This document shows positions 1-64,000 of a stretch of 64,000 nucleotides of DNA, piece after piece. The notes beneath the pieces are model-generated. The model worked only from the letters and a program-made list of their open reading frames with translations. It searched no databases and was not told the origin of the DNA. Position 1 is the first letter of the stretch, and each line of letters starts with the position of its first letter. The DNA is from an uncultured Verrucomicrobiales bacterium (GTDB lineage Bacteria > Verrucomicrobiota > Verrucomicrobiia > Limisphaerales > Palsa-1400). The position numbers and the translations under genes were made by a program. The stretch lies in the NCBI GenBank assembly GCA_903898185.1, contig CAIUEN010000364.1, positions 13,394 through 77,393 of the forward strand, in the 5' to 3' direction.

Positions 1-134
1 CCCAGTCCACCCCAGGAAAGCTGAAGCAGAAGATACTTGGTACCAACCTGCGTGGTCGAGCTGTACAGCATGACGATGCCCACGCCAAGCAAGGCGCAAA
101 CACAGGAAACCAGGATGGTGGTGACCCATTTCAT
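1..134 (-). CDS. ftsW: SEDS-family protein FtsW/RodA, first 44 codons only (gene runs off the left edge)
   Basis: Too short for the ORF track. The reverse-strand ATG at 132-134 translates to MKWVTTILVSCVCALLGVGIVMLYSSTTQVGTKYLLLQLSWGGLG. This is TM1 plus the vMlYSsS...Q..W..lG signature of FtsW/RodA. It sits downstream of mraY in a dcw cluster. Confidence 0.7.
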   Translation of the reverse strand, partial: MKWVTTILVSCVCALLGVGIVMLYSSTTQVGTKYLLLQLSWGGL

Positions 135-208
135 CTTTCGTCAATGCGCCGGGGAATGGGCGGACGCCAGGCCGAGGTTGCCTGACATCCGTCACAGTAT
201 CTGCCGGG

Positions 209-1150
209 TCAGTTGATTGCGGTCGTCGCGTGCGGCGTATGCGAAAACGGGGTTGAGGCAGGAGCCGTGCCATTGGTGGTGGACCCCGGCATTTCAGACG
301 GAGCCGCTACGGTCGAAGTTTTCGGGGTCGGCATTTTAAGCTTTTGGCCAACTTTCAGATTATTCTGCGACTTGAGGCCGTTATGGGCAACAATGGCCTT
401 GACCGTGGTATGATGATTCTTGGCGATGCGAACAAGGTTGTCGCCGGCTTTGACCGTGTAAACCGTCGATTCGGCGCTGACGGGCGCGTCAGCAGCGCCC
501 GAAGCGTCGGTCGTCGTCGATGCGGATGAGGACGCAACAGCGGTGGGAATCTGAATCTTCTGGCCAACCTTGAGCTTTCTTGGATCAACACCCGGATTGG
601 CTTCCTGCAGCGCCTTGAGTGTCACTCCATGCTTCTTGGCGACCACAGCCAGAGTGTCACCCTTGGCAATCGCGTATTCCGAGACAGAAGAAGCCGACGG
701 TGACAACGAGGGCGCAACGGTCGTCAGAGCGCTCACTGGGGTCGGGGTCGTTGGCGTGATCGGAGCGACGGTAGTCGTGCCGGGGTTTGATGTCAGCGGC
801 GCAATCGGCGCAACAGCAGCAGTGTTGGACGAGACAATAGGCGGCACCTCGACCGAGCCACTTGGAACGGCGGAGGGAGTGCTCACTCCGGACGGGCTGC
901 CTGCCACGGCGGACGAGTTATTGATGTTTGGTTCCACCGGGTAAACCGGTGTGGCGTCGGTGGTGGTCAAACTGGAGACGCTGGAGTCGTCTTTTCTGGC
1001 GGTCGATGTGTCTTTGCTGCAACCCCAGAAAAGGAGGCTGCCGATGAAAGCAACGTGAACTACGACGATGGTCAATACGGCGTTACGAACTGCGGATTTG
1101 CCCCCGGCTGGAGTTGTTCCTTGGGGGACGAGCGGGTTTGGATTATTCAT
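209..1150 (-). CDS. membrane-anchored (possibly lipoprotein) protein with two LysM peptidoglycan-binding domains
   Basis: 313-aa ORF. It has an N-terminal TM/signal anchor (AVLTIVVVHVAFIGSLLFWGCS), a long Ser/Thr/Pro/Ala linker and two LysM repeats (YAIAKGDTLAVVAKKHGVTLKALQEANP...GQKIQIP and YTVKAGDNLVRIAKNHHTTVKAIVAHNGL...GQKLKMP). Confidence 0.85.
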   Translation of the reverse strand: MNNPNPLVPQGTTPAGGKSAVRNAVLTIVVVHVAFIGSLLFWGCSKDTSTARKDDSSVSSLTTTDATPVYPVEPNINNSSAVAGSPSGVSTPSAVPSGSVEVPPIVSSNTAAVAPIAPLTSNPGTTTVAPITPTTPTPVSALTTVAPSLSPSASSVSEYAIAKGDTLAVVAKKHGVTLKALQEANPGVDPRKLKVGQKIQIPTAVASSSASTTTDASGAADAPVSAESTVYTVKAGDNLVRIAKNHHTTVKAIVAHNGLKSQNNLKVGQKLKMPTPKTSTVAAPSEMPGSTTNGTAPASTPFSHTPHATTAIN

Positions 1151-1201
1151 TTCTTAGGCGCTGGTGCGTGTTTTTTTAGTTGAGGTTATTTCTGTGTTGT
1201 T

Positions 1202-1234
1202 GCGCCGGGGTTTTCCCTCAAAAAACCCCGGCGC
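1202..1234. other. perfect 13-bp inverted repeat hairpin (GCGCCGGGGTTTT / AAAACCCCGGCGC, 7-nt loop) in the mraY-lysM spacer
   Basis: Read directly from the sequence. There is no clean U-tract after the stem on the minus (gene) strand, so it is not a canonical intrinsic terminator. It could be an RNA processing or stability element. Confidence 0.5.
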
Positions 1235-1469
1235 AAAGCATAAATTCAAATTCTTTTGGTTCTTCGCTCAGTACGCCGGGTAAAATCAAAAACAAGCCGT
1301 TCAGGAAACGCGTTCATTCGCATTCCTTGGATGGCTTGTAACAACGAAGTTGCAACGGCGCAAGCAGGAAACGAACATCCCGATCCGACAAATCCGGTCG
1401 CGGCAGGCTCAATTACCTTCTCAGTATTAGAAATCGTGTTCACTTGATTTGTTTGGCTTCTTTCTCTCT

Positions 1470-2624
1470 TTAGCGGATTTTCAGCGTGCTCAACGCCACC
1501 ACAGCCCAGAGCACGCTCAAGATATAGAAACGGGTGACCACCCGGGACTCGTGCCATCCCTTTTTCTCGAAATGATGGTGCAGCGGGGCCATCAGAAACA
1601 CCCGCTGGCCGGTGCCGTAGCGCCGCTTTGTGTATTTGAACCACCCGGTCTGGATCATCACCGAAACGGCTTCCGCCACGAAAACGGCCCCGGCAATGAC
1701 CAGCACCAGCGGCTGATGGATCAGTACCGCGATGATGCCAATCACACCGCCCAGAGTCAGCGACCCAGTATCGCCCATGAAAACTTGCGCGGGATGGCAA
1801 TTGAACCAGAGAAAACCCAGGCCCGCGCCGATGATTGCGGCGCAAAAGACCGTCAGTTCCCCCGCCCCCTCGACGTGCGGGATTTGCAGGTAGGCGGCGG
1901 TCTTGGCGTTGCCGGCGACGTACGTCAGAACCAAGAACACGAACGCAACGATGGTCGTGCATCCGCAAGCCAGGCCATCAAGACCATCTGTTAAATTTAC
2001 AGCATTCGAGCTGCCAACAATGGTGAGTGTTGTCAGAATGATCCCGATCACCGTGCCGGTCAGCCCCACAGCAACTGGGTGTTTGTAAAATGGCACCATC
2101 ACCTCGCTGATCAGCGAGGAGGTCGAAGGCAGTGACCAGAGGTAAAACGCGATGAAAATCCCCAGCGCGGACTGGACGCACAGTTTGACCAATGAAGTCG
2201 TCCCCTTGCCGCTCTGCTCGGTGATCTTGGCGTAGTCGTCGTAAAAGCCCAGGCCGCAGAGGACTACAACTGACAGAAGCGTCAACTGGATCAGCGCATT
2301 CCATTGCGTCCACAGCAGGGCGGTCAGGTCCAGCACGACCGCGATCAGCAGACCGCCCATGGTCGGAGTGCCGCGCTTGCTGAGGATTCGCGCATGGAGC
2401 TGCCCCCCCGTCTCGGCCTTATCCTGGTAATCTTGACCAAATTTCAACTGTTTGAGCCATTGGATGAAGATCGGCCCCAAGCACCAGCTTAAGACCAACG
2501 CGCTCACCGCCGCGCCCGCGCTACGAAAGGTGATGTAGCGAAAAATACGCAGTGGCGACAATGCCGCCTCATGCGACGTGCCCGCTGACCATTCCAAGAT
2601 CCACTGGCTCAAGTAATAAAGCAT
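1470..2624 (-). CDS. mraY: phospho-N-acetylmuramoyl-pentapeptide transferase MraY
   Basis: The ORF 1470..2657 matches MraY throughout (MLYYLSQWI..., ...GTPTMGG..., ...NAVNLTDGLDGLA..., ...MGDTGSL..., ...APLHHHFE...). I place the start at the ATG at 2622-2624 (MLYYL...), 1 nt after the murF stop at 2626-2628. Confidence 0.95.
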   Translation of the reverse strand: MLYYLSQWILEWSAGTSHEAALSPLRIFRYITFRSAGAAVSALVLSWCLGPIFIQWLKQLKFGQDYQDKAETGGQLHARILSKRGTPTMGGLLIAVVLDLTALLWTQWNALIQLTLLSVVVLCGLGFYDDYAKITEQSGKGTTSLVKLCVQSALGIFIAFYLWSLPSTSSLISEVMVPFYKHPVAVGLTGTVIGIILTTLTIVGSSNAVNLTDGLDGLACGCTTIVAFVFLVLTYVAGNAKTAAYLQIPHVEGAGELTVFCAAIIGAGLGFLWFNCHPAQVFMGDTGSLTLGGVIGIIAVLIHQPLVLVIAGAVFVAEAVSVMIQTGWFKYTKRRYGTGQRVFLMAPLHHHFEKKGWHESRVVTRFYILSVLWAVVALSTLKIR

Positions 2625-2625
2625 G

Positions 2626-4029
2626 CTAAAGCGCTCCCTCCGGCATTTCTGAGCCATTTCGCAGAATTGCAGTCACTTGTTCGAGCTTCATTGACCGCGA
2701 TGCCTTGATCAGAACCAAATCGTCCGAATGCGCAAATCCCTTGATCCACCGGCCAGCCGCCTCAATTTCCATAATCTCAATCACGTTCTGCAAACCGCCC
2801 TCTCGCGCTCCCTCCGCAATGCCTTTGGCCCGCGAGCCGACGGTCACCAGTTGGTCCACTCCCAACGCGGCAACCTGCTGGCCAACCTCCAAGTGAGCAT
2901 GCGGGCTTTCCAGCCCCAATTCGCCCATATCGCCCAACACGGCCACACGACGGCCCAAACAAGGAATCTCTCTCAAGGTTTGCAGGGCGGCAGTCATGGA
3001 ATCCGCGTTTGCGTTATAACAGTCTTCGAGAACACGCAGGCCATTGAAGTTCCACAATTGAAGACGCATTTTCGCGGGGACGCATTCGGCCAATCCGTGG
3101 GCAATTTGCTCGCGGCTCAGCCCGAGTTCCGCGCCGATTGCAATAGCGAACAAGGCATTGGCAACCTGGTGTCGGCCAAGTAATTGAACCCGGTATTCAC
3201 CGTCCCAGCCGCCAGTGGGGCCAGTAACATAAAACCTGACTCCCGAGGCGTCAAAATGAACATTCCCTGCCCTCCAGTCGTTGCCGGATGCGAGTCCGAG
3301 CCGCAATGGACGTCCATAGGTGCGTTCGGCTAGCAACTCCGCCCACGAATCGTCGCCGTTGAGAAACAACGTGCCAGTGGCAGGAACCGCTTCGGCGATG
3401 CTTCCCTCTTCATGAACCACGCCTTCGATGTCGCGGAAAAACTCGAGATGTTCGCGCCCGATGTTCGTAATCACGCCAAAATTGGGCGAAATAATACGCA
3501 TCAGCGGCGCCAATTCGCCAGGATGATTGGTGCCAGCCTCGACAACTGCCGCCTTGTGTGAGCGATCCAGCCGCAACAACGTCAAAGGAACGCCAATGTC
3601 GTTATTGAAACTGGCCTCGCTCCACAGAACCGGTCCAGCCTGGCGCAGAACCGCCGCAATCAGCTCCTTGGTGGTGGTTTTGCCGTTGGACCCGCCCACC
3701 GCAATGACGGGCGCGTGAAAATCACGACGATAACGCTCCGCCAGACGCCCCAGCGCCAGCCTCGTACTGTCAACAGCTACAACCGGGCACGCGGAAAAAC
3801 CGGCGGGTATCCGGGAGCGTTCGGCAACAACCGCAGCCACGCCTTTGGCAGCCGCCTCGGACAAGAAGGAGTGTCCGTCAAACCGCTCTCCCGCGATGGC
3901 GATGAACAGATCACCCGCCGCCACGCCTCGTGAATCGGTGGAGATGCGCACAGCCGTCGCGTAAGGAGAACCGCCAAGCAGTTCTCCCGCGCAGCCATCA
4001 GCAATATATTGAAGTGAACGAGACTCCAT
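2626..4029 (-). CDS. murF: UDP-N-acetylmuramoyl-tripeptide--D-alanyl-D-alanine ligase MurF
   Basis: 467 aa. It has a MurF-type N-terminus (ISTDSRGVAAGDLFIAIAGERFDGHSF) and the P-loop GGSNGKTTTKE. It lies between ftsI and mraY. Confidence 0.9.
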   Translation of the reverse strand: MESRSLQYIADGCAGELLGGSPYATAVRISTDSRGVAAGDLFIAIAGERFDGHSFLSEAAAKGVAAVVAERSRIPAGFSACPVVAVDSTRLALGRLAERYRRDFHAPVIAVGGSNGKTTTKELIAAVLRQAGPVLWSEASFNNDIGVPLTLLRLDRSHKAAVVEAGTNHPGELAPLMRIISPNFGVITNIGREHLEFFRDIEGVVHEEGSIAEAVPATGTLFLNGDDSWAELLAERTYGRPLRLGLASGNDWRAGNVHFDASGVRFYVTGPTGGWDGEYRVQLLGRHQVANALFAIAIGAELGLSREQIAHGLAECVPAKMRLQLWNFNGLRVLEDCYNANADSMTAALQTLREIPCLGRRVAVLGDMGELGLESPHAHLEVGQQVAALGVDQLVTVGSRAKGIAEGAREGGLQNVIEIMEIEAAGRWIKGFAHSDDLVLIKASRSMKLEQVTAILRNGSEMPEGAL

Positions 4030-4061
4030 GAAAAACTTGTCTGGCTAATCTGATCCTGGGA

Positions 4062-6095
4062 TCATTGCGCGGCAGCCTTTCCGCTTTGCGGTTTGCGGCC
4101 CGGTGCGCTCCCCACGGTCGCCAGTGTTGTCGTGCTGATGGAAAACGGATCCGACTGCGGGTCAATGTCGGGCTTCAGATTTAAGTAATTGGCCGCCTGT
4201 TCGGCTATGGCCCGGAAAACGGGACCGGCAGTTTTACCGCCGTAATACTGGTTCTGGCTCGGCTGATCCATGACCACCGAGATGCACAGTTCCGGGTTAT
4301 CGGCCGGAAAGAAGCCGATGAACGACGAGAAAAACTTCGAGACATACTGACCGTTTTCAACCTTTTGAGCGGTTCCGGTCTTGCCCGCGACGGTGTAGTG
4401 CTCCAGCGCAGCGCCTTCGGCGGTGCCATCAACTGTAGGCACTTTCTTCAAAGCTGCAACCATCTGTTTTGCTGCCTGTTCGGAAATGACGCGCGCGACC
4501 ACTTGCGGCTGGTATTTGGCGACCAATAGACCGTCCTCATAAGAGCCATCCACCAAGCGGTCCACGAGCATTGGCCGCATCAGCACTCCGTTGTTGGCAA
4601 TCGCGCTCATCGCCATTACCGTTTGCAACGGGGTGACGGCAACGCCATGGCCCATCGGAATTTGCGCGATTGAAACCTTGCTCCAACGTTTCGTTGGATG
4701 CACCAGACCCGGAACTTCGCCTGGCAGCGGGATGCCGGTCTTAACGCCGAAGCCATAGCGGCGTATGTATTGATACAAGCGCTCCTCCCCAAGTCGAATG
4801 CCCACTTTTGCAGCGCCAATATTCGACGACTTCATGATGATGTCCATGACGGACAGATCGCCAAAACCGTGGTGGGCATCGTGCAGGACTTTTCCGGCGA
4901 ACGCAAAACGGCCCATCTCGCAATTGAAGACGTCGTTTAGAGAAACGATCCCCTCGTTCAGGCCAGCGGAAATCGGAACGATTTTGAAGGTTGAACCCGG
5001 CTCTGCAATATCGCAGACAACGCGATTGCGGAGCGCCTCAATCGGGTATTTGCCCGGCTCATTGGCATCGAAATTGGGCAGGGTCGCCATAGCTAGGATT
5101 TCTCCGGTGCGCGGACGCACAACGATGCAGGAAATGCTGATCGGCTGGTTCTTCTTCATCCCTTCGGCCAATTCAGTCTCGACGATATTCTGAATCCCGG
5201 CATCAAGGGTCAGAACCACATTGAGACCATTGCGAGGGGCGACATCCTGGTCACGAAAGCTCAGGATTTCGCGTTTGCGACTGTCCAACTCGGTGCGACG
5301 CCAACCGGGCGTGCCAGTGAGCTTGGAATTGAAAACCATTTCAATGCCGTTCAACCCGGTTTCCAATTCAACCTTGTCTTGGTTGGTAGAGGCTGAGACA
5401 CGGTTTGCCGCCACAACCGCATTAGGCATCGCTCTGCCTGCGTTGGCGGTAGGCGCATTGGTCGGCTTGGCGGGGTAGCCAACATATCCCAAGACATGCG
5501 ATGCCAGGAATAGATTGGGATAACGTCGTACCTGGTCATTCTCGGAGAATACTCCGGCCTTGCGCAGATCTCCGTAAAACTTTTGTTCCTTCTTGGGAAG
5601 CTTGGACTCGTTCAAGCCGAAGCTCAGATTGGTCATCGCGACCTGGATTTGCCGCCAATTCTCCAAGGGCACCTTTCGTTTAAGCACCACGTAGGTGTTG
5701 GTTTTGCCATCTTTGCGAATCCTGGGTGCCAGGCGCTCTAACAAATTGGTGAAGCTGGCCGGTCCCGTGGCATTGGTCATGCCCAAGAGCGGCGCCAGGG
5801 TTTGCGCGACCTGCATGCGGCAATGACCAAACAAGGCCGGATTTGCGCAAACGACTTTCACTGGCACGCTTGTGGCCAGTGGAGTTCCGTGAATGTCCAG
5901 AATTTGGCCTCGCATCGGATCAAGCCGGAATGTGCGGCTGGTATTCTCTTCAGCCAAGGCGCGAAGTTCCTCGTGCCGGTTGACTTGGAGGTCAAAAAGC
6001 CTGAATCCCAAAAAAGCGAGCGCCAGGACAACAAACGTTGCCAGGAACCACAATCTTTTCTGTTGCTTGTTCATTAAAATACAATTGCCGATCAT
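4062..6095 (-). CDS. ftsI: penicillin-binding protein / peptidoglycan D,D-transpeptidase FtsI (class B PBP)
   Basis: 677 aa with an N-terminal TM (RLWFLATFVVLALAFLGF), a PBP dimerisation region and a transpeptidase domain with STFK, SSN and KTGT motifs. An alternative start is the ATG at 6072-6074 (MNKQQK...). Confidence 0.9.
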   Translation of the reverse strand: MIGNCILMNKQQKRLWFLATFVVLALAFLGFRLFDLQVNRHEELRALAEENTSRTFRLDPMRGQILDIHGTPLATSVPVKVVCANPALFGHCRMQVAQTLAPLLGMTNATGPASFTNLLERLAPRIRKDGKTNTYVVLKRKVPLENWRQIQVAMTNLSFGLNESKLPKKEQKFYGDLRKAGVFSENDQVRRYPNLFLASHVLGYVGYPAKPTNAPTANAGRAMPNAVVAANRVSASTNQDKVELETGLNGIEMVFNSKLTGTPGWRRTELDSRKREILSFRDQDVAPRNGLNVVLTLDAGIQNIVETELAEGMKKNQPISISCIVVRPRTGEILAMATLPNFDANEPGKYPIEALRNRVVCDIAEPGSTFKIVPISAGLNEGIVSLNDVFNCEMGRFAFAGKVLHDAHHGFGDLSVMDIIMKSSNIGAAKVGIRLGEERLYQYIRRYGFGVKTGIPLPGEVPGLVHPTKRWSKVSIAQIPMGHGVAVTPLQTVMAMSAIANNGVLMRPMLVDRLVDGSYEDGLLVAKYQPQVVARVISEQAAKQMVAALKKVPTVDGTAEGAALEHYTVAGKTGTAQKVENGQYVSKFFSSFIGFFPADNPELCISVVMDQPSQNQYYGGKTAGPVFRAIAEQAANYLNLKPDIDPQSDPFSISTTTLATVGSAPGRKPQSGKAAAQ

Positions 6096-6143
6096 CCGTG
6101 CTGTTCGGTTTTCTCAACCAACAAACACAGGTGGAGGCAAAAA

Positions 6144-6527
6144 TCATTCCTCACCATCAACGCCTTGAACCCGCCCCTCGTTGGACGACCGAGTGTGCGC
6201 CGATGAGAATCCCGGCGCGGGGGCTGGCTCTGTCAGATGCACCACCTGCGAGACTGAGGGGATGCCCAATCCCAGATTCATTTTCTTGGCCCGCGCATCC
6301 AATTCGCCCGGAGAGCTGCGCTCGGCCAATTGATCCTGGCGGCTCTTGTTGCCACGCTGAAGATCAGCTAGGCGCATCTCGAGTTTTCCGATCTCGTCTC
6401 CCAACACTTTGATCTGGCTCTTGTACCAGACATATCCCACGCCTGAGGTCACAAAAAATGCGCAAAGCAGCAAGGCTTTGAGCGCCGACGCAAAATTCGG
6501 CTCCGAATTGCTTTTTCTGTTGGCCAT
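6144..6527 (-). CDS. ftsL: cell division protein FtsL-like (bitopic, coiled coil)
   Basis: 127 aa with a short N-terminal tail, one TM (ALLLCAFFVTSGVGYVWY), a coiled coil and the FtsL-like tail ELDARAKKMNLGLGIPSVSQVV. It occupies the canonical slot between rsmH and ftsI. Confidence 0.65.
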   Translation of the reverse strand: MANRKSNSEPNFASALKALLLCAFFVTSGVGYVWYKSQIKVLGDEIGKLEMRLADLQRGNKSRQDQLAERSSPGELDARAKKMNLGLGIPSVSQVVHLTEPAPAPGFSSAHTRSSNEGRVQGVDGEE

Positions 6528-6612
6528 GGTTTTCTTTCTGGAGCTTCGGGCATCCGGCGGACTCTCCCGCGCTACGGCTGATCCGAGACTCGCTCAGCTA
6601 ATCTTCTCAAAC

Positions 6613-6687
6613 CTATTCAGGTAGCATAGGCATCCCTGCCTGTGCCCTCACTCCGACGAGCGTCAGCGAGACGCTAACTCTCCCCCC
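6613..6687 (+). repeat. family-A repeat copy A1 (degenerate termini), inside the dcw operon spacer
   Basis: CTATTCAGGTAGCATAGGCATCCCTGCCTGTGCCC...CGAGCGTCAGCGAGACGCTAAC aligns to the family-A consensus seen at 14829, 41136, 42255 and 43014. Confidence 0.7.
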
Positions 6688-6711
6688 GAACAGGCAAGAT
6701 GCCTGTTCTAC
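6688..6711. repeat. family-C palindrome (GAACAGGCAAGATGCCTGTTCTAC)
   Basis: It is a near-perfect palindrome. A related copy (GTAGAGCAGGCATCTTGCCTGCTC) lies at 45436-45459. Confidence 0.5.
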
Positions 6712-6715
6712 TTTG

Positions 6716-7645
6716 TCAAACCTTCTCAAATACACGCAATTGCGCACTGCGGCTGCGCGGGTTATCGCGCAACTCGCTCGCCCCAGGTAAAATCGCTTTC
6801 GATCCCAACCGTTTCAGCCGCGCCGGACGCGGACGCCGTAGTTCAGGAACATCCATCGTGCCAATCTGTTCGTAATCCCTGGACCAGTTCCGCCCGAAGT
6901 CCTTGACGCCCCGGTCTTCGAGCGAATGAAACGTAATCACCGCGAGCCGTCCGCCTGGACGCAAAACCTTTAGAGCGCCTTCCATGCCGCGTTTCAAAGA
7001 TCCAATCTCATCGTTCACCGCGATTCTCAACGCCTGAAACACTTTCGTGGCCGGGTGTGATTTACGCCCGCCACGCGGCGAAATCCGCTCCATCAATTGG
7101 GCCAACTGGAGCGTTCGCTCAAACGGACGCGTCTGCCGGTCCAGCGCAATCGCGCGGGCGATGCGCCTGGAATTCTCTTCCCCGCCAAATTCCCAAAAAA
7201 TCCGGGCCAGCTCATCTGGATTTGTTTCGTTAAGCAGCCGCGCTGCCGTCATCTCCTGCCGCTGATCCATTCTCATATCGAGCGGGCCGTCCTGCTGAAA
7301 ACTGAATCCGCGTTCCGCCCAATCGAGCTGCGGCGAACTCACCCCAAGGTCCAGCAGCACGCCATCGCAACTGTTCGCCTCAATCCAATCGGTCATGACG
7401 GCAAAGTCAGCTTGGTGAAGCTCAAATCGTCCCGCAAATCCCGCCAGGCGTATCTTCGCCGCTTCCATCGCTGCGCCATCGCGATCGAACGCATGCAGAT
7501 GTCCATTGGGCGAACTGGCTGTCAGAATGGCTGCCGCGTGCCCAGCTCCACCGACCGTGCCATCGACGTACCGCCCGCCCGGTCCGGGCGCCAGCGCCGT
7601 CAGGACTTCCACTGCTAAAACCGGTTTGTGGGTAAAGTTTGGCAC
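6716..7645 (-). CDS. rsmH: 16S rRNA (cytosine1402-N4)-methyltransferase RsmH (MraW)
   Basis: 309 aa with HKPVL, DGTVGGAGHA, DLGVSSPQLD and FHSLEDR motifs. It sits in the canonical dcw position. Confidence 0.95.
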   Translation of the reverse strand: MPNFTHKPVLAVEVLTALAPGPGGRYVDGTVGGAGHAAAILTASSPNGHLHAFDRDGAAMEAAKIRLAGFAGRFELHQADFAVMTDWIEANSCDGVLLDLGVSSPQLDWAERGFSFQQDGPLDMRMDQRQEMTAARLLNETNPDELARIFWEFGGEENSRRIARAIALDRQTRPFERTLQLAQLMERISPRGGRKSHPATKVFQALRIAVNDEIGSLKRGMEGALKVLRPGGRLAVITFHSLEDRGVKDFGRNWSRDYEQIGTMDVPELRRPRPARLKRLGSKAILPGASELRDNPRSRSAQLRVFEKV

Positions 7646-7659
7646 TTGTCATCGCTTCC

Positions 7660-8253
7660 TCAGGTTCTGGAGATCAATTCGTGGGTCTGCTTGACGCAAT
7701 AGGCCGAACTTCCCGATGCCGAGTCAGAAAACGGATCCTTGTTCGAGCGGAACAAGCGTTGGGTCAGCCGCATCCATCCGCTGGCCTGGCGTCCGTCAAA
7801 CGACGTTTCCGGTGCCCGCCTGGCGGCTTTTGAACCGCGAGTCACCACTTCGATATCGGTGTCGCTTAAATCATTTCTCGCCACCGTCACATGCTCCAGA
7901 TTCAATTCAATCTGGCCATGAACCGTGCTCTTGCGCCGGATGGAACTGCCTCCCACGAGATTGCGCATCATTGTTTTCCAGGCATTGCCCGAGGCGGCAT
8001 CCGCCCGCGCAACCGGTAATCTCGGTGATGCAGACAATCCTGTCTGCCGACCTGCCATCAGCGAAGCATCCGCAACGGATACCGATGACGCTTGCGTTGA
8101 TTTGGCAAATGGCGCCCCGGTTTCGAATGCCAGCGATCTCTGAGCCGGCTCAAACTTGGGAAGGATATGAGATATTTCCAGTTTGTAAGCGCCGGTTCGG
8201 TCTTTGGATTCCTTCAAAGACTGTCCCAAGGATAAGAATTGTATCATGCTCAT
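7660..8253 (-). CDS. hypothetical soluble protein wedged between mraZ and rsmH
   Basis: I trimmed the ORF 7660..8334 to the ATG at 8251-8253 (MSMIQFLSLG...). That start is 2 nt after the mraZ stop (8256-8258), and the ORF ends 14 nt before the rsmH start. I see no TM and recognise no domain. The tight packing argues it is expressed. Confidence 0.55.
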   Translation of the reverse strand: MSMIQFLSLGQSLKESKDRTGAYKLEISHILPKFEPAQRSLAFETGAPFAKSTQASSVSVADASLMAGRQTGLSASPRLPVARADAASGNAWKTMMRNLVGGSSIRRKSTVHGQIELNLEHVTVARNDLSDTDIEVVTRGSKAARRAPETSFDGRQASGWMRLTQRLFRSNKDPFSDSASGSSAYCVKQTHELISRT

Positions 8254-8255
8254 AG

Positions 8256-8759
8256 CTACTCCAACATTGCGAACGCCCGCGTGGCGATAACCGCATCGGC
8301 CGCCTTGACGTTTTCGTGTCGTTTTGGACTCCAAATTTCAAATCGATCGATCAAGCCCACCAGGATCGCCTGGTCTGTGATTTCCGCATTCCGAGCCATT
8401 TCTTCTGGAATGCAAATGCGCCCGCCCTTATCCACCGTGACCTGCACTGAGTTACTGCCGATGAACCGCTTGAACGAGGCCTTCTCGTTGGAACTGGGCA
8501 TGGCCTCTAGATTTCGGCGCAACTTCTGCATCTCCTCTGGAGGCAGAACACGCAAACATGCTCCCGCCTGGTCGTGAGGCCAGAGAATAACGGTCAATTC
8601 CGTGTCTGGGTCAGCCGGCCGCCACTTGGCCGGGATCTGTACGCGCCGTTTCTCGTCCACCCCATGAGGGTAAACAGAGTTATAGGTCACCGAACTGACG
8701 GCGTTCTCAGGCACGTTTTTAGAATTGTTCACAGGGCTACTTTCCACTTCGCCCCACAA
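8256..8759 (-). CDS. mraZ: transcriptional regulator MraZ
   Basis: It shows the MraZ double SpoVT/AbrB pattern (GVDEKRRVQIPAKWR ... VTVDKGGRICIPEEM). The track start at 8759 is a TTG. The true start is probably an internal GTG (for example 8688-8690), so the 5' end is uncertain. Confidence 0.85.
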   Translation of the reverse strand: MWGEVESSPVNNSKNVPENAVSSVTYNSVYPHGVDEKRRVQIPAKWRPADPDTELTVILWPHDQAGACLRVLPPEEMQKLRRNLEAMPSSNEKASFKRFIGSNSVQVTVDKGGRICIPEEMARNAEITDQAILVGLIDRFEIWSPKRHENVKAADAVIATRAFAMLE

Positions 8760-9394
8760 CGAAACACTTTAAAACATAGTGCCCCACCACTGGTCAATCT
8801 TTTCTGGTGTAACCTTATTCAAAAGTTATTCACAATCCGGCCCACACCGTGTGGAAAACTCCCTGATCGCAGGCTTTTCGCTCGCAACGGAGCTTGGCGT
8901 AGCGCACCGGGCAGGATTGCCACGGAAATTCAGTGCCTTGCCGTCACAAAAGCCAGATGGGTGTCAGACGCAAGTCAGGAAAATCGAGCGTTTCAACTTG
9001 GAGCCGCAGTTGGATTAACCGCAGAACGCGGAATACGGAATACGCGGAAAGAAGAGGCGCAATTTGATGCCATTCAAATTACTCCAACAGGGCTATTTAA
9101 TTGACTCCACCTGCTTATCCCGTTGGCTCAGGTATGGCTTGTGCCTCTGGGCATGGCTGAATATCGCAAGTCCAGAGTTAGGGTTGTGTGCCCCGTGTGG
9201 CAGCGTGGTACAAATCACGCCAAAGTTCCAATGGAACCGAGGGTGGTGGAACTGGGTCTTTCTTGTTCGCCAGATAAAGCTGTTTGGATAATGTCACTAC
9301 GCAGGCTCTTGCCAGCGCCGCTTGTTAACGACGTTTCGTAACAGATCGCGCACAAGGTTTATCTCTTCGGTTGCAGCGGCGAGTCACACCCTAG

Positions 9395-9489
9395 TACGGC
9401 AAGTCGTAAGTTTATGAGCGATGAATTGGTGGATTCTACTGGGTACAATGAGCATCAATCCGACTCACGAACTTACGAATTACGGTACT
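9395..9489. repeat. family-E palindromic repeat, copy E1
   Basis: The right arm CAATCCGACTCACGAACTTACGAATTACGGTAC is near-identical to the reverse complement of 20761-20790. The left arm is degenerate. It sits immediately 3' of the kinase stop (9492-9494). Confidence 0.6.
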
Positions 9490-9491
9490 AG

Positions 9492-12400
9492 TCACCCCCG
9501 CCGCACTTCGGACAGAATCTGGTTAATGATGTTGAAGAGTGCTTTCAATTCATAAGGTTTGCCCAAGAATGCCTGAGGCAGTTCGGGATGATGGCCGGCC
9601 ATTGCGGCGGCCTTGCTGTAGCCGCTTGATATAATCACGGGGATGCCCGGCGCAAGCTGGCGCAGAGCGGTCAAGGTTTCCCAGCCGTCCATGCGTGGCA
9701 TGCTCAGGTCGCACAGCACACAATCAATCTCGTCACGGTGCTGAAGAAACAATTCCACCGCCTCGACGCCGTCCACGGCGGAGAACACCGTATAACCCTT
9801 GCGCTGGAGCGCGAGCACGACAAACAAGCGCAAACACTCGTCATCATCGACCACCAGCACCGTGTCGTGCCCTGCCTTTTTCGGGGCGGGAACCACCGGC
9901 GCTGGCGGTTGAAACACGGCAACCGCCGACACCGGCAGAAAGACACGGAAGACGCTGCCCCGATCCGGTTCGCTTGTTACCGTGATGCCTCCGCCGTGTT
10001 CCCGCACAATGCCCAAAACCACCGCCAATCCCAGTCCCCGTCCGGTGAACTTGCTGGAATAGAACGGGTCGAAGAGTTTCTCCATGTCCGTAGCCGCGAT
10101 GCCGCAACCAGCGTCCGCCACTTCCAGACAGGCATAGGCAGGGGCTTGCGGCTGCCAATCCACAGGGAAACGGTTCACCACTGGGATGTCGGCGTTGGCA
10201 ACCGGCTTGACGGTCAGTCGAATGTCGCCCGATCCGTCCCTGCTGGCCTCCCAAGCGTTGGTGAGCAGATGGGTGAGCACCTGTTGAATCTGGCTGGTGT
10301 TGGCGTGGATGACCGGGCCGGGTACAGGCAGATCGGTCTTCAAGCCTACGGTTTTCGGCATGCCTGCCGTCAGCAGAGGCAGGCTCCTCTGGCAGGTTTC
10401 CGAAAGATCCAGCGTCTCATGTTCGACATGGGTTTGGCCGAGGTAGGTCAGCATTTGGTCGCCAATTCCCGCCGCCTTGCGGGCGGACTGCAATGCTTCG
10501 GTCAGATTGGTGTCGGGAACCGCGTTTTGGGGCTGATCCTCTATGGCCAGCTCCAAGCCCATCATCACCGTTTGGAGCTGGTTGTTGAGATTGTGAGCGA
10601 CGGCTCCGGCCATGCGCCGGAGGCTTTCGGACTTTTGGAGTTGAAATTGCTGATTGAGGGCTTGCAGTCTGGCCTGCTCCGCCTCCGCCCGCTTGCGCGC
10701 GGTGATGTCGCGGGCGGCGGCAAAGACGCCCAATACCTGACCATGGGCATCCCGATAGACCGTGGCGTTGTAGAGCACATCCGTAACGCGTCCGGAGATA
10801 TGCCGGATAGCCAGCGGATAGTCGCGCACGAAACCCTCCGCGAACACCTGCTGATAGCCGGCCCGCGCTTGCGCCGGTTCGGTAAAGTAATCCGAAAAAT
10901 CCGTGCCGATGAGCTGTTCGCGAGGCACGCCGGTCACCTGCGCGGAAGCGTCATTAACGTCCGTGATCTTTCCTTCGACGCTGATGGTGACGAGCGGGTC
11001 GAGACTGGCTTCGAGGAGGCTGCGCGCATACGCCGCCGCCGTTCGCAACGCCGCCTCGGTCAACTTGAGCGAGGTGATGTCGGCAAAGGTGGTCACCACG
11101 GACGCCGGACGGTCCTCGCCGGGATTCAAGATGGGTTGGGCGTTGACGTTAATCCATTTCTGCGTGCCGTCGGGTAGGCGCAAGCCCATCGTCACATTCT
11201 GGCAGGGCTGGCCGGTGCGCAGGCTCACCATCGCCGGGTGCTCCTCGCCGGCGAAAGGCCGTCCATCCTCCAACACCGCCCGCCAGCTCGGATCCACGGA
11301 GGTTTTCCCCATGATTTCGTCCCGGCTCAAGCCGAGGATGCTTTCCGCGCTCGGGTTGCAGTCGGTAATGGCGCCATCCGCCGACTGCACCACCAGTCCC
11401 TCGCCCATGTTGGCCATGATGGCCCGCAACCGGGATTCGTTTTTTTCCAGCGCCAACTCCGCCAGTTTGCGCTCGGTAATGTTATCAAAAATGGCGGCAA
11501 AACAGCCCTCGCCCGCCCACGCCGCCGACACGACCAGCCAACGCGTCAAAGGGGCAAGGTACATTTCAAATCTCTTCGGTTGGCCTGTCAATACGACACG
11601 CCCGTAGATCTCAAACAACTCGGGATTGGATTCTTTAATGTCGGGAATGACCTCCGTCACCGGCTTGCCGGTCACATTGCGCAATCCGGTCAAATGTTCG
11701 AAAGCCGGGTTGACGGCGAGGTAAACAAAGTCCACCGGTCGCTGCTGGTCGTCAAAAACCATCCGGCAATAGGAGAAACCATTCAACATCGTCCTGATGA
11801 GGGAGCGATAGCGTTCCTCACTTTTCCGGAGCGCGTCCTCCGTCCGCCGACGCTTGGTGACGTCGCGGGCGGCGGCATAGATCAACTGGCCAACGGGCAA
11901 GGCCCTCCACTCGATCCAACGGTAGGAACCGTCATTGCAACGATAGCGATTCTCAAAATTGAGAACAGTCGCGTTCGCCGCCAGTTGCGTCATTATGGCG
12001 CGGGTGGCTTCCAGATCATCCGGGTGGATAAAATCCCAAAAACGCCGACCGGTCAGATCGGCCAGGGAATACCCCAAAGTCTTTTCCCATTCGGGGTTCA
12101 AGCGGCGGAAATAAGCGTCCGCGTCGGCAATGCATAGCAAATCGAGACTGGTATTGAAGAAGCGGTTCAATTCGGCGGTGCGTTCCTCCACCTGTTGTTC
12201 CAGATTGACCTTGCTGGCTTGCAACGCTGCCTGCTGCCAGCGGTTTTCCAGGATGATGGCCAGCGCATTGCCCAGGTTTTGGATGAAGGGTTCGTATTTG
12301 ACATAATCACTCTCCCTGTCAACCGTCAGGATCAGATAGCCATAAGTTCGGACCACGGTTTCCAGGGGATAAGCCCGGACATGATCCTGTTCTGCCAAGC

Positions 12401-12671
12401 CACAGACGTATTGGTCGGTTTTCATCTGTGGGCCCAGCCGCTGGGGGCAAAGCTGGCAGGTTTTCGCCCGCACATCGCCAATCGGCCCGACGAGATTCCG
12501 AAAACAGAGGCTTACGGCCTGGCATCCCGGAACGCCCGTGAGCAAGGGCGCCAGAAAATTCCCAATTTTCTCCTCGGATGGAAAAACGTAAATCAGGCTG
12601 GTGGCAGACACGATTTGCCCGACGACCTTTAGATCAATGTCCGCGCTTGTGTCCATAACGTGCCAAGTCAT
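9492..12671 (-). CDS. hybrid sensor histidine kinase (Cys-rich GAF-like N-terminus, about 5 PAS/PAC modules, HisKA, HATPase_c, C-terminal receiver)
   Basis: 1059 aa. It has repeated PAS/PAC signatures, an H-box at AGAVAHNLNNQL, an ATPase with DAGCGI...GRGLGL, and a receiver with VLVVDDDE...VLCDLSMPRMDG...IISSGY. I see no TM segment, so it is likely cytoplasmic. Confidence 0.9.
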   Translation of the reverse strand: MTWHVMDTSADIDLKVVGQIVSATSLIYVFPSEEKIGNFLAPLLTGVPGCQAVSLCFRNLVGPIGDVRAKTCQLCPQRLGPQMKTDQYVCGLAEQDHVRAYPLETVVRTYGYLILTVDRESDYVKYEPFIQNLGNALAIILENRWQQAALQASKVNLEQQVEERTAELNRFFNTSLDLLCIADADAYFRRLNPEWEKTLGYSLADLTGRRFWDFIHPDDLEATRAIMTQLAANATVLNFENRYRCNDGSYRWIEWRALPVGQLIYAAARDVTKRRRTEDALRKSEERYRSLIRTMLNGFSYCRMVFDDQQRPVDFVYLAVNPAFEHLTGLRNVTGKPVTEVIPDIKESNPELFEIYGRVVLTGQPKRFEMYLAPLTRWLVVSAAWAGEGCFAAIFDNITERKLAELALEKNESRLRAIMANMGEGLVVQSADGAITDCNPSAESILGLSRDEIMGKTSVDPSWRAVLEDGRPFAGEEHPAMVSLRTGQPCQNVTMGLRLPDGTQKWINVNAQPILNPGEDRPASVVTTFADITSLKLTEAALRTAAAYARSLLEASLDPLVTISVEGKITDVNDASAQVTGVPREQLIGTDFSDYFTEPAQARAGYQQVFAEGFVRDYPLAIRHISGRVTDVLYNATVYRDAHGQVLGVFAAARDITARKRAEAEQARLQALNQQFQLQKSESLRRMAGAVAHNLNNQLQTVMMGLELAIEDQPQNAVPDTNLTEALQSARKAAGIGDQMLTYLGQTHVEHETLDLSETCQRSLPLLTAGMPKTVGLKTDLPVPGPVIHANTSQIQQVLTHLLTNAWEASRDGSGDIRLTVKPVANADIPVVNRFPVDWQPQAPAYACLEVADAGCGIAATDMEKLFDPFYSSKFTGRGLGLAVVLGIVREHGGGITVTSEPDRGSVFRVFLPVSAVAVFQPPAPVVPAPKKAGHDTVLVVDDDECLRLFVVLALQRKGYTVFSAVDGVEAVELFLQHRDEIDCVLCDLSMPRMDGWETLTALRQLAPGIPVIISSGYSKAAAMAGHHPELPQAFLGKPYELKALFNIINQILSEVRRG

Positions 12672-13294
12672 TACCTCCTATGATAATCTTTCAAGAAATC
12701 CTGCGGCTTCATGTAAAACGGGTTATGCGCGATCTGCCCATGCACCACCATCATCGGATGAACTTTTAACACATCCAGGATGGTCGCCCCGCTGAACCGG
12801 TTGGCATCATACTGGCAAATGGCCGTCACCGGGTGTGTAACCATAACTTCATTAACCAAAGCTTCATATTCCATCAGGCGATCCGATCCGGGAATGCTCC
12901 TTAACGCCCAAGCCATTTCCCCGCTGACGCGGGCGTTCGGATACCCTTCATTTATTGCCTGTCCATAAAATTCCCGTAGCGTCTGCAACATGATTTCGGG
13001 AACAAACGCGCCGGACGAACAATAGGTGTTTGCAGCGTCGCCAATGGAAAAGCCGCCATTGCACGGGAGTCCCACGCCCATATTCTGCAACCATGCCCGA
13101 ACCTCTTCCGGCTTCATGGCGTCAGCAAAATACGCCACTTTCTCTTTGGCCCGCAGTCCGCTTTCCAGGAATTTCCCAATGATGGTACGCCGCTCAAAGT
13201 CATCGGAGTAGATCAGGCACATGTGGGTTCCGGCGGGGAAAGGTTTGGGCGTGAAACCCATCGGGGTCAGGTTGGTTGAATTGTTTGGGTGCAT
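12671..13294 (-). CDS. MEDS-domain protein (putative sensory partner of the downstream kinase)
   Basis: I trimmed the ORF 12671..13423 to the ATG at 13292-13294 (MHPNNS...). HMCLIYSDDFERRTIIGKFLESGL...KVAYFAD...ICQYD resembles the MEDS family. Its TAA stop (12671-12673) overlaps the kinase ATG (12669-12671) in a GGAGGTAATG context. Confidence 0.65.
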   Translation of the reverse strand: MHPNNSTNLTPMGFTPKPFPAGTHMCLIYSDDFERRTIIGKFLESGLRAKEKVAYFADAMKPEEVRAWLQNMGVGLPCNGGFSIGDAANTYCSSGAFVPEIMLQTLREFYGQAINEGYPNARVSGEMAWALRSIPGSDRLMEYEALVNEVMVTHPVTAICQYDANRFSGATILDVLKVHPMMVVHGQIAHNPFYMKPQDFLKDYHRR

Positions 13295-13631
13295 GATATT
13301 CAAGTGGCAGTTGGTGTGCTCGAAATCAGAGTTTGCAAAGGACCATGCGTGTCGGCAAAAACGGGCGTGCCGCCCATGATTTCCGAGGCGAAGCGGGCGA
13401 TGCCTTTTAAAGCTTCCATACAAAGAAGCATAATCCTGTCGGCGAATTTATCAACTGGCAAACCTCAGCAATTCTCATTTTGACTCTTTGCGTGACATTT
13501 TCTTGCGCAAAACTGCCCCAATCGTGCATAAATCTTAAGAAACACGCCGCAAATCGACACGCAAATCGACAAAAAGCGTCAAGATCGAGTCATAATAAGA
13601 ATTGCTGCAATTTGCATAATTAGAATTGATG

Positions 13632-13651
13632 TATGCTACGTGAATAGTTAC
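13632..13651 (-). repeat. solo terminus of a family-A element (GTATGCTACGTGAATAGTTAC)
   Basis: It matches the reverse complement of the A left end GTAACTATTCACGTAGCATA. The rest of the element is absent. Confidence 0.45.
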
Positions 13652-13688
13652 GTTTGTGAATTGTTAGTGAAACGAAATTTTGGATATT

Positions 13689-14030
13689 ATGATGAAATTA
13701 GAATTCAAATACAGAAACGCTGGGAAAATCCGTGAGGCTTTACTGTCAGCAGCATCGAGTCTTCGGTATTTGTGTTGCAGTGTCGCTGCGCTGCTTGTCC
13801 TATCCCTTGGCTGTGGCGCCGCTCGCGCTAGTATTGCCTATGGAAGCATCAATAATTTCGACACCGTGAATGACACTGGAGTTCCAGCGTACGGTTTTGA
13901 GATTGAACTGGACGATATTCATAGCGCGGACATCAGTTACACCTACGATTGGAACCACTACGGCACTAATTATCAAGCGACAATTCCAATCACAGGTGTC
14001 ATGCGCTTCCTTCGGTTGATGCATCCGTGA
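13689..14030 (+). CDS. small hypothetical secreted protein (possibly a gene fragment)
   Basis: ATGs at 13689 and 13692 precede a signal peptide (LCCSVAALLVLSLGCGAARA), then SIAYGSINNFDTVNDTGVPAYGFEIELDD.... The ORF ends 9 nt before a family-A-type terminus at 14040. It lies in a low-GC region. Coding status is uncertain. Confidence 0.35.
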   Translation: MMKLEFKYRNAGKIREALLSAASSLRYLCCSVAALLVLSLGCGAARASIAYGSINNFDTVNDTGVPAYGFEIELDDIHSADISYTYDWNHYGTNYQATIPITGVMRFLRLMHP

Positions 14031-14039
14031 TGCTGTTTG

Positions 14040-14132
14040 GTAACTATTCACGTAGGACCCGACGTAAGAAGGCTTGATGTGTTATGACTGCGCATCTGCG
14101 TGATTTGAGCCTCCTTGCGTCGGCTCCTGCCT
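14040..14132 (+). repeat. family-A-like element with the same termini but a different core
   Basis: It has GTAACTATTCACGTAG at 14040-14055 and CCTGAATAGTTAG at the right end. The interior forms its own imperfect hairpin (CGACGTAAGAAGGC / GCCTCCTTGCGTCG). Confidence 0.5.
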
Positions 14133-14142
14133 GAATAGTTAG

Positions 14143-14832
14143 ATGCGCTCACTTATGGCCGGAGAAAACACAAACCACAGTCCAATCGATTCTGAGTTGG
14201 TGGCGCAAGCAAAATCCGGCGATCTTGCTGCGTTTGAATCGCTCGTTTGTCGCCACGAGCGTCACGCCTATTCGCTTGCGCTGAGAATTGTGCGCCATGA
14301 GCACGATGCTCAAGACGCGACACAGCAAGGCTTTCTCAGTGCCGTGGAGCATCTGAAGGATTTTCGTGAGGATTCCGGTTTTGCCACATGGTTGATGCGT
14401 GTCATGACCAACGCCGCGCTCAAGATTCTGAGAAAACGGTTGGGGTTGAATGTCGTTTCGATTGAGGAACATGCTGAGCTTCAGGATGAATTCGACTCGG
14501 TTCCCCATCCCGATTACATTGCCGACTGGCGTGAATCCCCATCGGTTTTGGTCGAGCGCAATGACACCCTTGCCATTATTGAGACAGCCTTGGGGCAATT
14601 GGACGAAAACCATCGACTGGTCTTTCTTTTGCGCGACGTTGAGGGGCTTTCTGTTCTTGAAACCGCACAAACCCTGGGTATCAGCGAGAACAATGTGAAG
14701 GTTAGGTTGTTACGGAGCCGGTTGCGGTTGCGTGAAATGCTAACGGAGAAGTTCGGCGACCCTTCTCGTCAGGTCAAGCGTGATCCCAATCATGCGCATG
14801 CGAACTTTCCAGCGGATAGAAAGAAAGTGTAA
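14143..14832 (+). CDS. ECF-type RNA polymerase sigma factor (sigma-70 family, group 4)
   Basis: 229 aa. Region 2 reads AFESLVCRHERHAYSLALRIVRHEHDAQDATQQGFLSAVEHLKDF...FATWLMRVMTNAAL. Region 4 reads HRLVFLLRDVEGLSVLETAQTLGISENNVKVRLLRSR. The TAA stop at 14830-14832 lies inside the GTAAC terminus of repeat A2. Confidence 0.85.
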   Translation: MRSLMAGENTNHSPIDSELVAQAKSGDLAAFESLVCRHERHAYSLALRIVRHEHDAQDATQQGFLSAVEHLKDFREDSGFATWLMRVMTNAALKILRKRLGLNVVSIEEHAELQDEFDSVPHPDYIADWRESPSVLVERNDTLAIIETALGQLDENHRLVFLLRDVEGLSVLETAQTLGISENNVKVRLLRSRLRLREMLTEKFGDPSRQVKRDPNHAHANFPADRKKV

Positions 14833-14926
14833 CTGTTCACGTAGCATAGGCATCCTTGCCTGTGCCCCTTCCCCCCCGGCGAGCGTCAGCGAGACGCTAA
14901 TTCATCCCTCTAACCCGAACAGTTAC
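14829..14926 (+). mobile_element. family-A MITE copy A2
   Basis: This is a full-length copy (GTAACTGTTCACGTAGCATAGGCATCCTTGCCTGTGCCCC...GAGCGTCAGCGAGACGCTAAT...CCGAACAGTTAC). Confidence 0.85.
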
Positions 14927-14932
14927 TTTTTT

Positions 14933-15023
14933 ATAATTATTCAGAGGGAGAAATTAGCGTCTCGCTGACGCTCGCCGGAAAGAGGAACACAGGCAAGGAT
15001 CCCTATGCTACCTGAAAAGTTAC
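14933..15023 (-). mobile_element. family-A MITE copy A3 (inverted, tail-to-tail with A2)
   Basis: TCAGAGGGAGAAATTAGCGTCTCGCTGACGCTCGCCGG...CACAGGCAAGGATCCCTATGCTACCTGAAAAGTTAC is the reverse complement of the A consensus. Confidence 0.8.
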
Positions 15024-15292
15024 GAAAGAAATGGCCGTCTGTTTCAATCGCTATCATATATTATTGAAGGGCAACGGCTTGCATCCATTTGTAACTTTTT
15101 CACCTGTTGTGGCTCAATATAAGAAGGCGGAAAACTGTTTATAAGCCTGAGGTGTGGCAATGCGGGATTAGCCCGCATTATCCGATAAAATAAATCCGGT
15201 TAAACAGTGTGTGTTGGAACGATAAGTGCTTATAATAAAATTGATAAATTTTAAAATCGAAAAATTAGAACCGAACGCAAACGAAACTTTAT

Positions 15293-17833
15293 ATGCAGTC
15301 AGCAACTGTTAACCAATCCTACCATATGCGAACTTTGAAAACGATCTGCATGGCTGCGGCCCTTGCTGTTCCAGTCTCTCTACCGGCGGCGGACTCGGTG
15401 CTGCTTGGGTGGAACAATCTCGGCATGCATTGCATGGACAGCGATTACTCGGTGTTCTCCATCCTGCCTCCGTATAACACAATCGAAGCTCAGTTGGTGG
15501 TGGGCGGCAAGCTGCTCAAAACCAACACCGGATATTCAGTCACCTACGAAGCCATCGCGGATCCAGACGGCTCAATCAATTCAACGTCGGCTGGCAAGGG
15601 AAATTTTTACTCTTTTACAGCGGCTCTGTACGGCGCTCTTGCGACGGACCATGGATTGGCCGGATGGGGGATGCCGGGGGCTGCAAATCAGCCGCAGTCA
15701 ATGCTTTTCGAAAATACAAATCACCCGGCCACCGGAGTGGCAATGAGAGTGGACTGGTTTCGCGCGGAAGGGATTCCGATTACTCCCTACGACAACGCCA
15801 TGAAAAAGAACTCCTATCCGATGATGCGGTTGGTAGCGCGCAATGCGGCCAAAGCGATCATTGCGACCAATGACATCGTTCTGCCGGTGTCCGATGAGAT
15901 GGATTGCCGGGCATGTCACGCGTCTGGTTCGCCTGTCGCCGCAAGACCGGCGGCAGGGTGGGTGAACGATGCAAATCCCGAGCGCGATTACCGTCTAAAC
16001 GTTTTACGCCTCCATGACGAGAAGGAGTTTTCGTTGCATTCGGCGGACTACTCGGCAGCGCTCGCGACGGCGGGGTTGAACCCGGAGGGGCTTTATGCCA
16101 ACGTAGCATCCGATGGCAGGCCAATTCTTTGCGCAGGGTGCCATGCATCCGAAGCTTTGGGGACGGCAAGCATTGGAAAAATCCCGTCCCTGACAGCATC
16201 CATTCATTCGTTGCATGCCGGTGTGATGGATCCGGTTCTTAACATGCCCATGGACAGCTCTGCAAACCGGGCCGCCTGTTATCGCTGCCATCCGGGCTCG
16301 ACCACCAAATGCTTGCGTGGCGCGATGGGCAGCGCTGTCGCCGCCGATGGCTCAATGGCCATGCAATGCCAAAGCTGCCATGGCAGCATGACGCAGGTGG
16401 GCGCGGCTAACCGGGTTGGCTGGTTCATGGAACCTAATTGCCAAAGCTGCCACACGGGCACCGCGAAACGCAACAATGGCCAGATTCGTTATACATCCGT
16501 ATTTGACGCGAGCGGCAATACCCGCCTCCCGGCAGACACGACATTCGCCACCACGCCAAACACTCCGGCTGCGGGAATCTCCCTTTATCGTTTTTCAGTT
16601 GGACACGGCGGTCTTCAATGCTCCGCCTGCCACGGTTCGACTCACGCCGAATTTCCAGCTTCGCATCGCAACGACAATGTTCGGAATATCGAACTGCAAG
16701 GGCATGCCGGAGTTTTATCAGAATGCGCCGTATGCCACACCACCGTGCCCAGCACCGTTAACGGCGGCCCCCATGGGATGCATCCTGTTGGACAGTCGTG
16801 GGTACGACAACACCACGATTCGGTTGAGAGTGCCGGCGCGGCAGCGTGTCAATCATGTCATGGCGTCGATTATCGTGGAACCGTTCTGTCACGCTCACAG
16901 GCGGACCGATCTCTCAGCGCTTTTGGGACGCAGACCTTCTTCCGCGGAGCCATCATCGGTTGCTACACCTGCCATTCCGGCCCGTCCAATGACGATGCGA
17001 ACAGCAGCCTGGCGCCTGTGGTTTCAAGCGTTTCCGCCAGCACTTGGACAGGTCATTCAGTGTCGTTTACATTGCCGGTCTCCGGCGCGAATGCAACGTT
17101 GCGAATCATCTCCCAGCCCGCACATGGCACTGCCGGTTTGAGCAATTCCACAGCCACCTATTTTCCAGATTCTGGGTTTGCTGGATCTGATTCGTTCACG
17201 TTTGCGGCATACGATGGATCAAAGAATTCGATACTGGCGACCGCCACAATCACGGTGACAACAAATCCCCCTGTGGCGCCCGTGATTACAAAGGCACCGG
17301 CTGGCGTGACGGTGTCTCCAGGCGCCACGGTTGTCTTCAGTGCAACCGCCACTGGCACAGCACCTTTGCGTTATCAATGGTTCAAGAATGGCGCTTCAAT
17401 TCCATCGGCGACCAACACAACATTGACGCTGACTGCCGTGACCGCCTCCAGCGCGGGAAACTACTCTGTTAGCGTCAGTAACGCCGCCGGATCGGTCTTG
17501 AGCGCGACTGCGACACTGACGGTGAAGACAACCCCAATTACTGTAAAACTGACAAGTCCCGCTGCGAACGCTTCCTATGCTGCTCCCGCGTCTGTGCGTC
17601 TGACGGCTTCCGCGTTGCCGGTTGCCAGTGTCGCCCAAGTTCAGTTTTATGATGCCGGGACATTACTGGGATCTGCGAGTACCACTCCATTCACAATCAC
17701 TGCAAATCTAAAAGCGGGCGTTCATGTCTTGACCGCGAGGGCGATCAATGGAAGCGGCGTTACATACACCTCGCCGTCAGTTCGTGTCACGGTGACGCAG
17801 CCAGCAGTGGTTTCGCGAGCGGCTCGAAACTAA
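15293..17833 (+). CDS. secreted multiheme (nine CxxCH) c-type cytochrome with three C-terminal Ig-like/beta-sandwich modules
   Basis: 846 aa with a signal peptide (MRTLKTICMAAALAVPVSLPA). An alternative start is the ATG at 15326. The nine heme motifs are CRACH, CAGCH, CYRCH, CQSCH, CQSCH, CSACH, CAVCH, CQSCH and CYTCH (about nt 15905-16975). The C-terminus carries an I-set-like module (...TGTAPLRYQWFKNGASIPSATNTTLTLTAVTASSAGNYSVSVSNAAGS...) flanked by two further Ig/cadherin-like modules. Confidence 0.85.
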   Translation: MQSATVNQSYHMRTLKTICMAAALAVPVSLPAADSVLLGWNNLGMHCMDSDYSVFSILPPYNTIEAQLVVGGKLLKTNTGYSVTYEAIADPDGSINSTSAGKGNFYSFTAALYGALATDHGLAGWGMPGAANQPQSMLFENTNHPATGVAMRVDWFRAEGIPITPYDNAMKKNSYPMMRLVARNAAKAIIATNDIVLPVSDEMDCRACHASGSPVAARPAAGWVNDANPERDYRLNVLRLHDEKEFSLHSADYSAALATAGLNPEGLYANVASDGRPILCAGCHASEALGTASIGKIPSLTASIHSLHAGVMDPVLNMPMDSSANRAACYRCHPGSTTKCLRGAMGSAVAADGSMAMQCQSCHGSMTQVGAANRVGWFMEPNCQSCHTGTAKRNNGQIRYTSVFDASGNTRLPADTTFATTPNTPAAGISLYRFSVGHGGLQCSACHGSTHAEFPASHRNDNVRNIELQGHAGVLSECAVCHTTVPSTVNGGPHGMHPVGQSWVRQHHDSVESAGAAACQSCHGVDYRGTVLSRSQADRSLSAFGTQTFFRGAIIGCYTCHSGPSNDDANSSLAPVVSSVSASTWTGHSVSFTLPVSGANATLRIISQPAHGTAGLSNSTATYFPDSGFAGSDSFTFAAYDGSKNSILATATITVTTNPPVAPVITKAPAGVTVSPGATVVFSATATGTAPLRYQWFKNGASIPSATNTTLTLTAVTASSAGNYSVSVSNAAGSVLSATATLTVKTTPITVKLTSPAANASYAAPASVRLTASALPVASVAQVQFYDAGTLLGSASTTPFTITANLKAGVHVLTARAINGSGVTYTSPSVRVTVTQPAVVSRAARN

Positions 17834-17861
17834 GCGTTTGAGCAGGGACAATCGACGTAAG

Positions 17862-17899
17862 AAAGCCCGCTGTTTCAGTCGAAACGGCGGGCTTTTTTC
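17862..17899 (+). terminator. rho-independent terminator after the cytochrome gene
   Basis: AAAGCCCGCTGTTTC-AGTC-GAAACGGCGGGCTTT forms a 15-bp stem with one mismatch, followed by a T-run (GCTTTTTTCA). It starts 28 nt after the stop codon. Confidence 0.7.
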
Positions 17900-17910
17900 A
17901 TTGGCTCATG

Positions 17911-18006
17911 GTAACAATTCAGGTCGGAGGGAGAAATCAGAGTCTCGCTGACGCTCGCCGGGGGAAGGGGCACAGGCAAGGATGCCTATGCTACCTTAAT
18001 AGTTAC
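17911..18006 (-). mobile_element. family-A MITE copy A4
   Basis: The copy reads GTAACAATTCAGGTCGGAGGGAGAAATCAGAGTCTCGCTGACGCTCGCCGG...GGCAAGGATGCCTATGCTACCTTAATAGTTAC. The flanking 8-mers GGCTCATG and GGCTGATA match at 6 of 8 positions. Confidence 0.85.
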
Positions 18007-18014
18007 GGCTGATA

Positions 18015-19871
18015 TTACTCTACCGTCACGCTCTTGGCCAGATTGCGCGGCTTATCGACATCGCAACCGCGGATCACAGCAATATGATAGGCCAGCAATT
18101 GGAGCGGAATCACCCCCAGCAACGGGAAGAGCGGGTCGAGCGTGCTCGGGACATAAATAACGTCATCGGCTTTCCTCGCTATCTGCTCGTCGCCTTCCGT
18201 TGCGATGGCAATCACAGGACCTTTGCGCGCCTTGATTTCCTCGATATTGCTGAATGTCTTTTCGTAAAGCGCATCGCGCGGGGCCACGAAAACGCTTGGA
18301 GTCTTCTCATCGATCAACGCGATTGGCCCGTGCTTCATCTCGGCCGCCGGATAACCTTCCGCGTGAATGTAGGATATTTCCTTAAGTTTGAGCGCGCCTT
18401 CCAGCGCGACCGGAAAGTTGTAGCCCCGACCAAGGAATAGAAAATCGGCGCAATCGGCGTATTTTGCGGCAATGCGTTGGATATTCTGGTTTTGTTTGAG
18501 CGTCAAGGTGATCAGATCGGGAATCGCCTCCAGCGCCTTGATGACGGCATGGGCCCGATGAGGGGAGAGGTTTCGGATACGGCCCATCAAAAGGGCCAGC
18601 AGGCTCAGGACGGCCACCTGTGACGTGAATGCCTTGGTTGAAGCGACTCCAATTTCCGGTCCAGCGTGCAGGTAAATGCCGCCGTCGGATTCCCGCGCAA
18701 TGGTGCTGCCGACCACGTTGCAGATGGAGAGCACCTTGTGCCCGCGCCGCCGGGCCTCGCGCAGTCCGGCCAAGGTATCCAGTGTTTCGCCGCTTTGCGT
18801 GATCGCCAAAATAAGCGTGTGTTTGTCAAGAGGCGCGTTGCGGTAACGAAATTCGCTGCTGTATTCGACTTCTGTCGGGATTTGCGCAAATTCCTCCATT
18901 AAATACTCGCCGACCAGCCCCGCGTGCCAGCTTGTGCCGCAGGCGGTGATGACTACACGGTCCACTTCGCGCAATTCGGCGGTCGTCAGGTTAAGCCCGC
19001 CAAAGCGCGGCATGGCGTCGTCGTGATCAATGCGTCCGCGCAGAGCGTTCTCCAGCGAGCGCGATTGCTCAAAAATCTCCTTCAGCATGTAATGCGCAAA
19101 TCCGCCCCGTTCCGCCGCCTCCGCGTCAAATTCAATCTGGCTGATTTGCAGCGCCGGGGTGTTTGATCCCAGGCTGGTGTGGCTATAGGAATCGCGCGTC
19201 AACGTGACCACATCGTAGTCGTTGAGGTAAATAACCTGCCGCGTGTGGGCAACGATGGCATTAGCGTCGCTGGCCAGGAAATTCTCGCCGTTGCCAACGC
19301 CGACAATCAGCGGTGACCCGCGTCGCGCGCCGATCATAATATCTGGATGATCACAACTGATCACGGCGATTCCATAGGTGCCGATGACTTCCTTGAGGGC
19401 ATTGACCACCGCCTGGGTGAGAGGATGCATCCCGGTCGCTGGGGCGGCGGACGCCTTCTCATAATGCTCGCCGATCAAATGGGCCAGAACTTCGGTATCT
19501 GTTACAGACTTAAACGTGTGTCCGCAGGCAATGAGCCGCTGCTTGAGACGATCGTAGTTTTCAATCACGCCGTTATGCACCAGCGCAATGCGCCCCGATT
19601 GGTCAAGGTGCGGGTGAGCGTTCTCATCAGTCGGCGATCCGTGCGTGGCCCAGCGGGTGTGGCTGATGCCAACAACGCCTTCCATCGGTTCCTGCTGCAC
19701 GCGCTCGGCGAGCTTCTCGACGCGGCCTGCGCACTTGCGCAAAAGCAACGAACCGTTTGTGATCGTACATACTCCAGAGGAGTCATATCCACGGTATTCC
19801 AGCCGCCGCAAACCCTCAATCAGAATAGGAGCGGCGTTTTTTTGACCAATATATCCAACGATGCCACACAT
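18015..19871 (-). CDS. glmS: glutamine--fructose-6-phosphate aminotransferase GlmS
   Basis: 618 aa. It starts MCGIVGYIG, has two SIS domains and ends with the canonical ...KPRNLAKSVTVE. Confidence 0.97.
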   Translation of the reverse strand: MCGIVGYIGQKNAAPILIEGLRRLEYRGYDSSGVCTITNGSLLLRKCAGRVEKLAERVQQEPMEGVVGISHTRWATHGSPTDENAHPHLDQSGRIALVHNGVIENYDRLKQRLIACGHTFKSVTDTEVLAHLIGEHYEKASAAPATGMHPLTQAVVNALKEVIGTYGIAVISCDHPDIMIGARRGSPLIVGVGNGENFLASDANAIVAHTRQVIYLNDYDVVTLTRDSYSHTSLGSNTPALQISQIEFDAEAAERGGFAHYMLKEIFEQSRSLENALRGRIDHDDAMPRFGGLNLTTAELREVDRVVITACGTSWHAGLVGEYLMEEFAQIPTEVEYSSEFRYRNAPLDKHTLILAITQSGETLDTLAGLREARRRGHKVLSICNVVGSTIARESDGGIYLHAGPEIGVASTKAFTSQVAVLSLLALLMGRIRNLSPHRAHAVIKALEAIPDLITLTLKQNQNIQRIAAKYADCADFLFLGRGYNFPVALEGALKLKEISYIHAEGYPAAEMKHGPIALIDEKTPSVFVAPRDALYEKTFSNIEEIKARKGPVIAIATEGDEQIARKADDVIYVPSTLDPLFPLLGVIPLQLLAYHIAVIRGCDVDKPRNLAKSVTVE

Positions 19872-20129
19872 AAAACAGTTCAGTCAGGCGCGCCATGTCC
19901 CGGCCCCATGAAATAACAGCCGGCAAATCGCATTCGCGCTCCGGCCCCGGGAAATCCCCTGTTCGCACCGGGTTATATTAAGTTAGCTATGTTGGTGCTG
20001 GCAAGGAGGGAATCCAGCGATTTTGCATCATGGTGTGAAAAAGTCGGACACATGATTTTTCCCGTGCGTTTCATAATACCAAGTGTATCCTTGCTGAAGA
20101 CTGAATAGCCTGCAAAGTGTGGGCACTGA

Positions 20130-20732
20130 TTGGATGCTCTAACCCTGAAAACCAGCAAACTTTCCTTGGGATTATTTGGCGGTTCATTTGACCCTGTGCA
20201 TCTGGGACACTTGCTCGTGACGCAAGCGGCCCGGGAGGAGTTGTCGCTGTACCGGATTTTTTTTATTCCGACGGCGCAATCGCCGTTCAAGCCATCCACG
20301 CCACCGATCCCAGCCTCCGAGCGTCTTCGTTTGCTCCGCTTGGCGTTGGCAGGCGAGACCCGGACGGAGATTGATACCCAGGAACTTGATCGAGGCGGCG
20401 TCTCTTACACGGTTGATACCCTCCGACATTACTCCAGTTTGTTCCCCAACAGTGCGCTCTATTACCTGATCGGTGCCGACCACGCTGCGCAGCTATCCAA
20501 ATGGCGCGAAGCGGACGAACTCGCGCGCTTGGCTGAGTTTATAGTCATCCCTCGACCTGGTGGCGGAGCGCCAGATCTGCCGCCCCCCTTCCGGGGACGA
20601 ACACTGACAGGTTTTTCCATGGCCGTCTCGTCATCTCAAATCCGGGCGCGCATCCGGTCCGGCCAGCGCATTAATCACCTGGTTCCCGCCGCCGTGGCCG
20701 AAGCCATTGGAAATAATCGGCTTTATCTTTAG
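20130..20732 (+). CDS. nadD: nicotinate-nucleotide adenylyltransferase NadD
   Basis: 200 aa with GLFGGSFDPVHLGH, ...SYTVDTL... and ...ISSSQIR... motifs. Confidence 0.9.
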   Translation: MDALTLKTSKLSLGLFGGSFDPVHLGHLLVTQAAREELSLYRIFFIPTAQSPFKPSTPPIPASERLRLLRLALAGETRTEIDTQELDRGGVSYTVDTLRHYSSLFPNSALYYLIGADHAAQLSKWREADELARLAEFIVIPRPGGGAPDLPPPFRGRTLTGFSMAVSSSQIRARIRSGQRINHLVPAAVAEAIGNNRLYL

Positions 20733-20758
20733 CCCACTTGCGGTATAGTAACGTAATT

Positions 20759-20852
20759 CGTAAGTTCGTGAGTCGGATTGACGCTCATTTTACCCAGTAA
20801 AATGACAGTCCAACCGATTCACGAATTTACGAATTACGGTAATTGTAGCTTT
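20759..20852. repeat. family-E palindromic repeat, copy E2 (about 30-bp terminal inverted repeats)
   Basis: ACGTAATTCGTAAGTTCGTGAGTCGGATTG (20761-20790) pairs with CAACCGATTCACGAATTTACGAATTACGGT (20821-20850). It is related to 9395-9489. Confidence 0.7.
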
Positions 20853-20867
20853 TAGATCATAGAAAAA

Positions 20868-21362
20868 ATGGATTCACGAAAACTGGCATTGTTATGCCGC
20901 GACTTGGCGGATAATAAAAAAGCCGAAAACATTCTTGTCCTGGACGTCAGGAAACTGTCATCAATTACCGACTACTTTGTGCTGGCCTCGGGCTCGACTG
21001 AGCCGCATCTGCGCGCCATTGTATCGGAAATCACAGATCGCCTGCGCAAAGAGCACGAGTTGCGCCCGCACGCCGTTGAAGGAGAATTGCAAACGCCGTG
21101 GCAGGTGATTGATTACTTCGATGTCATTGTGCATGTCATGCGCAACGATGTGCGCGCGAAATACGATCTGGAAACCCTCTGGGGCGACGCTCCACGCGTG
21201 AAATCGGAAGTCGAGATCGCCGAAACGCCCGCACCCAAGCCCGTCCGCAAGCCACGCGCACCCAAAACACCCAAGGCGGCCACCGTGTTTAAGGGGTTCA
21301 AAATCAAACGCACTCGGAAGAAAATAACCCGTGACAAAAGCTCGGAAATCTCTCCTGAATGA
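20868..21362 (+). CDS. rsfS: ribosome silencing factor RsfS (iojap-like) with a basic C-terminal extension
   Basis: The core reads ENILVLDVRKLSSITDYFVLASGSTEPHLRAI...WQVIDYFDVIVHVM...YDLETLWGDAP. It is followed by about 50 extra Lys/Pro-rich residues. The stop overlaps the mtnA start (ATGA at 21359-21362). Confidence 0.85.
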   Translation: MDSRKLALLCRDLADNKKAENILVLDVRKLSSITDYFVLASGSTEPHLRAIVSEITDRLRKEHELRPHAVEGELQTPWQVIDYFDVIVHVMRNDVRAKYDLETLWGDAPRVKSEVEIAETPAPKPVRKPRAPKTPKAATVFKGFKIKRTRKKITRDKSSEISPE

Positions 21363-22462
21363 ACGTCACCATTGACAAACAGACACGCCACTACCGCACC
21401 GTCACCTTTGACGCCGCGACCAATTCTGTTCGCCTGATCGAGCAGCGTCTCCTTCCGCACGAATTCAAAATCATCAGCACGGCGAATTACCGGGAAACAG
21501 CCCAAGCGATCAAAGACATGGTAGTGCGCGGAGCTGGCGCGATCGGCGCAACGGCGGCGTATGGACTGGCACAGGGCGCGCGGGCTTTTCGAGGCGGCAA
21601 CCTTGTCCGGTTCAAGAGCCATGTCGAGGCAGTCTTCTTAACGCTCAAGAGCGCCCGTCCAACAGCGGTCGATCCCGTCAATGCCATGAACGGCGTCCTC
21701 CGGATTATGGCCAGCGGTGAGAATGTTGAGGAACAGCAGGCGCTGGCCTTGGCTGCGTCCGAGGATTTCGCCAATAACGATGTCCGGCACTGCGCCGAAA
21801 TTGGCCAGCACGGGGTTAAACTCATCCACGACGGGATGCGCATCCTCACCCATTGCAACGCAGGCTGGCTGGCGTTTGTCGATATCGGTTCTGCCACCGC
21901 GCCAATCTACGCCGCCCAAAAAGTCGGCGTTCAATTTCATGTCTTCTGCGATGAAACCCGTCCGCGCTCCCAAGGCGCCACGCTGACCGCCTGGGAATTG
22001 GCGCAACAGGGCGTCTCGCATCAAATCATCGCCGACAACGCCGCTGGCCATCTCATGCAACGCGGTGAGATCGACATGGTCATCGTTGGCAGCGACCGCA
22101 CGCTTGGACGCACCGGCGATGTCGCCAACAAAATCGGCACCTACACCAAGGCGGTGCTCGCCAAACGGCACGGAATTCCATTCTACGTCGCAATCCCTCT
22201 ATCAACCATAGACTGGGAGATGGAATCCGGAGCGAAGATCCCGATTGAGGAACGCGATCAAAACGAGGTTCTGGGAGCTTGGGGAATGGTCAAAACCCGT
22301 AGCGTTACCCATTTCGCCTATTCCCGCGTCGCCAATCCGACCAGTGGCGCCCGCAATCCCGGCTTCGATGTCACCCCGCCCGACCTCATCACCGGCATTA
22401 TCACTCCCGCTGGCATTTTCAAGCCAAAGGAACTCTGGAAGAATCGAAAAACGCTGGGGTAG
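21359..22462 (+). CDS. mtnA: S-methyl-5-thioribose-1-phosphate isomerase MtnA (eIF-2B alpha/beta/delta family)
   Basis: 367 aa with LLPHEFKIISTANYRETAQAIKDMVVRGAGAIGATAAYGLA, ...THCNAG..., ...ETRP..QGA.LTAWEL... and ...GSDR...GD.ANKIGTY... motifs. Confidence 0.85.
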   Translation: MNVTIDKQTRHYRTVTFDAATNSVRLIEQRLLPHEFKIISTANYRETAQAIKDMVVRGAGAIGATAAYGLAQGARAFRGGNLVRFKSHVEAVFLTLKSARPTAVDPVNAMNGVLRIMASGENVEEQQALALAASEDFANNDVRHCAEIGQHGVKLIHDGMRILTHCNAGWLAFVDIGSATAPIYAAQKVGVQFHVFCDETRPRSQGATLTAWELAQQGVSHQIIADNAAGHLMQRGEIDMVIVGSDRTLGRTGDVANKIGTYTKAVLAKRHGIPFYVAIPLSTIDWEMESGAKIPIEERDQNEVLGAWGMVKTRSVTHFAYSRVANPTSGARNPGFDVTPPDLITGIITPAGIFKPKELWKNRKTLG

Positions 22463-22467
22463 TTTGA

Positions 22468-24609
22468 CTACCAAGAATTCTTTTCATCCAGGCAATCGCG
22501 AACCATGCCGGCCAGTTTCTCGGGGGAATAAGGCTTCTGGATGAACTTGAACGACTCGCTTGAATGGGGTTCGTTTTCGGCGATGACTGTTGTGCTCATG
22601 CCGCTGGTGAGGATGACCTTGAGCTTCGGCTTCATGGATCGAAGCATCGTTGCAAGCTGTCTCCCGCTCATCCCATCGGGCATGCTGATGTCGCTGAGAA
22701 GGAGTTTGATTTGAACCTGATCTTGAGACCAGATGTTCAGCGCCTCGGCGCTGTTGGATGCTTCCAGCACGCGATAGCCGTATTGTTCCAAAACCCGACG
22801 CAACAATCTGCGCACGGGAGGTTCATCTTCCACCAGCAAAACGGTCTCATTTCCGTGCAATCCTTTGGCAGGGCCGACTGATGCGGTAGGTTCCAAGTTC
22901 TTACTGGCCGGCAGAATGACGTTGAATGTCGATCCAACACCCACCTTGCTTGATACTTCGATCCAACCTTGGAGTTCCTTGACAATACCATAGACAGTGG
23001 CCAGCCCCAAGCCACTCCCCTTTCCGGCCTCCTTGGTGGTGAAAAATGGCTCAAAAATCCTTCGCTGAAGTTGCTCATCCATTCCGCAACCGGTATCGGT
23101 CACGCTAAGGCAAACAAAGCGTCCAACAGATGCCTCCGGGTTTTGCGCAACCTTATTGGACTCGACATCAATCAACCCTGTACAAATGGTCAACTGCCCA
23201 CTGTGACTCATCGCGTCGCGAGCATTGAGGGCCAAGTTAAGAATAATTTGCTCAACTTCCAGCGCGTCAGCATAAATCAAGGGAGGTTCCTCCGCAAAAC
23301 GACATTCCAGTCGGATATGCTCGCCTATCATCGGAGGCAGCATCGCCTGCAATTGCAGAAGCATGTCGTTCAGATTGAGAATTTTCAACTGGGTCATCTG
23401 CTTGCGTCCAAAGGTCAGCAACTGGCGGGTGAAACTGGCTCCTCGCTGGGAGGCGCTCATGACCTGCGTAAGCGAATCATGAATTCCCGTATCCAACCCC
23501 TCGGTTTCCATGATCAGCCCGACATATCCCTGCACAATGGAAAGGATATTGTTGAAATGATGCGCCACGCCCGATGCCAACTGCCCAACAGCCTCGAGTT
23601 TTTGCGAGTGCCGTAACTGGTTTTCCAAGCTGATCCGCTCCGATATGTCGTGAATGATGATCATCGCGCATGAATCGGAGCCCAAGTTGAAAAACTCGAT
23701 TGATACCAAGGCATTTCGGATCGTGCCTGTTTTTGTTCTAAACCGGCATTCCAGATCCCGCACGGGCAGTCTGCGTCCCAACAACTGAGTTACCTCCTGC
23801 CATTGCGCTTCATCCTGCCAGATGCCCAGTTCGAAGCTGGTATGTTGAATCACTTCGTCGCGAACAAATCCCATCATCTTCAAAAATGCGGCGTTGACAT
23901 CAATATGACGGTGATCTCTGACAGTCTGGATGGCCATTGGCAGAGGGCTCGCCGCAAATGCCTTTGAGAACCGCTCCTCCGAATGCCGCAACGCGGTTTC
24001 AATGCGCGTTTTGTCCGCAATTTCCAAGGTCAATTGCGCGTTGGACAATTGCAGTTCCAATGTTCGCGTATTGACCATCGCGTCCAAGTTGTCCAACCGA
24101 TGCTGAACCTGGCGGGTAAGACGCCATTTTTCGCTCAGTGAATGCGCCAACTGCACGACTTCGACAGTATCAAACGGCTTCTTGAGAATAACGAGGTTTT
24201 GAGTTCTACCCAAAACCCTGAAAATGTCTTCCCAAGCGTAGTCTGAGTAAGCGGTGCAAATGACGATTTGAATTTGGGGATCAACCTTCCAAAGCTCCGT
24301 GATGGTTTGCACGCCGTCCCAGCCTGGGGGCATCCGCACATCCACAAAGGCGACTGCGTAGTGCTGATTCTCCGCCGCAGACCGCTGAACCAATGCCAGG
24401 GCTTCTTGGCCTTGGTAAGCTGAATCAACCTCAAACAAGCAGCCCGGAGCAGGGGTGACGGCTTCTCCAAAAAGAGATGCCTCCACACGCTCAAGAGCGC
24501 GATGGGCGCTCACATCAAGACAGAGAATTTTGCGAAAATCGCCATGAATCGAGGTATTGTCGTCCACGATCAAGAGACGATGATTGCTGGCAACGGACGC
24601 TTGGTTCAT
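22468..24609 (-). CDS. hybrid histidine kinase: receiver - PAS - HisKA - HATPase_c - receiver
   Basis: 713 aa. The N-terminal REC reads LLIVDDNTSIH...FVDVRMPPGWDG...KKPF. A PAS module follows, then an H-box (ASGVAHHFNNIL), an ATPase (DTGCGM...GSGLGL) and a C-terminal REC (VLLVEDEPPVR...LLLSDISMPDGMSG...KPY). Its ATG overlaps the upstream kinase stop (ATGA at 24606-24609). Confidence 0.9.
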   Translation of the reverse strand: MNQASVASNHRLLIVDDNTSIHGDFRKILCLDVSAHRALERVEASLFGEAVTPAPGCLFEVDSAYQGQEALALVQRSAAENQHYAVAFVDVRMPPGWDGVQTITELWKVDPQIQIVICTAYSDYAWEDIFRVLGRTQNLVILKKPFDTVEVVQLAHSLSEKWRLTRQVQHRLDNLDAMVNTRTLELQLSNAQLTLEIADKTRIETALRHSEERFSKAFAASPLPMAIQTVRDHRHIDVNAAFLKMMGFVRDEVIQHTSFELGIWQDEAQWQEVTQLLGRRLPVRDLECRFRTKTGTIRNALVSIEFFNLGSDSCAMIIIHDISERISLENQLRHSQKLEAVGQLASGVAHHFNNILSIVQGYVGLIMETEGLDTGIHDSLTQVMSASQRGASFTRQLLTFGRKQMTQLKILNLNDMLLQLQAMLPPMIGEHIRLECRFAEEPPLIYADALEVEQIILNLALNARDAMSHSGQLTICTGLIDVESNKVAQNPEASVGRFVCLSVTDTGCGMDEQLQRRIFEPFFTTKEAGKGSGLGLATVYGIVKELQGWIEVSSKVGVGSTFNVILPASKNLEPTASVGPAKGLHGNETVLLVEDEPPVRRLLRRVLEQYGYRVLEASNSAEALNIWSQDQVQIKLLLSDISMPDGMSGRQLATMLRSMKPKLKVILTSGMSTTVIAENEPHSSESFKFIQKPYSPEKLAGMVRDCLDEKNSW

Positions 24610-26171
24610 GCTTCAGTTCTTTTCTTATCGACAGGCAGTTCCAACACAAAAACAGCTCCCAAACCCTGTCCATCACTTTGAACGCTCAAAGAGCCTCCCA
24701 TTTCTTTGGCAGCTAATGCGCAACTATGCAAGCCAAACCCATGTCCATTCGTTTTGGTGGTGAACCCGTGGGCAAAAATGATCTGGAGGTTTTCCGGTGG
24801 AATCCCGATGCCCGTATCTCGAACCGTGATTTCCACCCGGTCAGATCCGCTGGGACGAACGCCAACGGTAATGCGCTTTTCCTTACCGTTCTCCTGCTCG
24901 ATGGCCTGCTTTGCATTGCGCAAAAGGTTGATCAGGATTTGCATAACCCGATGTTTGTCCACCAGCACCGGAGGCGACTGCTCAAACTGCTCAACCATTT
25001 CGATTCCATATTTGCCAAAAGTGCCGGAATTCATTTCAATAGCATCCCTTGCCACACTCACCGGATCCAGCGATTCGAGAAGTCCGGACACTTTCGCGTA
25101 GCTTTGCTGCGCCGCGACGATTTGTTTGATATGATTGATGGCCCGCCCCAGTGAATCGACCTCCTTGGCTTGGTCAGTCTGCTCACGTCGGAGGCGCGCG
25201 GCCAACTCGTAAAGCAGATTGGGAATAAGTTTGCCCTTGGAATCCGTGGTAATATAGCCCCCGAGGTTCTCTTTATGCTCTTGGAGAACCGTCACCACTT
25301 TTTCCAATGTCGATACTTTGGAGTTACGAAGCAACTCGCGGACGACGCAGACCGAAACATTGGCGCTATTGAGCACATTGCCCACGTTGTGCAAGACTCC
25401 CGTTGCAATTTCCGCCATGCCGGCCCGGCGCGAGGCATCGACCAGTTCCTTCTGCGATGACCGCAAGTCATTGTCCTTGGACTGAATCTGAGTTAACATC
25501 TGGTTGAAGGCGTCGGTCAATTTCCCAACTTCGTCGCGCCCCACCTTTTCAGCGCGCACGCTGTAATCGTTCTTCTCGGCAATCAGTTGCGCTGTCCCTG
25601 CCAGCTTCAGAATGGGTTCGGAGATGAATTGTTGAAACCGCATTGAAAGGAAAAAAGCCAGCAGCAAGGATGCCACGAGAACGGCGGGCAGAATGCCAGC
25701 ATACAGGCTGAGCAAGCCGAAAAGCTCACTATTGTAATCCGACCACAGTTGAACTGTCCCCAATCGCTTGCCGTCCAAATTAACCGGGCAGGAAAAGATT
25801 CGGTAAGAACCAACCGACCTCATGCCATCAGGAAAACGGTTGGTAACTTCAACCAAGCTTTGGTCAAAACCGAACTGGGCGAGACGCGAACCATCCAAGG
25901 CCAAAACATAGGCGCTGGCAATGTTCGGTTTCGCCTTCATCGATCCAAGCACCTCACGCGCAGTATCCTTGTCGTTATAGGTCAACGCGGCGGAGCTGTT
26001 GTCGGCAACAATGCGCGTCAGAGCTTCCAGATCACGCGCGAAGGTCCGCTGGAACGAGAGCGTCTGGAAAACGAACAAGACCGCGCATGCCATAACCAGA
26101 ACAGTGCCACAGGTTATAAGAATGGTACAAGTCACCTTGTGCCGCAGTGGCAGATTTTGCAGAAGTCGCAT
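24606..26171 (-). CDS. membrane sensor histidine kinase (TM - about 150-aa periplasmic domain - TM - HAMP - DHp - HATPase_c)
   Basis: I trimmed the ORF to the ATG at 26169-26171 (MRLLQNLPLRHKV...), 1 nt after the DUF4154 gene stop. The TMs are VTCTILITCGTVLVMACAVLFVF and LSLYAGILPAVLVASLLLAFFL. HAMP is at ...VGKLTDAFNQMLTQI. The H-box is GVLHNVGNVLNS and the ATPase is DTGIGI...GHGFGLH. Confidence 0.85.
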   Translation of the reverse strand: MRLLQNLPLRHKVTCTILITCGTVLVMACAVLFVFQTLSFQRTFARDLEALTRIVADNSSAALTYNDKDTAREVLGSMKAKPNIASAYVLALDGSRLAQFGFDQSLVEVTNRFPDGMRSVGSYRIFSCPVNLDGKRLGTVQLWSDYNSELFGLLSLYAGILPAVLVASLLLAFFLSMRFQQFISEPILKLAGTAQLIAEKNDYSVRAEKVGRDEVGKLTDAFNQMLTQIQSKDNDLRSSQKELVDASRRAGMAEIATGVLHNVGNVLNSANVSVCVVRELLRNSKVSTLEKVVTVLQEHKENLGGYITTDSKGKLIPNLLYELAARLRREQTDQAKEVDSLGRAINHIKQIVAAQQSYAKVSGLLESLDPVSVARDAIEMNSGTFGKYGIEMVEQFEQSPPVLVDKHRVMQILINLLRNAKQAIEQENGKEKRITVGVRPSGSDRVEITVRDTGIGIPPENLQIIFAHGFTTKTNGHGFGLHSCALAAKEMGGSLSVQSDGQGLGAVFVLELPVDKKRTEA

Positions 26172-26172
26172 C

Positions 26173-26922
26173 TCAGTTTTCTTTTTTTGCGTCCTCCACC
26201 TTGATGGCTTTGGGCAGACGCAAGAGTTTCGAACTAATCGCCAATCCGACGCGTTGAGCCCGGCTTGGATTGACCTCAAACCTGACATTCTTGTTCAACA
26301 CCACGAAGTTGATCATCCCTCCCTGCTGCGCAAAACCGTCGATTTCGCTCACCGTCAGAATCGGCGCTGATCCAACTCTCTCAAGTATCTCGCCAACCCG
26401 GCCCTTTAGACTGTGACTGACGAACAGGACGTGGCAACAATTAGGACTGTCTTTTTCTCCAAGGAGCTTAACCTCCAGTTTTCGGCCTTTGACCAATTCA
26501 CCGTTGACGGTCTGATCGAGCAGCGAGCCGAACGGATTCTCCCCAATGATGCCGATTGTGATTGGCGTTAAAGCGTCGGCAAAAGCTTTTTCCGGCCATT
26601 CCACGAATTTCGTAAAATTGAAAAGAAAAACTGCCTTGATCTGGTATTCCACTTCCGCCGCCGCAGGTTGCGATTGAGCTGTGACATCAGCCAGGCAGAA
26701 ATAACCCAATAGTATGAGCGCCAACACGCGTCGAGCCAAACCTGCTGAAAGATCATTCTGCCCGCTGTGCCTCTCCAAAATGGGCGCTCTAAATTCACCC
26801 CCTTGTGGGGCGTACCTCTGGTCTGCCCGTTCCCGGAGCCTCAGGGTCCGCGGACGCGGCGCTCGGGCCGCGTGAGTGCCCAAGCTCTCCGCCTTCCGAT
26901 TCATGGTTTCTGAAGATAGCAT
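26173..26922 (-). CDS. periplasmic DUF4154 / YfiR-like protein
   Basis: YQIKAVFLFNFTKFVEWP...ITIGIIGENPFG...CHVLFVS...ILTVSEIDGFAQQGGMINFVVLNKNVRFEVNPSRAQRVGLAISSKLLRL matches the DUF4154 pattern as I remember it. There is a signal-like segment (RRVLALILLGYFCLADVTAQS). The N-terminal boundary is uncertain. Confidence 0.8.
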   Translation of the reverse strand: MLSSETMNRKAESLGTHAARAPRPRTLRLRERADQRYAPQGGEFRAPILERHSGQNDLSAGLARRVLALILLGYFCLADVTAQSQPAAAEVEYQIKAVFLFNFTKFVEWPEKAFADALTPITIGIIGENPFGSLLDQTVNGELVKGRKLEVKLLGEKDSPNCCHVLFVSHSLKGRVGEILERVGSAPILTVSEIDGFAQQGGMINFVVLNKNVRFEVNPSRAQRVGLAISSKLLRLPKAIKVEDAKKEN

Positions 26923-26937
26923 ATTTGTTGGAGCTCC

Positions 26938-29040
26938 TCAGAACCGATAGGTTAGCTTCACTCTAAAGTTGCGCCCATCCTGTTGAACCGCATCCAGCGG
27001 ACTAAAATCCGCCGAGACTGGATCACGGTAGGTGCAATCAAACACGTTGTAAATGCTGGCCGAGATCTCCAAATTCTTGACCAACTCGCGGCTAAAAAGC
27101 GTGGCGTTGGCGATCCAGAAAGCGCCGGTTTCGGTGCGTTCGACTGTCCATCGTTTGCTCGTCCCCTGCAATTCCAACCCGGCGGAGATTTTGTCCAGGT
27201 AGAGCGGGATGATCAGGTTCAACTTGGCCATGTGCTTTGGAGAATTGCTCAGGAACTGACCCGAATCGGAGTCACGGCTCTCCTGAAACGTGTAACTCGC
27301 CTTTCCGCGCCACCCATGGCCCCAATGTCCGTCCAATTCCATTTCCGCGCCGCGCGATTGCACCGAATTAAGGTTGGCAGCATAAAGAAGATTATCGCTC
27401 GGATCCCTTTGGGAATCGATCAGTCCGTCAATTTCATTCAGAAACAGCGAAGACTGAAGACGCGCATGGGAGTTAAGTTCCTGCTCGAAAACCAGTTCGT
27501 AGGAATGAACCTTCTCACTCTTCAGTTGGAGATTCGGCTTGTAACCGGGCATCGCGTAATACATCTCACTCGCGTTTGGCGCCCGAAAGGCTTCCCCATA
27601 GAGGAACTTGAAGGTGCTTTTGGTCACCGGTTGATAGACCATCGACATACGGGGATTAAACGTGTCGCCAAACGTGCTGAAGTAGTCATAGCGAAGTCCG
27701 CCGTTGACCGCGAAACCATGAAAAATCTGATACTCGTCCTGGACATATACTCCAACGGTATCGTTCCTGTTGCGTGTGTCGAAATAGTCAGCTCGTGGCA
27801 AAATATCATAGTTCCTCTGAGCCAGGTAAAAATCGTGAATTACTTCCGAACCCGCCGTAAGCACATTATCATCGAACAATGGCTTGCTTGCGAGCATTTC
27901 AGCGCCCATCAGTTCCGCTTCGCTGAAATCGCGATTCTTTATGACTTGCCCAGGATAAAGCGGGTCAGCGAAATCCACGATCGATGGCAGCATGTTGTGG
28001 GCGTCAAATTGATAGTGATCAAAATAGACGCGGGCCGTCACCGCGAGATCGTTCTCAAATCCATGCGAATACTTGAGATCCACATACCCACGTTCGTCCA
28101 TGGCAAACGTGCCCGGCTGACCAAACACCGTGCCAAACGGAGCGTTTGGCAAATCTTTGCGACGATGGACAATGGCCCCTTGCAGAGTGAAGTCGCGGTA
28201 GGACAGGGTCGAGATCGCGCTCTTGACGGTATTACCATCCAATCCTCGCGCGATGCCCTGTTGAACGGAGCGATATTCGGGATAAAACAACTCCTTGTGG
28301 CCATCGCTGTCGAGATAGGTTCCGGACATGGCGAGTTCGACCCCATTGGTAAAAACTCTCCCGTAGCTGGCGCGCCCGGTATAGGTATCGTAACTTGCGA
28401 CGGCGCTGGAGACTTCAGTCCCGTTGAGATCTCGTCCTTTGCGCGTGATTACATTGATCACAGCAAAGAACGCATTGTTTCCGTAAAGCGACGATCCAGG
28501 CCCGCGAATAACCTCGACGCGCTCAATCATATCGACGTCCACCAATCCTTCGGTGCCGCTGAATGCCTGGTCATAAATCGGCTCATTCACCCGATGACCG
28601 TCAACCATGAGCAGTATCCTGTCGCCATAGTCTCCAGGTCGATTGATACCCCTGGCGCCAATATAGCTGTAGTAGCGATCTGAAGTTACGTTAAACCCCC
28701 GCACTCCTCGAAGCACGTCAGCCAGAGTGCGATAGCCGTATTGCTTGATGTCAGAGGATGTGACGATGCTTACTGATGAAGGTGCCTCGGTTACCTTTTG
28801 TTCGTGTTTAGACGCGCCATAGACTGTGGGAATCTCCACATCCATCAGATCTTCCACGCTCATTTTCTTGAGAGCCGCCACGCCTTCCGGGGCATTGGTT
28901 TGTGCGAGCGCCAATTGTGGCGATGCACAGATGACTGCCAGAAACAAAAAAAGAAGCCTGCCGCGTTTGCATCCAGAGCTATGCAACCACAACATTCCCT
29001 TCGATGGAGAACTCGTCAGCAGTTTTTCAGCAATTCTCAT
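26938..29040 (-). CDS. TonB-dependent receptor-like outer-membrane beta-barrel
   Basis: The plug domain reads LKKMSVEDLMDVEIPTVYGASKHEQKVTEAPSSVSIVTSSDI...ADVLRGVRGF. A long barrel follows, ending in the aromatic terminus ...NFRVKLTYRF. The track N-terminus (29041-29211) translates a repeat. Plausible starts are ATG 29038-29040 (MRIAEK...) or ATG 28993-28995 (MLWLHSSGCKRGRLLFLFLAVICASPQLALA). Confidence 0.9.
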   Translation of the reverse strand: MRIAEKLLTSSPSKGMLWLHSSGCKRGRLLFLFLAVICASPQLALAQTNAPEGVAALKKMSVEDLMDVEIPTVYGASKHEQKVTEAPSSVSIVTSSDIKQYGYRTLADVLRGVRGFNVTSDRYYSYIGARGINRPGDYGDRILLMVDGHRVNEPIYDQAFSGTEGLVDVDMIERVEVIRGPGSSLYGNNAFFAVINVITRKGRDLNGTEVSSAVASYDTYTGRASYGRVFTNGVELAMSGTYLDSDGHKELFYPEYRSVQQGIARGLDGNTVKSAISTLSYRDFTLQGAIVHRRKDLPNAPFGTVFGQPGTFAMDERGYVDLKYSHGFENDLAVTARVYFDHYQFDAHNMLPSIVDFADPLYPGQVIKNRDFSEAELMGAEMLASKPLFDDNVLTAGSEVIHDFYLAQRNYDILPRADYFDTRNRNDTVGVYVQDEYQIFHGFAVNGGLRYDYFSTFGDTFNPRMSMVYQPVTKSTFKFLYGEAFRAPNASEMYYAMPGYKPNLQLKSEKVHSYELVFEQELNSHARLQSSLFLNEIDGLIDSQRDPSDNLLYAANLNSVQSRGAEMELDGHWGHGWRGKASYTFQESRDSDSGQFLSNSPKHMAKLNLIIPLYLDKISAGLELQGTSKRWTVERTETGAFWIANATLFSRELVKNLEISASIYNVFDCTYRDPVSADFSPLDAVQQDGRNFRVKLTYRF

Positions 29041-29113
29041 TTTGGGGTAATACGGAGGTAAAACGGAGGTAAAACTCTGATCTCTGCCTGCGCGCGAGGT
29101 TTCCGCCCTCCAG

Positions 29114-29174
29114 CGGAGCCAGAGGCACCGCAACCGGCAGACCAGAGGTCTACCCCACATAATGAGAATTGCTG
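29114..29174 (-). repeat. family-B repeat arm (CGGAGCCAGAGGCACCGCAACCGGCAGACCAGAGGTCTACCCCACATAATGAGAATTGCTG)
   Basis: It aligns to 51409-51467 and 43161-43208 and contains the palindromic core GGCAGACC-N-GGTCTRCC. Confidence 0.7.
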
Positions 29175-29236
29175 GCAGTTTTTTCATTGCGCAACCTGTT
29201 TCCATATCCAAGAGTAATCTGAAGTGGCTCTTTCAA

Positions 29237-29414
29237 TTGGGGCAGACCTCTGGTCTGCCAGCACCTCGTTATCGAGGCGCAGCGATTAGTTGTGCTGTAA
29301 CTATTAGGCATCCTGCCTGTGCCCCTCTTTCCGCCGAGCGTCGCGAGACGCTAATTTCTCCTTCTGACGTGAACAGTTGCGTTGTGCTGACTGTTCCTGG
29401 AGCCTCTGGCTCCG
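29237..29414 (+). repeat. family-B repeat arm interrupted by MITE A5
   Basis: TTGGGGCAGACCTCTGGTCTGCCAGCACCTCGTTATCGAGG...GATTAGTTGTGCT [A5] GTTGTGCTGACTGTTCCTGGAGCCTCTGGCTCCG is colinear with the uninterrupted copy at 51303-51385. Confidence 0.75.
29297..29380 (+). mobile_element. family-A MITE copy A5, nested inside a family-B repeat, with a perfect 8-bp target-site duplication
   Basis: GTTGTGCT occurs at 29289-29296 and again at 29381-29388, directly flanking GTAACTATT...GAACAGTTGC. The same B sequence at 51353-51368 carries GTTGTGCT once. Confidence 0.85.
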
Positions 29415-29483
29415 TAAATTCCAACCGACTTAAGGAGACCCTGCTTCCGTATTGGTTATCTTGTGTGAGAGCGTATTCAAAAT

Positions 29484-30755
29484 TCACAAAGATTTCAAGT
29501 AGATACTCTTCAGGTAGGTAGCCTCAGGGAAAGTCGATGGGTGATCGGGCGGGTGACCCGTGGTCTCGATTTCGGTGAACCCACGACCTGAACGCTCTGC
29601 AGCCAGACGGACAGCCTCGAAGAACTCGGGCGCGGAGACGTGGGCGGAGCAGGAAGCCGCGACCAGCACGCCTCCTTTTCGCAGCGACTTTATCGCGCTC
29701 GCCACGAGCGTCCCATACGCCCGAATGGCCCCTGCCCGCTCAGCTTCCCGCTTGGCCAGAGACGGCGGATCGAGGATTATCAAGTCAAAGAGCTGCGTCG
29801 TATTTCTTTCAAGCCATGCGAACACGTCTCCCTGCAATGTGACATGCCGACACCGGGCAATTTGTGGGATTGCCTGGTTGAGAGCAAAATTTCTCCGCGC
29901 GGACTCAATTGCATGCGCGCTGATATCGAGGTCGGTCACCGCCCTTGCGCCACCCCGTGCCGCGTACAGAGAAAACCCGCCCGAGTAGCTGAATGCATTG
30001 AGCACGTCACGCCCTTGCGATAGCAATTCCACGCGGCGGCGGTTTTCGCGTTGATCCAGGAAAAAACCGGTCTTTTGTCCGCGAACAACATCGGCTTCAA
30101 ACTGGATGCCGTTCTCCTGAAAAATCACAGGCCCATCCAGTTCCTTGCCAAAAATCACCTGTCCATCGCGAACGCCAAACTCCTTCGCCTTCTCTTGAAT
30201 GTTGCGGCTCAACCGCAGGACGATTCCATCGGGATGGAAGACGCTTTGGAAGAGCGATGTGAACTGTTCGATCCGTGGCAGCCACGCTGCTGTGTACAAT
30301 TTCAGGACGAGAACCCCCTTGTAGCGGTCGAGCGCCAAGCCTGGCCAGCCGTCACTCTCGCCGCAAATCCAACGCCAGCCATCAGTTTGGCTGTCAAACA
30401 GGGTGCGCCGCCGCGCCATCGTTTCTTCCAGGCGCATTTGCCACCACGCGTCGTCCAGTGTCAAAGGTTTCCCGACATGAAGCATCCGAACGCGCAACGG
30501 CGAATCCGGATCAAACAATCCGATTCCAAGAAAACGGTCCGCGCGGTCGTAAATCACCGCCAACTCTCCCAGATTACCCTCGCGATTCTGATCGCGAACG
30601 CTGGAGGCAAACAACCACGGATGCCCGGAACGGATGATGCTCTCGGCAGCGGCGGTTACTCGCAGACGGAGCCGTGGAGGATGCGCTACAGTCGCATCCT
30701 TGTGGGGCAGACCTAGGGTGTTGAATTGATCGGTTTTTTGCTCTGGAAAGGTCAT
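29484..30755 (-). CDS. rlmI: class I SAM-dependent rRNA (cytosine-C5) methyltransferase, RlmI-like (PUA + MTase)
   Basis: 423 aa with ...[14 protein letters not shown]..., ...[10 protein letters not shown]..., ...[16 protein letters not shown]... and ...IILDPPS.... The exact start is uncertain. Confidence 0.75.
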
Positions 30756-30911
30756 GCATTATTCATGATTATTAGTACATTCTCCGCAAGGGGTTCTTTT
30801 TCCGCGTATTCTGCGTATTCTGCGGTTCATTTGCATTTCTTGATTTCAAATTTCAAATTTGAGATTTTACGAAAACTCATATTCCAAGCGTTAACATTTC
30901 GTTGCCCTTTC

Positions 30912-31304
30912 TTATCGTCTTAAATTAATGGTGGCAGCCACAACATGGCCAAGCCAGACTCCAACAAGGCAGAGCGCCACCGAGCCCACAATGTTGGCTC
31001 CCGCCCAAAGCCATTGATCCTTCTGAGCCAATTGCAGCGTTTGGAGGCTGAATGAAGAGAACGTGGTATAGCCCCCGCAAATGCCGATCATGAAGAATTG
31101 CCGGAGTGATGTTGGCGCCAGCCATCGCCCCTGGTCACCGGTCAAAGTATCAAAAAAACCGATGACGAATGAACCGGTCACATTGACAATCAGGGTGCCC
31201 CATGGAAAAGCAGCGCCAAAACAATTGGCGATCAATCCGGACCACCAATAACGCAACACGCTGCCAAGCGCGCCACCCACGGCTATATAAAAGTAGCTGA
31301 GCAT
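30912..31304 (-). CDS. crcB: fluoride ion channel CrcB/FluC
   Basis: I trimmed the ORF to the ATG at 31302-31304. MLSYFYIAVGGALGSVLRYW...GTLIVNVTGSFVIGF...GGYTTFSSF is a typical CrcB of about 130 aa. Confidence 0.9.
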   Translation of the reverse strand: MLSYFYIAVGGALGSVLRYWWSGLIANCFGAAFPWGTLIVNVTGSFVIGFFDTLTGDQGRWLAPTSLRQFFMIGICGGYTTFSSFSLQTLQLAQKDQWLWAGANIVGSVALCLVGVWLGHVVAATINLRR

Positions 31305-31430
31305 AGAAAACCGGCTGCGGACAATACCAATCGCGCAGCCGGATTTCAACCATCATGCGTCTGCAATTCCGGCTACGGACGATACCAATCGATCAGCCGG
31401 ACTTCAACGCCAGCATCATTGCCGACCAGT
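31305..31430 (-). promoter_or_regulatory. crcB leader with two tandem ~58-nt units, each carrying a hairpin; the proximal one is terminator-like
   Basis: On the minus strand, CCGGCTGCG-N14-CGCAGCCGG (31311-31342, perfect 9-bp stem) is followed by TTTTCT and then the ATG. A diverged copy lies at 31369-31400. It does not match the fluoride-riboswitch consensus as I remember it. Confidence 0.3.
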
Positions 31431-31503
31431 TATACTTTGAACGGCTAAGAATGTTACTTTTTTGCACCGAGAAGAAGGAACGATCTTACCCGTTCAAAGT
31501 ATA
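31431..31503. repeat. family-F palindromic repeat, copy F1 (TATACTTTGAACGG...CCGTTCAAAGTATA)
   Basis: It has 14-bp perfect terminal inverted repeats. The same element lies in the opposite internal orientation at 49746-49817. Confidence 0.7.
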
Positions 31504-31768
31504 CTTGAATTTTTTGACTGGCCGCCACCCGGTCGCCATCGAACCGAGCGTTAACACCGATCGCCGTAAGCGACACCAAAGTCAGCGCGCCAACAAGGAC
31601 TCCCCAACCGGCTGGAAACACTTCGAAAAAACAAGTCAACTTCATGCCCAAACATTATCCGGGGGCAATTCGAAATCAAACAAAATGGTGACTGCGTCAA
31701 GCGCTGGCCCATGAGACACGTTTGCCTGCAAGCTTTGCATTTTACCCCTGCCGCGCTAGAGTCAGCCT

Positions 31769-32860
31769 GTGACTTACGATTCGTCCGTTGATGCACTGCT
31801 GGAAAAGGTCTGGAGCGGAGCGCGCATTGATCGCGCCGAGGCCGCTCGTCTTTACCAATTGCCCCTGGAGGAGTTGGGAATGCTGGCCGACCGCCGACGT
31901 ATGTTGGCCAAGGCCGCCGATTATGATGGGGTCGGCAACCAGATTGTGACCTACCAGATTGACCGTAACATCAATTACACCAACGTCTGCAATGTCTGCT
32001 GCAAGTTCTGCGCGTTTTACCGGACTGAAAAGGCCGACGACGCCTACGTCATCACCTTCGACGAAATTGACCAAAAGATTGAGGAGACCATCGCATTGGG
32101 AGGCACGCAAATTCTTCTTCAAGGCGGACACCATCCCAAGCTTTCGCTCCAATGGTATTTGGACCTGCTCTCACATGTGAAAGCGAAGTTTCCCCAGATC
32201 AATATTCACGGTTTCAGCCCCAGCGAATTTATTCACTTCCGCGAAGTCTTTCAGATGCCCGTCGAAGAACTCATCTCGCAATTTGTGAAAGCGGGGCTGG
32301 GCTCGCTTCCGGGTGGCGGCGCTGAAATTCTCTCCGATAATGTCCGCAAGCGGATCGCGCCGCTCAAAGCCCGTACCGACGAATGGCTCGGAGTTATGGA
32401 CACCGCCCATCGGCTTGGCTTGAGCACCAGCGCGACGATGATGTTCGGCCACGTCGAAACAGTTGAAGACCGCATCGAGCACTTGGATCGCGTCCGCGCT
32501 CAACAGGACAAATCGAAGGGCTTCACCGCCTTCATCGCGTGGACGTTTCAGTCGGAAAACACGAAGCTCAACGCCCCTATGGTTGGCGGAAACGAATACC
32601 TGCGCATGCAGGCGCTGAACCGAATTTATCTCGATAATTTTCACAATATCCAAAGCTCCTGGGTGACCCAAGGACCAGCCATTGGCCAGGTGGCGCTCAA
32701 ATTCGGAGCCAATGACCTGGGAAGCATCATGATCGAGGAAAACGTGGTTTCTCAAGCCGGCGCAAGCTTCAAACTCGAAGTCGCCGACATGCGCCGCCTC
32801 ATTCGCGAGCTCGGCTACGAACCCCGCCAGCGCGATAACTGGTATCGGCTGCTCAACTGA
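31769..32860 (+). CDS. mqnC: radical SAM enzyme of the futalosine menaquinone pathway (MqnC-type; MqnE not excluded)
   Basis: 363 aa with a GTG start. [26 protein letters not shown] is the CxxxCxxC cluster. [15 protein letters not shown] and [11 protein letters not shown] are also present. The assignment comes from remembered family patterns. Confidence 0.7.
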
Positions 32861-32901
32861 ACCAGCTTGCCGCACCCTCAAAAAAACGTCAGGCTGGGCG
32901 A

Positions 32902-33612
32902 ATGGACCGTAAACCAGTTTTTCGGGCAAAGGGGTTGACCAAAGTCTATGGAGCCGGGACTGCCGAAGTCCGGGCTTTGGCAGGGGTGGATCTTGAGCTT
33001 TTTGACGGCGAACTGGTTGTTTTGCTTGGACAATCCGGCAGCGGAAAAACGACATTGCTCAATAACCTGGGTGGCTTGGATAAGCCAACGTCCGGGGAAC
33101 TCTGGTATCGCGACTTGGATCTCACTGCCGCCAATGAAGATCAACTCACGCAGTTTCGCCGTGAGCGCGTTGGTTTCATTTTTCAGTTTTACAATCTCAT
33201 CCCCAGTCTTACCGCGCGTGAAAATGTGGGGCTGATCACCGAAATTGCGCGCGATCCGATGCCGCCTGAGACGGCTTTGGAATTGGTCAACCTGGGCAAC
33301 CGGTTTGATCATTTCCCTGCGCAACTCTCGGGTGGCGAACAGCAGCGGGTGGCCATTGCGAGGGCCATTGCCAAGCGCCCCGAGGTGCTTCTGTGCGACG
33401 AACCGACGGGCGCGCTGGATGTCCGCACCGGCATTGTGGTTCTCGAAGCCATTGAACGCGTCAACCGTGAGTTGGGCACTCTCACGGTGATCATTACTCA
33501 CAACGCCATCATGGCTGACATGGCCGACCGGGTGATCTTTTTTATGGACGGGCATGTGCATCACATCCGGGAAAATGCGGTCCGCGCTCCAGTCTCCGGC
33601 TTGAAATGGTGA
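32902..33612 (+). CDS. ABC transporter ATP-binding protein (MacB/LolD-type)
   Basis: Walker A is [12 protein letters not shown], the signature is [14 protein letters not shown] and Walker B is [11 protein letters not shown]. Confidence 0.9.
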
Positions 33613-35978
33613 TCATCTCTCATCTTAACCGCAAACTCTGGCGCGATCTTCGGCGCATGAAGGGCCAGGTAATCGCCGTGGCTCTGGTGATGGCTTGCGG
33701 TCTGGCGATGATGATCATGGCTCGCAGCCTTATCTACTCACTCGACTCGACCCGGCGTGAGTATTACGAGGCCAATCGGTTCGGCGAGCTCTTCGCTCAC
33801 TTGAAGCGCGCTCCCAATTCCATCGCTGAGCGCATCACCGAAATCCCTGGAGTCGCCGCCGTGCAATCGGGTATTTCGGTTCAAGTTACTCTTGATGTTC
33901 CAACACTTGATGAGCCAGCCAGCGGCAATGCGCGGTCGCTGCCCGACTTCGAACCGCCCCAGCTCAACCGGCTTTTCCTGCGTTCGGGACGCTGGCTGAC
34001 GCCTGGCAGCCGTCGCGAAGTGCTGGTCGGCGAAGCGTTTGCGACAGCCAATCAGCTCAAACCCGGCGATACCATTGCGATGCTGCTCAATGGTCGCCGT
34101 CAGGAATTGAGGATTGCTGGAATTGTCCTTTCGCCCGAGTTTATTTTCGAATCCCGCCCGGGAGCGGCCCTTCCGGACAACCGGACTTACGGCGTTTTTT
34201 GGATGCCTTACAAGGAATTGGCATCGGCATTTGACTTGGATGGGGCGTTTAATTATCTCTCGTTAACCCTCGCTCCGGACGGATCCCCCCGGCCTGTCAT
34301 CGCGGAATTGGATCGGCTTCTGACGCCTTACGGCGGTCGCGGTGCCTACAGTCGGGAGGATCATCCCTCGCACATTCGCGTTTCGGATGAAATTCGCGTT
34401 CTGACCACGGTGTCAATCGGGTTCCCACTGATTTTCCTGAGTGTCGCCGCGTTCATGACCAATGCCGTCCTGTCACGCTTGCTGGCGTTGCAGCGCGAAC
34501 AGATCGCGGTTCTCAAAGCCTTTGGATTCACCAACCAACAGATCGTTTTTCACTACCTGAAGTTCGCATTCGTGATGGTGGCTGGAGGGACGGCCCTTGG
34601 CGGAGTTGGTGGAATTTTCCTGGGGCACAAATTAGTCATCATGTATCACCGTTTTTTTAGATTTCCAGAATTGGTTTTTCGGCTGGATTATAACGCTCTG
34701 ATGTTGGCTTTGGCTGTCAGTGTCGCCGCAGCGCTGGCCGGGGTGTTCAGCGCGGTGCGGCGGGCCTCGCGCCTGCCGCCGGCGGAAGCCATGCGTCCGG
34801 AACCACCGGCCAATTACCGGCCCGCCCTGATTGAGCGCACCGGCATTGCGCATCTTTTCTCGCACTCGTTTCGCATCGCCATCCGCAACCTGGAGCGCAA
34901 GCCGATGCAGGCGTTCTTCACAGTCGCGGGACTGGCGATGGCAACGGGCATTCTTATTGTGCCCAGCGGTTTCCGTGACAGTGTCGCGCAAATCATGGAT
35001 TACCAGTGGGACACGATGCAAAGACAGGATCTGAGCATCGGACTGGTGGAGCCTGCCAATCCCAGCGTGGTCAACAATTTCCGCCAACTTCCGGGAGTTA
35101 TTACGGTGGAACCGTTTCGCGCCGCAGCGGTGCGTCTGAGCTTCGGGCATCGTCGCCGACAGGTTGGTTTGCAAGGCTTGCCCAATAACGGCCACCACAC
35201 ACGCATCGTGGATGCTTCGTCGCATGAAATTGTAATTCCACAGCATGGGCTTGTAGTGTCGTCAAAGCTGGCTGAGGTGCTTGGCGCGAAGATCGGTGAC
35301 GAATTGATCGTCGAAGCCTTGGAAGGCAAGCGATCCATCGGAACAGTGCCGTTGATTGGGTTGTCGGCGGACTTCGCCGGCGTCACCGCCTACATGAGCA
35401 TGGCCTCGCTGAACCGGTTCCTTGATGAAGGAGATAGGGTCAGCGGCGCAACATTCAATGTTGACGAGGCCCACCGCAGCCAATTTCTGCGCGCGCTGAA
35501 AGACACGCCGCGCGTCAGTTGGGTGGCCATAAAGAATTCGTTGCGCGAGAATTTCCGTCAAACAACAGCGGCAAGCATCGGGCTCATCCAAAGCATTTAC
35601 ATGGCCTTCGCAATCGTCGTGGCATTTGGGGTGGTTTACAACAATGCCCGTATTTCGCTGGCGGAACGCGCCCGGGAACTGGCCACGCTGCGCGTGATCG
35701 GTTTTTCGCGAAGAGAAGTCGGCGCGGTGCTGATCACGGAACTGGTCATTCTGGCGCTCATAGCGGTGCCAATCGGTCTGCTCATGGGCACCGGCTTTGC
35801 CACAGCGATTTTCCAAGCGGTCAATACTGAAACGGTTCGTCTCCCGCTGGTGCTCACGTCCGGAAATTACGCGTTGGCAGTCCTGGTGGTTGGCATTGCT
35901 TCCGTCCTTTCAACTCTGGTGGTGTTGCGAAATTTGAATCACCTTGATCTTGTTGGCGCTCTCAAAGCTCCTGAATAA
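33606..35978 (+). CDS. ABC transporter permease with duplicated FtsX domains (MacB-type)
   Basis: 790 aa with two FtsX-like 4-TM bundles, each preceded by a large periplasmic domain. It overlaps the ATPase gene by 7 nt. Confidence 0.85.
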
Positions 35979-35993
35979 ACAAACTATCGTCCC

Positions 35994-37214
35994 ATGAATC
36001 CCAGTCCGTCGAATCCTTCCATCACTATACGATCAACCGGTCAAAACGCGGTCACTCGCCATTCCCGGCGCTGGCTTCCGTATGCCGGAGCCGTTATGCT
36101 GCTCAGCCTCATTGTGGCAGGGCTTTGGCCCAAGCCGATCCCAGTCGAAACAACCCACGCCATGCAGGGCACTTTGCGCGCCACTGTTAACGAAGAGGGT
36201 AAGACTCGGATCAAACAGCGATACGTCGTCTCCGCGCCGGTGGCCGGCCAATTACGCCGCATTCCATTCAAAGCGGGCGCCGAGATGCGCGCCAATGAAA
36301 CTGTGGTGGCAGTAATCGACCCGATCTCACCTGCCCTGCTCGATGCCCGCGCCCGCTCTCTGGCCGAGGCCCGCCGCGACACGGCATCCGCCAACCTGGA
36401 AAAGGCCCGCGCCGCGAGCGCCTACGCATTGAGCGAACTCCACCGGTTCAAAAAACTGCGCGCCGACAAGGCGATCAGCGATCAGGAGTTCGATGCCGGT
36501 CAATGGCGCCTATCCGCCGCCGCCAAAGACGAGTCCGCCGCGCAAAGCGCATTGCGCCAGGCTGAAGCCGAATTGGCCGAATTTACACCCGGCAGCGTCC
36601 CGGATCAGCGGCCTCCGACGGAAGTCAAAGCCCCGGTCAACGGACGGATTCTCCGCATTTTCGAACCCAGCGCCCGCGTTGTCACAACCGGCGCGCCGCT
36701 GGTGGAAATCGGCGATCCAACCGATCTCGAAGTGGTGATCGAAGTCCTCTCCCGCGATGGCGCGGCCATTGCGCCCGGAGCCAAGGTCAGCCTCGAACAG
36801 TGGGGCGGCGGCGACCCGATTAATGCGCAAGTACGCCTGGTGGAACCGGCGGCGTTCACCAAAGTATCGGCGCTGGGCGTCGAGGAACAAAGAGTCAACA
36901 TCATCGCCGACCTTATCATGCCTCCAGCACAACATGCTGGCTTGGGCGACAGCTTCCGGGTCGAAGCGCGAATTACGGTATGGGAATCAGATCGAACGCT
37001 CAAAGTCCCCTCCGGCGCGCTCTTTCGGCGAGGCAACAAATGGGCGGCATTCGTCGTGCAAAACGGGCGCGCGGAATTGCGCCAGGTCCAAGCCGGTCGC
37101 TCAAGCGGTCCGGAGACCCAAGTGCTGGACGGTCTCAAAGAAGGCGATGAACTGATCCTCTACCCAGGGGATCGCGTGCAGGAAGCGCAACGCGTTAAAC
37201 CGGTGGTGTTTTGA
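35994..37214 (+). CDS. HlyD-family periplasmic adaptor (membrane fusion protein)
   Basis: 406 aa with an N-terminal TM (AVMLLSLIVAGLW), a coiled-coil hairpin, and lipoyl and beta-barrel segments (...APVNGRILRIFEPSARVV..GAPLVEIGD...). Confidence 0.85.
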   Translation: MNPSPSNPSITIRSTGQNAVTRHSRRWLPYAGAVMLLSLIVAGLWPKPIPVETTHAMQGTLRATVNEEGKTRIKQRYVVSAPVAGQLRRIPFKAGAEMRANETVVAVIDPISPALLDARARSLAEARRDTASANLEKARAASAYALSELHRFKKLRADKAISDQEFDAGQWRLSAAAKDESAAQSALRQAEAELAEFTPGSVPDQRPPTEVKAPVNGRILRIFEPSARVVTTGAPLVEIGDPTDLEVVIEVLSRDGAAIAPGAKVSLEQWGGGDPINAQVRLVEPAAFTKVSALGVEEQRVNIIADLIMPPAQHAGLGDSFRVEARITVWESDRTLKVPSGALFRRGNKWAAFVVQNGRAELRQVQAGRSSGPETQVLDGLKEGDELILYPGDRVQEAQRVKPVVF

Positions 37215-37906
37215 CAGTCGATGTGGCCGCCAACGGAGTCGAGGCTATCAAAGCGCTCGAAATGTTCCCTTACGGTCTGGTGCTGATGGACGTGCAGATG
37301 CCGGAGATGGATGGGTTCGAGGCCACCAGAGCAATCCGCAATCCGCAATCATGCGTTCTCAACCACCAAGTAACCATAGTTGCCATGACCGCTCACGCCA
37401 TGCAAGGCGACCGCGAGAAATGCGTGCAGGCAGGCATGGACGATTACCTCACCAAACCAATCGAACGATCTGCTTTGATTGCGGTTTTGCAAAAGTGGCT
37501 CAAACCAAAAGGCGAACAGGAACATGCGGTGGCCAGCGAGCCGGAAGAAAGAGTCGCCATCTCCAATGATGAAAAGGAACTCGTAGTCTTTGACCGTGCG
37601 GCATTCATGAATCGAGTGGGGGATGACAAGGACTTGGATCGGACGATTCTTGATGGCTTCTTGGAGGATCTGCCCAGCCAAATCACGCAGTTGAAGGCCC
37701 ATCTGGCGGTCGGCGATGCCCACCTTGTCGAACAGCAAGCTCACAAGATCAAAGGTGCCAGCGCCACGGTGGGAGGCGAAGCTTTGCGTGCCGTCGCTTG
37801 GGCGATGGAGCAAGTCGGCAAAGCTGGAGATCTGGATGCGGCCAGAGCCCGCGTAACCGATCTGGACGAGCAATTCAATGCGCTCAAGAAAGCGATGAAT
37901 CGTTGA
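37211..37906 (+). CDS. receiver (N-terminally truncated) - HPt phosphotransfer protein
   Basis: The only possible starts are TTG 37211 or GTG 37223. The frame is closed by a TAA at 37196-37198. The REC begins at alpha1/beta2 (ANGVEAIKALEMFPYGLVLMDVQMPEMDG...VAMTAHA...YLTKP), so about 22-25 residues are missing, including the beta1 acidic pair. The C-terminal HPt carries HKIKGASATVGGEAL. Confidence 0.6.
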   Translation: MTVDVAANGVEAIKALEMFPYGLVLMDVQMPEMDGFEATRAIRNPQSCVLNHQVTIVAMTAHAMQGDREKCVQAGMDDYLTKPIERSALIAVLQKWLKPKGEQEHAVASEPEERVAISNDEKELVVFDRAAFMNRVGDDKDLDRTILDGFLEDLPSQITQLKAHLAVGDAHLVEQQAHKIKGASATVGGEALRAVAWAMEQVGKAGDLDAARARVTDLDEQFNALKKAMNR

Positions 37907-37968
37907 ATCGTTGAATCGTTCCAGATGGGTGCTTTCGATTCAACGATTCACGATTCAACGATTCAACG
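37897..37968. repeat. inverted arrays of an 8-nt tandem unit (GAATCGTT x3 / CGATTCAA-like x4) forming a long hairpin
   Basis: GAATCGTTGAATCGTTGAATCGTT (37897-37920) is complementary to CGATTCAACGATTCACGATTCAACGATTCAACG (37936-37968). It contains the TGA stop of the REC-HPt gene and sits between convergent ORFs. Confidence 0.7.
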
Positions 37969-37991
37969 GTTCTGCTGTCCAAAAGCATGGC

Positions 37992-38252
37992 TCAACTCCG
38001 GCCTGGAAGTGGACTGTCTTTGCGGATTTCGCGCTGCCACGCCACAGGGTCGGTGATGTTCTGGAACGTGCCCATCCTGCGCAATTGACGAAGCGCAGTC
38101 AGAGCCATTTCCCGCGTTGGGCGGTCGGTAGTTTGGGGTTCTGTTTCCAACGTGGCGATGACCTTCACCTTTCCCCGCCGCAAATTCCGCGGCACGGGCA
38201 GGTGCAGCGTCCCGTCAGCATCAGCTTCTAAAGTAGCGGTGATCGTGCTCAC
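37992..38252 (-). CDS. possible small antitoxin-like protein (AbrB/SpoVT-like beta-strand N-terminus with a ...DPVAWQREIR tail); no ATG start
   Basis: This is the C-terminal 86 codons of ORF 37992..38543, starting from GTG 38250-38252 (VSTITATLEADADGTLHLPVPRNLRRGKVKVIATLE...ITDPVAWQREIRKDSPLPGRS). The upstream part of the ORF translates repeats. There is no adjacent toxin gene. Confidence 0.3.
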   Translation of the reverse strand: MSTITATLEADADGTLHLPVPRNLRRGKVKVIATLETEPQTTDRPTREMALTALRQLRRMGTFQNITDPVAWQREIRKDSPLPGRS

Positions 38253-38424
38253 GCTTGAGAATTTATCCCAAGTTGCGGGCCGCGTAAAGGCACCTATCGC
38301 CCAATCCACCTCAAAGGGTGTGTGACCGGAAAGTAACCGGGGCACACGAAGGCACGAAGGCACAAAAAGGATTGGGTGTGGGTTTGGTACTGTCTTTCCA
38401 AGGGAGAAGGTCGAACCGGAAAGG

Positions 38425-38540
38425 GTTGAATATCCAATATCCAACAAGGAATGTCCAATTTCCAAGGGGGGAGTCAACTGTAGAACAAGCTGTCTTTCCT
38501 TCCTCCTTGGACATTCCTTGTTGGATATTGGATATTTAAC
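38425..38540. repeat. family-D long inverted repeat (34-bp arms, 48-nt spacer)
   Basis: GTTGAATATCCAATATCCAACAAGGAATGTCCAA (38425-38458) pairs with TTGGACATTCCTTGTTGGATATTGGATATTTAAC (38507-38540) with one mismatch. A half copy lies at 51677-51709. Confidence 0.75.
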
Positions 38541-38684
38541 CATTCCTCATTTCCAGCGTGAGTTGCTTTTCGCCCTATTGAGAACTGCTGGTCCCGAGGG
38601 TAAGAAACTTGACGCCAGCCGCTTTTTCCGCAATATGCTACTCGCAGCCGGGCTTGCAGCCCGGTGAGATTTATATATAAAATC

Positions 38685-39911
38685 ATGAACTTGGACTCTC
38701 TTTACTCAAGTCTGACCGTTAAGACTGACGCCAAACTCGTTTTGCTTGTGCTTGATGGTCTCGGCGATATCGCCACCAAAGAAAACGGCTTCCTCACTCC
38801 GCTGGAAGCGGCCAGGACGCCCAACTTGGATGCGTTGACGCGCCAAGGCGCCGCCCAGGGACGCATGATACCCATCGCTCCTGGCATCACTCCTGGCAGT
38901 GGCCCCGGCCACCTCGGCTTGTTCGGTTACGATCCTTTGGAATTTCAGGTTGGACGCGGCGTTATCGAAGCCTTGGGCCTTGGCATTGAACTCAAGGGAG
39001 GCGATATCGCCGCCCGCGCTAATTTCTGCACGCTCGACGCAAACGGTTTGGTCACCGACCGTCGCGCCGGACGCATTGACACCTTGGTCTGCGAGGCGCA
39101 ATGCAAACTTTTGTCTGATAAGATCAAGAAGCTTGGCGAAACCGAAGTCATCATCAAGGCCGGCAAAGGACATCGTTTTGTTGTAATCTTCCGTGGCGCA
39201 GGGTTGGAAGGCCCACTGACCGACGCCGACCCTGGTCGCGAAGGTTTGGCCATCCCAACCAGCAAGCCGACCGATGCCAAATCGGCCAAGCAGAAGAAAG
39301 CCGCCAAGCTCATCGCGGATTTCTACAAAGCGGCCCTCCCGGCGCTCAAGAACTGCAAGCCGGCGAATGGTTTCCTGATGCGTGGCATCGCCCACCAGCC
39401 GGAGATTCCGTTGTTTGAGCAGCGCTACAATCTCAAGCCGGTCTGTCTGGCGGTTTACCCAATGTATAAGGGCTTGGCCCAACTGGTTGGCATGACCAAA
39501 ATCGAAGGCCCCCAGACCATCGCCGAACAGTTCGAGCGGTATCTGCTTGAATACAACAATTACGACTACTTTTTCATCCACTACAAATACACCGATCAAT
39601 ACGGTGAAGACGGCAAGTTCGACCTCAAGAAAAAGGCGATTGAAGATCTGGACGCCGCGCTGCCGATCCTCCTTAAGAAGCAGCCGACAGTTTTGGCGAT
39701 CACCGGCGACCACTCGACGCCCGCTCCGATGAAGGGACATTCGTGGCATCCGCAGCCTGTCATGCTGATTTCCGACTGCTCGGGTTCAGACAAGCTGGAG
39801 CGATTCACCGAGACCGGCGCGAATTCCGGTTCGCTTGGCATTTTTGAAGCGAAGTATCTGGTTCGCCTCATGCAGGCGAACGCCCGGATGTTTGACAAAT
39901 TTGGCGCGTAA
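38685..39911 (+). CDS. apgM: cofactor-independent phosphoglycerate mutase, archaeal type (ApgM)
   Basis: I chose the start at ATG 38685 (MNLDSLY...). Supporting motifs are LVLDGLGD, TPNLDAL, PGSGPGHLGLFGYDP and ITGDHSTP. Confidence 0.9.
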   Translation: MNLDSLYSSLTVKTDAKLVLLVLDGLGDIATKENGFLTPLEAARTPNLDALTRQGAAQGRMIPIAPGITPGSGPGHLGLFGYDPLEFQVGRGVIEALGLGIELKGGDIAARANFCTLDANGLVTDRRAGRIDTLVCEAQCKLLSDKIKKLGETEVIIKAGKGHRFVVIFRGAGLEGPLTDADPGREGLAIPTSKPTDAKSAKQKKAAKLIADFYKAALPALKNCKPANGFLMRGIAHQPEIPLFEQRYNLKPVCLAVYPMYKGLAQLVGMTKIEGPQTIAEQFERYLLEYNNYDYFFIHYKYTDQYGEDGKFDLKKKAIEDLDAALPILLKKQPTVLAITGDHSTPAPMKGHSWHPQPVMLISDCSGSDKLERFTETGANSGSLGIFEAKYLVRLMQANARMFDKFGA

Positions 39912-39980
39912 TCGCCACGAGGATGGGCATTGCGCTTCCACTTGTTGTCTCAGGCGCGAGACCCGGTGGAAAAAGCAACC

Positions 39981-40100
39981 TTGTGGGGCAGACCTCTGGT
40001 CTGCCGGTTGAATGGGTCTCTGACCCATCGAATCCGCATCTCCCCAGATGCCAATCCACGGAGTCAGAGACTCCGTCAACTGTCAGGTCAGAGACCTTCC
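39981..40100. repeat. family-B core palindrome (GGGGCAGACCTCTGGTCTGCC, 39985-40005) plus further short palindromes
   Basis: The B core is followed by GGGTCTCTGACCC, CGGAGTCAGAGACTCCG and GGTCAGAGACC palindromes. The track ORF 39923.. translates this stretch as a spurious N-terminus. Confidence 0.55.
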
Positions 40101-40165
40101 CCACAGGGTTGCTTTCCTGTCACGCACCCAGACCCGGTTCATGCCGGGTACTCACGTCTATTGAA

Positions 40166-41116
40166 ATGAGAGTTGTTCTGTTGCTATTTTTTTGGCTTGT
40201 CACCGGACAATGGCTTTACGCCGAGCTCCTTGCCTCAAATACCTGCGCCGCGCAAGAACAGGGAACAACCTTGGTTCCCTATGGTTCATTTCAGATGGGT
40301 GACGCGCTGGATGGTCTGTCCGACGCTCCTGTCCATACGGTCTATGTAAGCGGGTTTTATATGGATAAGTATCTTGTGACAAAATCGCTGTGGGACAGTG
40401 TTTACCATTGGGCAACGAATCATGACTACGGATTTGACAGAGCGGGTTCCGGGAAGGCGGCGACGCACCCAGTCCAAACTGTTGATTGGTGGGATGTGGT
40501 GAAGTGGTGCAATGCGCGTTCAGAGAAAGAGGGGCGGGTGGCTGCGTATTACATGAGCGCGGGACAGACAAACATTTATCGCGCTGGGCGGATCAGTGTT
40601 CAAAACGACTGGGTAAAATGGAATGCGGGTTATCGGTTGCCAACGGAGGCGGAGTGGGAAAAGGCGGCGCGTGGAGGTTTGTTTGAAAAGCGATTTCCGT
40701 GGGGAGATACGATTACGCACAGCCAAGCGAATTATTGCAGTTTCAATGCGTATGACATCAGTCGTTCCAGTTTCAGCGCATACGACATCAGTCAGAGTCG
40801 AGGGTATCATCCGACCTACAATGATGGAGTTACGCCCTACACCAGTCCGGTGGGATCATTTGCGGCAAACGGGTATGGGTTGTATGACATGGCTGGAAAT
40901 GTTGTTGAGTGGTGTTGGGATTGGTATGGAAGTTATGCCAGCGGTTCGCAGGCCAATCCACTGGGTGTTCTCACGGGCTCACACCGCGTGTTACGCGGTG
41001 GCAGTTGGTACAACTACGGCAAAGATTGCCGCTCGGCGGTACGCAGCCACCGTTGGCCGGGCGACGGATACCGCGATGTTGGGTTCCGTTGCGTTCTCCC
41101 TCCAAGCCAGCCGTAG
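40166..41116 (+). CDS. secreted formylglycine-generating-enzyme family (SUMF1/DUF323) protein
   Basis: I chose the start at ATG 40166, which gives a signal peptide (MRVVLLLFFWLVTGQWLYA). Supporting motifs are GSFQMGD, HTVYVSGFYMDKYLVT, YRLPTEAEWEKAARGG, YGLYDMAGNVVEWCWDWY and RVLRGGSW. Confidence 0.85.
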   Translation: MRVVLLLFFWLVTGQWLYAELLASNTCAAQEQGTTLVPYGSFQMGDALDGLSDAPVHTVYVSGFYMDKYLVTKSLWDSVYHWATNHDYGFDRAGSGKAATHPVQTVDWWDVVKWCNARSEKEGRVAAYYMSAGQTNIYRAGRISVQNDWVKWNAGYRLPTEAEWEKAARGGLFEKRFPWGDTITHSQANYCSFNAYDISRSSFSAYDISQSRGYHPTYNDGVTPYTSPVGSFAANGYGLYDMAGNVVEWCWDWYGSYASGSQANPLGVLTGSHRVLRGGSWYNYGKDCRSAVRSHRWPGDGYRDVGFRCVLPPSQP

Positions 41117-41135
41117 CTGTGTGGTTAAATGATTC

Positions 41136-41231
41136 GCAACTATTCAAGTAGCATAGGCATCCTTGCCTGTGCCCCTATTTCCGGCGAGCGTCAGCGAACC
41201 GCTAATTTCTCCCTCTGACCTGAACAGTTAC
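41136..41231 (+). mobile_element. family-A MITE copy A6
   Basis: The copy reads GCAACTATTCAAGTAGCATAGGCATCCTTGCCTGTGCCCC...GAGCGTCAGCGAACCGCTAATTTCTCCCTCTGACCTGAACAGTTAC. It lies between convergent genes. The flanks AATGATTC and GATGTTCA are only loosely similar. Confidence 0.85.
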
Positions 41232-41241
41232 GATGTTCAAG

Positions 41242-42216
41242 TCAACGATCAGCGTAACCGCTGGGATGAGCCTTATGCCAACGCCATGCGGTCTGCACTA
41301 TCTGTTCCAAGCGCGGAAATTGAGGCTTCCAGCCAAGCTCAGTGATCGCTTTTTGAGCGGCGGCTACCAAGCTCGGCGGATCGCCCGGACGCCGGGGTTT
41401 CTCAACGGTCTTGATGCTCACGCCAGCAACTTGCTCGCACATTTTGATGACTTCGCGCACTGAGTAGCCGTCGCCGTTGCCCAGGTTAAAAAAGCCTTGT
41501 TTGCCTGGCGTCAAGGCCAGGATATGAGCCTGCGCCAAGTCAGCGACATGGATGTAGTCGCGAATGCATGTGCCGTCCGGCGTCGGATAGTCGGTACCGA
41601 AAATATCGCACTGGGCTGCCAGGCCCATCGGCACTTTCAACACGTTGGGAATCAGATGAGACTCAATCTTATGGTGCTCGCCAAAATGTTCCGTCGCGCC
41701 TGCGGCATTGAAGTACCGGAAAGCCACAAATTCCAAGCCGTGAATCTGATGATACCAACTCAACACCTTCTCAAACATCAGCTTGGACTCGCCATAAGGG
41801 TTGATTGGCCGTTGGGGCAGATCTTCGGTCATGGGGACGCGGTCCGGTGGCCCGTAGGTGGCGCACGTTGAACTAAAAACAAATTTCTTCACACCCGCCG
41901 CAACCGCCGCATCCAGCAGATTAAGGCCGCTGGCGACGTTGTTGCGAAAATACTTCGATGGATTGACCATCGATTCCCCAACCAGCGCATGCGCGGCAAA
42001 GTGAATAACGGCTTGAGCGCCAGAATCGCGAATCGCGGAGGTTATAGCAGTGATGTCGGCCAAATCGCCTTTCACAAAGAAAGCGCGAGAATCGACCGCC
42101 AAGCGATGACCTTCCGAGAGGTTGTCGAACACCGTGACGCGATGTCCGGCATTGATTAATTCCTCCACACAAACCGAGCCGATGTATCCGGCGCCGCCGC
42201 TAACAATGACATTCAT
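41242..42216 (-). CDS. galE: UDP-glucose 4-epimerase GalE
   Basis: 324 aa with the MNVIVSGGAGYIGS Rossmann motif, a YxxxK catalytic motif (YGESK) and an SDR-extended fold pattern. Confidence 0.9.
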   Translation of the reverse strand: MNVIVSGGAGYIGSVCVEELINAGHRVTVFDNLSEGHRLAVDSRAFFVKGDLADITAITSAIRDSGAQAVIHFAAHALVGESMVNPSKYFRNNVASGLNLLDAAVAAGVKKFVFSSTCATYGPPDRVPMTEDLPQRPINPYGESKLMFEKVLSWYHQIHGLEFVAFRYFNAAGATEHFGEHHKIESHLIPNVLKVPMGLAAQCDIFGTDYPTPDGTCIRDYIHVADLAQAHILALTPGKQGFFNLGNGDGYSVREVIKMCEQVAGVSIKTVEKPRRPGDPPSLVAAAQKAITELGWKPQFPRLEQIVQTAWRWHKAHPSGYADR

Positions 42217-42254
42217 AATAATTTAAGATGATTCGTCCCGCTCACCCATTGCCT

Positions 42255-42352
42255 GTAACTATTCACGTAGCGTAGGCATCCTTGCCTGCGCCCCTCTCTC
42301 TCCGTCGAGCGTCAGCGAGACGCTAATTTCTCCCTATGACCTGAATAGTTAC
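42255..42352 (+). mobile_element. family-A MITE copy A7 with a perfect 8-bp target-site duplication (CATTGCCT)
   Basis: CATTGCCT occurs at 42247-42254 and at 42353-42360, directly flanking GTAACTATTCACGTAG...CCTGAATAGTTAC. The termini GTAACTATTCA and TGAATAGTTAC are perfect inverted repeats. Confidence 0.9.
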
Positions 42353-42962
42353 CATTGCCTTTCAACTCTCCCTTAATGGCGTTCAACAGTTCGCCATAGG
42401 CTTCAAATGGGGTGAACTGCGGGAATTGCTGTTTGATTAATTCAGGCGCATGAAAGAAAAAACCGGCGTTTGCCTCCATGAGCATTGCAGTATCATTGAA
42501 TGAATCTCCGGCAGCGACTATATAATAATACAGACTCTTAAGGGCGATGACCGAATGGCGCTTGGGCTGGGGCTGGCGGAGTTTGTAGTCGGCAACCCGG
42601 CCATTTTCGATCACCAAGTGATTGCAAAAAATAGTGGGCCACTCAAGCTGCTTCATCAGCGGCTTGGCAAACTCCTCAAAGGTGTCGGACAAAATGATGA
42701 CCTGCGTCAGCGACCGCAATTCCCTCAAAAACTCCAAGGCGCCATCAAGCGGTCGGAGTGTCGCAATAACCTCTTGAATGTCCGCCAGCTTGAGACCGTG
42801 CTGGTCGAGAATTTTGATGCGCCCAAGCATCAGCTTCTCGTAGTCGGGTTCATCGCGGGTTGTGCGGCGTAACTCGACAATACCAGTCTTCTCGGCCACC
42901 GAAATCCAAATCTCGGGAACCAAGACACCCTCCAAATCCAGAACAACAACGGACTGCTTCAC
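42312..42962 (-). CDS. thrH: ThrH-like HAD phosphatase (phosphoserine phosphatase / homoserine phosphotransferase)
   Basis: VVVLDLEGVLVPEIWISVAEKTG...DEPDYEKLM..R..ILDQHGLKLADIQEVIATL.PL.GA.EF...VIILSDTFEEFA.PLM.QL..PT..C..L...KLRQ...K..VIALKSLYY.IVAAGDSFNDT.ML closely follows my recollection of Pseudomonas ThrH. I propose the start at GTG 42960-42962. The track start (TTG 43008-43010) lies in the flank of a MITE. The last 13 codons plus the stop are MITE A7 sequence. Confidence 0.8.
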   Translation of the reverse strand: MKQSVVVLDLEGVLVPEIWISVAEKTGIVELRRTTRDEPDYEKLMLGRIKILDQHGLKLADIQEVIATLRPLDGALEFLRELRSLTQVIILSDTFEEFAKPLMKQLEWPTIFCNHLVIENGRVADYKLRQPQPKRHSVIALKSLYYYIVAAGDSFNDTAMLMEANAGFFFHAPELIKQQFPQFTPFEAYGELLNAIKGELKGNGNYSGHREKLASR

Positions 42963-43013
42963 GGCGGGGAGTCTTTCAAAGAAGCACTTGGATGTCCAGA
43001 AAATCGGCAAATC

Positions 43014-43115
43014 AACTATTCACGCACGTACGTAGCATAGGCATCCTTGCCTGTGCCCCTCCTTCCGGCGAGCGTCAGCGAGCCGCTAATTTCTCCCTCT
43101 GACCTGAAAAATTAC
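43014..43115 (+). mobile_element. family-A MITE copy A8 with a perfect 8-bp target-site duplication (GGCAAATC)
   Basis: GGCAAATC occurs at 43006-43013 and at 43116-43123, flanking AACTATTCACGCACGTACGTAGCATAGG...CCTGAAAAATTAC. The left terminus lacks the GT of GTAAC. Confidence 0.85.
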
Positions 43116-43160
43116 GGCAAATCATCCAGCCAGAGCTGCTCTCAAGTCGAGTAGCGTCCA

Positions 43161-43208
43161 CGGAGCCAGAGGCTCCTGGAACCGGCAGACCGGAGGTCTG
43201 CCCCACAA
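43161..43208 (-). repeat. family-B repeat arm
   Basis: CGGAGCCAGAGGCTCCTGGAACCGGCAGACCGGAGGTCTGCCCCACAAGG aligns to 29114-29160 and 51409-51455. Confidence 0.6.
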
Positions 43209-43320
43209 GGGCGCGACTTTAAAGCAACCCTGTCATCCAGCAGTTACTGAAGAAATTCATTTGACGAGTTGGCTCTGTTGTCCTTTAGTCGGTAGTAGCA
43301 TTTATAAAAGGCTTTCTTTA

Positions 43321-44529
43321 ATGAACATTCACGAATACCAAGCAAAGCAACTGTTGGCCCAATACGGCGTGGCTGTGCCATCGGGCGAAGTTTGCGAGAC
43401 CCCCGAGGCCGCTCGAAAAACTGCCGAAGAACTCTTTGCGAAAGGGGAAAAGCTGGTGATTGTTAAAGCTCAAATCCATGCCGGCGGCCGTGGAAAAGGG
43501 ACTTTCAAAAGCGGTTTCAAAGGCGGCGTCAAAATTTGCCTCACCGTCGATGAGGTTTTTCAAAATGCCACAGGCATGCTGGGCAATGTGCTTGTGACCA
43601 AGCAGACCGGGCCCGACGGACGCCTGGTCAACAAGATATTGGTATGCTCGGCGGCGGACATCAAAAAGGAGCTTTATTGCGCCGTGCTGCTCGACCGGAC
43701 GACTTCCACTCCCGTGATCATGGCCAGCACCGAAGGCGGCATGGACATCGAGGAAGTGGCCGCCAAAACACCCGAAAAAATCATCAAACTGCTTATCGAT
43801 CCTGCTGTTGGGATGATGCCCTTTCACGGTCGCAAACTCGCAACGGCGCTGGGGCTTAAAGGCGAATTGATCGGCGAGGCGGCAAAGCTGTTTTTGGGGC
43901 TCTACAAAACCTGGTGGGAATGCGATGCCAGCATGGTTGAGATTAACCCCCTGTGCGTTGTCACCCGCAACGGCAAAGACGCCATGCTGGCAGTGGACGC
44001 CAAAATCAGTCTCGACGACAACGCGATGTATCGCCACCCGGACATCCAAGCCATGCGCGACCTTTCCGAGGAAGCCCCCTTGGAAATCGAAGCCAGCAAG
44101 CACGAACTGAACTATATCAAGCTCGACGGCAACATTGCCTGCCTGGTCAACGGCGCAGGCTTGGCGATGGCCACGATGGACATCATCAAACATTTCGGCG
44201 GCGATCCGGCCAACTTTCTGGATGTTGGTGGCGGCGCCACGCGCCAGCAGGTCACGGCGGCCTTCAAAATCATTCTGAGCGATCCCAATGTTGAGGCCAT
44301 TCTGGTCAATATTTTCGGAGGCATCATGCAATGCGACATCATCGCCACAGGCATTGTCGATGCCGTGAAGGTCACTCAATTGAACCTGCCACTGGTTGTG
44401 CGCCTGGAAGGTAATAACTCGCAGCTCGGCAAGAAGATTCTTCAGGAATCAGGTTTGCCCATTATCAGCGGAGACTCAATGGCTGATGCCGCGCAAAAAG
44501 TGGTGCTCGAACTGAAGAAGAACAAGTAA
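43321..44529 (+). CDS. sucC: succinyl-CoA synthetase beta subunit SucC
   Basis: I chose the start at ATG 43321 ([12 protein letters not shown]...). The ATP-grasp and ligase-CoA domains are typical. Confidence 0.95.
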
Positions 44530-44534
44530 TTTTT

Positions 44535-45434
44535 ATGTCCATTCTCGTCACCCCCACGACCAAGATTATTGTCCAAGGCATCACCGGCAGCTTTGGCGCA
44601 AAGCACACGCAATTGAGCCTTGCCTACGGCACTCAAATTGCCGCTGGGGTCACACCTGGCAAGGGCGGCCAAACCTTCGATCATGCCGGTAAATCGGTGC
44701 CGGTGTATGACACCGTCGCCCAAGCCGCCAAGGAATCCGGGGCCACCGTTTCGGTCATTTTCGTCCCTCCTCCCTTCGCCGCCGACGCCATTATCGAGGC
44801 TGTTGACGCCGACTTGAACCTTGTTGTCTGCATCACCGAGGGCATTCCCGTCCGCGACATGGTCAAGGTCAAGCGATCCATGCAAGGCCGCAAGACCCGC
44901 TTGATCGGTCCCAACTGCCCCGGCGTGGTGACACCCGGCGAGGGCAAAGACTCAAGCGGCGGCTGCCGGATTGGCATCTCACCGGGTTACATTCACAAAA
45001 AAGGAAACATCGGCGTGGTATCGCGTAGTGGAACCCTGACCTACGAAGCTGTTTGGCAATTAACCTGCCGGGGCGTTGGCCAATCGACCTGCGTCGGCAT
45101 TGGCGGCGACCCGGTGAACGGCACATCTCACTTGGATATCATCAAACTTTTTGAGGACGATCCCGACACTCATGGCATCATCATGATCGGTGAAATTGGC
45201 GGCACGTCTGAAGAAGAAGCGGCCGAGTGGATCAAGCGCAATTGCCACAAGCCGGTGGCTGGCTTCATCGCCGGTTCCACTGCGCCTGCGGGACGCCGCA
45301 TGGGTCACGCCGGCGCGATCGTCAGCGGCGGACGGGGCACCGCAGCCGCAAAGATCGCCGCGTTCAAAGACGCCGACATTGGCATCTCTGCCACCCCATC
45401 CGAGATGGCGGACACTCTCCTGAAGATGATGTAA
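44535..45434 (+). CDS. sucD: succinyl-CoA synthetase alpha subunit SucD
   Basis: 299 aa with MSILV...VQGITG..G, ...SRSGTLTYE... and ...GHAGAI... (catalytic His) motifs. Confidence 0.95.
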
Positions 45435-45435
45435 C

Positions 45436-45459
45436 GTAGAGCAGGCATCTTGCCTGCTC
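45436..45459. repeat. family-C palindrome (GTAGAGCAGGCATCTTGCCTGCTC)
   Basis: It has a 9-bp stem (GAGCAGGCA / TGCCTGCTC) with a 4-nt loop, directly after the sucD stop. It may act as a terminator-like structure, but there is no T-run. Confidence 0.5.
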
Positions 45460-45490
45460 CGGGCAAAGGGGCAAGCTGTTGTTGTTATAG

Positions 45491-45593
45491 CAATTACCCG
45501 TTCAGGTCAGAAGGATGAATTGGCGTCTCGCTGACGCTCGCCGGAAAGAGAAGCACAGGCAAGGATGCCTATGCTACCTGAGCAAATTGTTAC
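45491..45593 (-). mobile_element. family-A MITE copy A9
   Basis: The copy reads CAATTACCCGTTCAGGTCAGAAGGATGAATTGGCGTCTCGCTGACGCTCGCCGG...GGCAAGGATGCCTATGCTACCTGAGCAAATTGTTAC. Its GTTAC end contains the TAA stop (45590-45592, minus strand) of the adjacent gene. Confidence 0.8.
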
Positions 45594-46420
45594 TTCTGCT
45601 TTTTTGGGCGGAACCCAGGTGGAAGATTCGAATGAATCGTAGAATCCGTCAGATCCGATGACGGGTCTGCCTGCACGAATTGCGCATTGCCGGGATGGAT
45701 GGGCGCATCGGGAGCAGAAATTTCCTCGGGCCATCCAAGCGCCTGACGAGCCTTCTTGGCGGCAGATGTCTTCGGGTGATCGTTCACGATTTTGCGCAAC
45801 AACGCGTCGTATTCCGCCTGCCGTCCGAGTTTCGAATAGAGATTGCAGAGGTGAATGGCAGCCCAACCCCAGCGATCGGAGCTCAGCTTGCGCTTGAGGA
45901 TTTCCTCGTATTCCATTGCAGCGGCAAGGTAATTCCGAAAATCCTTTTCGTAAATCTCAGCAATGCGCAGGGCCGCATACTGCGCGCGCGGATTCCTTTT
46001 GAGGTAGTCGCGCATCAGTTCGACGGCTTCCATCGGGCGGCCCGCCGCCCAAACCTGCTCGGCCCGCTCGTATTCGGGATCTTTAGTGGCTGGGCCGTCA
46101 TCATCAAACAGCATATCGACAGTGCGACACGCGAATTGCCTGACAACATCGCAGGCAATCAGGATTCCCAGACCGACTATTGCAAAAATCAAGCCCGCAA
46201 AATAGAAGATCATCAATTTGCGACTCCCAGATGCATCCACCGCCGCCTCAGGCGTGATTGCCGAATAATTGACGTGGAATCCCCACGCAAACCAGAGCGC
46301 CACGATCAAAAGCAAGCCATAGGCGGCCAATTTCAGCTTTGCTAACATCAGAGCTAGTAAACCAAGAAAACTCGTTTGAAAAAAGTTTTTTACATAATGA
46401 GAATCGCTGCTCTCATCCAT
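45590..46420 (-). CDS. hypothetical membrane protein with a TPR-like C-terminal half
   Basis: 276 aa with about 3 TM segments (FLGLLALMLAKL..., GLLLIVALWFAWGF, MIFYFAGLIFAIVGLGILIA), followed by helical-repeat sequence (AEQVWAAGRPMEAVELMRDYLKRNPRAQYAALRIAEIYEKDF...). Its ATG (46418-46420) abuts the ATPase stop (46421-46423). Confidence 0.6.
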   Translation of the reverse strand: MDESSDSHYVKNFFQTSFLGLLALMLAKLKLAAYGLLLIVALWFAWGFHVNYSAITPEAAVDASGSRKLMIFYFAGLIFAIVGLGILIACDVVRQFACRTVDMLFDDDGPATKDPEYERAEQVWAAGRPMEAVELMRDYLKRNPRAQYAALRIAEIYEKDFRNYLAAAMEYEEILKRKLSSDRWGWAAIHLCNLYSKLGRQAEYDALLRKIVNDHPKTSAAKKARQALGWPEEISAPDAPIHPGNAQFVQADPSSDLTDSTIHSNLPPGFRPKKQK

Positions 46421-47650
46421 TTACGGTGTCCACAGTGCGGACACCGGGACAAGCCAGAGCTTGTCGCCTGAAGGAATGATTTGGTCGCCCAAGTAAAGGA
46501 CAACTCCAGCGCGAAATTGCTGGCCTAGTTGATCCCTCAGAGCCTTGATCGGCGCGAAGTCTGACGCCGCCACGGTACCACTGGCTTTGACTTCTATGGC
46601 TGCCACTGAGCCGTCAGGCTTTTCCAGGACTACATCAATCTCCAAGCCATTGGCGGTCCGGCAGTGGTAAATTGCCATCTGCGGATCGGTCCAGGAAATT
46701 TGTTTGCGAAGTTCGCCCACCACGAAGCTTTCCAGCAACCGCCCCATCAGCGAGCGATCTTCGGACAACCGCCGGACATTCGCGCCGAGCAGATGACACG
46801 CGAGGCCACTGTCCATCAAGTGCAGCTTTGGCGCTTTGACCAGACGCTGGCTCAGGTTACGGGACCAAGCTGGCAGGCGGTGAACGAGAAACACGGTTTC
46901 CAGCAAAGCCAGGTAGCGGGTCAATGTGGTGTGTGGCAGTCCAGCGTCGCGGCCCACGTCGGCGAGGTTCAACAACCCGGAAGCGCGGGCGGCCAGCAAC
47001 TTCAACAGGTTCGGCAGAGCATGCAGCGCGTCCACCCGGGCCAGATCCCGGACGTCGCGTTGCAGAATGGTCGAAATGTAGGAGGCAAACCACGCTGAGC
47101 GGCGGTCATCGCCCTGGCGCCGGATTGCTTCCGGGTAACCCCCGCAGATCAATTGCGATTGGATGTCATTTATCGTCAACGATGGCTGGGACTTGGCGAT
47201 GGCGCCAGCAAAGAGCCGAGGCAGGAAGCCTTCGACTTTGCCGACCAGTTCGCCGACCGAGAACGGAAACAATGGAATGATCTCCATGCGCCCAGCCAGC
47301 GATTCGGAAAGACGTGGCAGTGTCATGACATTGGCAGAACTGGTCAGCAGAAAGCGTCCGGGCTGGCGGTGCTTATCCACTGCGAGTTTGATGGCCGGAA
47401 AAAGTTCGGGGGCTTTCTGGATTTCATCGAGAACAACGGGACCAACGAGATTGCGAATAAATCCGGACGGATCGCCAGCGGCGAGTGCGAGCGTGGCGGA
47501 GTCATCAAAGGTGAAGTATTGCGATCCAACTCTGTCGGCCATGGTTTTGGCCAAAGTGGTCTTACCGGTCTGGCGCGCGCCGTTGAGCAGTAATACCGGC
47601 GTGTCGGTCATGGCTCGACCGATAGAATCTTGAATATGACGCCGAATCAT
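46421..47650 (-). CDS. AAA+ ATPase with a DUF4143 C-terminal domain (COG1373-like)
   Basis: 409 aa. Walker A is NGARQTGKTTLAK and Walker B-like is VVLDEIQ. The C-terminal part has an EIDVVLE...AIEVK pattern reminiscent of a PD-(D/E)xK fold. Confidence 0.85.
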   Translation of the reverse strand: MIRRHIQDSIGRAMTDTPVLLLNGARQTGKTTLAKTMADRVGSQYFTFDDSATLALAAGDPSGFIRNLVGPVVLDEIQKAPELFPAIKLAVDKHRQPGRFLLTSSANVMTLPRLSESLAGRMEIIPLFPFSVGELVGKVEGFLPRLFAGAIAKSQPSLTINDIQSQLICGGYPEAIRRQGDDRRSAWFASYISTILQRDVRDLARVDALHALPNLLKLLAARASGLLNLADVGRDAGLPHTTLTRYLALLETVFLVHRLPAWSRNLSQRLVKAPKLHLMDSGLACHLLGANVRRLSEDRSLMGRLLESFVVGELRKQISWTDPQMAIYHCRTANGLEIDVVLEKPDGSVAAIEVKASGTVAASDFAPIKALRDQLGQQFRAGVVLYLGDQIIPSGDKLWLVPVSALWTP

Positions 47651-47783
47651 GGTGTTATATTCACCGGTTCGTGGTGAATTTGCAAGACGCGAGTGGGGGC
47701 AATCTCGGAAGGCAAACAGTAACTTCTTTTTATCGTTCGGGAAACAAGCTACACTCTTTCAAGCGCAAGCCAAACCGCTCACC

Positions 47784-49604
47784 ATGCGATCAACACAAGA
47801 AATCGACCCGACATTTGTTGCCAAATCCAGATCGACGACGGAGATTCTCCGCCGTGTGGTCGGCTATCTGCGTCCTTATAAATGGATGGCGCTGGCCAAT
47901 ATCGGCTGCGCGCTGCTTTCGCTGGCGTTCTCATTTGCCTTTCCGCAAATGACGCAGTTCATCATTGATGATGTCATCGGCAATCGCAAACTTGAATGGC
48001 TGGCTCCCGCTGCGCTCGGGCTGCTGGCCGCCTTCTTCCTGCGCGATTTCTTCAACGGCTTGCGTATTCTCATCAACAACACCTTCGAGCAAAACGTCAT
48101 TTACGACATGCGCCGCGAGGTCTATGCGCGCTTGCAGCGGCTCCCCGTCCACTACTTCGACCAACGCGCCTCCGGCGATCTCATGACGCGTGTGCTGGAG
48201 GACATTAACTCGGTTGAACGTATCCTCATCGACGGCACCGAACAGGGAACCGTTGCTATTCTGGGCGTGATCGCAGTGCTGGCGATTCTGTTCATCAAGA
48301 ATACGACACTCGCCTTGGTGGCGCTGATACCGGTTCCGCTTCTGGCCGGAGGCGCTCTCTGGTACACCCTGACCGCGCACCGCCGATACCGGTCTCAACG
48401 CGAGGCTTCCAGCGCCATGAACGCCCTGCTGATGGATAATCTCCAGGGCATTCGCCAGATCAAGGCCTTTGACCGCCAGAAGCACGAGGACGAACGGTTC
48501 GCAGAACGCGCACAAGCGCTCAGGGAGGGGACGCTCGGCGTGATGCGCATTTGGGGAGTTTACTCCCCGGCGATGGCATTTGTGGCGTCACTCGGGTCGG
48601 TGCTGGTGTTGTGGGTTGGTGGCGGAATGGTCATACGCGGCGCCATGAGCATGGGCGAATTAATAGGGTTCATCTTTTACCTCGCGCTTTTCTACGAGCC
48701 TGTTTCACGCCTGCACGCCCTCAACCAGATGATGCAGGCGGCGCGAGCCGCAGGCGAACGGGTTTTCGACATCGTCGATCACACCGAAGAACGCGGGGGA
48801 ATCAGAGGCTCCAACCGCGAAGGCAGGTTCGACAAACCGGTCTGCGGCGAGGTGCGCTACGAAAATGTCAATTTCAGCTACGACTCCGACCGGCTCGCCG
48901 TTCGAAACATCTCTCTGTGCGCGCGCCCAGGCGAAATGATTGCGCTGGTCGGCCCAACCGGTTCGGGCAAATCGACACTGGTCAACCTGCTCCCCGCGTT
49001 CTACGAGGCCACATCGGGACAGATCAGCATTGATTCTCACGACATCAGCGCGTTATCGCTGAGTGTTTTGCGCGACCAAATCGGCGTGGTCAGCCAGGAG
49101 GCGTTCCTGTTCAACGGCACCATTCGCGAAAATATTCTCTATGGAAAACTCAATGCCTCAGAAGAGCAACTTCTCGCCGCCTCGCGCGCCGCAAACTGCC
49201 ACGAGTTCATCATGCGGCTTGCGCAAGGCTATGATTCGCGCGTGGGCGAACGTGGGGTAAAACTGAGCGTCGGCGAAAAACAGCGCATCAGCATCGCGCG
49301 CGCCCTGCTCAAAAACGCCCCAATCCTGATCCTTGATGAAGCCACCGCAAGCGTCGATACCGCCACGGAAAAACTAATCCAGGAAGCCCTCGAACACCTG
49401 ATGACCAACCGCACCAGCTTCGTCATTGCCCATCGCCTGAGCACGATCTTTCGCGCCAACCAAATCCTGGTCATGCGCCACGGCGAAATCATTGAACGCG
49501 GCTCGCACGAGGAACTTCTAGAACTGAACGGGCTTTACGCCAAACTGGCCCGAGTGCAGAACACGACGTTCATTGAAGAAAGTTTTGAGCATATCGTGGA
49601 ATGA
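47784..49604 (+). CDS. ABC exporter, fused TMD-NBD (MsbA/multidrug type)
   Basis: I chose the start at ATG 47784 (MRSTQEI...). It has six TMs, Walker A (GPTGSGKST), the signature LSVGEKQRISIARA and Walker B (LILDEATA). Confidence 0.9.
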   Translation: MRSTQEIDPTFVAKSRSTTEILRRVVGYLRPYKWMALANIGCALLSLAFSFAFPQMTQFIIDDVIGNRKLEWLAPAALGLLAAFFLRDFFNGLRILINNTFEQNVIYDMRREVYARLQRLPVHYFDQRASGDLMTRVLEDINSVERILIDGTEQGTVAILGVIAVLAILFIKNTTLALVALIPVPLLAGGALWYTLTAHRRYRSQREASSAMNALLMDNLQGIRQIKAFDRQKHEDERFAERAQALREGTLGVMRIWGVYSPAMAFVASLGSVLVLWVGGGMVIRGAMSMGELIGFIFYLALFYEPVSRLHALNQMMQAARAAGERVFDIVDHTEERGGIRGSNREGRFDKPVCGEVRYENVNFSYDSDRLAVRNISLCARPGEMIALVGPTGSGKSTLVNLLPAFYEATSGQISIDSHDISALSLSVLRDQIGVVSQEAFLFNGTIRENILYGKLNASEEQLLAASRAANCHEFIMRLAQGYDSRVGERGVKLSVGEKQRISIARALLKNAPILILDEATASVDTATEKLIQEALEHLMTNRTSFVIAHRLSTIFRANQILVMRHGEIIERGSHEELLELNGLYAKLARVQNTTFIEESFEHIVE

Positions 49605-49650
49605 ACAGCAATTCTCATTACAGTTAGAATTATGAACATAACACCTTACA

Positions 49651-49735
49651 TCTGATCTGCGAAAATCTGTGCAATCTGCGGACAACTCTCTGTAATTGGA
49701 GAGTAATCCGCAGATGACGCAGATTTACACAGATT
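49651..49735. repeat. family-G palindromic repeat (…ATCTGTGCAATCTGCGGAC…GTAATCCGCAGATGACGCAGATTTACACAGAT)
   Basis: It is an imperfect ~35-bp inverted repeat around a short loop (TGTAATT), seen once in this window. Confidence 0.55.
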
Positions 49736-49745
49736 AAAGAAGAAT

Positions 49746-49817
49746 TATACTTTGAACGGATAAGATCGTTCCTTGTTCGTGACGCAAAAAGTAACATTCT
49801 TACCCGTTCAAAGTTTA
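49746..49817. repeat. family-F palindromic repeat, copy F2
   Basis: TATACTTTGAACGG...CCGTTCAAAGTTTA has an interior that is the inverse of F1 (31431-31503). Its last 3 nt form the nnr stop codon (TAA on the minus strand, 49815-49817). Confidence 0.7.
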
Positions 49818-51239
49818 CCTGCCCAGTTCTCGAACCAGCTCCTCTGGAGTCCAGTTTGGAATGCTTGCGCTCAATCGATCAGCCGCCGCGCCGTGTTCCC
49901 AGACGGCGAAACGAATCGAGCGTAACGCATTGGCTTGCAACTGAGGCTGCGCCAACAGTCCCCCTATGTATCCAGCCAATATGTCACCGCTGCCGCCTTG
50001 GGCAAGAAATGGATTTCCAGAAGAGTTGACAAAAATATTGCCCGATGCTTTGCCAACCAGAGTTTGGTGGCCTTTGAGAACAACCCAGCAATCGCCGAAC
50101 CGGCGAGATAGCGCGCGCAGGCAGCCCGGTCGGTCCGCTTGGAGATGCTCAGTCGGCACGCCAATCATCCGCGCCGCCTCACCCGGGTGCGGCGTGATGA
50201 CGCGAATCGCGTGGCTGGGCACCGGGCCGGACGGGATCCAGTCCAACGCGCTGGCATCAACCACCACTGGCAGCGGCGTCTCCAGCCAGAGGGCGCGCAT
50301 TTCGTTCTTGAACTCGTCCGTCAAATCGTCGTCGGCGAGACCGGGACCAATCAAAAAACCGCTGATGCTCTTGGGCAAAGACTGCGCCGGTTTCCATGAA
50401 TGCACCATGGCGGCCCTGAGATGAGCGGCCACCGGAACATAAACGGACGGCTGTGTCCAAATGGTAATCAAACCCGGTTGGGCCCGTTGCGCGCCTTGGG
50501 TAGCCAGCACGGACGCGCCGTGGCATCCCATGCTGCCAGCGAAAATGGCCAGGTGTCCATAGGTTCCCTTGTGGCTTTCCACCGGTCGGCGTGGTGGAAA
50601 GTTCGCAAAATCCTCCGCGACCGTCCAGTAGAGATCGCTGATCAATAAATGCTCGACCAGACCGATTTGTGAGGCAACTTCGAGCCTGCCGACATACGGT
50701 TTGGCCTTGTCTGTTAATAATCCGGCCTTCACCGCGCCCACCGTCAGCGTCACCACCGCTCGAATCGCCGCGCCTGCCGGTTCGCCCGATTCAACATTCA
50801 GTCCGGACGGGCTGTCCACTGCAAGCACCGGAAGGTCGGTTGCATTGATTGTGTTAATCAAACCGATCCAATCATCGCTGAGCTGTCGATTGAGACCGAT
50901 CCCAAACAACCCGTCAACGATCCAGGTCCGGCGGTCAGTTTCCATGGTTTCGACAAGCCGGCCCAGCGTCTCTGTTGCCAGTGCGGGATCGGTGACATTG
51001 ATCAGCGTGGCATGACGGTCCGCCAAATGGGGCAGAGCGGCGTGCGCGTCGTCACCATTGTGCCCACGTCCGGCCAACAGAATGATTGAATCTCCTGACC
51101 GGGTAAGTTCCAACATGCGCTTTGCAATGAGTTTCCCCACGTTTTGGATGACCGCATCCGAAGAAATGCCCGCCGCCCAACTGGTGTTCTCCCAGTCGCG
51201 CATTTGAGCTACAGAAATAACAGAAACAGGCATAAGCAA
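49815..51239 (-). CDS. nnr: bifunctional NAD(P)H-hydrate repair enzyme Nnr (epimerase + ADP-dependent dehydratase)
   Basis: 474 aa. The YjeF_N part reads LLAGRGHNGDD. The C-terminal kinase-like part has HKGTYGH, VIGPGL-like, TPHPGE, VLKG and GGSGDILAG motifs. Confidence 0.9.
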   Translation of the reverse strand: MLMPVSVISVAQMRDWENTSWAAGISSDAVIQNVGKLIAKRMLELTRSGDSIILLAGRGHNGDDAHAALPHLADRHATLINVTDPALATETLGRLVETMETDRRTWIVDGLFGIGLNRQLSDDWIGLINTINATDLPVLAVDSPSGLNVESGEPAGAAIRAVVTLTVGAVKAGLLTDKAKPYVGRLEVASQIGLVEHLLISDLYWTVAEDFANFPPRRPVESHKGTYGHLAIFAGSMGCHGASVLATQGAQRAQPGLITIWTQPSVYVPVAAHLRAAMVHSWKPAQSLPKSISGFLIGPGLADDDLTDEFKNEMRALWLETPLPVVVDASALDWIPSGPVPSHAIRVITPHPGEAARMIGVPTEHLQADRPGCLRALSRRFGDCWVVLKGHQTLVGKASGNIFVNSSGNPFLAQGGSGDILAGYIGGLLAQPQLQANALRSIRFAVWEHGAAADRLSASIPNWTPEELVRELGR

Positions 51240-51286
51240 TTCTCAGGAGCATCGAGCGGTGAAGTCAAGATGCAAAGACGCCCTCG

Positions 51287-51467
51287 CAGCAATTCTCATT
51301 ATGTGGGGTAGACCTCTGGTCTGCCAGCACCTCGTTATCGAGGTGCATTGATTGTTGTGCTGACTGTTGCGATGCCTCTAGCTCCGCACGAAGTTTTCGA
51401 TCCCTTTGCGGAGCCAGAGGCACCGCAACCGGCAGTCCGGAGGCCTACCCCACATTGAGAACTGCTG
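51287..51467. repeat. family-B full element (~180 bp) with ~38-bp terminal inverted repeats
   Basis: CAGCAATTCTCATTATGTGGGGTAGACCTCTGGTCTGCC (51287-51325) pairs with GGCAGTCCGGAGGCCTACCCCACATTGAGAACTGCTG (51431-51467). The inner arms GTTGCGATGCCTCTAGCTCCG and CGGAGCCAGAGGCACCGCAAC also pair. Confidence 0.8.
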
Positions 51468-51595
51468 TATCGAGGTGCATTGATTGTTGTGCTGACTGTT
51501 GCGGCACTTCCGGCTCCGCAGAGAGTCGAGTATTTTGTGCGCAGGCAGATCAGAGTTTTCCCACCTTATTCCCTCAAAATGAGAATTGCTGTGTT
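51468..51595. repeat. partial tandem reiteration of family-B segments
   Basis: TATCGAGGTGCATTGATTGTTGTGCTGACTGTTGCGGCACTTCCGGCTCCG repeats 51336-51386. The stretch ends with another AAAATGAGAATTGCTG terminus (51577-51592). Confidence 0.55.
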
Positions 51596-51676
51596 GGAGT
51601 GGGTTCGCCTTCCGCGTTCCGTATTCTGCAATTCCAATTGCCAATTCCAGGTTTGGTGGCTTCCCTACTTCATTAT

Positions 51677-51709
51677 TGGACATTCCTTGTTCGATACTGG
51701 ATATTCACC
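51677..51709. repeat. family-D half copy
   Basis: TTGGACATTCCTTGTTCGATACTGGATATTCACC aligns with 38507-38540. Confidence 0.5.
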
Positions 51710-51757
51710 GGAGGATGATCCACAGAATCGTCGGGGTCTGCCCATAGATGAACGCGG

Positions 51758-52078
51758 TCAGACGGGTTGCGGCGGAGCTTTTTCCAAGGCTGTCTTGGAA
51801 AGCCGTCCCAGACGAACGGCGCGTTCCACAGCTTTGCGCGCGTAGTGGTGATGCTCCCGCGCCCCGGCAAGCAAACCTTCGACTCCGATGTCGGCATCCA
51901 GTTCCGGCCAATACACAGAAGAGCCGTTGATTTCAAAACGTCCGCGCTCTTCCGCTGTCGCCAATGCCAGCGTCGGATAAAAGGCTGCAGGCACGCTGAT
52001 AAACCGCCCATCTTCCAACTGGAAGCCAAGCAGTTCGGCGTTCACAACCACGTCAGTAATGGCAGGAGGCGTTTGCAT
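51758..52078 (-). CDS. DUF2442 domain protein
   Basis: 106 aa. ITDVVVNAELLGFQLEDGRFISVPAAFYPTLALATAEERGRFEINGSSVYWPELDADIGVEGLL matches the DUF2442 pattern as I remember it. Confidence 0.75.
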   Translation of the reverse strand: MQTPPAITDVVVNAELLGFQLEDGRFISVPAAFYPTLALATAEERGRFEINGSSVYWPELDADIGVEGLLAGAREHHHYARKAVERAVRLGRLSKTALEKAPPQPV

Positions 52079-52091
52079 CTACAGGCACATT

Positions 52092-52334
52092 CTAGTTCTC
52101 ATGACGTCCATGTTCAAGCCATCGCTCGACGATTTCAGCGCGTCGTTCCGAAATCATCCGCCGGATTTCCGCGACCTCATGCGGTTTGAACCCGCGATTA
52201 AAGGCCACCACAAGATCGTCCAGCCAGATTTTACATTCGTGGCCATCCTTGAATACATGAACATGCATTCTCTCGGCCAGATCGTAGCTGTAGAAGCTGA
52301 CTCGATACCCGTCTTGGATGAAAATCGTGGGCAT
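52092..52334 (-). CDS. DUF4160 domain protein
   Basis: 80 aa. MPTIFIQDGYRVSFYSYDLAERMHVHVFKDGHECKIWLDD... matches the DUF4160 pattern. It lies 13 nt upstream of the DUF2442 gene. Confidence 0.75.
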   Translation of the reverse strand: MPTIFIQDGYRVSFYSYDLAERMHVHVFKDGHECKIWLDDLVVAFNRGFKPHEVAEIRRMISERRAEIVERWLEHGRHEN

Positions 52335-52509
52335 AACCAGAGCGAGGTTGTTGCTTCCTCACGCTTATATCAACCAAAAAAATCAACCAACCCTGCCATC
52401 GCTGTGTGTAATGCGCTTTGCATTCGTGGCCGCTTCATGTATTTTGCCAATGCGTAATTGTTCACGTGTCAGCTATTTGAATAGTTATACTAAAACCATA
52501 GGCCAGCTT

Positions 52510-52842
52510 ATGTTGCAGGATATTATTTCAAAAATAGAGGAGAAGATTCAGGATTCGTCAGCTATCAAGAGCGAAAACCGAGCCGAGTTGCTCACTCTGA
52601 TGGGGACGTTGCGTTCAGAGATCACCGAATTGTCCAAAACTCATCACGAGCAGGCGCAAAGCATCGCTGGTTTTACAGAAGTCTCGGCCCACGAAGCCAC
52701 GCGCAAAGAACCAAAACCGGAACTGATCGACCTATCTGTCAAAGGCCTTTCATCGTCTGTCGAAGATCTCGAAGAGTCTCATCCGCAGTTGGTTGCCATC
52801 GTCAATCGAATTTGCACCATCCTTTCCAACATGGGCATTTGA
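52510..52842 (+). CDS. DUF4404-like small helical protein
   Basis: I trimmed the ORF to ATG 52510 (MLQDIISKIEEKIQ...). The tail ...EESHPQLVAIVNRICTILSNMGI is characteristic of DUF4404 as I remember it. Confidence 0.55.
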   Translation: MLQDIISKIEEKIQDSSAIKSENRAELLTLMGTLRSEITELSKTHHEQAQSIAGFTEVSAHEATRKEPKPELIDLSVKGLSSSVEDLEESHPQLVAIVNRICTILSNMGI

Positions 52843-52960
52843 ACGAGATTTGACCATGCCGCATGTCTCGCCAACGGGCGGGGATGGGCGGCTATTGGAA
52901 ACCGCTCTGTTTGGGCAAATAGCAAGAAAAACAGCACATCAAATCCGCAAGATTTGCCGG

Positions 52961-52988
52961 TTGACTTGAAATTTCAAGGCGATATTCT
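52961..52988 (+). promoter_or_regulatory. candidate sigma-70 promoter for the polysaccharide locus (TTGACT-N16-TATTCT)
   Basis: The -35 TTGACT is at 52961-52966 and the -10 TATTCT is at 52983-52988. The ATG lies only 11 nt downstream, which implies a very short leader. This is pattern matching only. Confidence 0.25.
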
Positions 52989-52999
52989 TTGTTGAATGC

Positions 53000-54217
53000 A
53001 TGGCAATCGAAGACCAAATCACCTTAACCGCACCGACGTCAAGAAACAAATTTTCATCGGTTCATCCCGTAGCAGCGGTTGCTGGTGGCGCATCTTCAGA
53101 GCGCAAGCGGAATAGTAACTTTATAGATCGGCTGGAGGCAGTGAGGGGTGTGGCAGCCATGATGGTCGCGATGGGCCATTCCCTTGTCATTTTGCCCAGT
53201 TTTGGATGGCAATCGTCGATGGTTTTCTTTTTGCAATTGATTATGAACGGGCGAGCCGCTGTCACGCTTTTCTTCGTTTTGAGCGGCTTAGTGTTGGGAT
53301 TGTCTCTGAGGCGCGGCAAGGAGGTTTTTCAAATTGAACTTGTCGTGTTTTCCATCCGGCGAGTTCTTCGAATTTATCCAGCATTTCTGTTCTGCACAGT
53401 TACCATTGTGCTGTACTTGGTTTTCTGTTTGCTGGACTGCAGCTATTCTTCTGCTGGCATTTGGTTCGAGCGCTTTTTTGGTGGTTATCATAATCCCGTA
53501 ACTTCCAGGCAGGTAATTTCCAACCTTGTTTTCGTGTCCAATTCTCTTAGTCCGATTACTTGGACGCTGCAAATCGAAATGATCTGTTCCTTGCTTTTGC
53601 CTTTTATTCATAGGTTAGACGTGAAAGCATCCAACACCCAGCGCATGTTGCTTCTTGGCGGGCTGATTGCTGTCGGATTACTTCCCCACACCTATTTTAT
53701 CAGTTTCATGTTTATGTTTTTTGCTGGGTATCTTCTTCCGATGATCGGGCCGAGCGTGCTAGGCTATCTGCACACCAACGGACAGATGTCGGTTTTGGTG
53801 ATCGCCGGGGCATTGCCTCTTCTCCTTTGCTCCCGCCTGATTGTTGGTCGGCCTTTGGTGATGCATTTCGGTTTCATGATCGAAGGATTTGGAGCAACGG
53901 TGTTGATTGGCTGCCTCCTTTACGGGAAGAATTTCAGTGGCTACCGGATCTTGGATCACCCTATCGCCAAGTTTTATGGAAGAATTTCATACAGCTTCTA
54001 TCTCTGGCACTTTTTCTGTCTTTTTTTAGTTTCGCGTATCGTGTTGGACTGTGTTCCTAGAAGCCAACTCTGGCACTACTCGTTGCTCTGGGCAATGATT
54101 CTATGGTTTTTATCAACCATTGTCGCTACTGCAATAGCTTACGTGTCACACCGATTGATAGAAAAACCATTCGTTCAGCTTTCAAAAGAGATTTGTTGCC
54201 GCATCAGCACCCGCTGA
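53000..54217 (+). CDS. acyltransferase family 3 (membrane O-acyltransferase)
   Basis: 405 aa with about 10 TMs. The N-terminal motif RLEAVRGVAAMMVAMGHS is typical of acyltransferase_3 proteins. Confidence 0.85.
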   Translation: MAIEDQITLTAPTSRNKFSSVHPVAAVAGGASSERKRNSNFIDRLEAVRGVAAMMVAMGHSLVILPSFGWQSSMVFFLQLIMNGRAAVTLFFVLSGLVLGLSLRRGKEVFQIELVVFSIRRVLRIYPAFLFCTVTIVLYLVFCLLDCSYSSAGIWFERFFGGYHNPVTSRQVISNLVFVSNSLSPITWTLQIEMICSLLLPFIHRLDVKASNTQRMLLLGGLIAVGLLPHTYFISFMFMFFAGYLLPMIGPSVLGYLHTNGQMSVLVIAGALPLLLCSRLIVGRPLVMHFGFMIEGFGATVLIGCLLYGKNFSGYRILDHPIAKFYGRISYSFYLWHFFCLFLVSRIVLDCVPRSQLWHYSLLWAMILWFLSTIVATAIAYVSHRLIEKPFVQLSKEICCRISTR

Positions 54218-54288
54218 CAGCAAGTCCCGAATCTGCGGCCAACAATGAATGATCGCGTCAGAGTTAAGAAGTATGTTCCATTCATGTT

Positions 54289-55446
54289 ATGAGAATAGCC
54301 TTGGTAACAACCGATGACAGGGATGAACGCGGCCTGTATGACGAGCCTAATCCAATCTTTGGCACGGCTATCAGAGCTTTGCTTGATGGTTTGGAGAGGC
54401 TGCAGGATTGTGAAATCCATCTAGTGTGTTGTGCGCGAAAACCGCTTGCCTCCCCAGAAAAACTAGCCGAAAACTTGTACTATCATTCGCTGTTGGTTCC
54501 CCAAATGGGCTGGTTACGGACAGGATATTTGGGCTGTATTCGCGCGGTGAGATGGAAACTGCGAGAAATTGGGCCAGATCTCGTGCATGGACAAGGTACC
54601 GAGCGCTACTGCGCGATGAGCGCCGTGCATTCGGGCTATCCCAACGTCGTGACGATTCACGGGAACATGGCTCGAATGAGCCGGTTTGCGACGAACTGGC
54701 GGGAGAAGATGGTGTTTTGGCTGGCGGCCCGATTGGAAAAACACGCGTTGAGGAGAACGGATGGAGTGTTCTGTAACTCGATTTATACCGAGAGTGTGGT
54801 GAACTCCCAAGCTCGCAGGACTTGGCGTGTGCCCAACGCTCTTCGCCTGCTCTTTTTCTCACCTCTCCAGACTAGGTTGGCCAGCTTAAAGCCGGTAATC
54901 TTGAACATTGGGACAGTGGCTGCACACAAGCAACAAGTTGAAATCCTCCGATGGGCGAAGGAACTCCATGACCAAGGGCTTGGCTTTGAGTTGCGATTCA
55001 TGGGGCCGATAGACGAAGCATCAGATTACGGACGCTTGTTTGAGAAAGAGCTTGCCGCTGCCCGAGTCCGTGGCTACGCCAGCCATTTGGGAGTTCAGGG
55101 AGCGGACGAACTATTAAGACAATTGGCCCAAGCTAGCGCTCTGGTGCATTGCTCAATGGAGGAGTCGTTTGGATTGGTAGTGGCGGAGGCTTTGTCTAGA
55201 AATCTTAAGTTTTTCGGCATGAACACTGGGGGTGTCGCCGACATCGCTTTGGAAGTGGATGGCGCAGAACTGGTTGATTTCGATGACTGGTACGAATTGA
55301 ACCATCGGGTACGAAGGTGGATTGAAGGTGGATGTCCTCAGCCCCGACACGCCGCGTCCGCAATGAGAGAACGATACCATCCTGATTTGGTGGCCCGGCT
55401 ACACTTGGAAATTTATGGTGAAGTTCTCGCTGGCGCGGATGCCTAA
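54289..55446 (+). CDS. glycosyltransferase family 4 (GT-B)
   Basis: 385 aa starting MRIALVTTDD.... The C-terminal part carries an E(x7)E-type region (SMEESFGLVVAEAL). Confidence 0.85.
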   Translation: MRIALVTTDDRDERGLYDEPNPIFGTAIRALLDGLERLQDCEIHLVCCARKPLASPEKLAENLYYHSLLVPQMGWLRTGYLGCIRAVRWKLREIGPDLVHGQGTERYCAMSAVHSGYPNVVTIHGNMARMSRFATNWREKMVFWLAARLEKHALRRTDGVFCNSIYTESVVNSQARRTWRVPNALRLLFFSPLQTRLASLKPVILNIGTVAAHKQQVEILRWAKELHDQGLGFELRFMGPIDEASDYGRLFEKELAAARVRGYASHLGVQGADELLRQLAQASALVHCSMEESFGLVVAEALSRNLKFFGMNTGGVADIALEVDGAELVDFDDWYELNHRVRRWIEGGCPQPRHAASAMRERYHPDLVARLHLEIYGEVLAGADA

Positions 55447-55496
55447 TGTGTGCGCTGCCTTGATGCTGTTTTGGCTCACGACAATTGTCGTAATTC

Positions 55497-56510
55497 CTAC
55501 AACTTCTTATTCAGGATGGATTGGTATATTTCGGCAATTCGTTCGCTGACTTGGTTCCATGTGAGGACGGGAAAAATTTGTTTTAGACCAAGGCCGCAGT
55601 TGTCGTAAAAGGCCTTCAATTCGTGTGGAAAACGAGCATTGTCGGCAGGATGACAATACGTGATTCTGTTGCCATAAAACGACTTAAGGTTTGGGAAACC
55701 GCTCATCATGACAGGAACACCGGACGCGAGCGACTCAAGAATGCTGATCGATTGAGCTTCAAACTGACCCGCAATGAAGGATCCTTTCGATCCCCTTATC
55801 AGCGCCGCCAACTTGCCGCGATCAGTGACTTCACCTTCCCAAAAAACCCATTTGTTATCGACTTCCTGCTTGAATACCTCCGCATAACTATCCTCACCCG
55901 AATGGATACCACCAATGAATTTCACCCGCACTCCTTGCTTCTTGGCGGCCCTCGCAACCGGAATGGAATTCTTTATATCACGTATGTATGCAATATATAC
56001 GAGCCCATCGAAAGCAAGTCCACGAATGCTCTGATCGAGGAATATGGGATCAACCCCGTTGGGAATGACGTGGAGTTTGCTCTGAGGGGTTTTGAAAACC
56101 CGGTGTACGTAGTCTTGCTCATAAGGGCTTAATACAAAAACAGCATCACAGCCAGTATAGAAACCGACTCCCAAAGTTCCATACAATCCCGCTCCCATGA
56201 TTTTCTTGAGAATGGGGCTTGAAGCACCCCTTGCGCGCCAAGTCCATCGCGGACGTAAAACCGATTGCGGATTCTGATCGCTTGCCACCACTTTGCATCC
56301 CCACTTTTTGGCTAATTGCCAGTGTTGGTCATTAGGAGGACGTCCCCAATAGTGAATAATATCAGATTGAGGAACTGCCAAGTCTTCATGATGGAGCCAT
56401 GACACTTCGACGCCCAGTTTCTCGAGTCCTTTTTTGGACTCCATGATTTGAACCGTGGAGCCTCCCCTAGCCCAGCCCAGCGGGTAATTTACGTAAAAAA
56501 GCACTTTCAT
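55497..56510 (-). CDS. glycosyltransferase (GT-B fold, GT4-like)
   Basis: I chose the start at ATG 56508-56510 (MKVLFYVNYPLGWARGG...). The C-terminal half reads ...FIAGQFEAQSISILESLASGVPV. Confidence 0.65.
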   Translation of the reverse strand: MKVLFYVNYPLGWARGGSTVQIMESKKGLEKLGVEVSWLHHEDLAVPQSDIIHYWGRPPNDQHWQLAKKWGCKVVASDQNPQSVLRPRWTWRARGASSPILKKIMGAGLYGTLGVGFYTGCDAVFVLSPYEQDYVHRVFKTPQSKLHVIPNGVDPIFLDQSIRGLAFDGLVYIAYIRDIKNSIPVARAAKKQGVRVKFIGGIHSGEDSYAEVFKQEVDNKWVFWEGEVTDRGKLAALIRGSKGSFIAGQFEAQSISILESLASGVPVMMSGFPNLKSFYGNRITYCHPADNARFPHELKAFYDNCGLGLKQIFPVLTWNQVSERIAEIYQSILNKKL

Positions 56511-56562
56511 GATGGATGCAGTCGCAATGGAGGGATACAAGCCTGCTATGAACCTCGATAGG

Positions 56563-57369
56563 CTACGCTCTTACAGCCACCAACTGCACGTTAGTAGCGT
56601 AGCGAGGGAATGCGCGGCAAAAGGCAATGTTTAGAACCCTGAGCACCTTCTTCAGCATCGAGGGCTTGCCATTGTTCAGATGAGCCATAAAATAACCGGC
56701 ATCGGCACGGAACCCGCATCCGGCAAACAATTCAGCCAATTCGTCGGCAGTGTACTCATGCCAGTGGAAACCGTAAAAGGCGGTCTTGCCGTTAGAGACG
56801 TAATCGGCAAACTTTAGATACGCTTGAACCATCTGAGCATCGTGCCAACCGGTGATCAGGCGCACGATGTTCTGCGCGGATGCCGAATTCGGAACGGTGA
56901 TACATATCCTGCCCTTGGGGGAGAGCAACCTTGACATTTCGTGCAGGAACGAGACCGGATTGAAATTGAAATGCTCCATCGTTTCCCAACAGAGAATGGT
57001 ATCAAACGCCCCATCTGGGAAGGGCAGCTTTCGGGGGGCGTCGCGGACCGGTCCAAAGATATCAAATAAATCCACAAAGTTTGTTTTGATTCCTGCTCTT
57101 TTGTAGAGCGGTTGGAGCGGGTAAACTGCAGGGTCGTCTCCCTCCACCACTGTATAGTTCGATGCGTTCCCCCGGATTATGAAGGGGACATAGGAAAAAA
57201 AAGGACCAATCTCCAAGGTGTTTCCAAGCGGTCCGTCGAAAAGGCTGAATTGCCGACAACTGATAAAGAGCCGGCTTGAGTGCAATGCAAAATAGCCGTG
57301 CAGACTATCCAACACTCCAGCCTCCATGGAGAGCTTGTGCCCGGCGTCGTTGAACTCTGAGAGTGTCAT
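56563..57369 (-). CDS. class I SAM-dependent methyltransferase
   Basis: Supporting motifs are LPFPDGAFDTILCWETMEHF and LLSPKGRICITVPN. I propose the start at ATG 57367-57369. The longer track ORF (to 57651) would overlap the divergent flippase gene. Confidence 0.7.
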   Translation of the reverse strand: MTLSEFNDAGHKLSMEAGVLDSLHGYFALHSSRLFISCRQFSLFDGPLGNTLEIGPFFSYVPFIIRGNASNYTVVEGDDPAVYPLQPLYKRAGIKTNFVDLFDIFGPVRDAPRKLPFPDGAFDTILCWETMEHFNFNPVSFLHEMSRLLSPKGRICITVPNSASAQNIVRLITGWHDAQMVQAYLKFADYVSNGKTAFYGFHWHEYTADELAELFAGCGFRADAGYFMAHLNNGKPSMLKKVLRVLNIAFCRAFPRYATNVQLVAVRA

Positions 57370-57511
57370 GGTTTTGAGGCTATATTTCGAGTTTTCAGTT
57401 GTCGAGACGATAATCACATCTTGCCAAGCTTGGATGGCGAATTGGTAAATTCGCGCATCCAAATCAATTGCTTGTCTGTGGGGGATGTTCCCACTTAAAC
57501 TGGGGCGAATT

Positions 57512-58948
57512 ATGTCATTCAAGCCGTTTTTTCGACACTTCCAAGATTCCTCAGTCTTGTGGTCGTGGGCTTTCAATGGCGTTCGGACAGCTTCGGGAAT
57601 AATTCTTCTCCCGCTGCTCCTGCTTAAACTAAGCAAGGCGGATCTGGGCATGTTTTATACCTTTGGAGCTATCACGCAACTGGTGCCTATCGTTGATTTT
57701 GGTTTTGCCGTCAGTGTAGGGCGTTTTGTCAGCTATGCGATGGGCGGGGCTGAGGATATCAAGGCTCATGGCATGGGCGCAAAAACAACGACTACAACCC
57801 CCAATTACCAGTTGCTCTGGCATCTCTTGTTCACCACCCGACGGCTCTACAGTTGGCTATCGTTGATCGCACTTATCCTCGCGGGGCTATTCGGAACTGC
57901 CATGGTTGGAATGGCCATTGAAGAAACAACCAGTCCAGAATTAACCTGGGTCGCGTGGGTGATCACGCTCTCATCTATGGTGCTGGAGGTTTACCTTGGC
58001 TGGTGGAACACGTTTCTAATGGGAATGAACGAAGTGTTCTACAGTGCCCGCCTTGGCACACTGGTCAACATCCTCAAGCTGATCTTGGCTTCTGTCCTCC
58101 TGTTTGCCGGGGTGGGCTTGCTGGCCTTGCCCATTGCAACCTTGGTTTCGAGCACATTGCTGCGCTACGCAGCACGACGGCGCTGCTATCAATTGCTACA
58201 CTGCCATTCGGCTCCCAAGTCATTTGAAACAAAGCATTTACTTGAAAAACTATGGCCCAATAGCTGGCGCGTGGGCATTCAAGTTCTCAGTTCCTACCTT
58301 CGCAACGCCGTCACGCTTTTTATTTGCACCAAGGCTTTCAACTTGGAATCGACGGGCACCTTTGGATTATCCCTTACAATTGTGGCAATGATTCAAAGTC
58401 TGTCCTGCGTCTGGACTCAGGTCAAATGGCCTGCTGTCGGCCAACATCTCATGCGCCACGACTATGCCTCAATCCACTCGCTCTTGCGGCCCCGGTTTCT
58501 CATGCAGTTTCTGACGTTCGGACTGATCTCTGTAGTGCTGATTCCACTGTGCCCCATCTGCATCGCCTGGTTTTCCGTCACAAAGCAGGTAATGCCCATG
58601 CCCTGGCTCATCGTTCTCACTCTAAACTCCATGCTGGAGTTGCACTTTACCTTTTGGACAACGCTGATGAGCATGGAAAACCGGCTTCCTTTTCTCTGGC
58701 CGACGGTAATTACTAACGCGTGCAGCCTCCTGCTGGCTTTGGCACTGGTCCAATTCACTTCGCTCAAATTGGGAGCCTTGGTACTTGCCCCCCTGTTGGC
58801 CAGTGGTGTTTTTAATTACTGGTACTGGGCAATTGCAGGGGCAGCCAACCTCAAAACAACCTGGTGGAACTTTGTTTTCCGAACAGCCCCACTCTGCGAC
58901 CAGCGACTGGTAAACAATCGTAGGAATGCAGGCATGCTTTGTCCGTAA
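57512..58948 (+). CDS. polytopic membrane protein, Wzx-like oligosaccharide flippase (MOP superfamily) by architecture
   Basis: About 478 aa with at least 12 predicted TMs. It sits within a glycosyltransferase locus. The assignment rests on architecture and context, not on a recognised motif. Confidence 0.55.
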   Translation: MSFKPFFRHFQDSSVLWSWAFNGVRTASGIILLPLLLLKLSKADLGMFYTFGAITQLVPIVDFGFAVSVGRFVSYAMGGAEDIKAHGMGAKTTTTTPNYQLLWHLLFTTRRLYSWLSLIALILAGLFGTAMVGMAIEETTSPELTWVAWVITLSSMVLEVYLGWWNTFLMGMNEVFYSARLGTLVNILKLILASVLLFAGVGLLALPIATLVSSTLLRYAARRRCYQLLHCHSAPKSFETKHLLEKLWPNSWRVGIQVLSSYLRNAVTLFICTKAFNLESTGTFGLSLTIVAMIQSLSCVWTQVKWPAVGQHLMRHDYASIHSLLRPRFLMQFLTFGLISVVLIPLCPICIAWFSVTKQVMPMPWLIVLTLNSMLELHFTFWTTLMSMENRLPFLWPTVITNACSLLLALALVQFTSLKLGALVLAPLLASGVFNYWYWAIAGAANLKTTWWNFVFRTAPLCDQRLVNNRRNAGMLCP

Positions 58949-59013
58949 GCGGCCTTTGCCATGGTTTTGCAAAGATTCTTGTTTCGTCCCTGTTCGATGG
59001 CTGGTTATGATGG

Positions 59014-60570
59014 GTGAAGAGGGGCGAGATTGTCGATGTCTTTTGGAAAGACATCGTGACTCTTCGTGTTGATACTGTGGCTCAAATTGCGTTATTAATT
59101 CCGTTTCTGGTGGCGATTCCAATAGCTCTGCTGTTTGGTTTTTCGCTCTCGTCGCCAGACAGTTTCTTCAACATTCTGATCATGGCGCTTTGCTTTGGGG
59201 TGATGCTACTGCCAATTCTTATTCGCTGGCATGACATGCTGCTGATTGCGTCCTTGAATATGCCGATCATGGTCTTTTTTCTACCGGGTCAGCCGCAACT
59301 TTGGATGTTAATGGTTTTTGTGAGCATGGTAATGACTGCTGTGTCGGGAGGGCTGAGTCGAAACATTGATCCGAATGCTTCGAGCAGGAAAACTAAGGGC
59401 ACGAGAGGGATTATATGGTCTCTGGTTGCGATAGTAACGGTTGTTGTGATTACGGCGTTGTCGCGCGGCGGCATTGGCAGCCATGCGTTCGGGAGCGATA
59501 CCTATGGCGCAAGAAAGTACCTTCCGCTCTTGTTTGGGGCGATGGTTTTCTTTGTTACCTCACGCTTGAACATTCCTGCGAATCGGAAGTGGCACGTTGT
59601 GATTTTTTACTTTGGCGGCTACCTGCTCCTGTGCATGAGCAACTTGATTTACATGGCCGGCCCCTCATTTTATTGGTTATTCTACATATTTCCGAGTGAT
59701 TTCGCGTCTGCCCAGGCGTTTATGGATAACGGAATGGGGATTGTGCGTATGAGCGGCATCGCTTTCGGCATGATGGGTGTGGTTTATGTCATGCTTGCTC
59801 GTTACGGAATCAAAGGGATCATGGATATGAAATATGCATGGCGCTTGATTGTCTTTGTCGTGGTTGCCGGGTTGAGCACCTTGGGAGGCTTTCGCTCGTT
59901 GCTCGCCTTGTTAGCGATTATTTTTATTGTTCAGTTCTATTACGAAGGTCTCTTTCGGACGTATCTTTTCCCGGTGTTTGCCGTCATCGTCCTGCTGATA
60001 CTGGTGGGCACCATAGCGTTTATTGGTAAATTGCCGCTCTCGGTGCAACGCACATTGAGCTTTCTTCCTGTCCCAATTAATGCAGCGGCGCGTGAGAGTG
60101 CCGATTCATCAACGGAGTGGCGCTTCAGGATGTGGAAAGTGCTTTGGGATGAGGTTCCCAATTACCTCGTTCTTGGAAAGGGCTATCGCATCGATCCTTC
60201 CGACTTGGCGCTCTTTGAATGGGCGCGTGTGACTAACGGAGGGCATTTCGAGGATTATGAAGAATCGATGGCGGTGGGCAATTACCATAGCGGGCCTTTT
60301 TCAGTGCTGCTTTCCTTTGGCATTCCAGGCGTCCTTGCAGTGCTGTTCTTCTGGGGCGCTGGCATTAAAATGCTCCGAGAGAATTTGACGCGAGGAAGCC
60401 CGGAAATGAGATCCATCAACATCACTTTGCTATCGTGTTTTGTGGGGAGGGTGATTTACTTTTTGCTGGTGTTTGGCGATCTTTCGGGTGATTTGCCAGT
60501 CTTCTGCGGTTTGCTTGGCGTGAGTGTGGCGTTAAACAAGTCAGAAATGCTGAGATTGGAAACTGCCTAA
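59014..60570 (+). CDS. polytopic membrane protein, O-antigen polymerase/ligase-like (Wzy/WaaL family) by architecture
   Basis: 518 aa with a GTG start, at least 10 TMs and a larger loop in the C-terminal third. It is adjacent to the flippase candidate. Confidence 0.55.
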   Translation: MKRGEIVDVFWKDIVTLRVDTVAQIALLIPFLVAIPIALLFGFSLSSPDSFFNILIMALCFGVMLLPILIRWHDMLLIASLNMPIMVFFLPGQPQLWMLMVFVSMVMTAVSGGLSRNIDPNASSRKTKGTRGIIWSLVAIVTVVVITALSRGGIGSHAFGSDTYGARKYLPLLFGAMVFFVTSRLNIPANRKWHVVIFYFGGYLLLCMSNLIYMAGPSFYWLFYIFPSDFASAQAFMDNGMGIVRMSGIAFGMMGVVYVMLARYGIKGIMDMKYAWRLIVFVVVAGLSTLGGFRSLLALLAIIFIVQFYYEGLFRTYLFPVFAVIVLLILVGTIAFIGKLPLSVQRTLSFLPVPINAAARESADSSTEWRFRMWKVLWDEVPNYLVLGKGYRIDPSDLALFEWARVTNGGHFEDYEESMAVGNYHSGPFSVLLSFGIPGVLAVLFFWGAGIKMLRENLTRGSPEMRSINITLLSCFVGRVIYFLLVFGDLSGDLPVFCGLLGVSVALNKSEMLRLETA

Positions 60571-61292
60571 GAGCTCGTTTTTGGTTCCATCGGGTCTTTG
60601 CGGTTCCTGATGAGGCGGGCTGGAATCCCTCCGACAATGGCATAGGGAGAAACATCCGCCGTGACTACCGCGCCAGCCGCCACGATAGCGCCTCGTCCGA
60701 CTGTCACTCCAGCGACAACGGTGGAGTTGACACCCAGCCACACGTCGTCTTCGATTCGGATGAATTTTCGCAGAACTCCCTGGTCTTTCATCGGAATATC
60801 GGTTCGGGAAAAGTTATGGTTCTCAGCCATTAGATTGACCCGGGGGCCCATCATGACGCGGCTACCGATTTCGACATAGCCGGAGCAGCCAATATACGAG
60901 TAGGGCCCAACGTTGGAATGGTCGCCCATTTTCAAGCCCTCTCCCGGCTCGTCCAAAAGCGGGTTGGTGGGACAAATGCTTGCGAACCGCCCGACGGTGC
61001 AGCGATTGCCAAAAACGATCCCGCGTTTGGAGAGGGCATTGATCAGGCAGCCTTCCTCGAGGCTAAACTGCCTTCCAGACCGCAGGTGGCCCCCATGCAT
61101 TACCCTTGCGCCCCTGTCTGCCAGCATCCACCCTGAAACATGGGGCAGTTGCCATTTCATCCACATTCCTCGGATCAGGCGTGATCCAATTCTGCAGCAA
61201 ACTCCCAGGGTATCCATATCGTTCATGCTCGCCAAAGAATCCGGGGTGATTCGTTTGGCATTGGCCAGCATGGCTTTAATGAAACTCAGCAT
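60567..61292 (-). CDS. left-handed beta-helix (hexapeptide-repeat) acetyltransferase
   Basis: The hexapeptide repeats read IGSRVMMGPRVNLMAENHNF...IEDDVWLGVNSTVVAGVTVGRGAIVAAGAVVTADVSPYAIVGGIPARLI. Its stop overlaps the convergent gene's stop. Confidence 0.8.
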   Translation of the reverse strand: MLSFIKAMLANAKRITPDSLASMNDMDTLGVCCRIGSRLIRGMWMKWQLPHVSGWMLADRGARVMHGGHLRSGRQFSLEEGCLINALSKRGIVFGNRCTVGRFASICPTNPLLDEPGEGLKMGDHSNVGPYSYIGCSGYVEIGSRVMMGPRVNLMAENHNFSRTDIPMKDQGVLRKFIRIEDDVWLGVNSTVVAGVTVGRGAIVAAGAVVTADVSPYAIVGGIPARLIRNRKDPMEPKTSS

Positions 61293-61447
61293 GAGAACAC
61301 GTTTGGCTGAAAGCTAAGTCATCGAGTTTTATTCTGCAATATCGAATCACCCGTCATGAAAACCCGAGAGCTTCCTTCAAGGAATTGGCTGCGCAAAGTA
61401 GTTCGCCGCATCTGGAGTTATTCTGGTTTTGAATCGACCGCAGACAA

Positions 61448-62332
61448 TCAGCGGCGCTCTTTCATTTCTTGAATCTGCCGGACGGCCTTTTGAAAAGTAA
61501 ATCGAGAGGATGCGCGGACGTTCTCGATGCGCCGATAGGTGGGTTTCTCGTCCAGAGCGAAATCGTAGCTCACTGAGTCTGAGGCATAACACCCACGAAT
61601 CAGTCGTTCCACATACCTCCCAAGCATGACAACACGCCGCAAGGGAGCTGGCAGAGCCTCGTGCTCCTTTCGTATCCGTTGAACCTCCACATCCATTTTG
61701 CTGTTTCCGTCGATGGTGATGTTGTTTCCATCCACTCCAAATAGTCCTATGTAAACGCGTAATTGCGCGGAGCGCCGACCGGTGCTCAGCAGGCGCAGCA
61801 TCAGATCGGTATCGCCGGCGTTGCGGAAAGCTGGATCAAGTTGCAGGAGACCCTGATCAAACAATCGGCGGCGATAGAACAGGCTGCATGAGAGCGTGTA
61901 AAGAAAACCGTTACGCACATAAACCGCGCGCAGCGGGATTTCCCGTCGCGCCGCAAGAGGGCTGCCATCCGGGCCTACCATGATCGTGTTTCCGTAAACG
62001 ATATCCACGTCAGGGTTATCATCAAAGACCCGAGCGACCCGCGCCAGAGAGCCTGGGATATACTGTTCGTCCGCATTGAGCCAGGAGAGGATATCCCCGC
62101 GCGCGCGAGCCCAACCCTTGTTGATCGCATCGTACATTCCGCGATCCTTCTCGCTATAAACAATGAGACCCTGCTGGTTGCGCGCCCAAGCCGCAGTCGG
62201 ATCCTTTGAGAGGCCGTCCTGAATAAGGTGTTCGACGGTGACATCCTTCTGTCCGCGGACTGATCCAACACATTGAGGCAGGATTTTTGCGGCATTGAAG
62301 CATGGGGTGACAACGGAGAACAGAGGAGGCAT
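61448..62332 (-). CDS. glycosyltransferase family 2
   Basis: I trimmed the ORF to ATG 62330-62332 (MPPLFSVVTPCFNAAKILPQCVGSVRGQ...), which has a DxD-containing GT-A pattern. The longer track ORF overlaps the upstream gene. Confidence 0.85.
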   Translation of the reverse strand: MPPLFSVVTPCFNAAKILPQCVGSVRGQKDVTVEHLIQDGLSKDPTAAWARNQQGLIVYSEKDRGMYDAINKGWARARGDILSWLNADEQYIPGSLARVARVFDDNPDVDIVYGNTIMVGPDGSPLAARREIPLRAVYVRNGFLYTLSCSLFYRRRLFDQGLLQLDPAFRNAGDTDLMLRLLSTGRRSAQLRVYIGLFGVDGNNITIDGNSKMDVEVQRIRKEHEALPAPLRRVVMLGRYVERLIRGCYASDSVSYDFALDEKPTYRRIENVRASSRFTFQKAVRQIQEMKERR

Positions 62333-62339
62333 AAGCAGG

Positions 62340-63464
62340 TTACTTGGATTGTTTGAGCACGGATTCAAAGAGGGTTTCGTAGCGTTTGCAGATGACATCC
62401 CAATCATAGTGGGTGGCGACTCGCTGTTGCGCGCGGATGCCCAGCGCCGCCGCTTCCACCAGGTTCTTGGAGACGTGGCGGATCGTATTGGCCAGTGTCG
62501 CTTTCGGGTCTGAGTGCTTGAATGTAATGCCCGTGTCGGAAAGCACTTCCAGGTTGCCGGGAGTGTCGCGAGCAATAATGCAGTTGCCAAAGCCCATCTG
62601 ATCGAGCAGCACCGGACGTGTCGCCTCAATGGCGGTCGGCAAAATAAACGCACGGGCGTGATAACTCAGTTGCTGATAGGCGTTGCCAAAGATGAACCCC
62701 GTCATGATGATATTCTTCGACTTTGCCGCCAGAACCTTGAGTTTCGCTATGAATTCCTGCTGGTACGGCGCGTCTCCGACCACTACCAGAGGTAGTGAGC
62801 TACCACTCTCCAGATAGGCGTCAATGGTTAAATCGGCTGCGTTCTCGGGTGTCAGTCGCGAGACATACAAAAAATAATTTCTCGAGATTAGTCCGTATTT
62901 TTCCAGCGCGGTGGTTCCGGGGTCGGTCTTGACGACGTTTGAGCCATAGGGGATGAGCGCAGCATCAACTCCATAGAGCTGCTTGTAACGCTGTTGAATC
63001 ATTCCATTATCGGCGACGACGACATTGGCCAACCTGGCTGCCCATCGCTCGCTCTGTCGCAGCCACCATCGTCCGAAACCCGACCACTTGGCTCGCTCGA
63101 AATCCGCGCCATCCACGTTGACCAGTGTTTTTGCGCCTCTCAGTTTGGGAACGAACGAAAACAGGCTGTTTCCCACGCCGCAGAAGTAGGCGATCTGGTA
63201 TCTTTTAAGGAGTCCGTGCCCGACGCTCAATGCCGTATGGACAATAGTATCGGTCATTTTGGTCGGCACTGTGGGTAGGCAAACAATCCTGACCCCCTTG
63301 AACATGTTCTTCCTGTAGGAATTGAAGGGAATGCGATTGTAAACGGTGACATCATGCCCGCGTTTGACCAAGCGCACCGAAATCTGCTCCACGAAGGTTT
63401 CAAACCCCGAGTAGCAGGCTGGAATTCCACGTGAGCCAAAAAAGGCGATTCGCATTGGTGTCAT
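62340..63464 (-). CDS. glycosyltransferase family 4 with a DUF1972-type N-terminus
   Basis: MRIAFFGSRGIPACYSGFETFVEQISVRLVKRGHDVTVYNR is typical. The start could be ATG 63462-63464 or 63453-63455. Confidence 0.85.
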   Translation of the reverse strand: MTPMRIAFFGSRGIPACYSGFETFVEQISVRLVKRGHDVTVYNRIPFNSYRKNMFKGVRIVCLPTVPTKMTDTIVHTALSVGHGLLKRYQIAYFCGVGNSLFSFVPKLRGAKTLVNVDGADFERAKWSGFGRWWLRQSERWAARLANVVVADNGMIQQRYKQLYGVDAALIPYGSNVVKTDPGTTALEKYGLISRNYFLYVSRLTPENAADLTIDAYLESGSSLPLVVVGDAPYQQEFIAKLKVLAAKSKNIIMTGFIFGNAYQQLSYHARAFILPTAIEATRPVLLDQMGFGNCIIARDTPGNLEVLSDTGITFKHSDPKATLANTIRHVSKNLVEAAALGIRAQQRVATHYDWDVICKRYETLFESVLKQSK

Positions 63465-63571
63465 GGTTACGAAAAACGAGAGTGTCGATCTTTTTGATCT
63501 GAATACAGACAACGCAGATAACTTTGTGTTAGGGCATCAACCGTTGGAGAAAACTGAAACTAAACAACCGG

Positions 63572-64000
63572 TCATTCAAGTCTTGCAGCCCGATAATAGC
63601 GACGTCCAGACTTTGTTGAATTGCGGTCGATGATGAATTCCGATGACTGGTGTAAAACAATGTTTGTCAGTGTGGTCCAATTCGTGGACTGAATGTCGGA
63701 GACAAACTCGATGCGATTCGTAGTGCCGATTGGTCCGCGGACAAGGATGCCCGCATAAAAATCAATGGCCAATCTCACATTTGCGCTCTGAGTGACTGTA
63801 TATCCTGTAACATCATAATACATGTCATTTAACAGAAAATCACGCCCGGTGACGCCATTAGGATTTGCGGGAATTTGAGAAAAAGAAACAGGGGTAGAAA
63901 CTCTTGGCGAGTCTATTTCGCAATTCTGGAAATCAATATTAACTGGATTATAAGCGCCCACAATAAATGCGTAGGCGCAATTCGTGCTCAAACACTTAAT
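63572..64000 (-). CDS. C-terminal part of a hypothetical (probably secreted) protein; the ORF continues beyond the right edge
   Basis: The frame stays open to nt 64000 (...IKC-LSTNCAYAFIVGAYN...). It ends ...SGRRYYRAARLE. I recognise no domain. Confidence 0.45.
   Translation of the reverse strand: MKCLSTNCAYAFIVGAYNPVNIDFQNCEIDSPRVSTPVSFSQIPANPNGVTGRDFLLNDMYYDVTGYTVTQSANVRLAIDFYAGILVRGPIGTTNRIEFVSDIQSTNWTTLTNIVLHQSSEFIIDRNSTKSGRRYYRAARLE

Follow-up and report, generated by a model that had tools for sequence, protein, structure and literature searches.

Introduction

The window, i.e. the whole stretch of 64,000 nucleotides that was analysed, carries one gene that was described in an earlier note as coding for a secreted nine-heme cytochrome c fused to Ig-like modules. 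This locus raises the question of which protein family the product belongs to and where its hemes would deliver electrons. Extracellular electron transfer in Verrucomicrobiota and Acidobacteriota has so far been inferred from porin-cytochrome gene clusters (PMC5615132; bioRxiv 10.64898/2026.05.27.727921), and according to He et al. (PMC5615132) Verrucomicrobia MAGs contain no homologues of the outer-surface cytochromes known from Shewanella or Geobacter. Here we present the features of the protein, its family and its gene neighbourhood, together with a proposed role and a comparison with known multiheme systems.

Gene and protein features

The gene and the parts of its product are the following.

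15293..17833, forward strand: nonaheme c-type cytochrome gene (heme binding predicted), ORF of 846 aa
15293..15388, forward strand: Sec signal peptide, aa 1-32, by inspection and from the equivalents in homologues
15389..15892, forward strand: heme-free N-terminal beta-sandwich, aa 33-200, all-beta in AlphaFold2 model 2 with pLDDT 91-98
15893..16477, forward strand: heme module A, hemes 1-5, with CRACH 205, CAGCH 280, CYRCH 329, CQSCH 359 and CQSCH 383
16478..17017, forward strand: heme module B, hemes 6-9, with CSACH 443, CAVCH 478, CQSCH 519 and CYTCH 557
17018..17260, forward strand: Big_9 / cadherin-like beta-sandwich, about aa 574-656, Pfam Big_9 E 3.4e-8
17279..17524, forward strand: Ig_3 / I-set module, aa 663-744, Pfam Ig_3 E 1.8e-11 and I-set E 1.9e-10
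17540..17737, forward strand: Big_7 bacterial Ig-like module in the lineage-variable region, aa 750-815, Pfam Big_7 E 2.3e-11

The 846-aa ORF with its signal peptide, the heme-free N-terminal domain (all-beta in a confident AlphaFold2 model) and the three beta-sandwich modules behind the hemes, which Pfam recognizes as Big_9, Ig_3/I-set and Big_7, agree with what the earlier note had read from the sequence. An identical protein (P0001) is found on 5 public contigs, and a full-length homologue of likewise 846 aa (P0037) has the same architecture at 63% identity. The true start may be Met12 (15326) instead of Met1. From Met12 the N-terminus reads MRTLKTICMAAALAVPVSLPA followed by ADS and is, judged by eye, of the Sec type with n-, h- and c-regions; the signal peptide is probably cut after LPA and before ADS. 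Homologues carry equivalent signal peptides immediately ahead of the conserved LLGWNNLGMHCMD. No lipobox was seen in the 846-aa protein when its N-terminus was read by eye; LGCGG-type lipobox signals are present in some divergent family members.

The AlphaFold2 model from a diverse alignment, which is heme-free, reaches a pLDDT of 93.7 and a pTM of 0.92. The N-terminal domain (aa 33-200) has no Pfam or NCBIfam match; its near-invariant loop GMHCMD holds His46, a candidate heme ligand, and Cys47, the candidate partner of Cys340, which sits in the KCLRGAMG motif of heme module A. The Big_9 domain is 55-71% identical to that of relatives and is retained as a block with the core in most members (alignment A1); Foldseek matches it to the Ig-like domains of phage collar, SraP and Rib proteins. 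The Ig_3/I-set module belongs to a lineage-variable region and is in relatives swapped for, or multiplied with, PKD, TIG and Flg_new_2 modules.

Heme motifs, candidate ligands and the cysteine pair

The count and each sequence of the nine CxxCH motifs given in the earlier note were matched exactly. The motifs start at aa 205, 280, 329, 359, 383, 443, 478, 519 and 557 and span aa 205-561, i.e. about 357 residues. This number is far above chance, because in 20,000 rounds of shuffling the protein yielded at most two CxxCH and zero in 98% of cases; no other ORF in the window has more than one. Pfam Cytochrome_C7 scores 35.8 bits (cut-off 24.8) and Cytochrom_c3_2 25.5 bits (cut-off 25). None of the nine motifs varies among 68 close and 79 diverse homologues, whose identities go as low as 38%, so that the poor conservation named earlier as grounds for dropping the cytochrome assignment was not observed. 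From the signal peptide and the nine motifs we infer covalent heme attachment, and the reading as a secreted multiheme c-type cytochrome is supported to that extent.

Nine histidines outside the motifs are invariant or at least 90% conserved. His241, His305 and His308 lie in heme module A, His438, 451, 494, 497 and 507 in heme module B, and His46 in the N-terminal domain; there is therefore one candidate distal ligand per heme. Neither CxxCK nor any other atypical heme motif occurs in the protein sequence, and all nine hemes are probably low-spin and bis-histidine ligated. Outside the heme motifs the mature protein has just two cysteines, Cys47 and Cys340; both are present in 72 sequences, both are missing in 6 and neither occurs singly, which suggests a Cys47-Cys340 disulfide. 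As the AlphaFold2 models were built without hemes, ligand assignment and disulfide are predictions from conservation.

Distribution and annotation of the family

The core of about 540 aa defines a family of 1868 clusters (50% identity) at E<=1e-3 and of 509 clusters at E<=1e-30. At least 595 loci are found in species-representative genomes, some of which hold paralogues. Most members belong to Verrucomicrobiota; others come from Geobacterales (Geomonas), Acidobacteriota, Binatia, Planctomycetota and some Proteobacteria, and the organisms are bacteria of soil, peat and freshwater. The modal heme count is nine.

The core of the window protein is 69-74% identical to that of relatives, whereas the C-terminal modules are 32-58% identical or replaced. 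Across phyla core identity amounts to 60-74%, and cultured Geomonas isolates possess close homologues (core 68-70% identical). The minimal member (P0176, 541 aa) consists of the core alone; in other relatives the core is joined to as many as about 7-9 Ig, PKD, TIG or InlB-B-repeat (Flg_new_2) modules in an array, and sizes of up to 1738 aa are reached. The earlier note had called the architecture unusual, which does not hold, as core and beta-sandwich modules occur together in hundreds of species from several phyla, and multiheme proteins with Ig domains have precedents in OmcZ (PMC9473688) and MccSep (PMC13510729).

The core is outside the reach of every Pfam and NCBIfam model and has no match among the solved structures of the PDB. 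Public records label the members as "immunoglobulin/PKD/TIG domain-containing", and cytochrome appears in no source. The family is large, horizontally spread and named in no curated library.

Gene neighbourhood and regulation

Two features lie upstream of the cytochrome gene.

14143..14832, forward strand: ECF-type sigma factor gene, a possible regulator, with Pfam Sigma70_r2, r4_2 and ECF
15090..15118, forward strand: candidate ECF-type promoter TGTAAC-N17-CTCAAT, weak and ambiguous, 175 nt upstream of the ORF

The ECF sigma factor gene is located upstream and on the same strand, in line with the neighbour reported earlier, and a GlmS gene lies downstream on the opposite strand. The statement that no porin, cytochrome maturation gene (ccm/ccs) or oxidoreductase stands beside the gene can be extended to the whole window, in which none was found. 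Homologues of the sigma factor (57-59% identity) are encoded 2.5-4 kb upstream of the cytochrome gene at two other loci from Verrucomicrobia (L005 and L035), and an ECF sigma factor gene is found within three genes of the cytochrome in 1 of 79 family loci. TGTAAC-N17-CTCAAT has a single match in the window, with at least one chance match expected from 22% of shuffles. The L035 homologue has a similar promoter-like motif with the same spacing upstream, and GTAACT.TTCA resembles the end of a local 85-nt repeat.

Among 85 related loci no recurrent porin, cytochrome or other conserved partner gene was detected. An RND pump with its adaptor is encoded within 7 kb in 16 of 80 related loci and directly adjacent in 6; in several of them the pump genes are on the same strand and immediately upstream of the cytochrome gene, and one adaptor carries a heavy-metal-binding domain. 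An ArsR/SmtB regulator with a conserved LCxLVCxK motif is divergently transcribed in about 7-10 loci (~10%), where the canonical palindrome TGAAtAtATATTCA stands at a fixed position upstream of the cytochrome gene. Some loci of the RND or ArsR type also contain genes for a rhodanese, a YgaP-like transmembrane protein, a YeeE/YedE-type sulfur transporter and thioredoxin, and in Geomonas oryzisoli a di-heme peroxidase gene adjoins the cytochrome gene.

These neighbours would all suit a stress-induced detoxifying oxidoreductase that reduces or oxidises a soluble toxicant, periplasmic or extracellular, for instance a soft metal(loid) or a reactive sulfur species such as polysulfide or persulfide; Cys47/Cys340 and His46 of the N-terminal beta-sandwich would then belong to an MccSep-like catalytic or redox-switch site next to a heme. 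The enzyme-like conservation of the core and the mobility of the gene as a single unit, which suits a resistance-type function, speak for the same role, and an Ig-like domain that gives catalytic residues to a multiheme enzyme has a precedent (PMC13510729). We nevertheless regard detoxification as unlikely. The associations are restricted to 10-20% of the loci, and neither the RND pump nor the ArsR regulator is found in the 64-kb window. With nine conserved histidines available to nine hemes, none of the hemes is obviously open, and no known catalytic multiheme family was matched. Moreover, several divergent members have lost Cys47 and Cys340 jointly while retaining the full set of nine hemes, and a structural disulfide therefore fits better than an essential catalytic residue.

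Proposed role

We give about an even chance to the reading that the product is a Sec-exported, non-lipidated and self-contained electron-transfer protein, which serves extracellular or soluble acceptors, is held by an Ig-like stalk and uses no dedicated porin. Its core would consist of the N-terminal beta-sandwich, stapled by the putative Cys47-Cys340 disulfide, and the two heme modules of five and four hemes. The nine predicted bis-His hemes would form one unbroken electron wire, not a catalytic site at which a coordination position is left open. Big_9 and the variable Ig-like modules are probably a stalk, a spacer or a means of attachment by which the redox core is kept at the cell surface or beyond it. 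Electrons would be taken from generic periplasmic or outer-membrane carriers and would leave through exposed heme edges, with acceptors such as humic quinones, Fe(III) or other metal species. For this the single-gene module would need no porin partner of its own.

Placement outside the cell or on its surface is plausible, because the long module arrays of relatives are of a kind usual in surface proteins and would probably not fit into the periplasm. The missing lipobox and the lack of a recognisable sorting signal, of secretion genes and of a porin-cytochrome partner nearby count against a surface conduit, as do the enzyme-like conservation of the core and the minority links to ArsR, RND and rhodanese genes, which point to stress or detoxification.

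A periplasmic carrier or capacitor would store electrons and shuttle them, with inner-membrane quinol dehydrogenases at one end and periplasmic reductases or unlinked outer-membrane conduits at the other; its Ig-like modules would only keep it soluble or dock it to peptidoglycan or to the outer membrane. In favour are the Sec signal, which comes without lipobox or known surface-sorting signal, and the absence of a secretion system or porin nearby; the predicted all-bis-His complement is typical of carriers, and the version in the window has just three beta-sandwich modules. Relatives with 7-9 extra modules and up to 1738 aa would, however, be hard to fit into the periplasm, those with a lipobox resemble outer-surface lipoprotein cytochromes, and I-set, PKD, TIG and InlB-B-repeat modules typically belong to proteins that are secreted or displayed on the surface. 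A periplasmic function is thus decidedly unlikely in our judgement.

The surface or extracellular electron-transfer reading has consequences for genome surveys. The family appears as a widespread, strongly conserved and genetically solitary remote MtrC-type cytochrome that is masked by names such as "immunoglobulin domain-containing protein", and should it serve as an electron outlet, it would escape surveys that rely on annotation or on porin-cytochrome synteny. The cultured Geomonas homologues make the question directly open to genetics and biochemistry. Even with a mundane role, a curated model and name would mend hundreds of misleading annotations.

Comparison with known systems

The finding was to be considered ordinary if the architecture belonged to a common, already annotated family, e.g. 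of the MtrC/OmcA or the hydroxylamine/nitrite reductase type. The family is indeed common and its heme modules are remotely MtrC-like, but it is not an annotated one, and the protein could be assigned neither to MtrC/OmcA nor to NrfA/OTR/HAO-type enzymes nor to OmcZ.

Among the multiheme enzymes, the octaheme tetrathionate reductase model (NCBIfam octaheme_Shew) gives a weak match at aa 315-395 (E 3e-4, 19.9 bits vs a cut-off of 375), and NrfH (NCBIfam) scores 15.9 bits vs a cut-off of 134. Solved multiheme enzymes in the PDB delivered no sequence match, and the window protein has no lysine- or tyrosine-type catalytic signature. OcwA of Thermincola potens also has nine hemes and a cell-surface location. 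With scores below the cut-offs, no CxxCK and nine conserved candidate distal histidines, an assignment to NrfA, octaheme tetrathionate reductase, HAO, MccA or OcwA-like proteins was rejected. Desulfovibrio NhcA/9HcA combines two cytochrome c3-like tetraheme domains with an isolated heme and is encoded in the nhc membrane-complex operon; it was rejected as well, since no such chain is among the PDB matches and no membrane-complex operon lies nearby.

MccSep, a GSU2936-type pentaheme selenoprotein polysulfide reductase, is a tetramer with a His/Cys-ligated heme and selenocysteine. A multiheme cap is fused to its C-terminal Ig-like domain, which supplies a catalytic chalcogen residue beside a heme (PMC13510729). 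The conserved GMHCMD loop in the beta-sandwich of the window protein is conceptually similar, and sulfur-related genes adjoin the cytochrome gene at a minority of the family loci. Unlike that residue, Cys47 and Cys340 covary as a pair and are dispensable in some members.

The preprotein of OmcZ of Geobacter sulfurreducens has tandem C-terminal Ig domains (PMC9473688), which are removed by the subtilisin-like protease OzpA to give an octaheme nanowire subunit. The window protein shares with it the order of signal peptide, heme core and tandem C-terminal Ig-like domains (Big_9, I-set, Big_7), and a subtilisin-like S8 protease gene is next to the cytochrome gene at one of about 85 related loci (L007). 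By analogy a protease could remove the C-terminal modules, and the heme core could polymerise to conductive extracellular filaments. We consider such a nanowire precursor highly improbable. No OmcZ chain is among the PDB sequence matches up to E=10, nor was similarity to any other PDB filament cytochrome found, and the window contains no protease gene. The protein has nine CxxCH versus eight hemes and an extra N-terminal beta-sandwich, its core is about twice the size of the OmcZs, OmcS or OmcE subunits, and the first Ig-like domain, Big_9, shares the conservation of the core, which speaks against its being cleaved off. Membership in the OmcZ type was rejected for the lack of sequence similarity, the different heme count and the absence of an adjacent OzpA-like protease.

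A remote likeness exists to MtrC, OmcA, MtrF and UndA, the outer-surface deca- and undecaheme cytochromes of Shewanella (PDB 4LM8, 4LMH, 3PMQ). PF22113 (MtrC/MtrF domains II/IV) matches 19 of 22 diverse family members, many of them above the 30-bit gathering cut-off, and reaches 49 bits (cut-off 30) at aa 358-529 of P0037; the window protein itself stays below the threshold of this Pfam model. The NCBIfam OmcA/MtrC model does not match it at E<=1, and MtrC was not among the hits when all PDB sequences were searched with an HMM. With a verified MtrC sequence as reference, hhalign aligns aa 280-390 with domain II hemes 2-5 (probability 88-90%, P 1.5e-6 to 3e-6, where a P of about 1e-6 would be no more than marginal in a database-wide search and the spacing of CxxCH motifs accounts for part of such alignments) and aa 443-562 with MtrC 186-311, i.e. 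domain II hemes 1, 2, 3 and 5 (probability 83-86%). These alignments take in the His-rich distal-ligand motifs (HxxH-type). Similarity of the N-terminal domain to MtrC domains I/III is not detectable (hhalign probability 0.2%). Taken together, the profile comparisons show a core that would hold two tandem MtrC-type heme modules of 5+4 hemes, and thus a distant relationship to MtrC.

Membership in the MtrC/OmcA group itself fails on heme layout, lipoprotein signal and porin linkage. MtrC-type proteins bind ten or eleven hemes, divided between two pentaheme domains that each follow a beta-barrel (I-II-III-IV), whereas the window protein has nine hemes in a predicted direct 5+4 tandem with no beta domain between them. 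MtrC is a lipoprotein, like some distant family members and unlike the window protein, which differs further in its C-terminal Ig-like modules and in the absence of mtrAB-like porin-cytochrome genes nearby. A hitherto unrecognised, porin-independent branch of the MtrC superfamily might provide the main single-gene extracellular terminal reductase of Geomonas and of the Verrucomicrobiota and Acidobacteriota from peat, soil and freshwater, which are abundant and mostly uncultured, acting on humic or particulate organic matter or metals, with Cys47-Cys340 as a redox switch between beta-sandwich and heme wire and with thiol-based ArsR-type gating in some lineages; we hold this wider view of the family to be doubtful. 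Conduits of the MtrC/OmcA type diverge fast, and high conservation across phyla is more typical of enzymes; the core conservation of the present family is far above that of the MtrC/OmcA proteins. Common to both are the beta-rich N-terminal domain followed by multiheme modules with bis-His hemes, which are predicted here, and a conserved cysteine pair outside the heme motifs, comparable to the conserved disulfide in the beta-barrel domain of MtrC-family proteins.

Gene and protein features

The cytochrome gene occupies positions 15293-17833 on the forward strand and encodes 846 aa, as claimed in the earlier note. Its nine CxxCH motifs (aa 205, 280, 329, 359, 383, 443, 478, 519 and 557) are identical in sequence to those listed previously. 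Shuffling the protein 20,000 times never produced more than two such motifs, and 98% of the shuffles contained none; no other open reading frame (ORF) of the 64-kb window contains more than one. The protein is exported: the signal peptide proposed earlier is present, is of Sec type and lacks a lipobox, with the best start at Met12 (MRTLKTICMAAALAVPVSLPA, followed by ADS; by inspection). The three beta-sandwich modules described after the hemes were recovered by Pfam as follows:

aa 574-656, Big_9
aa 663-744, Ig_3/I-set
aa 750-815, Big_7

Pfam returned only weak generic cytochrome matches for the heme region and no match for aa 1-200, and NCBIfam holds no model for the protein.

Genomic context in the window

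The neighbours of the gene agree with the earlier description, which named an ECF sigma factor. The features upstream of the cytochrome gene are:

9492-13423, reverse strand, hybrid histidine kinase (1059 aa) with several PAS domains and a receiver, directly downstream of the gene for a MEDS-domain sensory protein
13680-14030, forward strand, remnant ORF (116 aa)
14143-14832, ECF sigma factor

Downstream of the cytochrome gene follow GlmS, NadD-like, RsfS and MtnA-like genes. The remaining window is of housekeeping character, with dcw cell-wall genes, an MqnC-like radical SAM enzyme, succinyl-CoA synthetase and glycosyltransferases. The reported lack of a porin and of cytochrome maturation genes holds for the whole 64 kb: neither ccm/ccs genes nor a porin are present, and a secretion system and a further cytochrome are likewise absent.

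The hybrid kinase and MEDS-domain genes probably share an operon, and the pair is divergent from the string formed by the remnant ORF, the sigma gene and the cytochrome gene. The remnant ORF is what is left of the 5' part of a larger gene. Over roughly its initial 82-96 aa (signal peptide and AYGSINNFDTVNDTG...) it shares 59-75% identity with the N-terminus of secreted He_PIG/Flg_new_2 proteins of 578-640 aa, which adjoin the cytochrome gene in three related Verrucomicrobia loci (L014, L023, L047). The rest of such a gene is not in the window. Two Verrucomicrobia loci encode homologues of the ECF sigma factor (57-59% identical), placed a few kb upstream of the cytochrome gene; across the family this adjacency is rare.

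An intergenic repeat of about 85 nt occurs in eight copies in the 64 kb, versus none expected by chance (6616-6720, 14829-14943, 14911-15023, 17896-18000, 41144-41248, 42265-42369, 43028-43132 and 45479-45583). The repeat has GCGAGCGTCAGCGAGACGCTAAT as its core and mutual inverted repeats, GTAACTGTTCA ... TGAACAGTTAC, at its ends. Between the sigma gene and the cytochrome gene it occurs twice, in inverted orientation, and a further copy sits just downstream of the cytochrome gene, which is thus bracketed by the element. The repeat looks REP- or MITE-like; Rfam gave no match for it or for anything else in the window. The sole candidate for an ECF-dependent promoter, TGTAAC-N17-CTCAAT at 15090-15118, also resembles the region upstream of the homologue in locus L035. 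It is not statistically compelling and is inseparable from the inverted-repeat end of the local repeat copy. No enrichment of sigma-70 promoters or terminators was found.

Family size, distribution and domain architecture

The earlier note regarded the combination of multiple hemes with Ig-like modules as unusual, which proved wrong: the architecture is common and its general design has precedents. A word-indexed search gave more than 5,500 matches, the best 120 of which are proteins of 733-1388 aa that all have E = 0 and 57-71% identity over 74-98% of the query. An exhaustive HMMER search of 1.84 billion cluster representatives with the core of about 540 aa (aa 33-575), comprising the heme-free N-terminal domain and the heme region, yielded 1868 clusters at E≤1e-3, of which 509 reach E≤1e-30. 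When each GTDB species was represented by a single genome and scanned with the closer alignment of homologues, at least 595 encoding loci emerged, with two copies in some genomes. Among the matches listed, most of these loci belong to Verrucomicrobiota (subdivision 3, Limisphaerales). Other carriers are Geobacterales, including cultured Geomonas isolates, Acidobacteriota, Candidatus Binatia, Planctomycetota, Myxococcales and a few metagenome-assembled genomes (MAGs) labelled Proteobacteria. Verrucomicrobiota MAGs supply both the syntenic neighbours and the closest homologue with the full architecture, and the window itself is probably from a verrucomicrobium.

Databases name the relatives "immunoglobulin domain-containing", "PKD domain-containing", "IPT/TIG domain-containing", "hypothetical" or even "ferredoxin", and none of these sources uses the name "cytochrome". 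No paper on this family was found in the literature searched, beyond whose coverage one may exist. The family is uncurated, structurally unsolved and mis-annotated. Its value lies chiefly in its abundance in environmentally important uncultured phyla, and it is directly testable in Geomonas isolates.

Identity to relatives is 69-74% in the strongly constrained core, 55-71% in the Big_9 domain and 32-58% in the C-terminal modules, which other relatives replace by PKD, TIG, Flg_new_2 or many I-set repeats. A core-only member of 541 aa exists, and in more distant members the core is C-terminal, behind lipobox signals and other beta-rich N-terminal extensions. Because the core is conserved, the tails are variable or replaced, and core-only and core-last members exist, the sequence comparisons identify the core as the functional unit and the Ig-like modules as accessories.

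Many relatives, among them the homologous proteins P0070, P0084 and P0103, end in a beta-sandwich domain closing with G-x-(R/K)-(F/Y)-(F/Y)-R-(L/V), for example GSRFFRLFHP, GNRYFRLIRP or GDKFYRVRQAW. The same end occurs in an unrelated secreted neighbour of the homologue in locus L023 and is absent from the window protein. Verrucomicrobia might share this domain for sorting or anchoring.

Heme motifs, histidines and the cysteine pair

Poor conservation of the heme motifs had been named as grounds for rejecting the earlier reading; homologues keep all nine. In 68 close homologues the histidine and second cysteine of every CxxCH are invariant, and the first cysteine of hemes 5 and 7 is conserved to at least 90%. 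All nine motifs are fully invariant in sets of 22 and 79 diverse homologues, down to 38% identity, and nine is the modal heme count across the family. Outside the motifs, conservation is complete or at least 90% at nine histidines (His46, 241, 305, 308, 438, 451, 494, 497 and 507, full-length numbering), which gives exactly one candidate distal ligand per heme. As the window protein also has no CxxCK or other atypical heme motif, nine bis-His electron-transfer hemes are favoured over a catalytic open heme, as an inference from conservation. The histidine count likewise speaks against the main rival explanation, a stress-induced oxidoreductase that detoxifies metal(loid)s or reactive sulfur, for which the enzyme-like conservation and the precedent of MccSep (PMC13510729) can be cited.

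Apart from those in the heme motifs, the mature protein contains just two cysteines: Cys47, in a near-invariant GMHCMD loop of the N-terminal domain, and Cys340, in KCLRGAMG after heme 3. Among the 79 diverse homologues, 72 have both, six have neither and none has a single one; one sequence is N-terminally truncated. Such a distribution indicates that a disulfide, or two functionally coupled thiols, may be joining the beta-sandwich to the first heme module. Ligation of a heme by Cys47, in the manner of MccSep, is less likely than a disulfide, given the perfect covariation with Cys340 and the joint dispensability of the pair, which also counts against a detoxifying oxidoreductase.

A tenth CxxCH is found in P0004 (CANCH; aa 1-120) and in 15 of the 120 top homologues, in an extra N-terminal segment that precedes several I-set repeats and then the core. 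P0228 reaches 17 motifs via C-terminal repeats of the last heme unit.

Structure and probable remote relatives

Neither the core alone nor the family profile detected a solved structure by sequence; the PDB matches (photosynthetic reaction-centre cytochrome, flavocytochrome c3, NrfB, STC) were generic, weak and unusable. A first AlphaFold2 model, from 68 close homologues, had a poor heme region (pLDDT 65.9), and its Foldseek matches to p53-like and other beta-sandwiches, and to MtrC at low probability, were distrusted. A second model, from 79 diverse sequences (pLDDT 93.7, pTM 0.92), shows an all-beta N-terminal domain, a heme region of mostly loop and short helix, and a terminal beta-sandwich. 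The Foldseek search proposed in the earlier note, run with this model against the PDB, matched the Big_9 domain and nothing else.

Of 22 diverse members, 19 are matched by PF22113 (MtrC/MtrF domains II/IV), many of them with scores above the gathering threshold, at positions varying from hemes 1-4 to 4-8 or 5-9. By hhalign against Shewanella oneidensis MtrC (identical to PDB 7QTH/7O7G except for their engineered mutation), aa 280-390 of the family profile (hemes 2-5) align with hemes 2-5 of domain II at 88-90% probability (P ~1.5e-6 to 3e-6), including the histidine motifs SIHSLHAG / SHLIHNVHN. Residues 443-562 (hemes 6-9) align with MtrC hemes 1, 2, 3 and 5 at 83-86% probability; the N-terminal domain shows no similarity (0.2%). 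The heme region is best read as two tandem MtrC-type modules of five and four hemes. Since the P-values are from single comparisons and partly driven by motif spacing, the relationship to MtrC is graded as probable remote homology, not family membership. NrfA, octaheme tetrathionate reductase (OTR) and HAO-type enzymes were rejected on scores far below the cut-offs and on the histidine count.

Gene neighborhoods in relatives

Individual loci were inspected and all ORFs of 85 loci were clustered. Porins, periplasmic cytochromes, maturation genes and oxidoreductases do not recur among them, so the cytochrome gene is usually a stand-alone unit with no dedicated partner. Recurrent neighbours are limited to an RND efflux pump plus adaptor, ArsR/SmtB-family regulators and, occasionally, genes for rhodanese, a YgaP-like transmembrane protein, YeeE/YedE-type transporters and thioredoxin.

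The RND permease and periplasmic adaptor lie near the homologue in 16 of 80 loci (among them L029, L030, L039, L043, L049, L050, L051 and L087) and are adjacent in six; in several loci the pump is directly upstream on the same strand. These strings often also hold a YgaP-like transmembrane protein and a rhodanese, and the adaptor of L004/L011 has a heavy-metal-binding domain. ArsR/SmtB-family regulators occur in nine loci, adjacent and divergent in five, and the ArsR proteins share a conserved C-terminal LCxLVCxK motif. In seven loci (L005, L014, L015, L018, L038, L039, L050) the palindrome TGAAtAtATATTCA, with the consensus TGAA(T/C/A)A(T/C)A(T/C)(A/T)TTCA, lies between the divergent regulator gene and the cytochrome gene at a fixed distance, about 165 nt upstream of the homologue's mature N-terminus. 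It is probably a classical ArsR/SmtB-type operator of a thiol-based sensor. The window contains neither the regulator nor the palindrome. These ArsR, RND and rhodanese links motivate the reading as a detoxifying oxidoreductase, which we consider unlikely.

In Geomonas oryzisoli (L003, CP076723.1, 4150502-4173480) a monocistronic gene encodes a homologue of 992 aa with a TIG-domain tail; next to it, in tail-to-tail arrangement, is a gene for a di-heme cytochrome c peroxidase (CCP_MauG). This cultured isolate is a tractable system for testing function.

Proposed function and comparison with known systems

The overall reading, to which we give about an even chance, is an exported, Ig-held nine-heme wire passing electrons to extracellular or soluble acceptors. 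Once the protein has been exported by Sec and loaded with heme, its nine bis-His hemes would form the wire. The N-terminal beta-sandwich would be disulfide-stapled onto hemes 1-5; it may provide a ligand, His46, as well as a surface for docking or binding. The Big_9 and Ig-like modules could keep the redox core off the cell envelope or fix it to a surface. Electrons would enter from generic carriers and leave at exposed heme edges. Relatives with long repeat arrays, lipobox-bearing versions and accessory domains typical of surface proteins all suggest that the cell surface or the extracellular space is a likelier location than the periplasm. A carrier or capacitor working in the periplasm is still less probable than the detoxifying oxidoreductase; so, and by far the least probable, is an OmcZ-like nanowire precursor. 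OmcZ resembles the window protein in layout only (PMC9473688).

Published work on extracellular electron transfer in Verrucomicrobiota and Acidobacteriota covers porin-linked clusters, not this protein (PMC5615132; bioRxiv 10.64898/2026.05.27.727921). Closest in working are the outer-surface cytochromes of the MtrC/OmcA type, from which the window protein departs in four respects: the number of hemes and order of domains, the lipobox, the linkage to a porin, and the NCBIfam model.

Follow-up and report, generated by a model that had tools for sequence, protein, structure and literature searches.

Four minus-strand genes of an uncultured Verrucomicrobiota bacterium form a genuine operon, which consists of a sensor trio, that is, a TonB-dependent receptor (TBDR), a YfiR-like protein (DUF4154) and a membrane histidine kinase, followed by a second, receiver-gated kinase. 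The trio is widespread, curated in databases and experimentally unstudied: NCBIfam describes it as NF053590 (TOL_0244 TonB-dependent receptor), NF053591 (TOL_0243 YfiR-like periplasmic protein) and NF053592 ('sensor histidine kinase, YfiR-like protein-associated'), and in the literature we found neither a published function for these families nor a paper describing the four-gene module. We establish here the gene content, the homologies, the intact catalytic motifs and the conserved linkage of each gene pair. What sets this operon apart from the usual trio is a TBDR of a second clade and a kinase with an atypical DHp domain paired with an unusual receiver at the N-terminus of the hybrid kinase. 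As for mechanism, we prefer, with moderate confidence, a modular sensor that spans the envelope and feeds into a phosphorelay of two kinases.

Table 1. Features of the operon, in coordinates of the window (the whole 64,000-nucleotide stretch of DNA that was analysed).
Feature	Position	Strand	Remarks
TBDR, 700 aa	26938..29040	(-)	start ATG 29040; longest ORF reaches 29211
Spacer, probably non-coding	26740..26937	(-)	TBDR stop to likely DUF4154 start; 198 nt
DUF4154 / YfiR-like periplasmic protein, 188 aa	26173..26739	(-)	likely start TTG 26739
Inner-membrane sensor histidine kinase, 521 aa	24606..26171	(-)	longest ORF reaches 26288
Soluble hybrid kinase, 713 aa	22468..24609	(-)	Pfam REC, PAS, HisKA, HATPase_c, REC

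When genes were called independently on the source contig (ena:ERZ27313295:k141_558622), the identical four were returned, and Pfam bears out the domain content assigned in a first-pass annotation of this DNA (TBDR, DUF4154, HAMP kinase and REC-PAS-kinase-REC hybrid). Two of its junctions are exact: the 1-nt gap between the DUF4154 and kinase genes at 26172 and the 4-nt ATGA overlap between the kinase and hybrid genes at 24606-24609. The third, a 15-nt gap between the TBDR and DUF4154 genes, assumes the longest DUF4154 ORF (249 aa, start 26922) and needs revision. The TTG start in Table 1 opens a clean signal peptide (MARRVLALILLGYFCLADVTA|Q), relatives of the protein are 180-200 aa long, and the spacer, if translated, would add an Arg/Pro-rich extension that is absent from them; judged from the sequence, the gap is probably the full length of the spacer. 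The latter carries one copy (core 26814-26827) of a dispersed REP-like palindromic repeat; the 14-mer GGCAGACCAGAGGT has 7 copies in the window versus 0.25 expected. A 198-nt spacer with such an element weakens the case for tight coupling of TBDR and DUF4154 in this particular operon.

The TBDR, previously called merely 'TBDR-like', is complete, with a signal peptide that ends in ALA|Q, a plug (Pfam Plug, 73.7 bits), a barrel (TonB_dep_Rec_b-barrel, 153.6 bits) and a C-terminal Phe (...TYRF). An alternative start, the ATG at 28995, would give a protein beginning MLWLHSS... The Pfam scan detects no N-terminal STN signalling domain. Among PDB sequences it comes closest to CirA, FepA/PfeA and BtuB, with the match confined to the plug region. 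Membership of the TOL_0244 family was considered and is ruled out (151 bits versus a cut-off of 645). Among 62 DUF4154-linked TBDRs, 37 are TOL_0244-type, scoring at about the family cut-off; the window TBDR lies inside a second clade, to which it is 39-49% identical; identity between the two clades is ~20%. In both, every DUF4154-linked TBDR has retained the N-terminal motif L[KT]xLSLEELMxxEV(T/Y)S(V/A)SK, here LKKMSVEDLMDVEIPTVYGASK at 28807-28872, and the motif is also found in paralogous TBDRs nearby.

The DUF4154 protein matches its Pfam family with 149.7 bits and passes the NF053591 cut-off (160.8 versus 125), while on the NCBIfam YfiR equivalog it reaches 27.5 bits versus a cut-off of 85. 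All of the best 15 PDB matches of its AF2 model (pLDDT 90.9) are YfiR, with TM scores of 0.61-0.79, and the subfamily profile matches YfiR with an E-value of 2.5e-10. The next-best folds are single-domain and Trp-binding SBPs, led by the single-lobe SBP-like protein of Rhodothermus marinus (PDB 5Z6V / 8WGL), which is undetected by sequence with the DUF4154 profile and is reportedly encoded close to membrane chemoreceptors (PMC10805632). In fold, YfiR corresponds to one half of a periplasmic binding protein, and it meets both YfiB and YfiN through a single conserved surface (PMC4655355). The DUF4154 subfamily keeps counterparts of E163, N165 and R171, partner-contact residues defined in that work. 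Since YfiR residues C71, C145 and C152 are absent from the subfamily, the redox/stability mechanism of YfiR is not transferable.

The sensor kinase is laid out as TM1 (residues 12-35), periplasmic CHASE8 (36-149), TM2 (150-175) and HAMP (183-230), so that its periplasmic domain spans ~115 aa and not the ~150 aa estimated earlier. By sequence this N-terminal half is homologous to DgcN/YfiN (residues 13-248 match NF007423, E 7.6e-25), and with the structural matches of the DUF4154 model the proposed YfiR/YfiN analogy holds. Pfam recovers CHASE8, HAMP and HATPase_c and no HisKA. In its place is an atypical DHp with H261 in the H-box GVLHNVGNVLNS (nt 25365-25400), its helices separated by a long insert; a HATPase domain carrying the N, G1 and G2 boxes follows. 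H261, N415, D452/G454/G456 and G476/G478/G480 are near-invariant in 67 homologues. On NF053592 the kinase falls 12 bits short (181.7, cut-off 194), whereas 61 of the 66 sensors sampled from relatives score at about that cut-off.

The hybrid opens with a long-insert receiver (residues 1-175; acceptor Asp in AFVDVRMP, nt 24328-24351), continues with PAS and a CckA-like HisKA/HATPase core (H-box GVAHHFNNIL, nt 23542-23571) and ends with a second receiver (Asp in LLLSDISMP, nt 22678-22704). It matches PDB 5idj (E 2e-45), a histidine kinase close to the CckA entry 5idm. In the operon kinases every phospho-acceptor and ATP-binding motif is intact. The Pfam scan of the four proteins found no Hpt, DNA-binding or enzymatic output domain, as first described for the operon itself; 8 kb away, however, a REC-HPt ORF lies at 37211-37906, the only such candidate in the window.

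We examined the linkage of these genes in 80 species-level GTDB genome loci from at least nine phyla. Gene order is strongly conserved in these relatives, and its recurrence across phyla means that the arrangement is not due to chance. In 79 of the 80 loci the gene immediately after DUF4154 encodes a CHASE8 protein, and a TBDR adjoins DUF4154 in 64 of the 68 with enough upstream sequence (59 upstream on the same strand, 5 divergent). Counting outer-membrane barrels of any kind, ~95% of evaluable loci have one; in ~17 loci from several phyla the end of the TBDR gene overlaps the start of the DUF4154 gene by exactly 13 nt. Pairwise-identity matrices correlate with r 0.74 for DUF4154 and CHASE8 and 0.47 for DUF4154 and TBDR, values confounded by shared ancestry. 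The usual CHASE8 partner in this subfamily is a histidine kinase: 61 of the 67 carry HATPase_c, 4 are MCPs and 1 is GGDEF/EAL, so that the gamma-proteobacterial c-di-GMP arrangement invoked in the first-pass annotation is not dominant here. The next gene encodes REC in 45/64 and HATPase_c in 25/64 loci, and in ~20/80 (e.g. L003) the kinase is followed by a stand-alone ~148-aa receiver, often then by a second kinase. A two-kinase version is therefore not the novelty first suggested, NCBIfam already naming a trio with a histidine kinase in third place. The operon shares with that trio its gene order and three roles, and differs in its TBDR clade, its sub-threshold kinase and its fused REC-PAS-kinase-REC relay.

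In YfiBNR (TpbB / AwsXRO / HmsCDE of Pseudomonas, E. coli and Yersinia), as here, a gene for a DUF4154/YfiR-fold protein lies beside a TM-CHASE8-TM-HAMP gene, there is an outer-membrane component, and the C-terminal surface motif RFExN...R.G is shared. However, the operon has a histidine kinase as output where YfiBNR has a GGDEF cyclase, a 22-strand-type TBDR in the outer membrane where YfiBNR has an OmpA/Pal-like lipoprotein, and the gene order barrel, DUF4154, sensor in place of yfiR-yfiN-yfiB. TonB-dependent transducers (FecA/FecR/FecI, FpvA) likewise couple a TBDR genetically to a cytoplasmic-membrane signalling protein, and the window TBDR may similarly inform the cytoplasm of ligand occupancy at the outer membrane, but it adjoins no anti-sigma/ECF sigma pair and the proposed relay reaches a histidine kinase by way of a soluble YfiR-like protein. 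In LuxP-LuxQ, TorT-TorS, ChvE-VirA and Bacteroides SusC/D-hybrid loci a membrane kinase responds to a soluble protein of the periplasm or to an imported ligand, and in SusC/D loci with hybrid two-component sensors the TBDR imports what the periplasmic sensor domain detects. Unlike a binding protein with two lobes, DUF4154 is a single alpha/beta lobe, and the sensor is CHASE8.

By homology, the secreted YfiR-like protein would bind the periplasmic CHASE8 domain as YfiR binds YfiN, and so set the kinase/phosphatase balance. The TBDR most likely provides the cue by importing into the periplasm a compound that would alter how the half-periplasmic-binding-protein-like DUF4154 engages CHASE8; a search for a riboswitch or other clue to the ligand found none. 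We favour this importer role over capture of DUF4154 at the barrel. Such YfiB-like sequestration, for example by the N-terminal periplasmic helix-strand motif or a ligand-loaded or TonB-energised plug, would free the kinase from repression and make the TBDR a sigma-independent TonB-dependent transducer, and we regard it as unlikely. The shared YfiR surface and its conserved residues, the adjacency and frequent 13-nt overlap of the two genes and the persistence of the motif across two such divergent clades all speak for it, as does a weak clustering of DUF4154 by TBDR clade (9/13 nearest neighbours versus 2.6 expected). Yet the motif recurs on nearby paralogues, STN is lacking, in L005 and L035 the TBDR position is occupied by plug-less Phenol_MetA_deg barrels, and no barrel accompanies the DUF4154, kinase and hybrid genes of L092. 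Moreover, DUF4154 stays 45-50% identical between loci whose barrels differ greatly, and an exchangeable barrel beside a stable DUF4154 is more readily reconciled with 'any import channel' than with a fixed interface between two proteins. Overall, the evidence gives no preference to a barrel that sequesters as YfiB does.

YfiR and YfiN can sense envelope or periplasmic state unaided. DUF4154 and the kinase could do the same, with the TBDR merely co-regulated and perhaps a target of the pathway; L092 and the 4/68 loci in which no TBDR adjoins DUF4154, the tighter DUF4154-CHASE8 linkage and the spacer parting the TBDR from the other three genes agree with this. We find it somewhat less probable still, given how regularly a barrel is adjacent across phyla, usually in overlapping or nearly abutting frames, and that NCBIfam curators made the three families as a set; that other barrel types can stand in for the TBDR points to selection for an outer-membrane channel in itself.

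Within the preferred phosphorelay, the kinase would autophosphorylate on H261 and, as co-occurrence and gene overlap suggest, phosphorylate the N-terminal receiver of the hybrid. This receiver would gate the CckA-like core, from which phosphate would pass to the C-terminal receiver and on to an HPt protein or response regulator encoded elsewhere, the REC-HPt ORF being the only in-window candidate recipient. It is improbable, in our view, that the hybrid is an independent neighbour from another pathway that simply came to lie beside the trio. Its family is very large (4027 matches at E<=1e-80), and its two closest orthologues (72% and 60% identity) adjoin no TBDR, DUF4154 or CHASE8 kinase, so the hybrid can work without trio input; one of them adjoins the IF-2B/RsfS/NadD block that is also present in the window, and the trio may have been inserted recently. 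Against independence stand the ATGA overlap and the atypical DHp, found in 5/80 loci, precisely those 5 with the long-insert receiver, although this 5/5 co-occurrence is confounded by shared ancestry, 4/5 loci being Verrucomicrobiota. Full-length hybrid orthologues also adjoin CHASE8 kinases in L007, L079, L085, L053 and L092. In these five loci and in L093 the hybrid orthologue is directly preceded by a kinase with the same core, which in L092 comes with CHASE8+DUF4154 and in L093 with cytoplasmic PAS sensors instead. The kinase-hybrid pair is thus also found with other sensor domains, and the operon suggests a possible route by which bacteria pass a signal across the envelope.

Four genes packed on the minus strand encode a TonB-dependent receptor (TBDR), a DUF4154 (YfiR-like) protein, a membrane kinase and a hybrid kinase. 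On this arrangement the first-pass annotation agrees both with our ORF calls and with a separate gene caller, which found the same four genes on ena:ERZ27313295:k141_558622 (the window is its reverse), and the arrangement is present in a second sample too. A Pfam search of the four proteins recovered all the domains that the annotation had named and, as it had also proposed, found no Hpt, DNA-binding or enzymatic output domain inside the operon. Exactly 1 nt (26172) lies between the DUF4154 and kinase genes, and the kinase and hybrid genes share an exact ATGA overlap (24606-24609).

Features of the operon and of its surroundings in the window
Feature	Position	Strand	Remark
Hybrid kinase, 713 aa	22468-24609	-	ORF call
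Membrane kinase, 521 aa	24606-26171	-	ORF call
DUF4154 protein, 249 aa as longest ORF	26173-26922	-	ORF call
TBDR, 700 aa	26938-29040	-	ORF call
N-terminal TBDR motif	28807-28872		alignment of linked TBDRs
Flank beyond hybrid			glmS, nadD-like, rsfS, IF-2B/MtnA-like gene converging on hybrid stop
Flank on TBDR side			RlmI-like methyltransferase, crcB, mqnC-like gene
REP-like core in TBDR/DUF4154 spacer	26814-26827	-
REP-like inverted pair upstream of TBDR	29136-29149, 29246-29259	+, -
REP-like cores elsewhere	39992-40005, 43184-43197, 51312-51325, 51544-51557	-, +, -, +
PASx3-HATPase-REC hybrid kinase, 1059 aa	9495-12671	-	second signalling cluster
MEDS-domain protein	12674-13423	-
ECF-type sigma gene	14143-14829	+
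Ig-like-domain protein, 846 aa	15293-17833	+	adjoins glmS
Membrane-fusion-protein gene	35994-37214
REC-HPt ORF, 231 aa	37211-37906	+	TTG start

The flanking genes are housekeeping genes. The window's GlmS shares 81-83% identity with proteins from Verrucomicrobiae and Verrucomicrobiota MAGs, and the host is therefore an uncultured Verrucomicrobium, not a gamma-proteobacterium; around glmS in these relatives the local gene order is unlike that of the window. The protein encoded next to glmS carries several bacterial Ig-like domains and has weak matches to multihaem cytochromes c7/c3. No Rfam family matched anywhere in the window, no riboswitch or leader RNA that could give a clue to the substrate was found 5' of the TBDR gene at the gathering threshold or at E<=1, and a promoter and terminator scan of 22000-29700 returned no more signals than shuffled sequence.

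The outer-membrane protein had been described as a TBDR-like barrel. The barrel stands and the qualifier can be dropped: this is a complete TBDR, with a plug (Plug, 73.7 bits), a barrel (TonB_dep_Rec_b-barrel, 153.6 bits) and a C-terminal aromatic residue (...TYRF). Its nearest PDB sequences are CirA, FepA/PfeA and BtuB, matched in the plug region only, and all its best NCBIfam matches lie far under cut-off, with 151.3 bits for NF053590 (TOL_0244 TBDR; cut-off 645 bits). It shares 39-49% identity with the TBDRs of L007, L017, L019, L033, L042, L053, L054, L063, L072, L079, L082 and L085 (L numbers denote loci with DUF4154 homologues) and ~20% with the TOL_0244 majority; on these identities we place it in a second TBDR clade, apart from TOL_0244. 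Common to all DUF4154-linked TBDRs, in both clades, is the motif L[KT]xLSLEELMxxEV(T/Y)S(V/A)SK just before the plug, which is also found in nearby paralogous TBDRs, the other TBDRs compared. Within this region a strand-like conserved motif (VEIPTVYGASK / EVTSVSK) precedes the plug and is a candidate TonB box; the N-terminal motif as a whole could combine a TonB box with a helix ahead of it, or could serve for docking. In L005/L006 (Ca. Angelobacter; 6782-8011) and L035 (a Nitrospiria MAG; 8717-9805) a plug-less Phenol_MetA_deg barrel takes the TBDR's position before DUF4154, which shows that the module's outer-membrane partner can be exchanged.

The 15-nt gap first given between the TBDR and DUF4154 genes rests on the longest ORF, in which the DUF4154 domain (149.7 bits in Pfam) starts only at residue 93, after an Arg/Pro-rich N-terminal extension; relatives are only 180-200 aa long. 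A TTG at 26739 opens a textbook signal peptide (MARRVLALILLGYFCLADVTA, then Q) and gives a product of 188 aa. This is probably the start used, in which case the spacer is 198 nt. It holds one copy of a palindromic repeat with the core GGCAGACCAGAGGT, a 14-mer with 7 copies in the window against 0.25 expected. This dispersed, REP-like element is ~50-60 nt long and has two hairpins (GGAGCC-AGA-GGCTCC and GGCAGACC-AGA-GGTCTGCC), followed by CCACAA; it may affect differential mRNA stability within the operon.

Over its full length the DUF4154 protein passes NF053591, the TOL_0243 YfiR-like family (160.8 bits, E 2.2e-47; cut-off 125 bits), and it fails the true YfiR equivalog NF053586 (27.5 bits; cut-off 85 bits). 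The 15 best PDB matches of its AlphaFold model (pLDDT 90.9, built with 29 homologues) are all YfiR (TM 0.61-0.79, 16-19% identity), followed by single-lobe and Trp-binding substrate-binding proteins, and the subfamily profile matches YfiR with E 2.5e-10. This profile retains C110 of YfiR and, on the C-terminal surface, E163, N165 and R171; equivalents of C71, C145 and C152 are missing, leaving C110 as the only one of these Cys kept. In published structures the C-terminal surface of YfiR touches YfiB, and its contact with YfiN is predicted (PMC4655355).

The membrane kinase has CHASE8, HAMP and HATPase_c domains, with no Pfam match to HisKA. Its periplasmic domain, put at ~150 aa in the first-pass annotation, spans residues 36-149, that is, ~115 aa. 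The sensor region (TM-CHASE8-TM-HAMP) in the N-terminal 230 residues falls 12 bits short of NF053592, the YfiR-associated sensor histidine kinase (181.7 bits over profile positions 1-222 of 223; cut-off 194 bits), and we read the kinase as a borderline, divergent member of that family. DgcN/YfiN (NF007423) matches residues 13-248 (E 7.6e-25). The H-box GVLHNVGNVLNS, with H261, is followed by a long insert between the helices of the DHp (phospho-acceptor) domain; H261, like the N, G1 and G2 boxes, is near-invariant in 67 homologues. The hybrid is laid out in Pfam as REC, PAS, HisKA, HATPase_c and REC, with intact phosphorelay motifs (H-box GVAHHFNNIL, N, G1 and G2 boxes, and the Asp acceptor motifs of both receivers). 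Its core is CckA-like (match to 5idj, E 2e-45); membership of the CckA family itself is ruled out, the NCBIfam CckA equivalog giving 378 and 289 bits against a cut-off of 1000.

A scan of one genome per GTDB species with the DUF4154 alignment gave at least 576 loci; in the best 80 of these, ORFs were called and then searched with the window's proteins. The best 80 come from Verrucomicrobiota, Acidobacteriota, Gemmatimonadota, Planctomycetota, Nitrospirota, Bacteroidota, Myxococcota/Desulfobacterota, Gammaproteobacteria and Binatia, at least nine phyla overall. The order barrel, DUF4154, CHASE8 sensor on one strand holds in the window and was seen in the first three neighbourhoods of close DUF4154 homologues, and its conservation bears out the operon as first read. 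Among the best 80 of at least 576 loci, a CHASE8-HAMP gene lies directly 3' of DUF4154 in 79/80; a TBDR lies directly 5' on the same strand in 59 of the 68 evaluable loci, adjoins DUF4154 divergently in 5 and was not detected beside it in 4. In ~17 of the best 80, from several phyla, the TBDR stop and DUF4154 start overlap by exactly 13 nt, which suggests a conserved translational coupling lost in the window; these loci include L010, L013, L016, L032, L034, L041, L047, L050, L052, L053, L061, L068, L080, L081 and L084. Some loci carry the module as tandem duplicates (TBDR-DUF4154-TBDR-DUF4154), and there are two-domain DUF4154 proteins of 340-378 aa as well (for both, L020, L074, L082, P0361-P0365 and similar).

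Of 67 CHASE8 proteins from the best 80 loci searched with Pfam, 61 carry HATPase_c, 55 HisKA, 27 an added receiver, 4 MCP signalling domains, 4 Hpt and 1 GGDEF/EAL; the gene after the sensor encodes a receiver in 45/64 and a kinase in 25/64. Also within the best 80, 61 of the 66 sensors from relatives come to about the NF053592 cut-off (E<=5e-57) and 37 of 62 TBDRs to about that of NF053590 (E<=1e-190); what these loci represent is hence the trio already defined by NCBI curators. The kinase version, which had been put forward as the possible new element, is thus not new: it is the rule among these loci and already curated in NCBIfam. Of the three NCBIfam cut-offs, the window passes one, narrowly misses one and clearly misses one, with the gene order as in the trio, and by these scores we place the operon as a divergent member of the TOL_0244/0243/kinase trio: a module that annotators already know, not a new architecture. 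Full-text searches, with much subscription literature outside their coverage, found no functional study of the module. Pseudomonas PA3268-PA3271 was considered as a characterised TBDR/YfiR-like/kinase locus and set aside, as the literature search gave no DUF4154 link; PA3271 is reportedly dealt with chiefly in a study of the two-component system CrbS/R.

YfiBNR, the textbook example of a repressor that shuttles in the periplasm between inner and outer membranes, is not known with any partner but a lipoprotein or with any output but c-di-GMP. The sensor half of the window's kinase is homologous to YfiN, but its output is DHp and HATPase_c, without GGDEF. The Cys145-Cys152 disulfide of YfiR is absent from the window's subfamily, although the fold is still YfiR-like, and neither the operon nor its flanks include a gene for an OmpA/Pal-like YfiB lipoprotein; the gene for the outer membrane is that of the TBDR. 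Because it lacks YfiB and GGDEF and fails the YfiR equivalog, the system is not a member of YfiBNR. Nor is it a FecA-type transducer: such systems have an STN domain and an anti-sigma/ECF sigma pair, whereas Pfam finds no STN in the window's TBDR and no such pair is adjacent. The only ECF-type sigma gene found is unlinked, ~7.6 kb past the hybrid stop. It lies near a second signalling cluster, in which a MEDS-domain gene stands directly upstream of the 1059-aa hybrid kinase gene on the same strand.

Besides the clade of its TBDR, the pairing of its two kinases sets the window apart from most relatives. The atypical kinase DHp occurs in exactly 5/80 (L007, L011, L053, L079 and L085) of the best 80 of at least 576 loci, and these five, with no others of the 80, also have the long-insert type of N-terminal receiver. 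The full four-gene set is repeated in L007 (Pedosphaera), L079 (Limisphaerales) and L085 (Binatia), and L053 has long-insert-receiver hybrids on both sides of the trio. In L011 (12525-15262) the CHASE8 kinase is followed by a Tll0287-like sensor kinase that shares the atypical DHp and by the long-insert receiver, here a stand-alone protein of 200 aa, not fused to a hybrid kinase. For the reverse test, neighbourhoods were examined starting from hybrid orthologues (L090-L093). The orthologues in L090 (72% identity) and L091 (60%) lack the other three genes next to them; in L091 the hybrid gene (6074-8233) is near an IF-2B/RsfS/NadD-like block (10270-12700), as in the window, which hints that the trio was inserted beside a pre-existing hybrid kinase or was lost in the L091 relative. 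In L092 (51%) the hybrid comes after DUF4154 and a CHASE8 kinase of the atypical-DHp type, with no barrel, and in L093 (51%) it comes after a cytoplasmic PAS kinase whose core is of this atypical type too (E 3e-96). Two modules that are also found apart are thus brought together in the operon: as we read the sequences, an input module of barrel, DUF4154 and CHASE8, and a transmission module in which an atypical-DHp kinase feeds a receiver-gated hybrid.

How might the signal travel? We propose, as the first step of the account with most support, that the YfiR-like protein binds the CHASE8 domain and thereby sets kinase activity, because of the YfiR/YfiN homology, the 79/80 linkage and the identity-matrix correlation, which is higher for DUF4154-CHASE8 (r 0.74) than for DUF4154-TBDR (r 0.47), shared ancestry confounding both. 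At this step the system would work like YfiRN. The barrel would supply the cue, either by importing a ligand that is then sensed in the periplasm or, as is possible, by sequestering the YfiR-like protein in the manner of YfiB, which would make it a sigma-independent TonB-dependent transducer and is the more novel of the two readings. We favour import, since the barrel type is interchangeable while DUF4154 is still 45-50% identical, and since the DUF4154 fold is that of half a periplasmic binding protein.

Downstream, the membrane kinase would phosphorylate the hybrid's N-terminal receiver, which we propose because of the ATGA overlap, the 5/5 co-occurrence and the arrangements in L092 and L093. 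The hybrid would then use its C-terminal receiver to hand phosphate on to an HPt protein or a regulator that is not linked to the operon. A search of the four genes found no linked HPt and terminal response regulator, and the orthologous four-gene loci likewise yielded neither Hpt nor output domains. Small ORFs 3' of the hybrid in L007, L079 and L085 were rejected as outputs, having no Pfam families and probably not being genes. The one HPt found in the 64 kb belongs to the REC-HPt ORF, with an intact Hpt domain (HKIKGASATVG) and a receiver in which beta1 and the acidic pair, the first ~23 positions of the profile, are missing; the TTG at which this ORF starts and the stop codon of the membrane-fusion-protein gene overlap. 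It could be a hybrid-kinase remnant or a phosphorelay step for the operon 8 kb off; as the operon's HPt partner it is a lead, not evidence.

Taken as a whole, the proposal is a tentative one, which we think somewhat unlikely to hold in full: that barrel, YfiR-like protein and CHASE8 sensor form a widespread, sigma-free TonB-dependent trans-envelope signalling system, in which the ligand state of the receptor or an imported ligand acts through a YfiR-fold adaptor on histidine-kinase cascades, wired in Verrucomicrobia to a dedicated relay in which a kinase with the atypical DHp feeds a receiver-gated CckA-like hybrid. At 50% identity the DUF4154 query clusters number 22,366 at E<=1e-3 and 912 at E<=1e-30; the latter, the subfamily proper (~900 clusters), is found in at least 576 species-level genomes from at least nine phyla. 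In nearly all cases this sister subfamily is coupled with an outer-membrane barrel and a histidine kinase. Two things keep their interest: the whole module, experimentally uncharacterised, and the pairing of atypical-DHp kinase and long-insert receiver as cognates, which offers a testable pair for a very abundant Verrucomicrobial hybrid-kinase family. If the barrel is the input, the module would be a second route, besides FecA/anti-sigma, that couples outer-membrane receptors to gene regulation, and many uncharacterised TBDRs of soil and freshwater phyla could be sensors.

Follow-up and report, generated by a model that had tools for sequence, protein, structure and literature searches.

Family A, a recently mobile MITE of freshwater Verrucomicrobiota flanked by 8-bp target-site duplications

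Family A, a repeat of about 96 bp found in the window (the whole stretch of 64,000 nucleotides that was analysed), is a bona fide MITE that was recently mobile. It is an element of an ordinary kind, and it constitutes a new MITE family, from the under-studied phylum Verrucomicrobiota. The call is based on its small size and lack of coding capacity, its terminal inverted repeats (TIRs), the dispersal of its copies, the 8-bp duplications at their flanks and the existence of two kinds of empty site. The best explanation overall, and very probably the right one, is that family A is a non-autonomous DNA transposon of ~96 bp belonging to an uncultured freshwater bacterium of the Verrucomicrobiota. 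An initial annotation had already named it a bona fide MITE, and every defining property that could be tested has borne this out. Family A adds a well-evidenced, recently active family to a phylum in which such elements have barely been described, and it leaves the current understanding of how MITEs work unchanged.

Copies of family A and the genes around them

A search of the window with nhmmer, using a profile built from the copies, gave nine strong matches to family A (E = 8e-30 to 4e-20), and the next match had an E-value of 0.03. Besides these nine copies the search showed a solitary 20-nt end (13632-13651), and the window includes an element whose termini are the same but whose core differs, so that the copy list of the initial annotation holds (Table 1). 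Some of the boundaries given there were slightly off, as for the element at 14040 described as having a variant core, which really runs to 14144, where it ends in CCTGAATAGTTAg, so that both of its termini are present. The patterns of the 5' and 3' ends of family A were each matched five or six times in the window at ≤3 mismatches, compared with 0 times in shuffled sequences. Approximately 19 more sites were obtained by scanning sequence collections, on 15 JGI contigs and 2 MAG contigs.

The copies are 84-108 bp long, ~96 bp being typical, they have no coding capacity, and they are dispersed in both orientations. The GTAAC...GTTAC termini noticed at the outset correspond to a TIR of 14 bp with the consensus GTAACTATTCAsGT / ACCTGAAyAGTTAC, though several copies have decayed or lost ends; intact copies show GTAAC at both ends.

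Table 1. Copies of family A, elements that share its terminus, and clusters of family-B repeats. Positions are those of the window unless a contig is named.
Feature	Position or contig	Strand	nhmmer match	Target-site duplication	Remarks
Family A	6609-6700	+	6611-6699		old decayed copy, both termini lost; between rsmH and the next dcw-cluster gene
Solo 5' end	13632-13651	-			GTAACTATTCACGTAGCATA, 20 nt; kept in JGI contig L061
Second MITE type	14040-14144	+			GTAACTATTCACGTAGG...CCTGAATAGTTAg, unrelated palindromic core
Family A	14829-14926	+	14830-14925		full copy
Family A	14933-15023	-	15022-14939		inverted, 6 nt from the 14829 copy; 3' terminus decayed (ATAAT)
Family A	17911-18006	-	18005-17912	6/8	full copy; between the convergent multihaem/Ig-domain protein gene and glmS
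Family A	29297-29380	+	29305-29378	GTTGTGCT, 29289-29296 and 29381-29388, perfect	internally deleted, inside a REP-like family-B repeat
Family A	41136-41231	+	41137-41230		full copy, terminus GCAAC; between convergent FGE-sulfatase and epimerase genes
Family A	42255-42352	+	42256-42351	CATTGCCT, left copy 42247-42254, right copy 42353-42360	full copy, 98 bp, intact GTAAC...GTTAC termini
Family A	43014-43115	+	43026-43114	GGCAAATC, 43006-43013 and 43116-43123, perfect	without terminal GT, 8-nt insertion near the 5' end; between divergent HAD and sucC genes
Family A	45491-45593	-	45587-45495		decayed ends
164-bp element	L011, L017, L024, L067, L070				samples Ga0207043 and Ga0207085
87-bp element	L050				
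210-bp element	L063				
420-bp composite	L008				164-bp element with a nested palindrome insertion
105-bp variant-core element	L080/L081			TTAAGAAG/CTAAGAAG	clean copy
Family-B clusters	26786-26857, 29113-29174, 29238-29287, 30683-30719, 39979-40033, 43154-43225, 51287-51353, 51408-51455				

The genes of the window, according to Pfam and gene tables, are ordinary chromosomal genes, which include the dcw cluster, histidine kinases, a TonB-dependent receptor, sucCD and glycosyltransferases. The closest named relatives of its GlmS protein are 81-83% identical and come from MAGs labelled 'Verrucomicrobiae' and 'Verrucomicrobiota bacterium'. The samples are lake metagenomes, BUCK21 scaffolds included, and the same organism is present in JGI sample 3300021075. 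The only two matches in the genome collection, L006 and L007, are contigs of 1.7-1.9 kb from the same lake study that belong to GTDB representative MAGs labelled Enhydrobacter aerosaccus and Desulfobulbaceae; they are probably mis-binned fragments of Verrucomicrobiota. Many contigs of this freshwater lineage end inside family-A copies, which explains the breakage of its assemblies into short contigs.

Every copy is intergenic or clips the last codons of a gene, and a stop codon is found 0-100 nt from most of them; the overlap with ORFs is restricted to the last codons or the stop of three flanking genes. The claim of an exclusive placement at gene ends is nonetheless overstated, since the solo end at 13632 and the copy at 43014 sit between divergent gene starts. 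Three ORFs end inside a copy. The stop of the ECF sigma-factor ORF (14143-14832) is the TAA within the GTAAC terminus of the 14829 copy, and that of the TPR-protein ORF (45590-46420, minus strand) is the TAA of the GTAAC terminus of the 45491 copy. The HAD-hydrolase gene (42312-42962, minus strand) takes its last 12 codons and its stop from the 42255 copy (...KGNG-NYSGHREKLASR before the stop); when the element and one duplication are taken out, the ending ...KGNG is restored, and the HAD alleles of other strains end in NYSG, NYSGQREKLASC or KGKS. Family A has in this way remodelled genes on a small scale, by a 12-residue C-terminal extension of the HAD hydrolase and by the donation of stop codons to two genes.

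Copies of family A often adjoin one another at a distance of 6-8 nt, in direct or inverted orientation (L037, 189-385; L003, 1237-1433; window, 14829-15023), and this may reflect a preference for insertion beside an existing copy or the movement of a pair as a unit. The tandem pair in L003, a scaffold with Ns, is possibly an assembly artefact.

Other repeats occur in the window. Family B consists of short palindromes, for example (GT)GGGGCAGACC-TCT-GGTCTGCC and CGGAGCCAGAGGCTCCG, which are clustered and found in both orientations. A third repeat is a near-perfect palindrome of 93 bp (TAACGTAATTCGTAAGTTCGTGAGTCGGATTGA...) at 20749-20841, with a half-copy at 9433-9492. Two more intergenic repeats are each present as a pair, inverted or direct: AAGGGTTGAATATCCAATATCCAACAAGGAATGTCCAA (38421-38544 and 51662-51707) and TTATACTTTGAACGG.TAAGA...GTTAC (31430-31507 and 49743-49821).

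Target-site duplications and empty sites

Three perfect 8-bp duplications (CATTGCCT, GTTGTGCT and GGCAAATC) had been reported for the window, and they sit at the coordinates claimed for them; a fourth, around 17911-18006, matches at 6 of 8 positions, as had also been said. The sample of sites was enlarged by one scan of a genome collection and by one metagenome scan with the 17-nt terminus. The latter yielded 68 loci, some with family A, some with other MITE cores and some that match by chance within genes; family A was found in 15 of the 68, all from the JGI samples Ga0194063 and Ga0194037. Among the independent sites with both ends readable, which come from several metagenomes, 13 of 23 have a perfect 8/8 duplication and one more has 7/8. 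As a control, left flanks were combined with right flanks taken from other sites, and of these mismatched pairs 0/506 agreed at 8/8 and 1/506 at 7/8, with a mean of 2.7 matches. Ten of the perfect duplications lie outside the window (L007, L036, two in L040, L043, L046, L056, L065, L071 and L074); for instance, the MAG contig L007 carries a full copy with ATTTTTTC on both sides. Copies on other metagenome contigs thus generally have duplications, while about one third of the sites, which are old, have adjacent copies or are rearranged, show no recognisable one. The duplicated octamers are 66% A+T, compared with 46% A+T for the genome, and show a weak SATAWWTC tendency.

The first kind of empty site is paralogous. 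The 29297 copy interrupts a family-B repeat, which reads ...GCGATTA-GTTGTGCT-[MITE]-GTTGTGCT-GACTGTTCC... (29289-29388), and two sister family-B repeats in the window are uninterrupted and carry a single GTTGTGCT, at 51354-51361 and 51486-51493, in the context ...GCATTGATT-GTTGTGCT-GACTGTTGC.... The octamer that is single in the sister repeats and doubled around the MITE identifies these as empty sites and shows a duplication of exactly 8 bp.

The second kind was found by comparing contigs that encode an identical epimerase protein with the window around the 41136 copy. L004, which is from a different ENA assembly and is 97.5-98.7% identical, aligns on both sides of 41136-41235 and is without that stretch: it reads AAATAATTCAAGTC where the window has AAATGATTC[MITE]GATGTTCAAGTC, and so has a single copy of the target; a longer reading of L004 gives GGTTAAATAATTCAAGTC, against GGTTAAATGATTC[MITE]GATGTTCAAGTC in the window. 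In three further assemblies the gap between the epimerase and sulfatase genes, taken from gene coordinates alone, is 8-22 nt, compared with 125 nt in the window, and this spacing indicates that the 41136 copy is absent from them too. The duplication at this polymorphic site has decayed. The absence of the copy could be the ancestral state or the result of a secondary precise deletion, and the site is polymorphic either way. When the fixation of copies at orthologous positions was examined, it was therefore seen that they are not fixed, at least one site being polymorphic among close strains.

Two other close strains, L080 and L081 (98.6-99.5% identical), keep the 17911 copy and the 14829/14933 copies, and are without a segment of 3.3 kb, 26184-29482, which includes the 29297 copy. 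This segment holds a DUF4154/YfiR-like gene, a TonB-dependent receptor gene, a REP cluster and one MITE, and in L080 and L081 a methyltransferase gene abuts a CHASE8 histidine kinase gene at the corresponding place. Insertions of family A can serve as strain-resolving markers in population studies of boreal-lake Verrucomicrobiota. Farther relatives, whose GlmS proteins are 90% and 83% identical, have no family-A copy in the 5 kb and 22 kb of their sequence (27 kb in total), and on this small sample the family looks confined to a narrow lineage. No copy was found either in a further 8.4 kb of the genome to which the window belongs, which covers the rest of the dcw operon.

Hairpins, conservation and other possible origins

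Both internal hairpins described for family A are present. In the predicted fold the termini are paired and enclose the two hairpins, with a free energy of -37 kcal/mol (z = -6.4 relative to shuffled sequences). Hairpin 1 has the form GTAG-CATAGGCA-TCCT-TGCCTGTG. Over 21 distinct copies the divergence from the consensus is 2.2-2.9% in the two hairpin regions, 7.5% in the 3' terminus and 16-20% in the CT-rich spacer and the 3' subterminal stretch (hairpins versus 3' terminus, p = 2e-4; hairpins versus spacers, p = 3e-21); the 5' terminus was left out of this comparison, the metagenome copies having been selected on it. If only the nine copies of the window are considered, divergence is ~24% in the termini and 6% in the hairpins, a gap partly inflated by indels. 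One compensatory change, from A-U to G-C, is found in hairpin 1; four copies that form a subfamily have it, an intermediate state is seen once, and as a single event it argues only weakly for structural constraint. The copy at 42255-42352, which reads GTAACTATTCACGTAGCGTAGGCATCCTTGCCTGCG...GAGCGTCAGCGAGACGCTAATTTCTCCCTATGACCTGAATAGTTAC, belongs to this subfamily with a compensated hairpin 1 (GCGTAGG...CCTGCGC). The hairpins may be conserved because propagation depends on them or because the host benefits from them, or the pattern may reflect slippage-prone CT tracts elsewhere in the element.

The low divergence of the hairpins, together with the compensatory change, the strong fold and the location of most copies beside stop codons, would also fit a module selected by the host, that is, a terminator, an mRNA stabiliser, a protein-binding site or a small RNA that selection retained at gene ends and that spread by duplication or recombination and not by transposition. 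We consider such an origin very unlikely. The copies lie in both orientations relative to the flanking transcription, only one of them scores as terminator-like, and no match to family A was obtained in Rfam at gathering or permissive thresholds (best E-value 4). The compensatory change was inherited within one subfamily, the CT-rich spacers may be prone to slippage, and the duplications, like the empty sites, are proof that the copies were inserted by transposition. A function for the host is compatible with the later exaptation of a MITE, and as such is not an alternative origin.

The form of hairpin 1, a short GTAG-headed palindrome like those of classical REPs, raises the possibility that family A is a REP/REPIN-type element moved by a RAYT (an HUH tyrosine transposase). 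Family A is likewise extragenic and clusters with other palindromic repeats. Transposition of the IS200/IS605 type, catalysed by Y1 enzymes, makes no target duplication and needs no TIRs. For this reason the reading is rejected as highly improbable: in family A, 8-bp duplications of variable sequence are the rule, empty sites have one copy of the target, and TIRs are present. In addition, the two hairpins of each unit are mutually unrelated, so that the unit is not an inverted REP doublet, and no Y1 transposase domain was detected in the window ORFs scanned. REPs with GTAG or GTGG tags are reported from Opitutus terrae, a member of the Verrucomicrobia (Di Nocera et al. 2013, PMC3733652); hairpin 1 has the GTAG head of such REPs, and the family-B repeats of the window (GTGG-GGCAGACC-TCT-GGTCTGCC), with their GTGG head and stem-loop, resemble them as well.

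An artefact of metagenome assembly, by chimeric joins or collapsed repeats, can be given practically no credence: contigs do often end inside copies (L003-L006 and L079), and L003 has Ns and a suspicious tandem pair, but identical copies with their flanks recur in independent ENA, JGI and Logan assemblies and sit within long syntenic contigs.

Elements with the same terminus, the putative transposase and known systems

Among the metagenome loci, the terminus of 16-17 nt, GTAACTATTCACGTAGG, also bounds unrelated cores of 87-210 bp (Table 1). Perfect 8-bp duplications flank five copies with such cores (GATGTTTT, TTTCTATC, CAATAATT, AAAAAGTT and CCTAAAAA); the duplications in L017 and L008 are 7/8, and L024 and L050 have none. 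The finding of unrelated cores with one terminus is expected if a single type of transposase cross-mobilises several deletion derivatives. L070, one of the contigs that carry the 164-bp element, has a G+C content of 41-43%, compared with 54% for the window, and this difference places it in a different organism; the best named matches to the kynureninase of the host of this element are 57-59% identical and come from a mixture of PVC and other lineages. The 105-bp copy in L080 and L081 sits where the window has the different, 93-bp palindrome at 20749-20841. In these two strains the site holds this variant-core MITE and a 1.1-kb insert with a PIN-domain gene, and its different contents across strains mark it as an intergenic insertion hot spot. 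At positions 4259-4727 of L058, an unrelated metagenome contig, two small elements that carry the shared terminus (GTAACTGTTCAGGTAG... and ...CTACGTGAATAGTTAC) stand on either side of an rpoZ-like gene; this stretch of 469 bp was considered as a composite element and rejected, given that it is rpoZ between two small elements and no matching duplication was seen.

The common terminus across unrelated cores offers a concrete handle for finding the transposase responsible. A broader reading, which we regard as unlikely, is that the terminus GTAACTATTCACGTAG defines a wider MITE superfamily with unrelated cores, present in at least two organisms, the Verrucomicrobiota bacterium of the window (54% G+C) and a different bacterium (42% G+C), and served by one conserved, perhaps unconventional transposase. 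The hairpins of family A, which are 3- to 8-fold less diverged than the termini and spacers, would then be under selection as a functional module, which either takes part in transposition or has been exapted by the host at the 3' ends of genes.

Insertion by a DDE transposase at a staggered cut is recognised by the combination of inverted termini with duplications that are fixed in length and variable in sequence. From this we infer for family A a mechanism in which a DDE-type transposase would act in trans, from a gene located elsewhere in the genome, and recognise the TIRs of 14-17 bp (GTAACTATTCAsGTAG). Insertion would take place at staggered cuts 8 bp apart, with a preference for AT-rich targets, and the repair of the stagger would give rise to the 8-bp duplication. 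Copies would survive only where they do little harm, in intergenic DNA and in the last few codons of genes, where the GTAAC/GTTAC ends may readily provide a TAA stop. The two internal hairpins may contribute to transposition, for instance by serving as subterminal binding sites.

In agreement with the initial annotation, no transposase was found among the window ORFs scanned (Pfam and gene table), and no autonomous element bounded by family-A termini was found in the window or in 86 loci. The genome-collection scan with a 25-nt degenerate pattern of the 5' end returned only the two short MAG contigs and no partner, and the metagenome scan with the 17-nt terminus revealed no autonomous element among its 68 loci. 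A search of all available DNA for inverted pairs of termini separated by 0.6-4.5 kb gave none with matching duplications. The ORFs that lie inward of each terminus match encode flagellar, ADH, COX, aspartokinase, purine-synthesis and similar proteins, and no transposase. Viral scans and plasmid blastn gave nothing, or chance-level matches unrelated to the element. These absences are weak evidence, as the partner scans could detect only exact matches of 17-25 nt, and assemblies built from short reads are interrupted at repeats. Two candidates were rejected on inspection: a pair of termini 5.1 kb apart in L026, which are separate ends with a flagellar operon between them, and a match in L010, which falls in the 3' end of an ORF.

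With respect to the family of the transposase, IS66 is our best guess, a tentative one, because GTAA ends and 8-bp direct repeats are the IS66 signature. The inverted repeats of IS66 elements start with GTAAGCG or GTAACCG and are accompanied by 8-bp direct repeats (PMC11946415; PMC12888890), examples being GTAAGCGTCCGG... and GTAACCGTCCGG... (PMC12888890). Family A has the GTAA ends and the 8-bp direct repeats in common with the IS66 family (IS66 and ISBst12 groups); in contrast, its terminus is A+T-rich, starts with GTAACTA and not with the usual GTAAGCG, and shows no likeness beyond the first 4-5 bases, and no tnpA, tnpB or tnpC genes were seen alongside it. Other families that duplicate 8 bp (IS256, ISL3, IS6, IS1595 and IS1) are possible partners; these families usually have ends beginning with GG or GA. 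Integron attC sites were discarded, given that the ends of family A do not fit RYYYAAC/GTTRRRY, its copies are not arrayed, and duplications are present.

A literature search for the family-A terminus returned irrelevant matches only, and the reviews of bacterial MITEs that were consulted describe none from Verrucomicrobiota. The closest parallels are with MITEs of other bacteria, namely Nezha of cyanobacteria, RUP of Streptococcus pneumoniae, Correia/NEMIS of Neisseria and MITEAba12 of Acinetobacter. RUP, which is of the IS630 type, duplicates TA, whereas family A duplicates 8 bp. Like these elements as a group, family A is of ~100 bp and without an ORF, has TIRs, target duplications of fixed length and a strongly folding transcript, is present in dozens of intergenic copies, nests into other repeats, varies in presence or absence at the level of strains, and occasionally provides an adjacent gene with its stop codon or with C-terminal residues.
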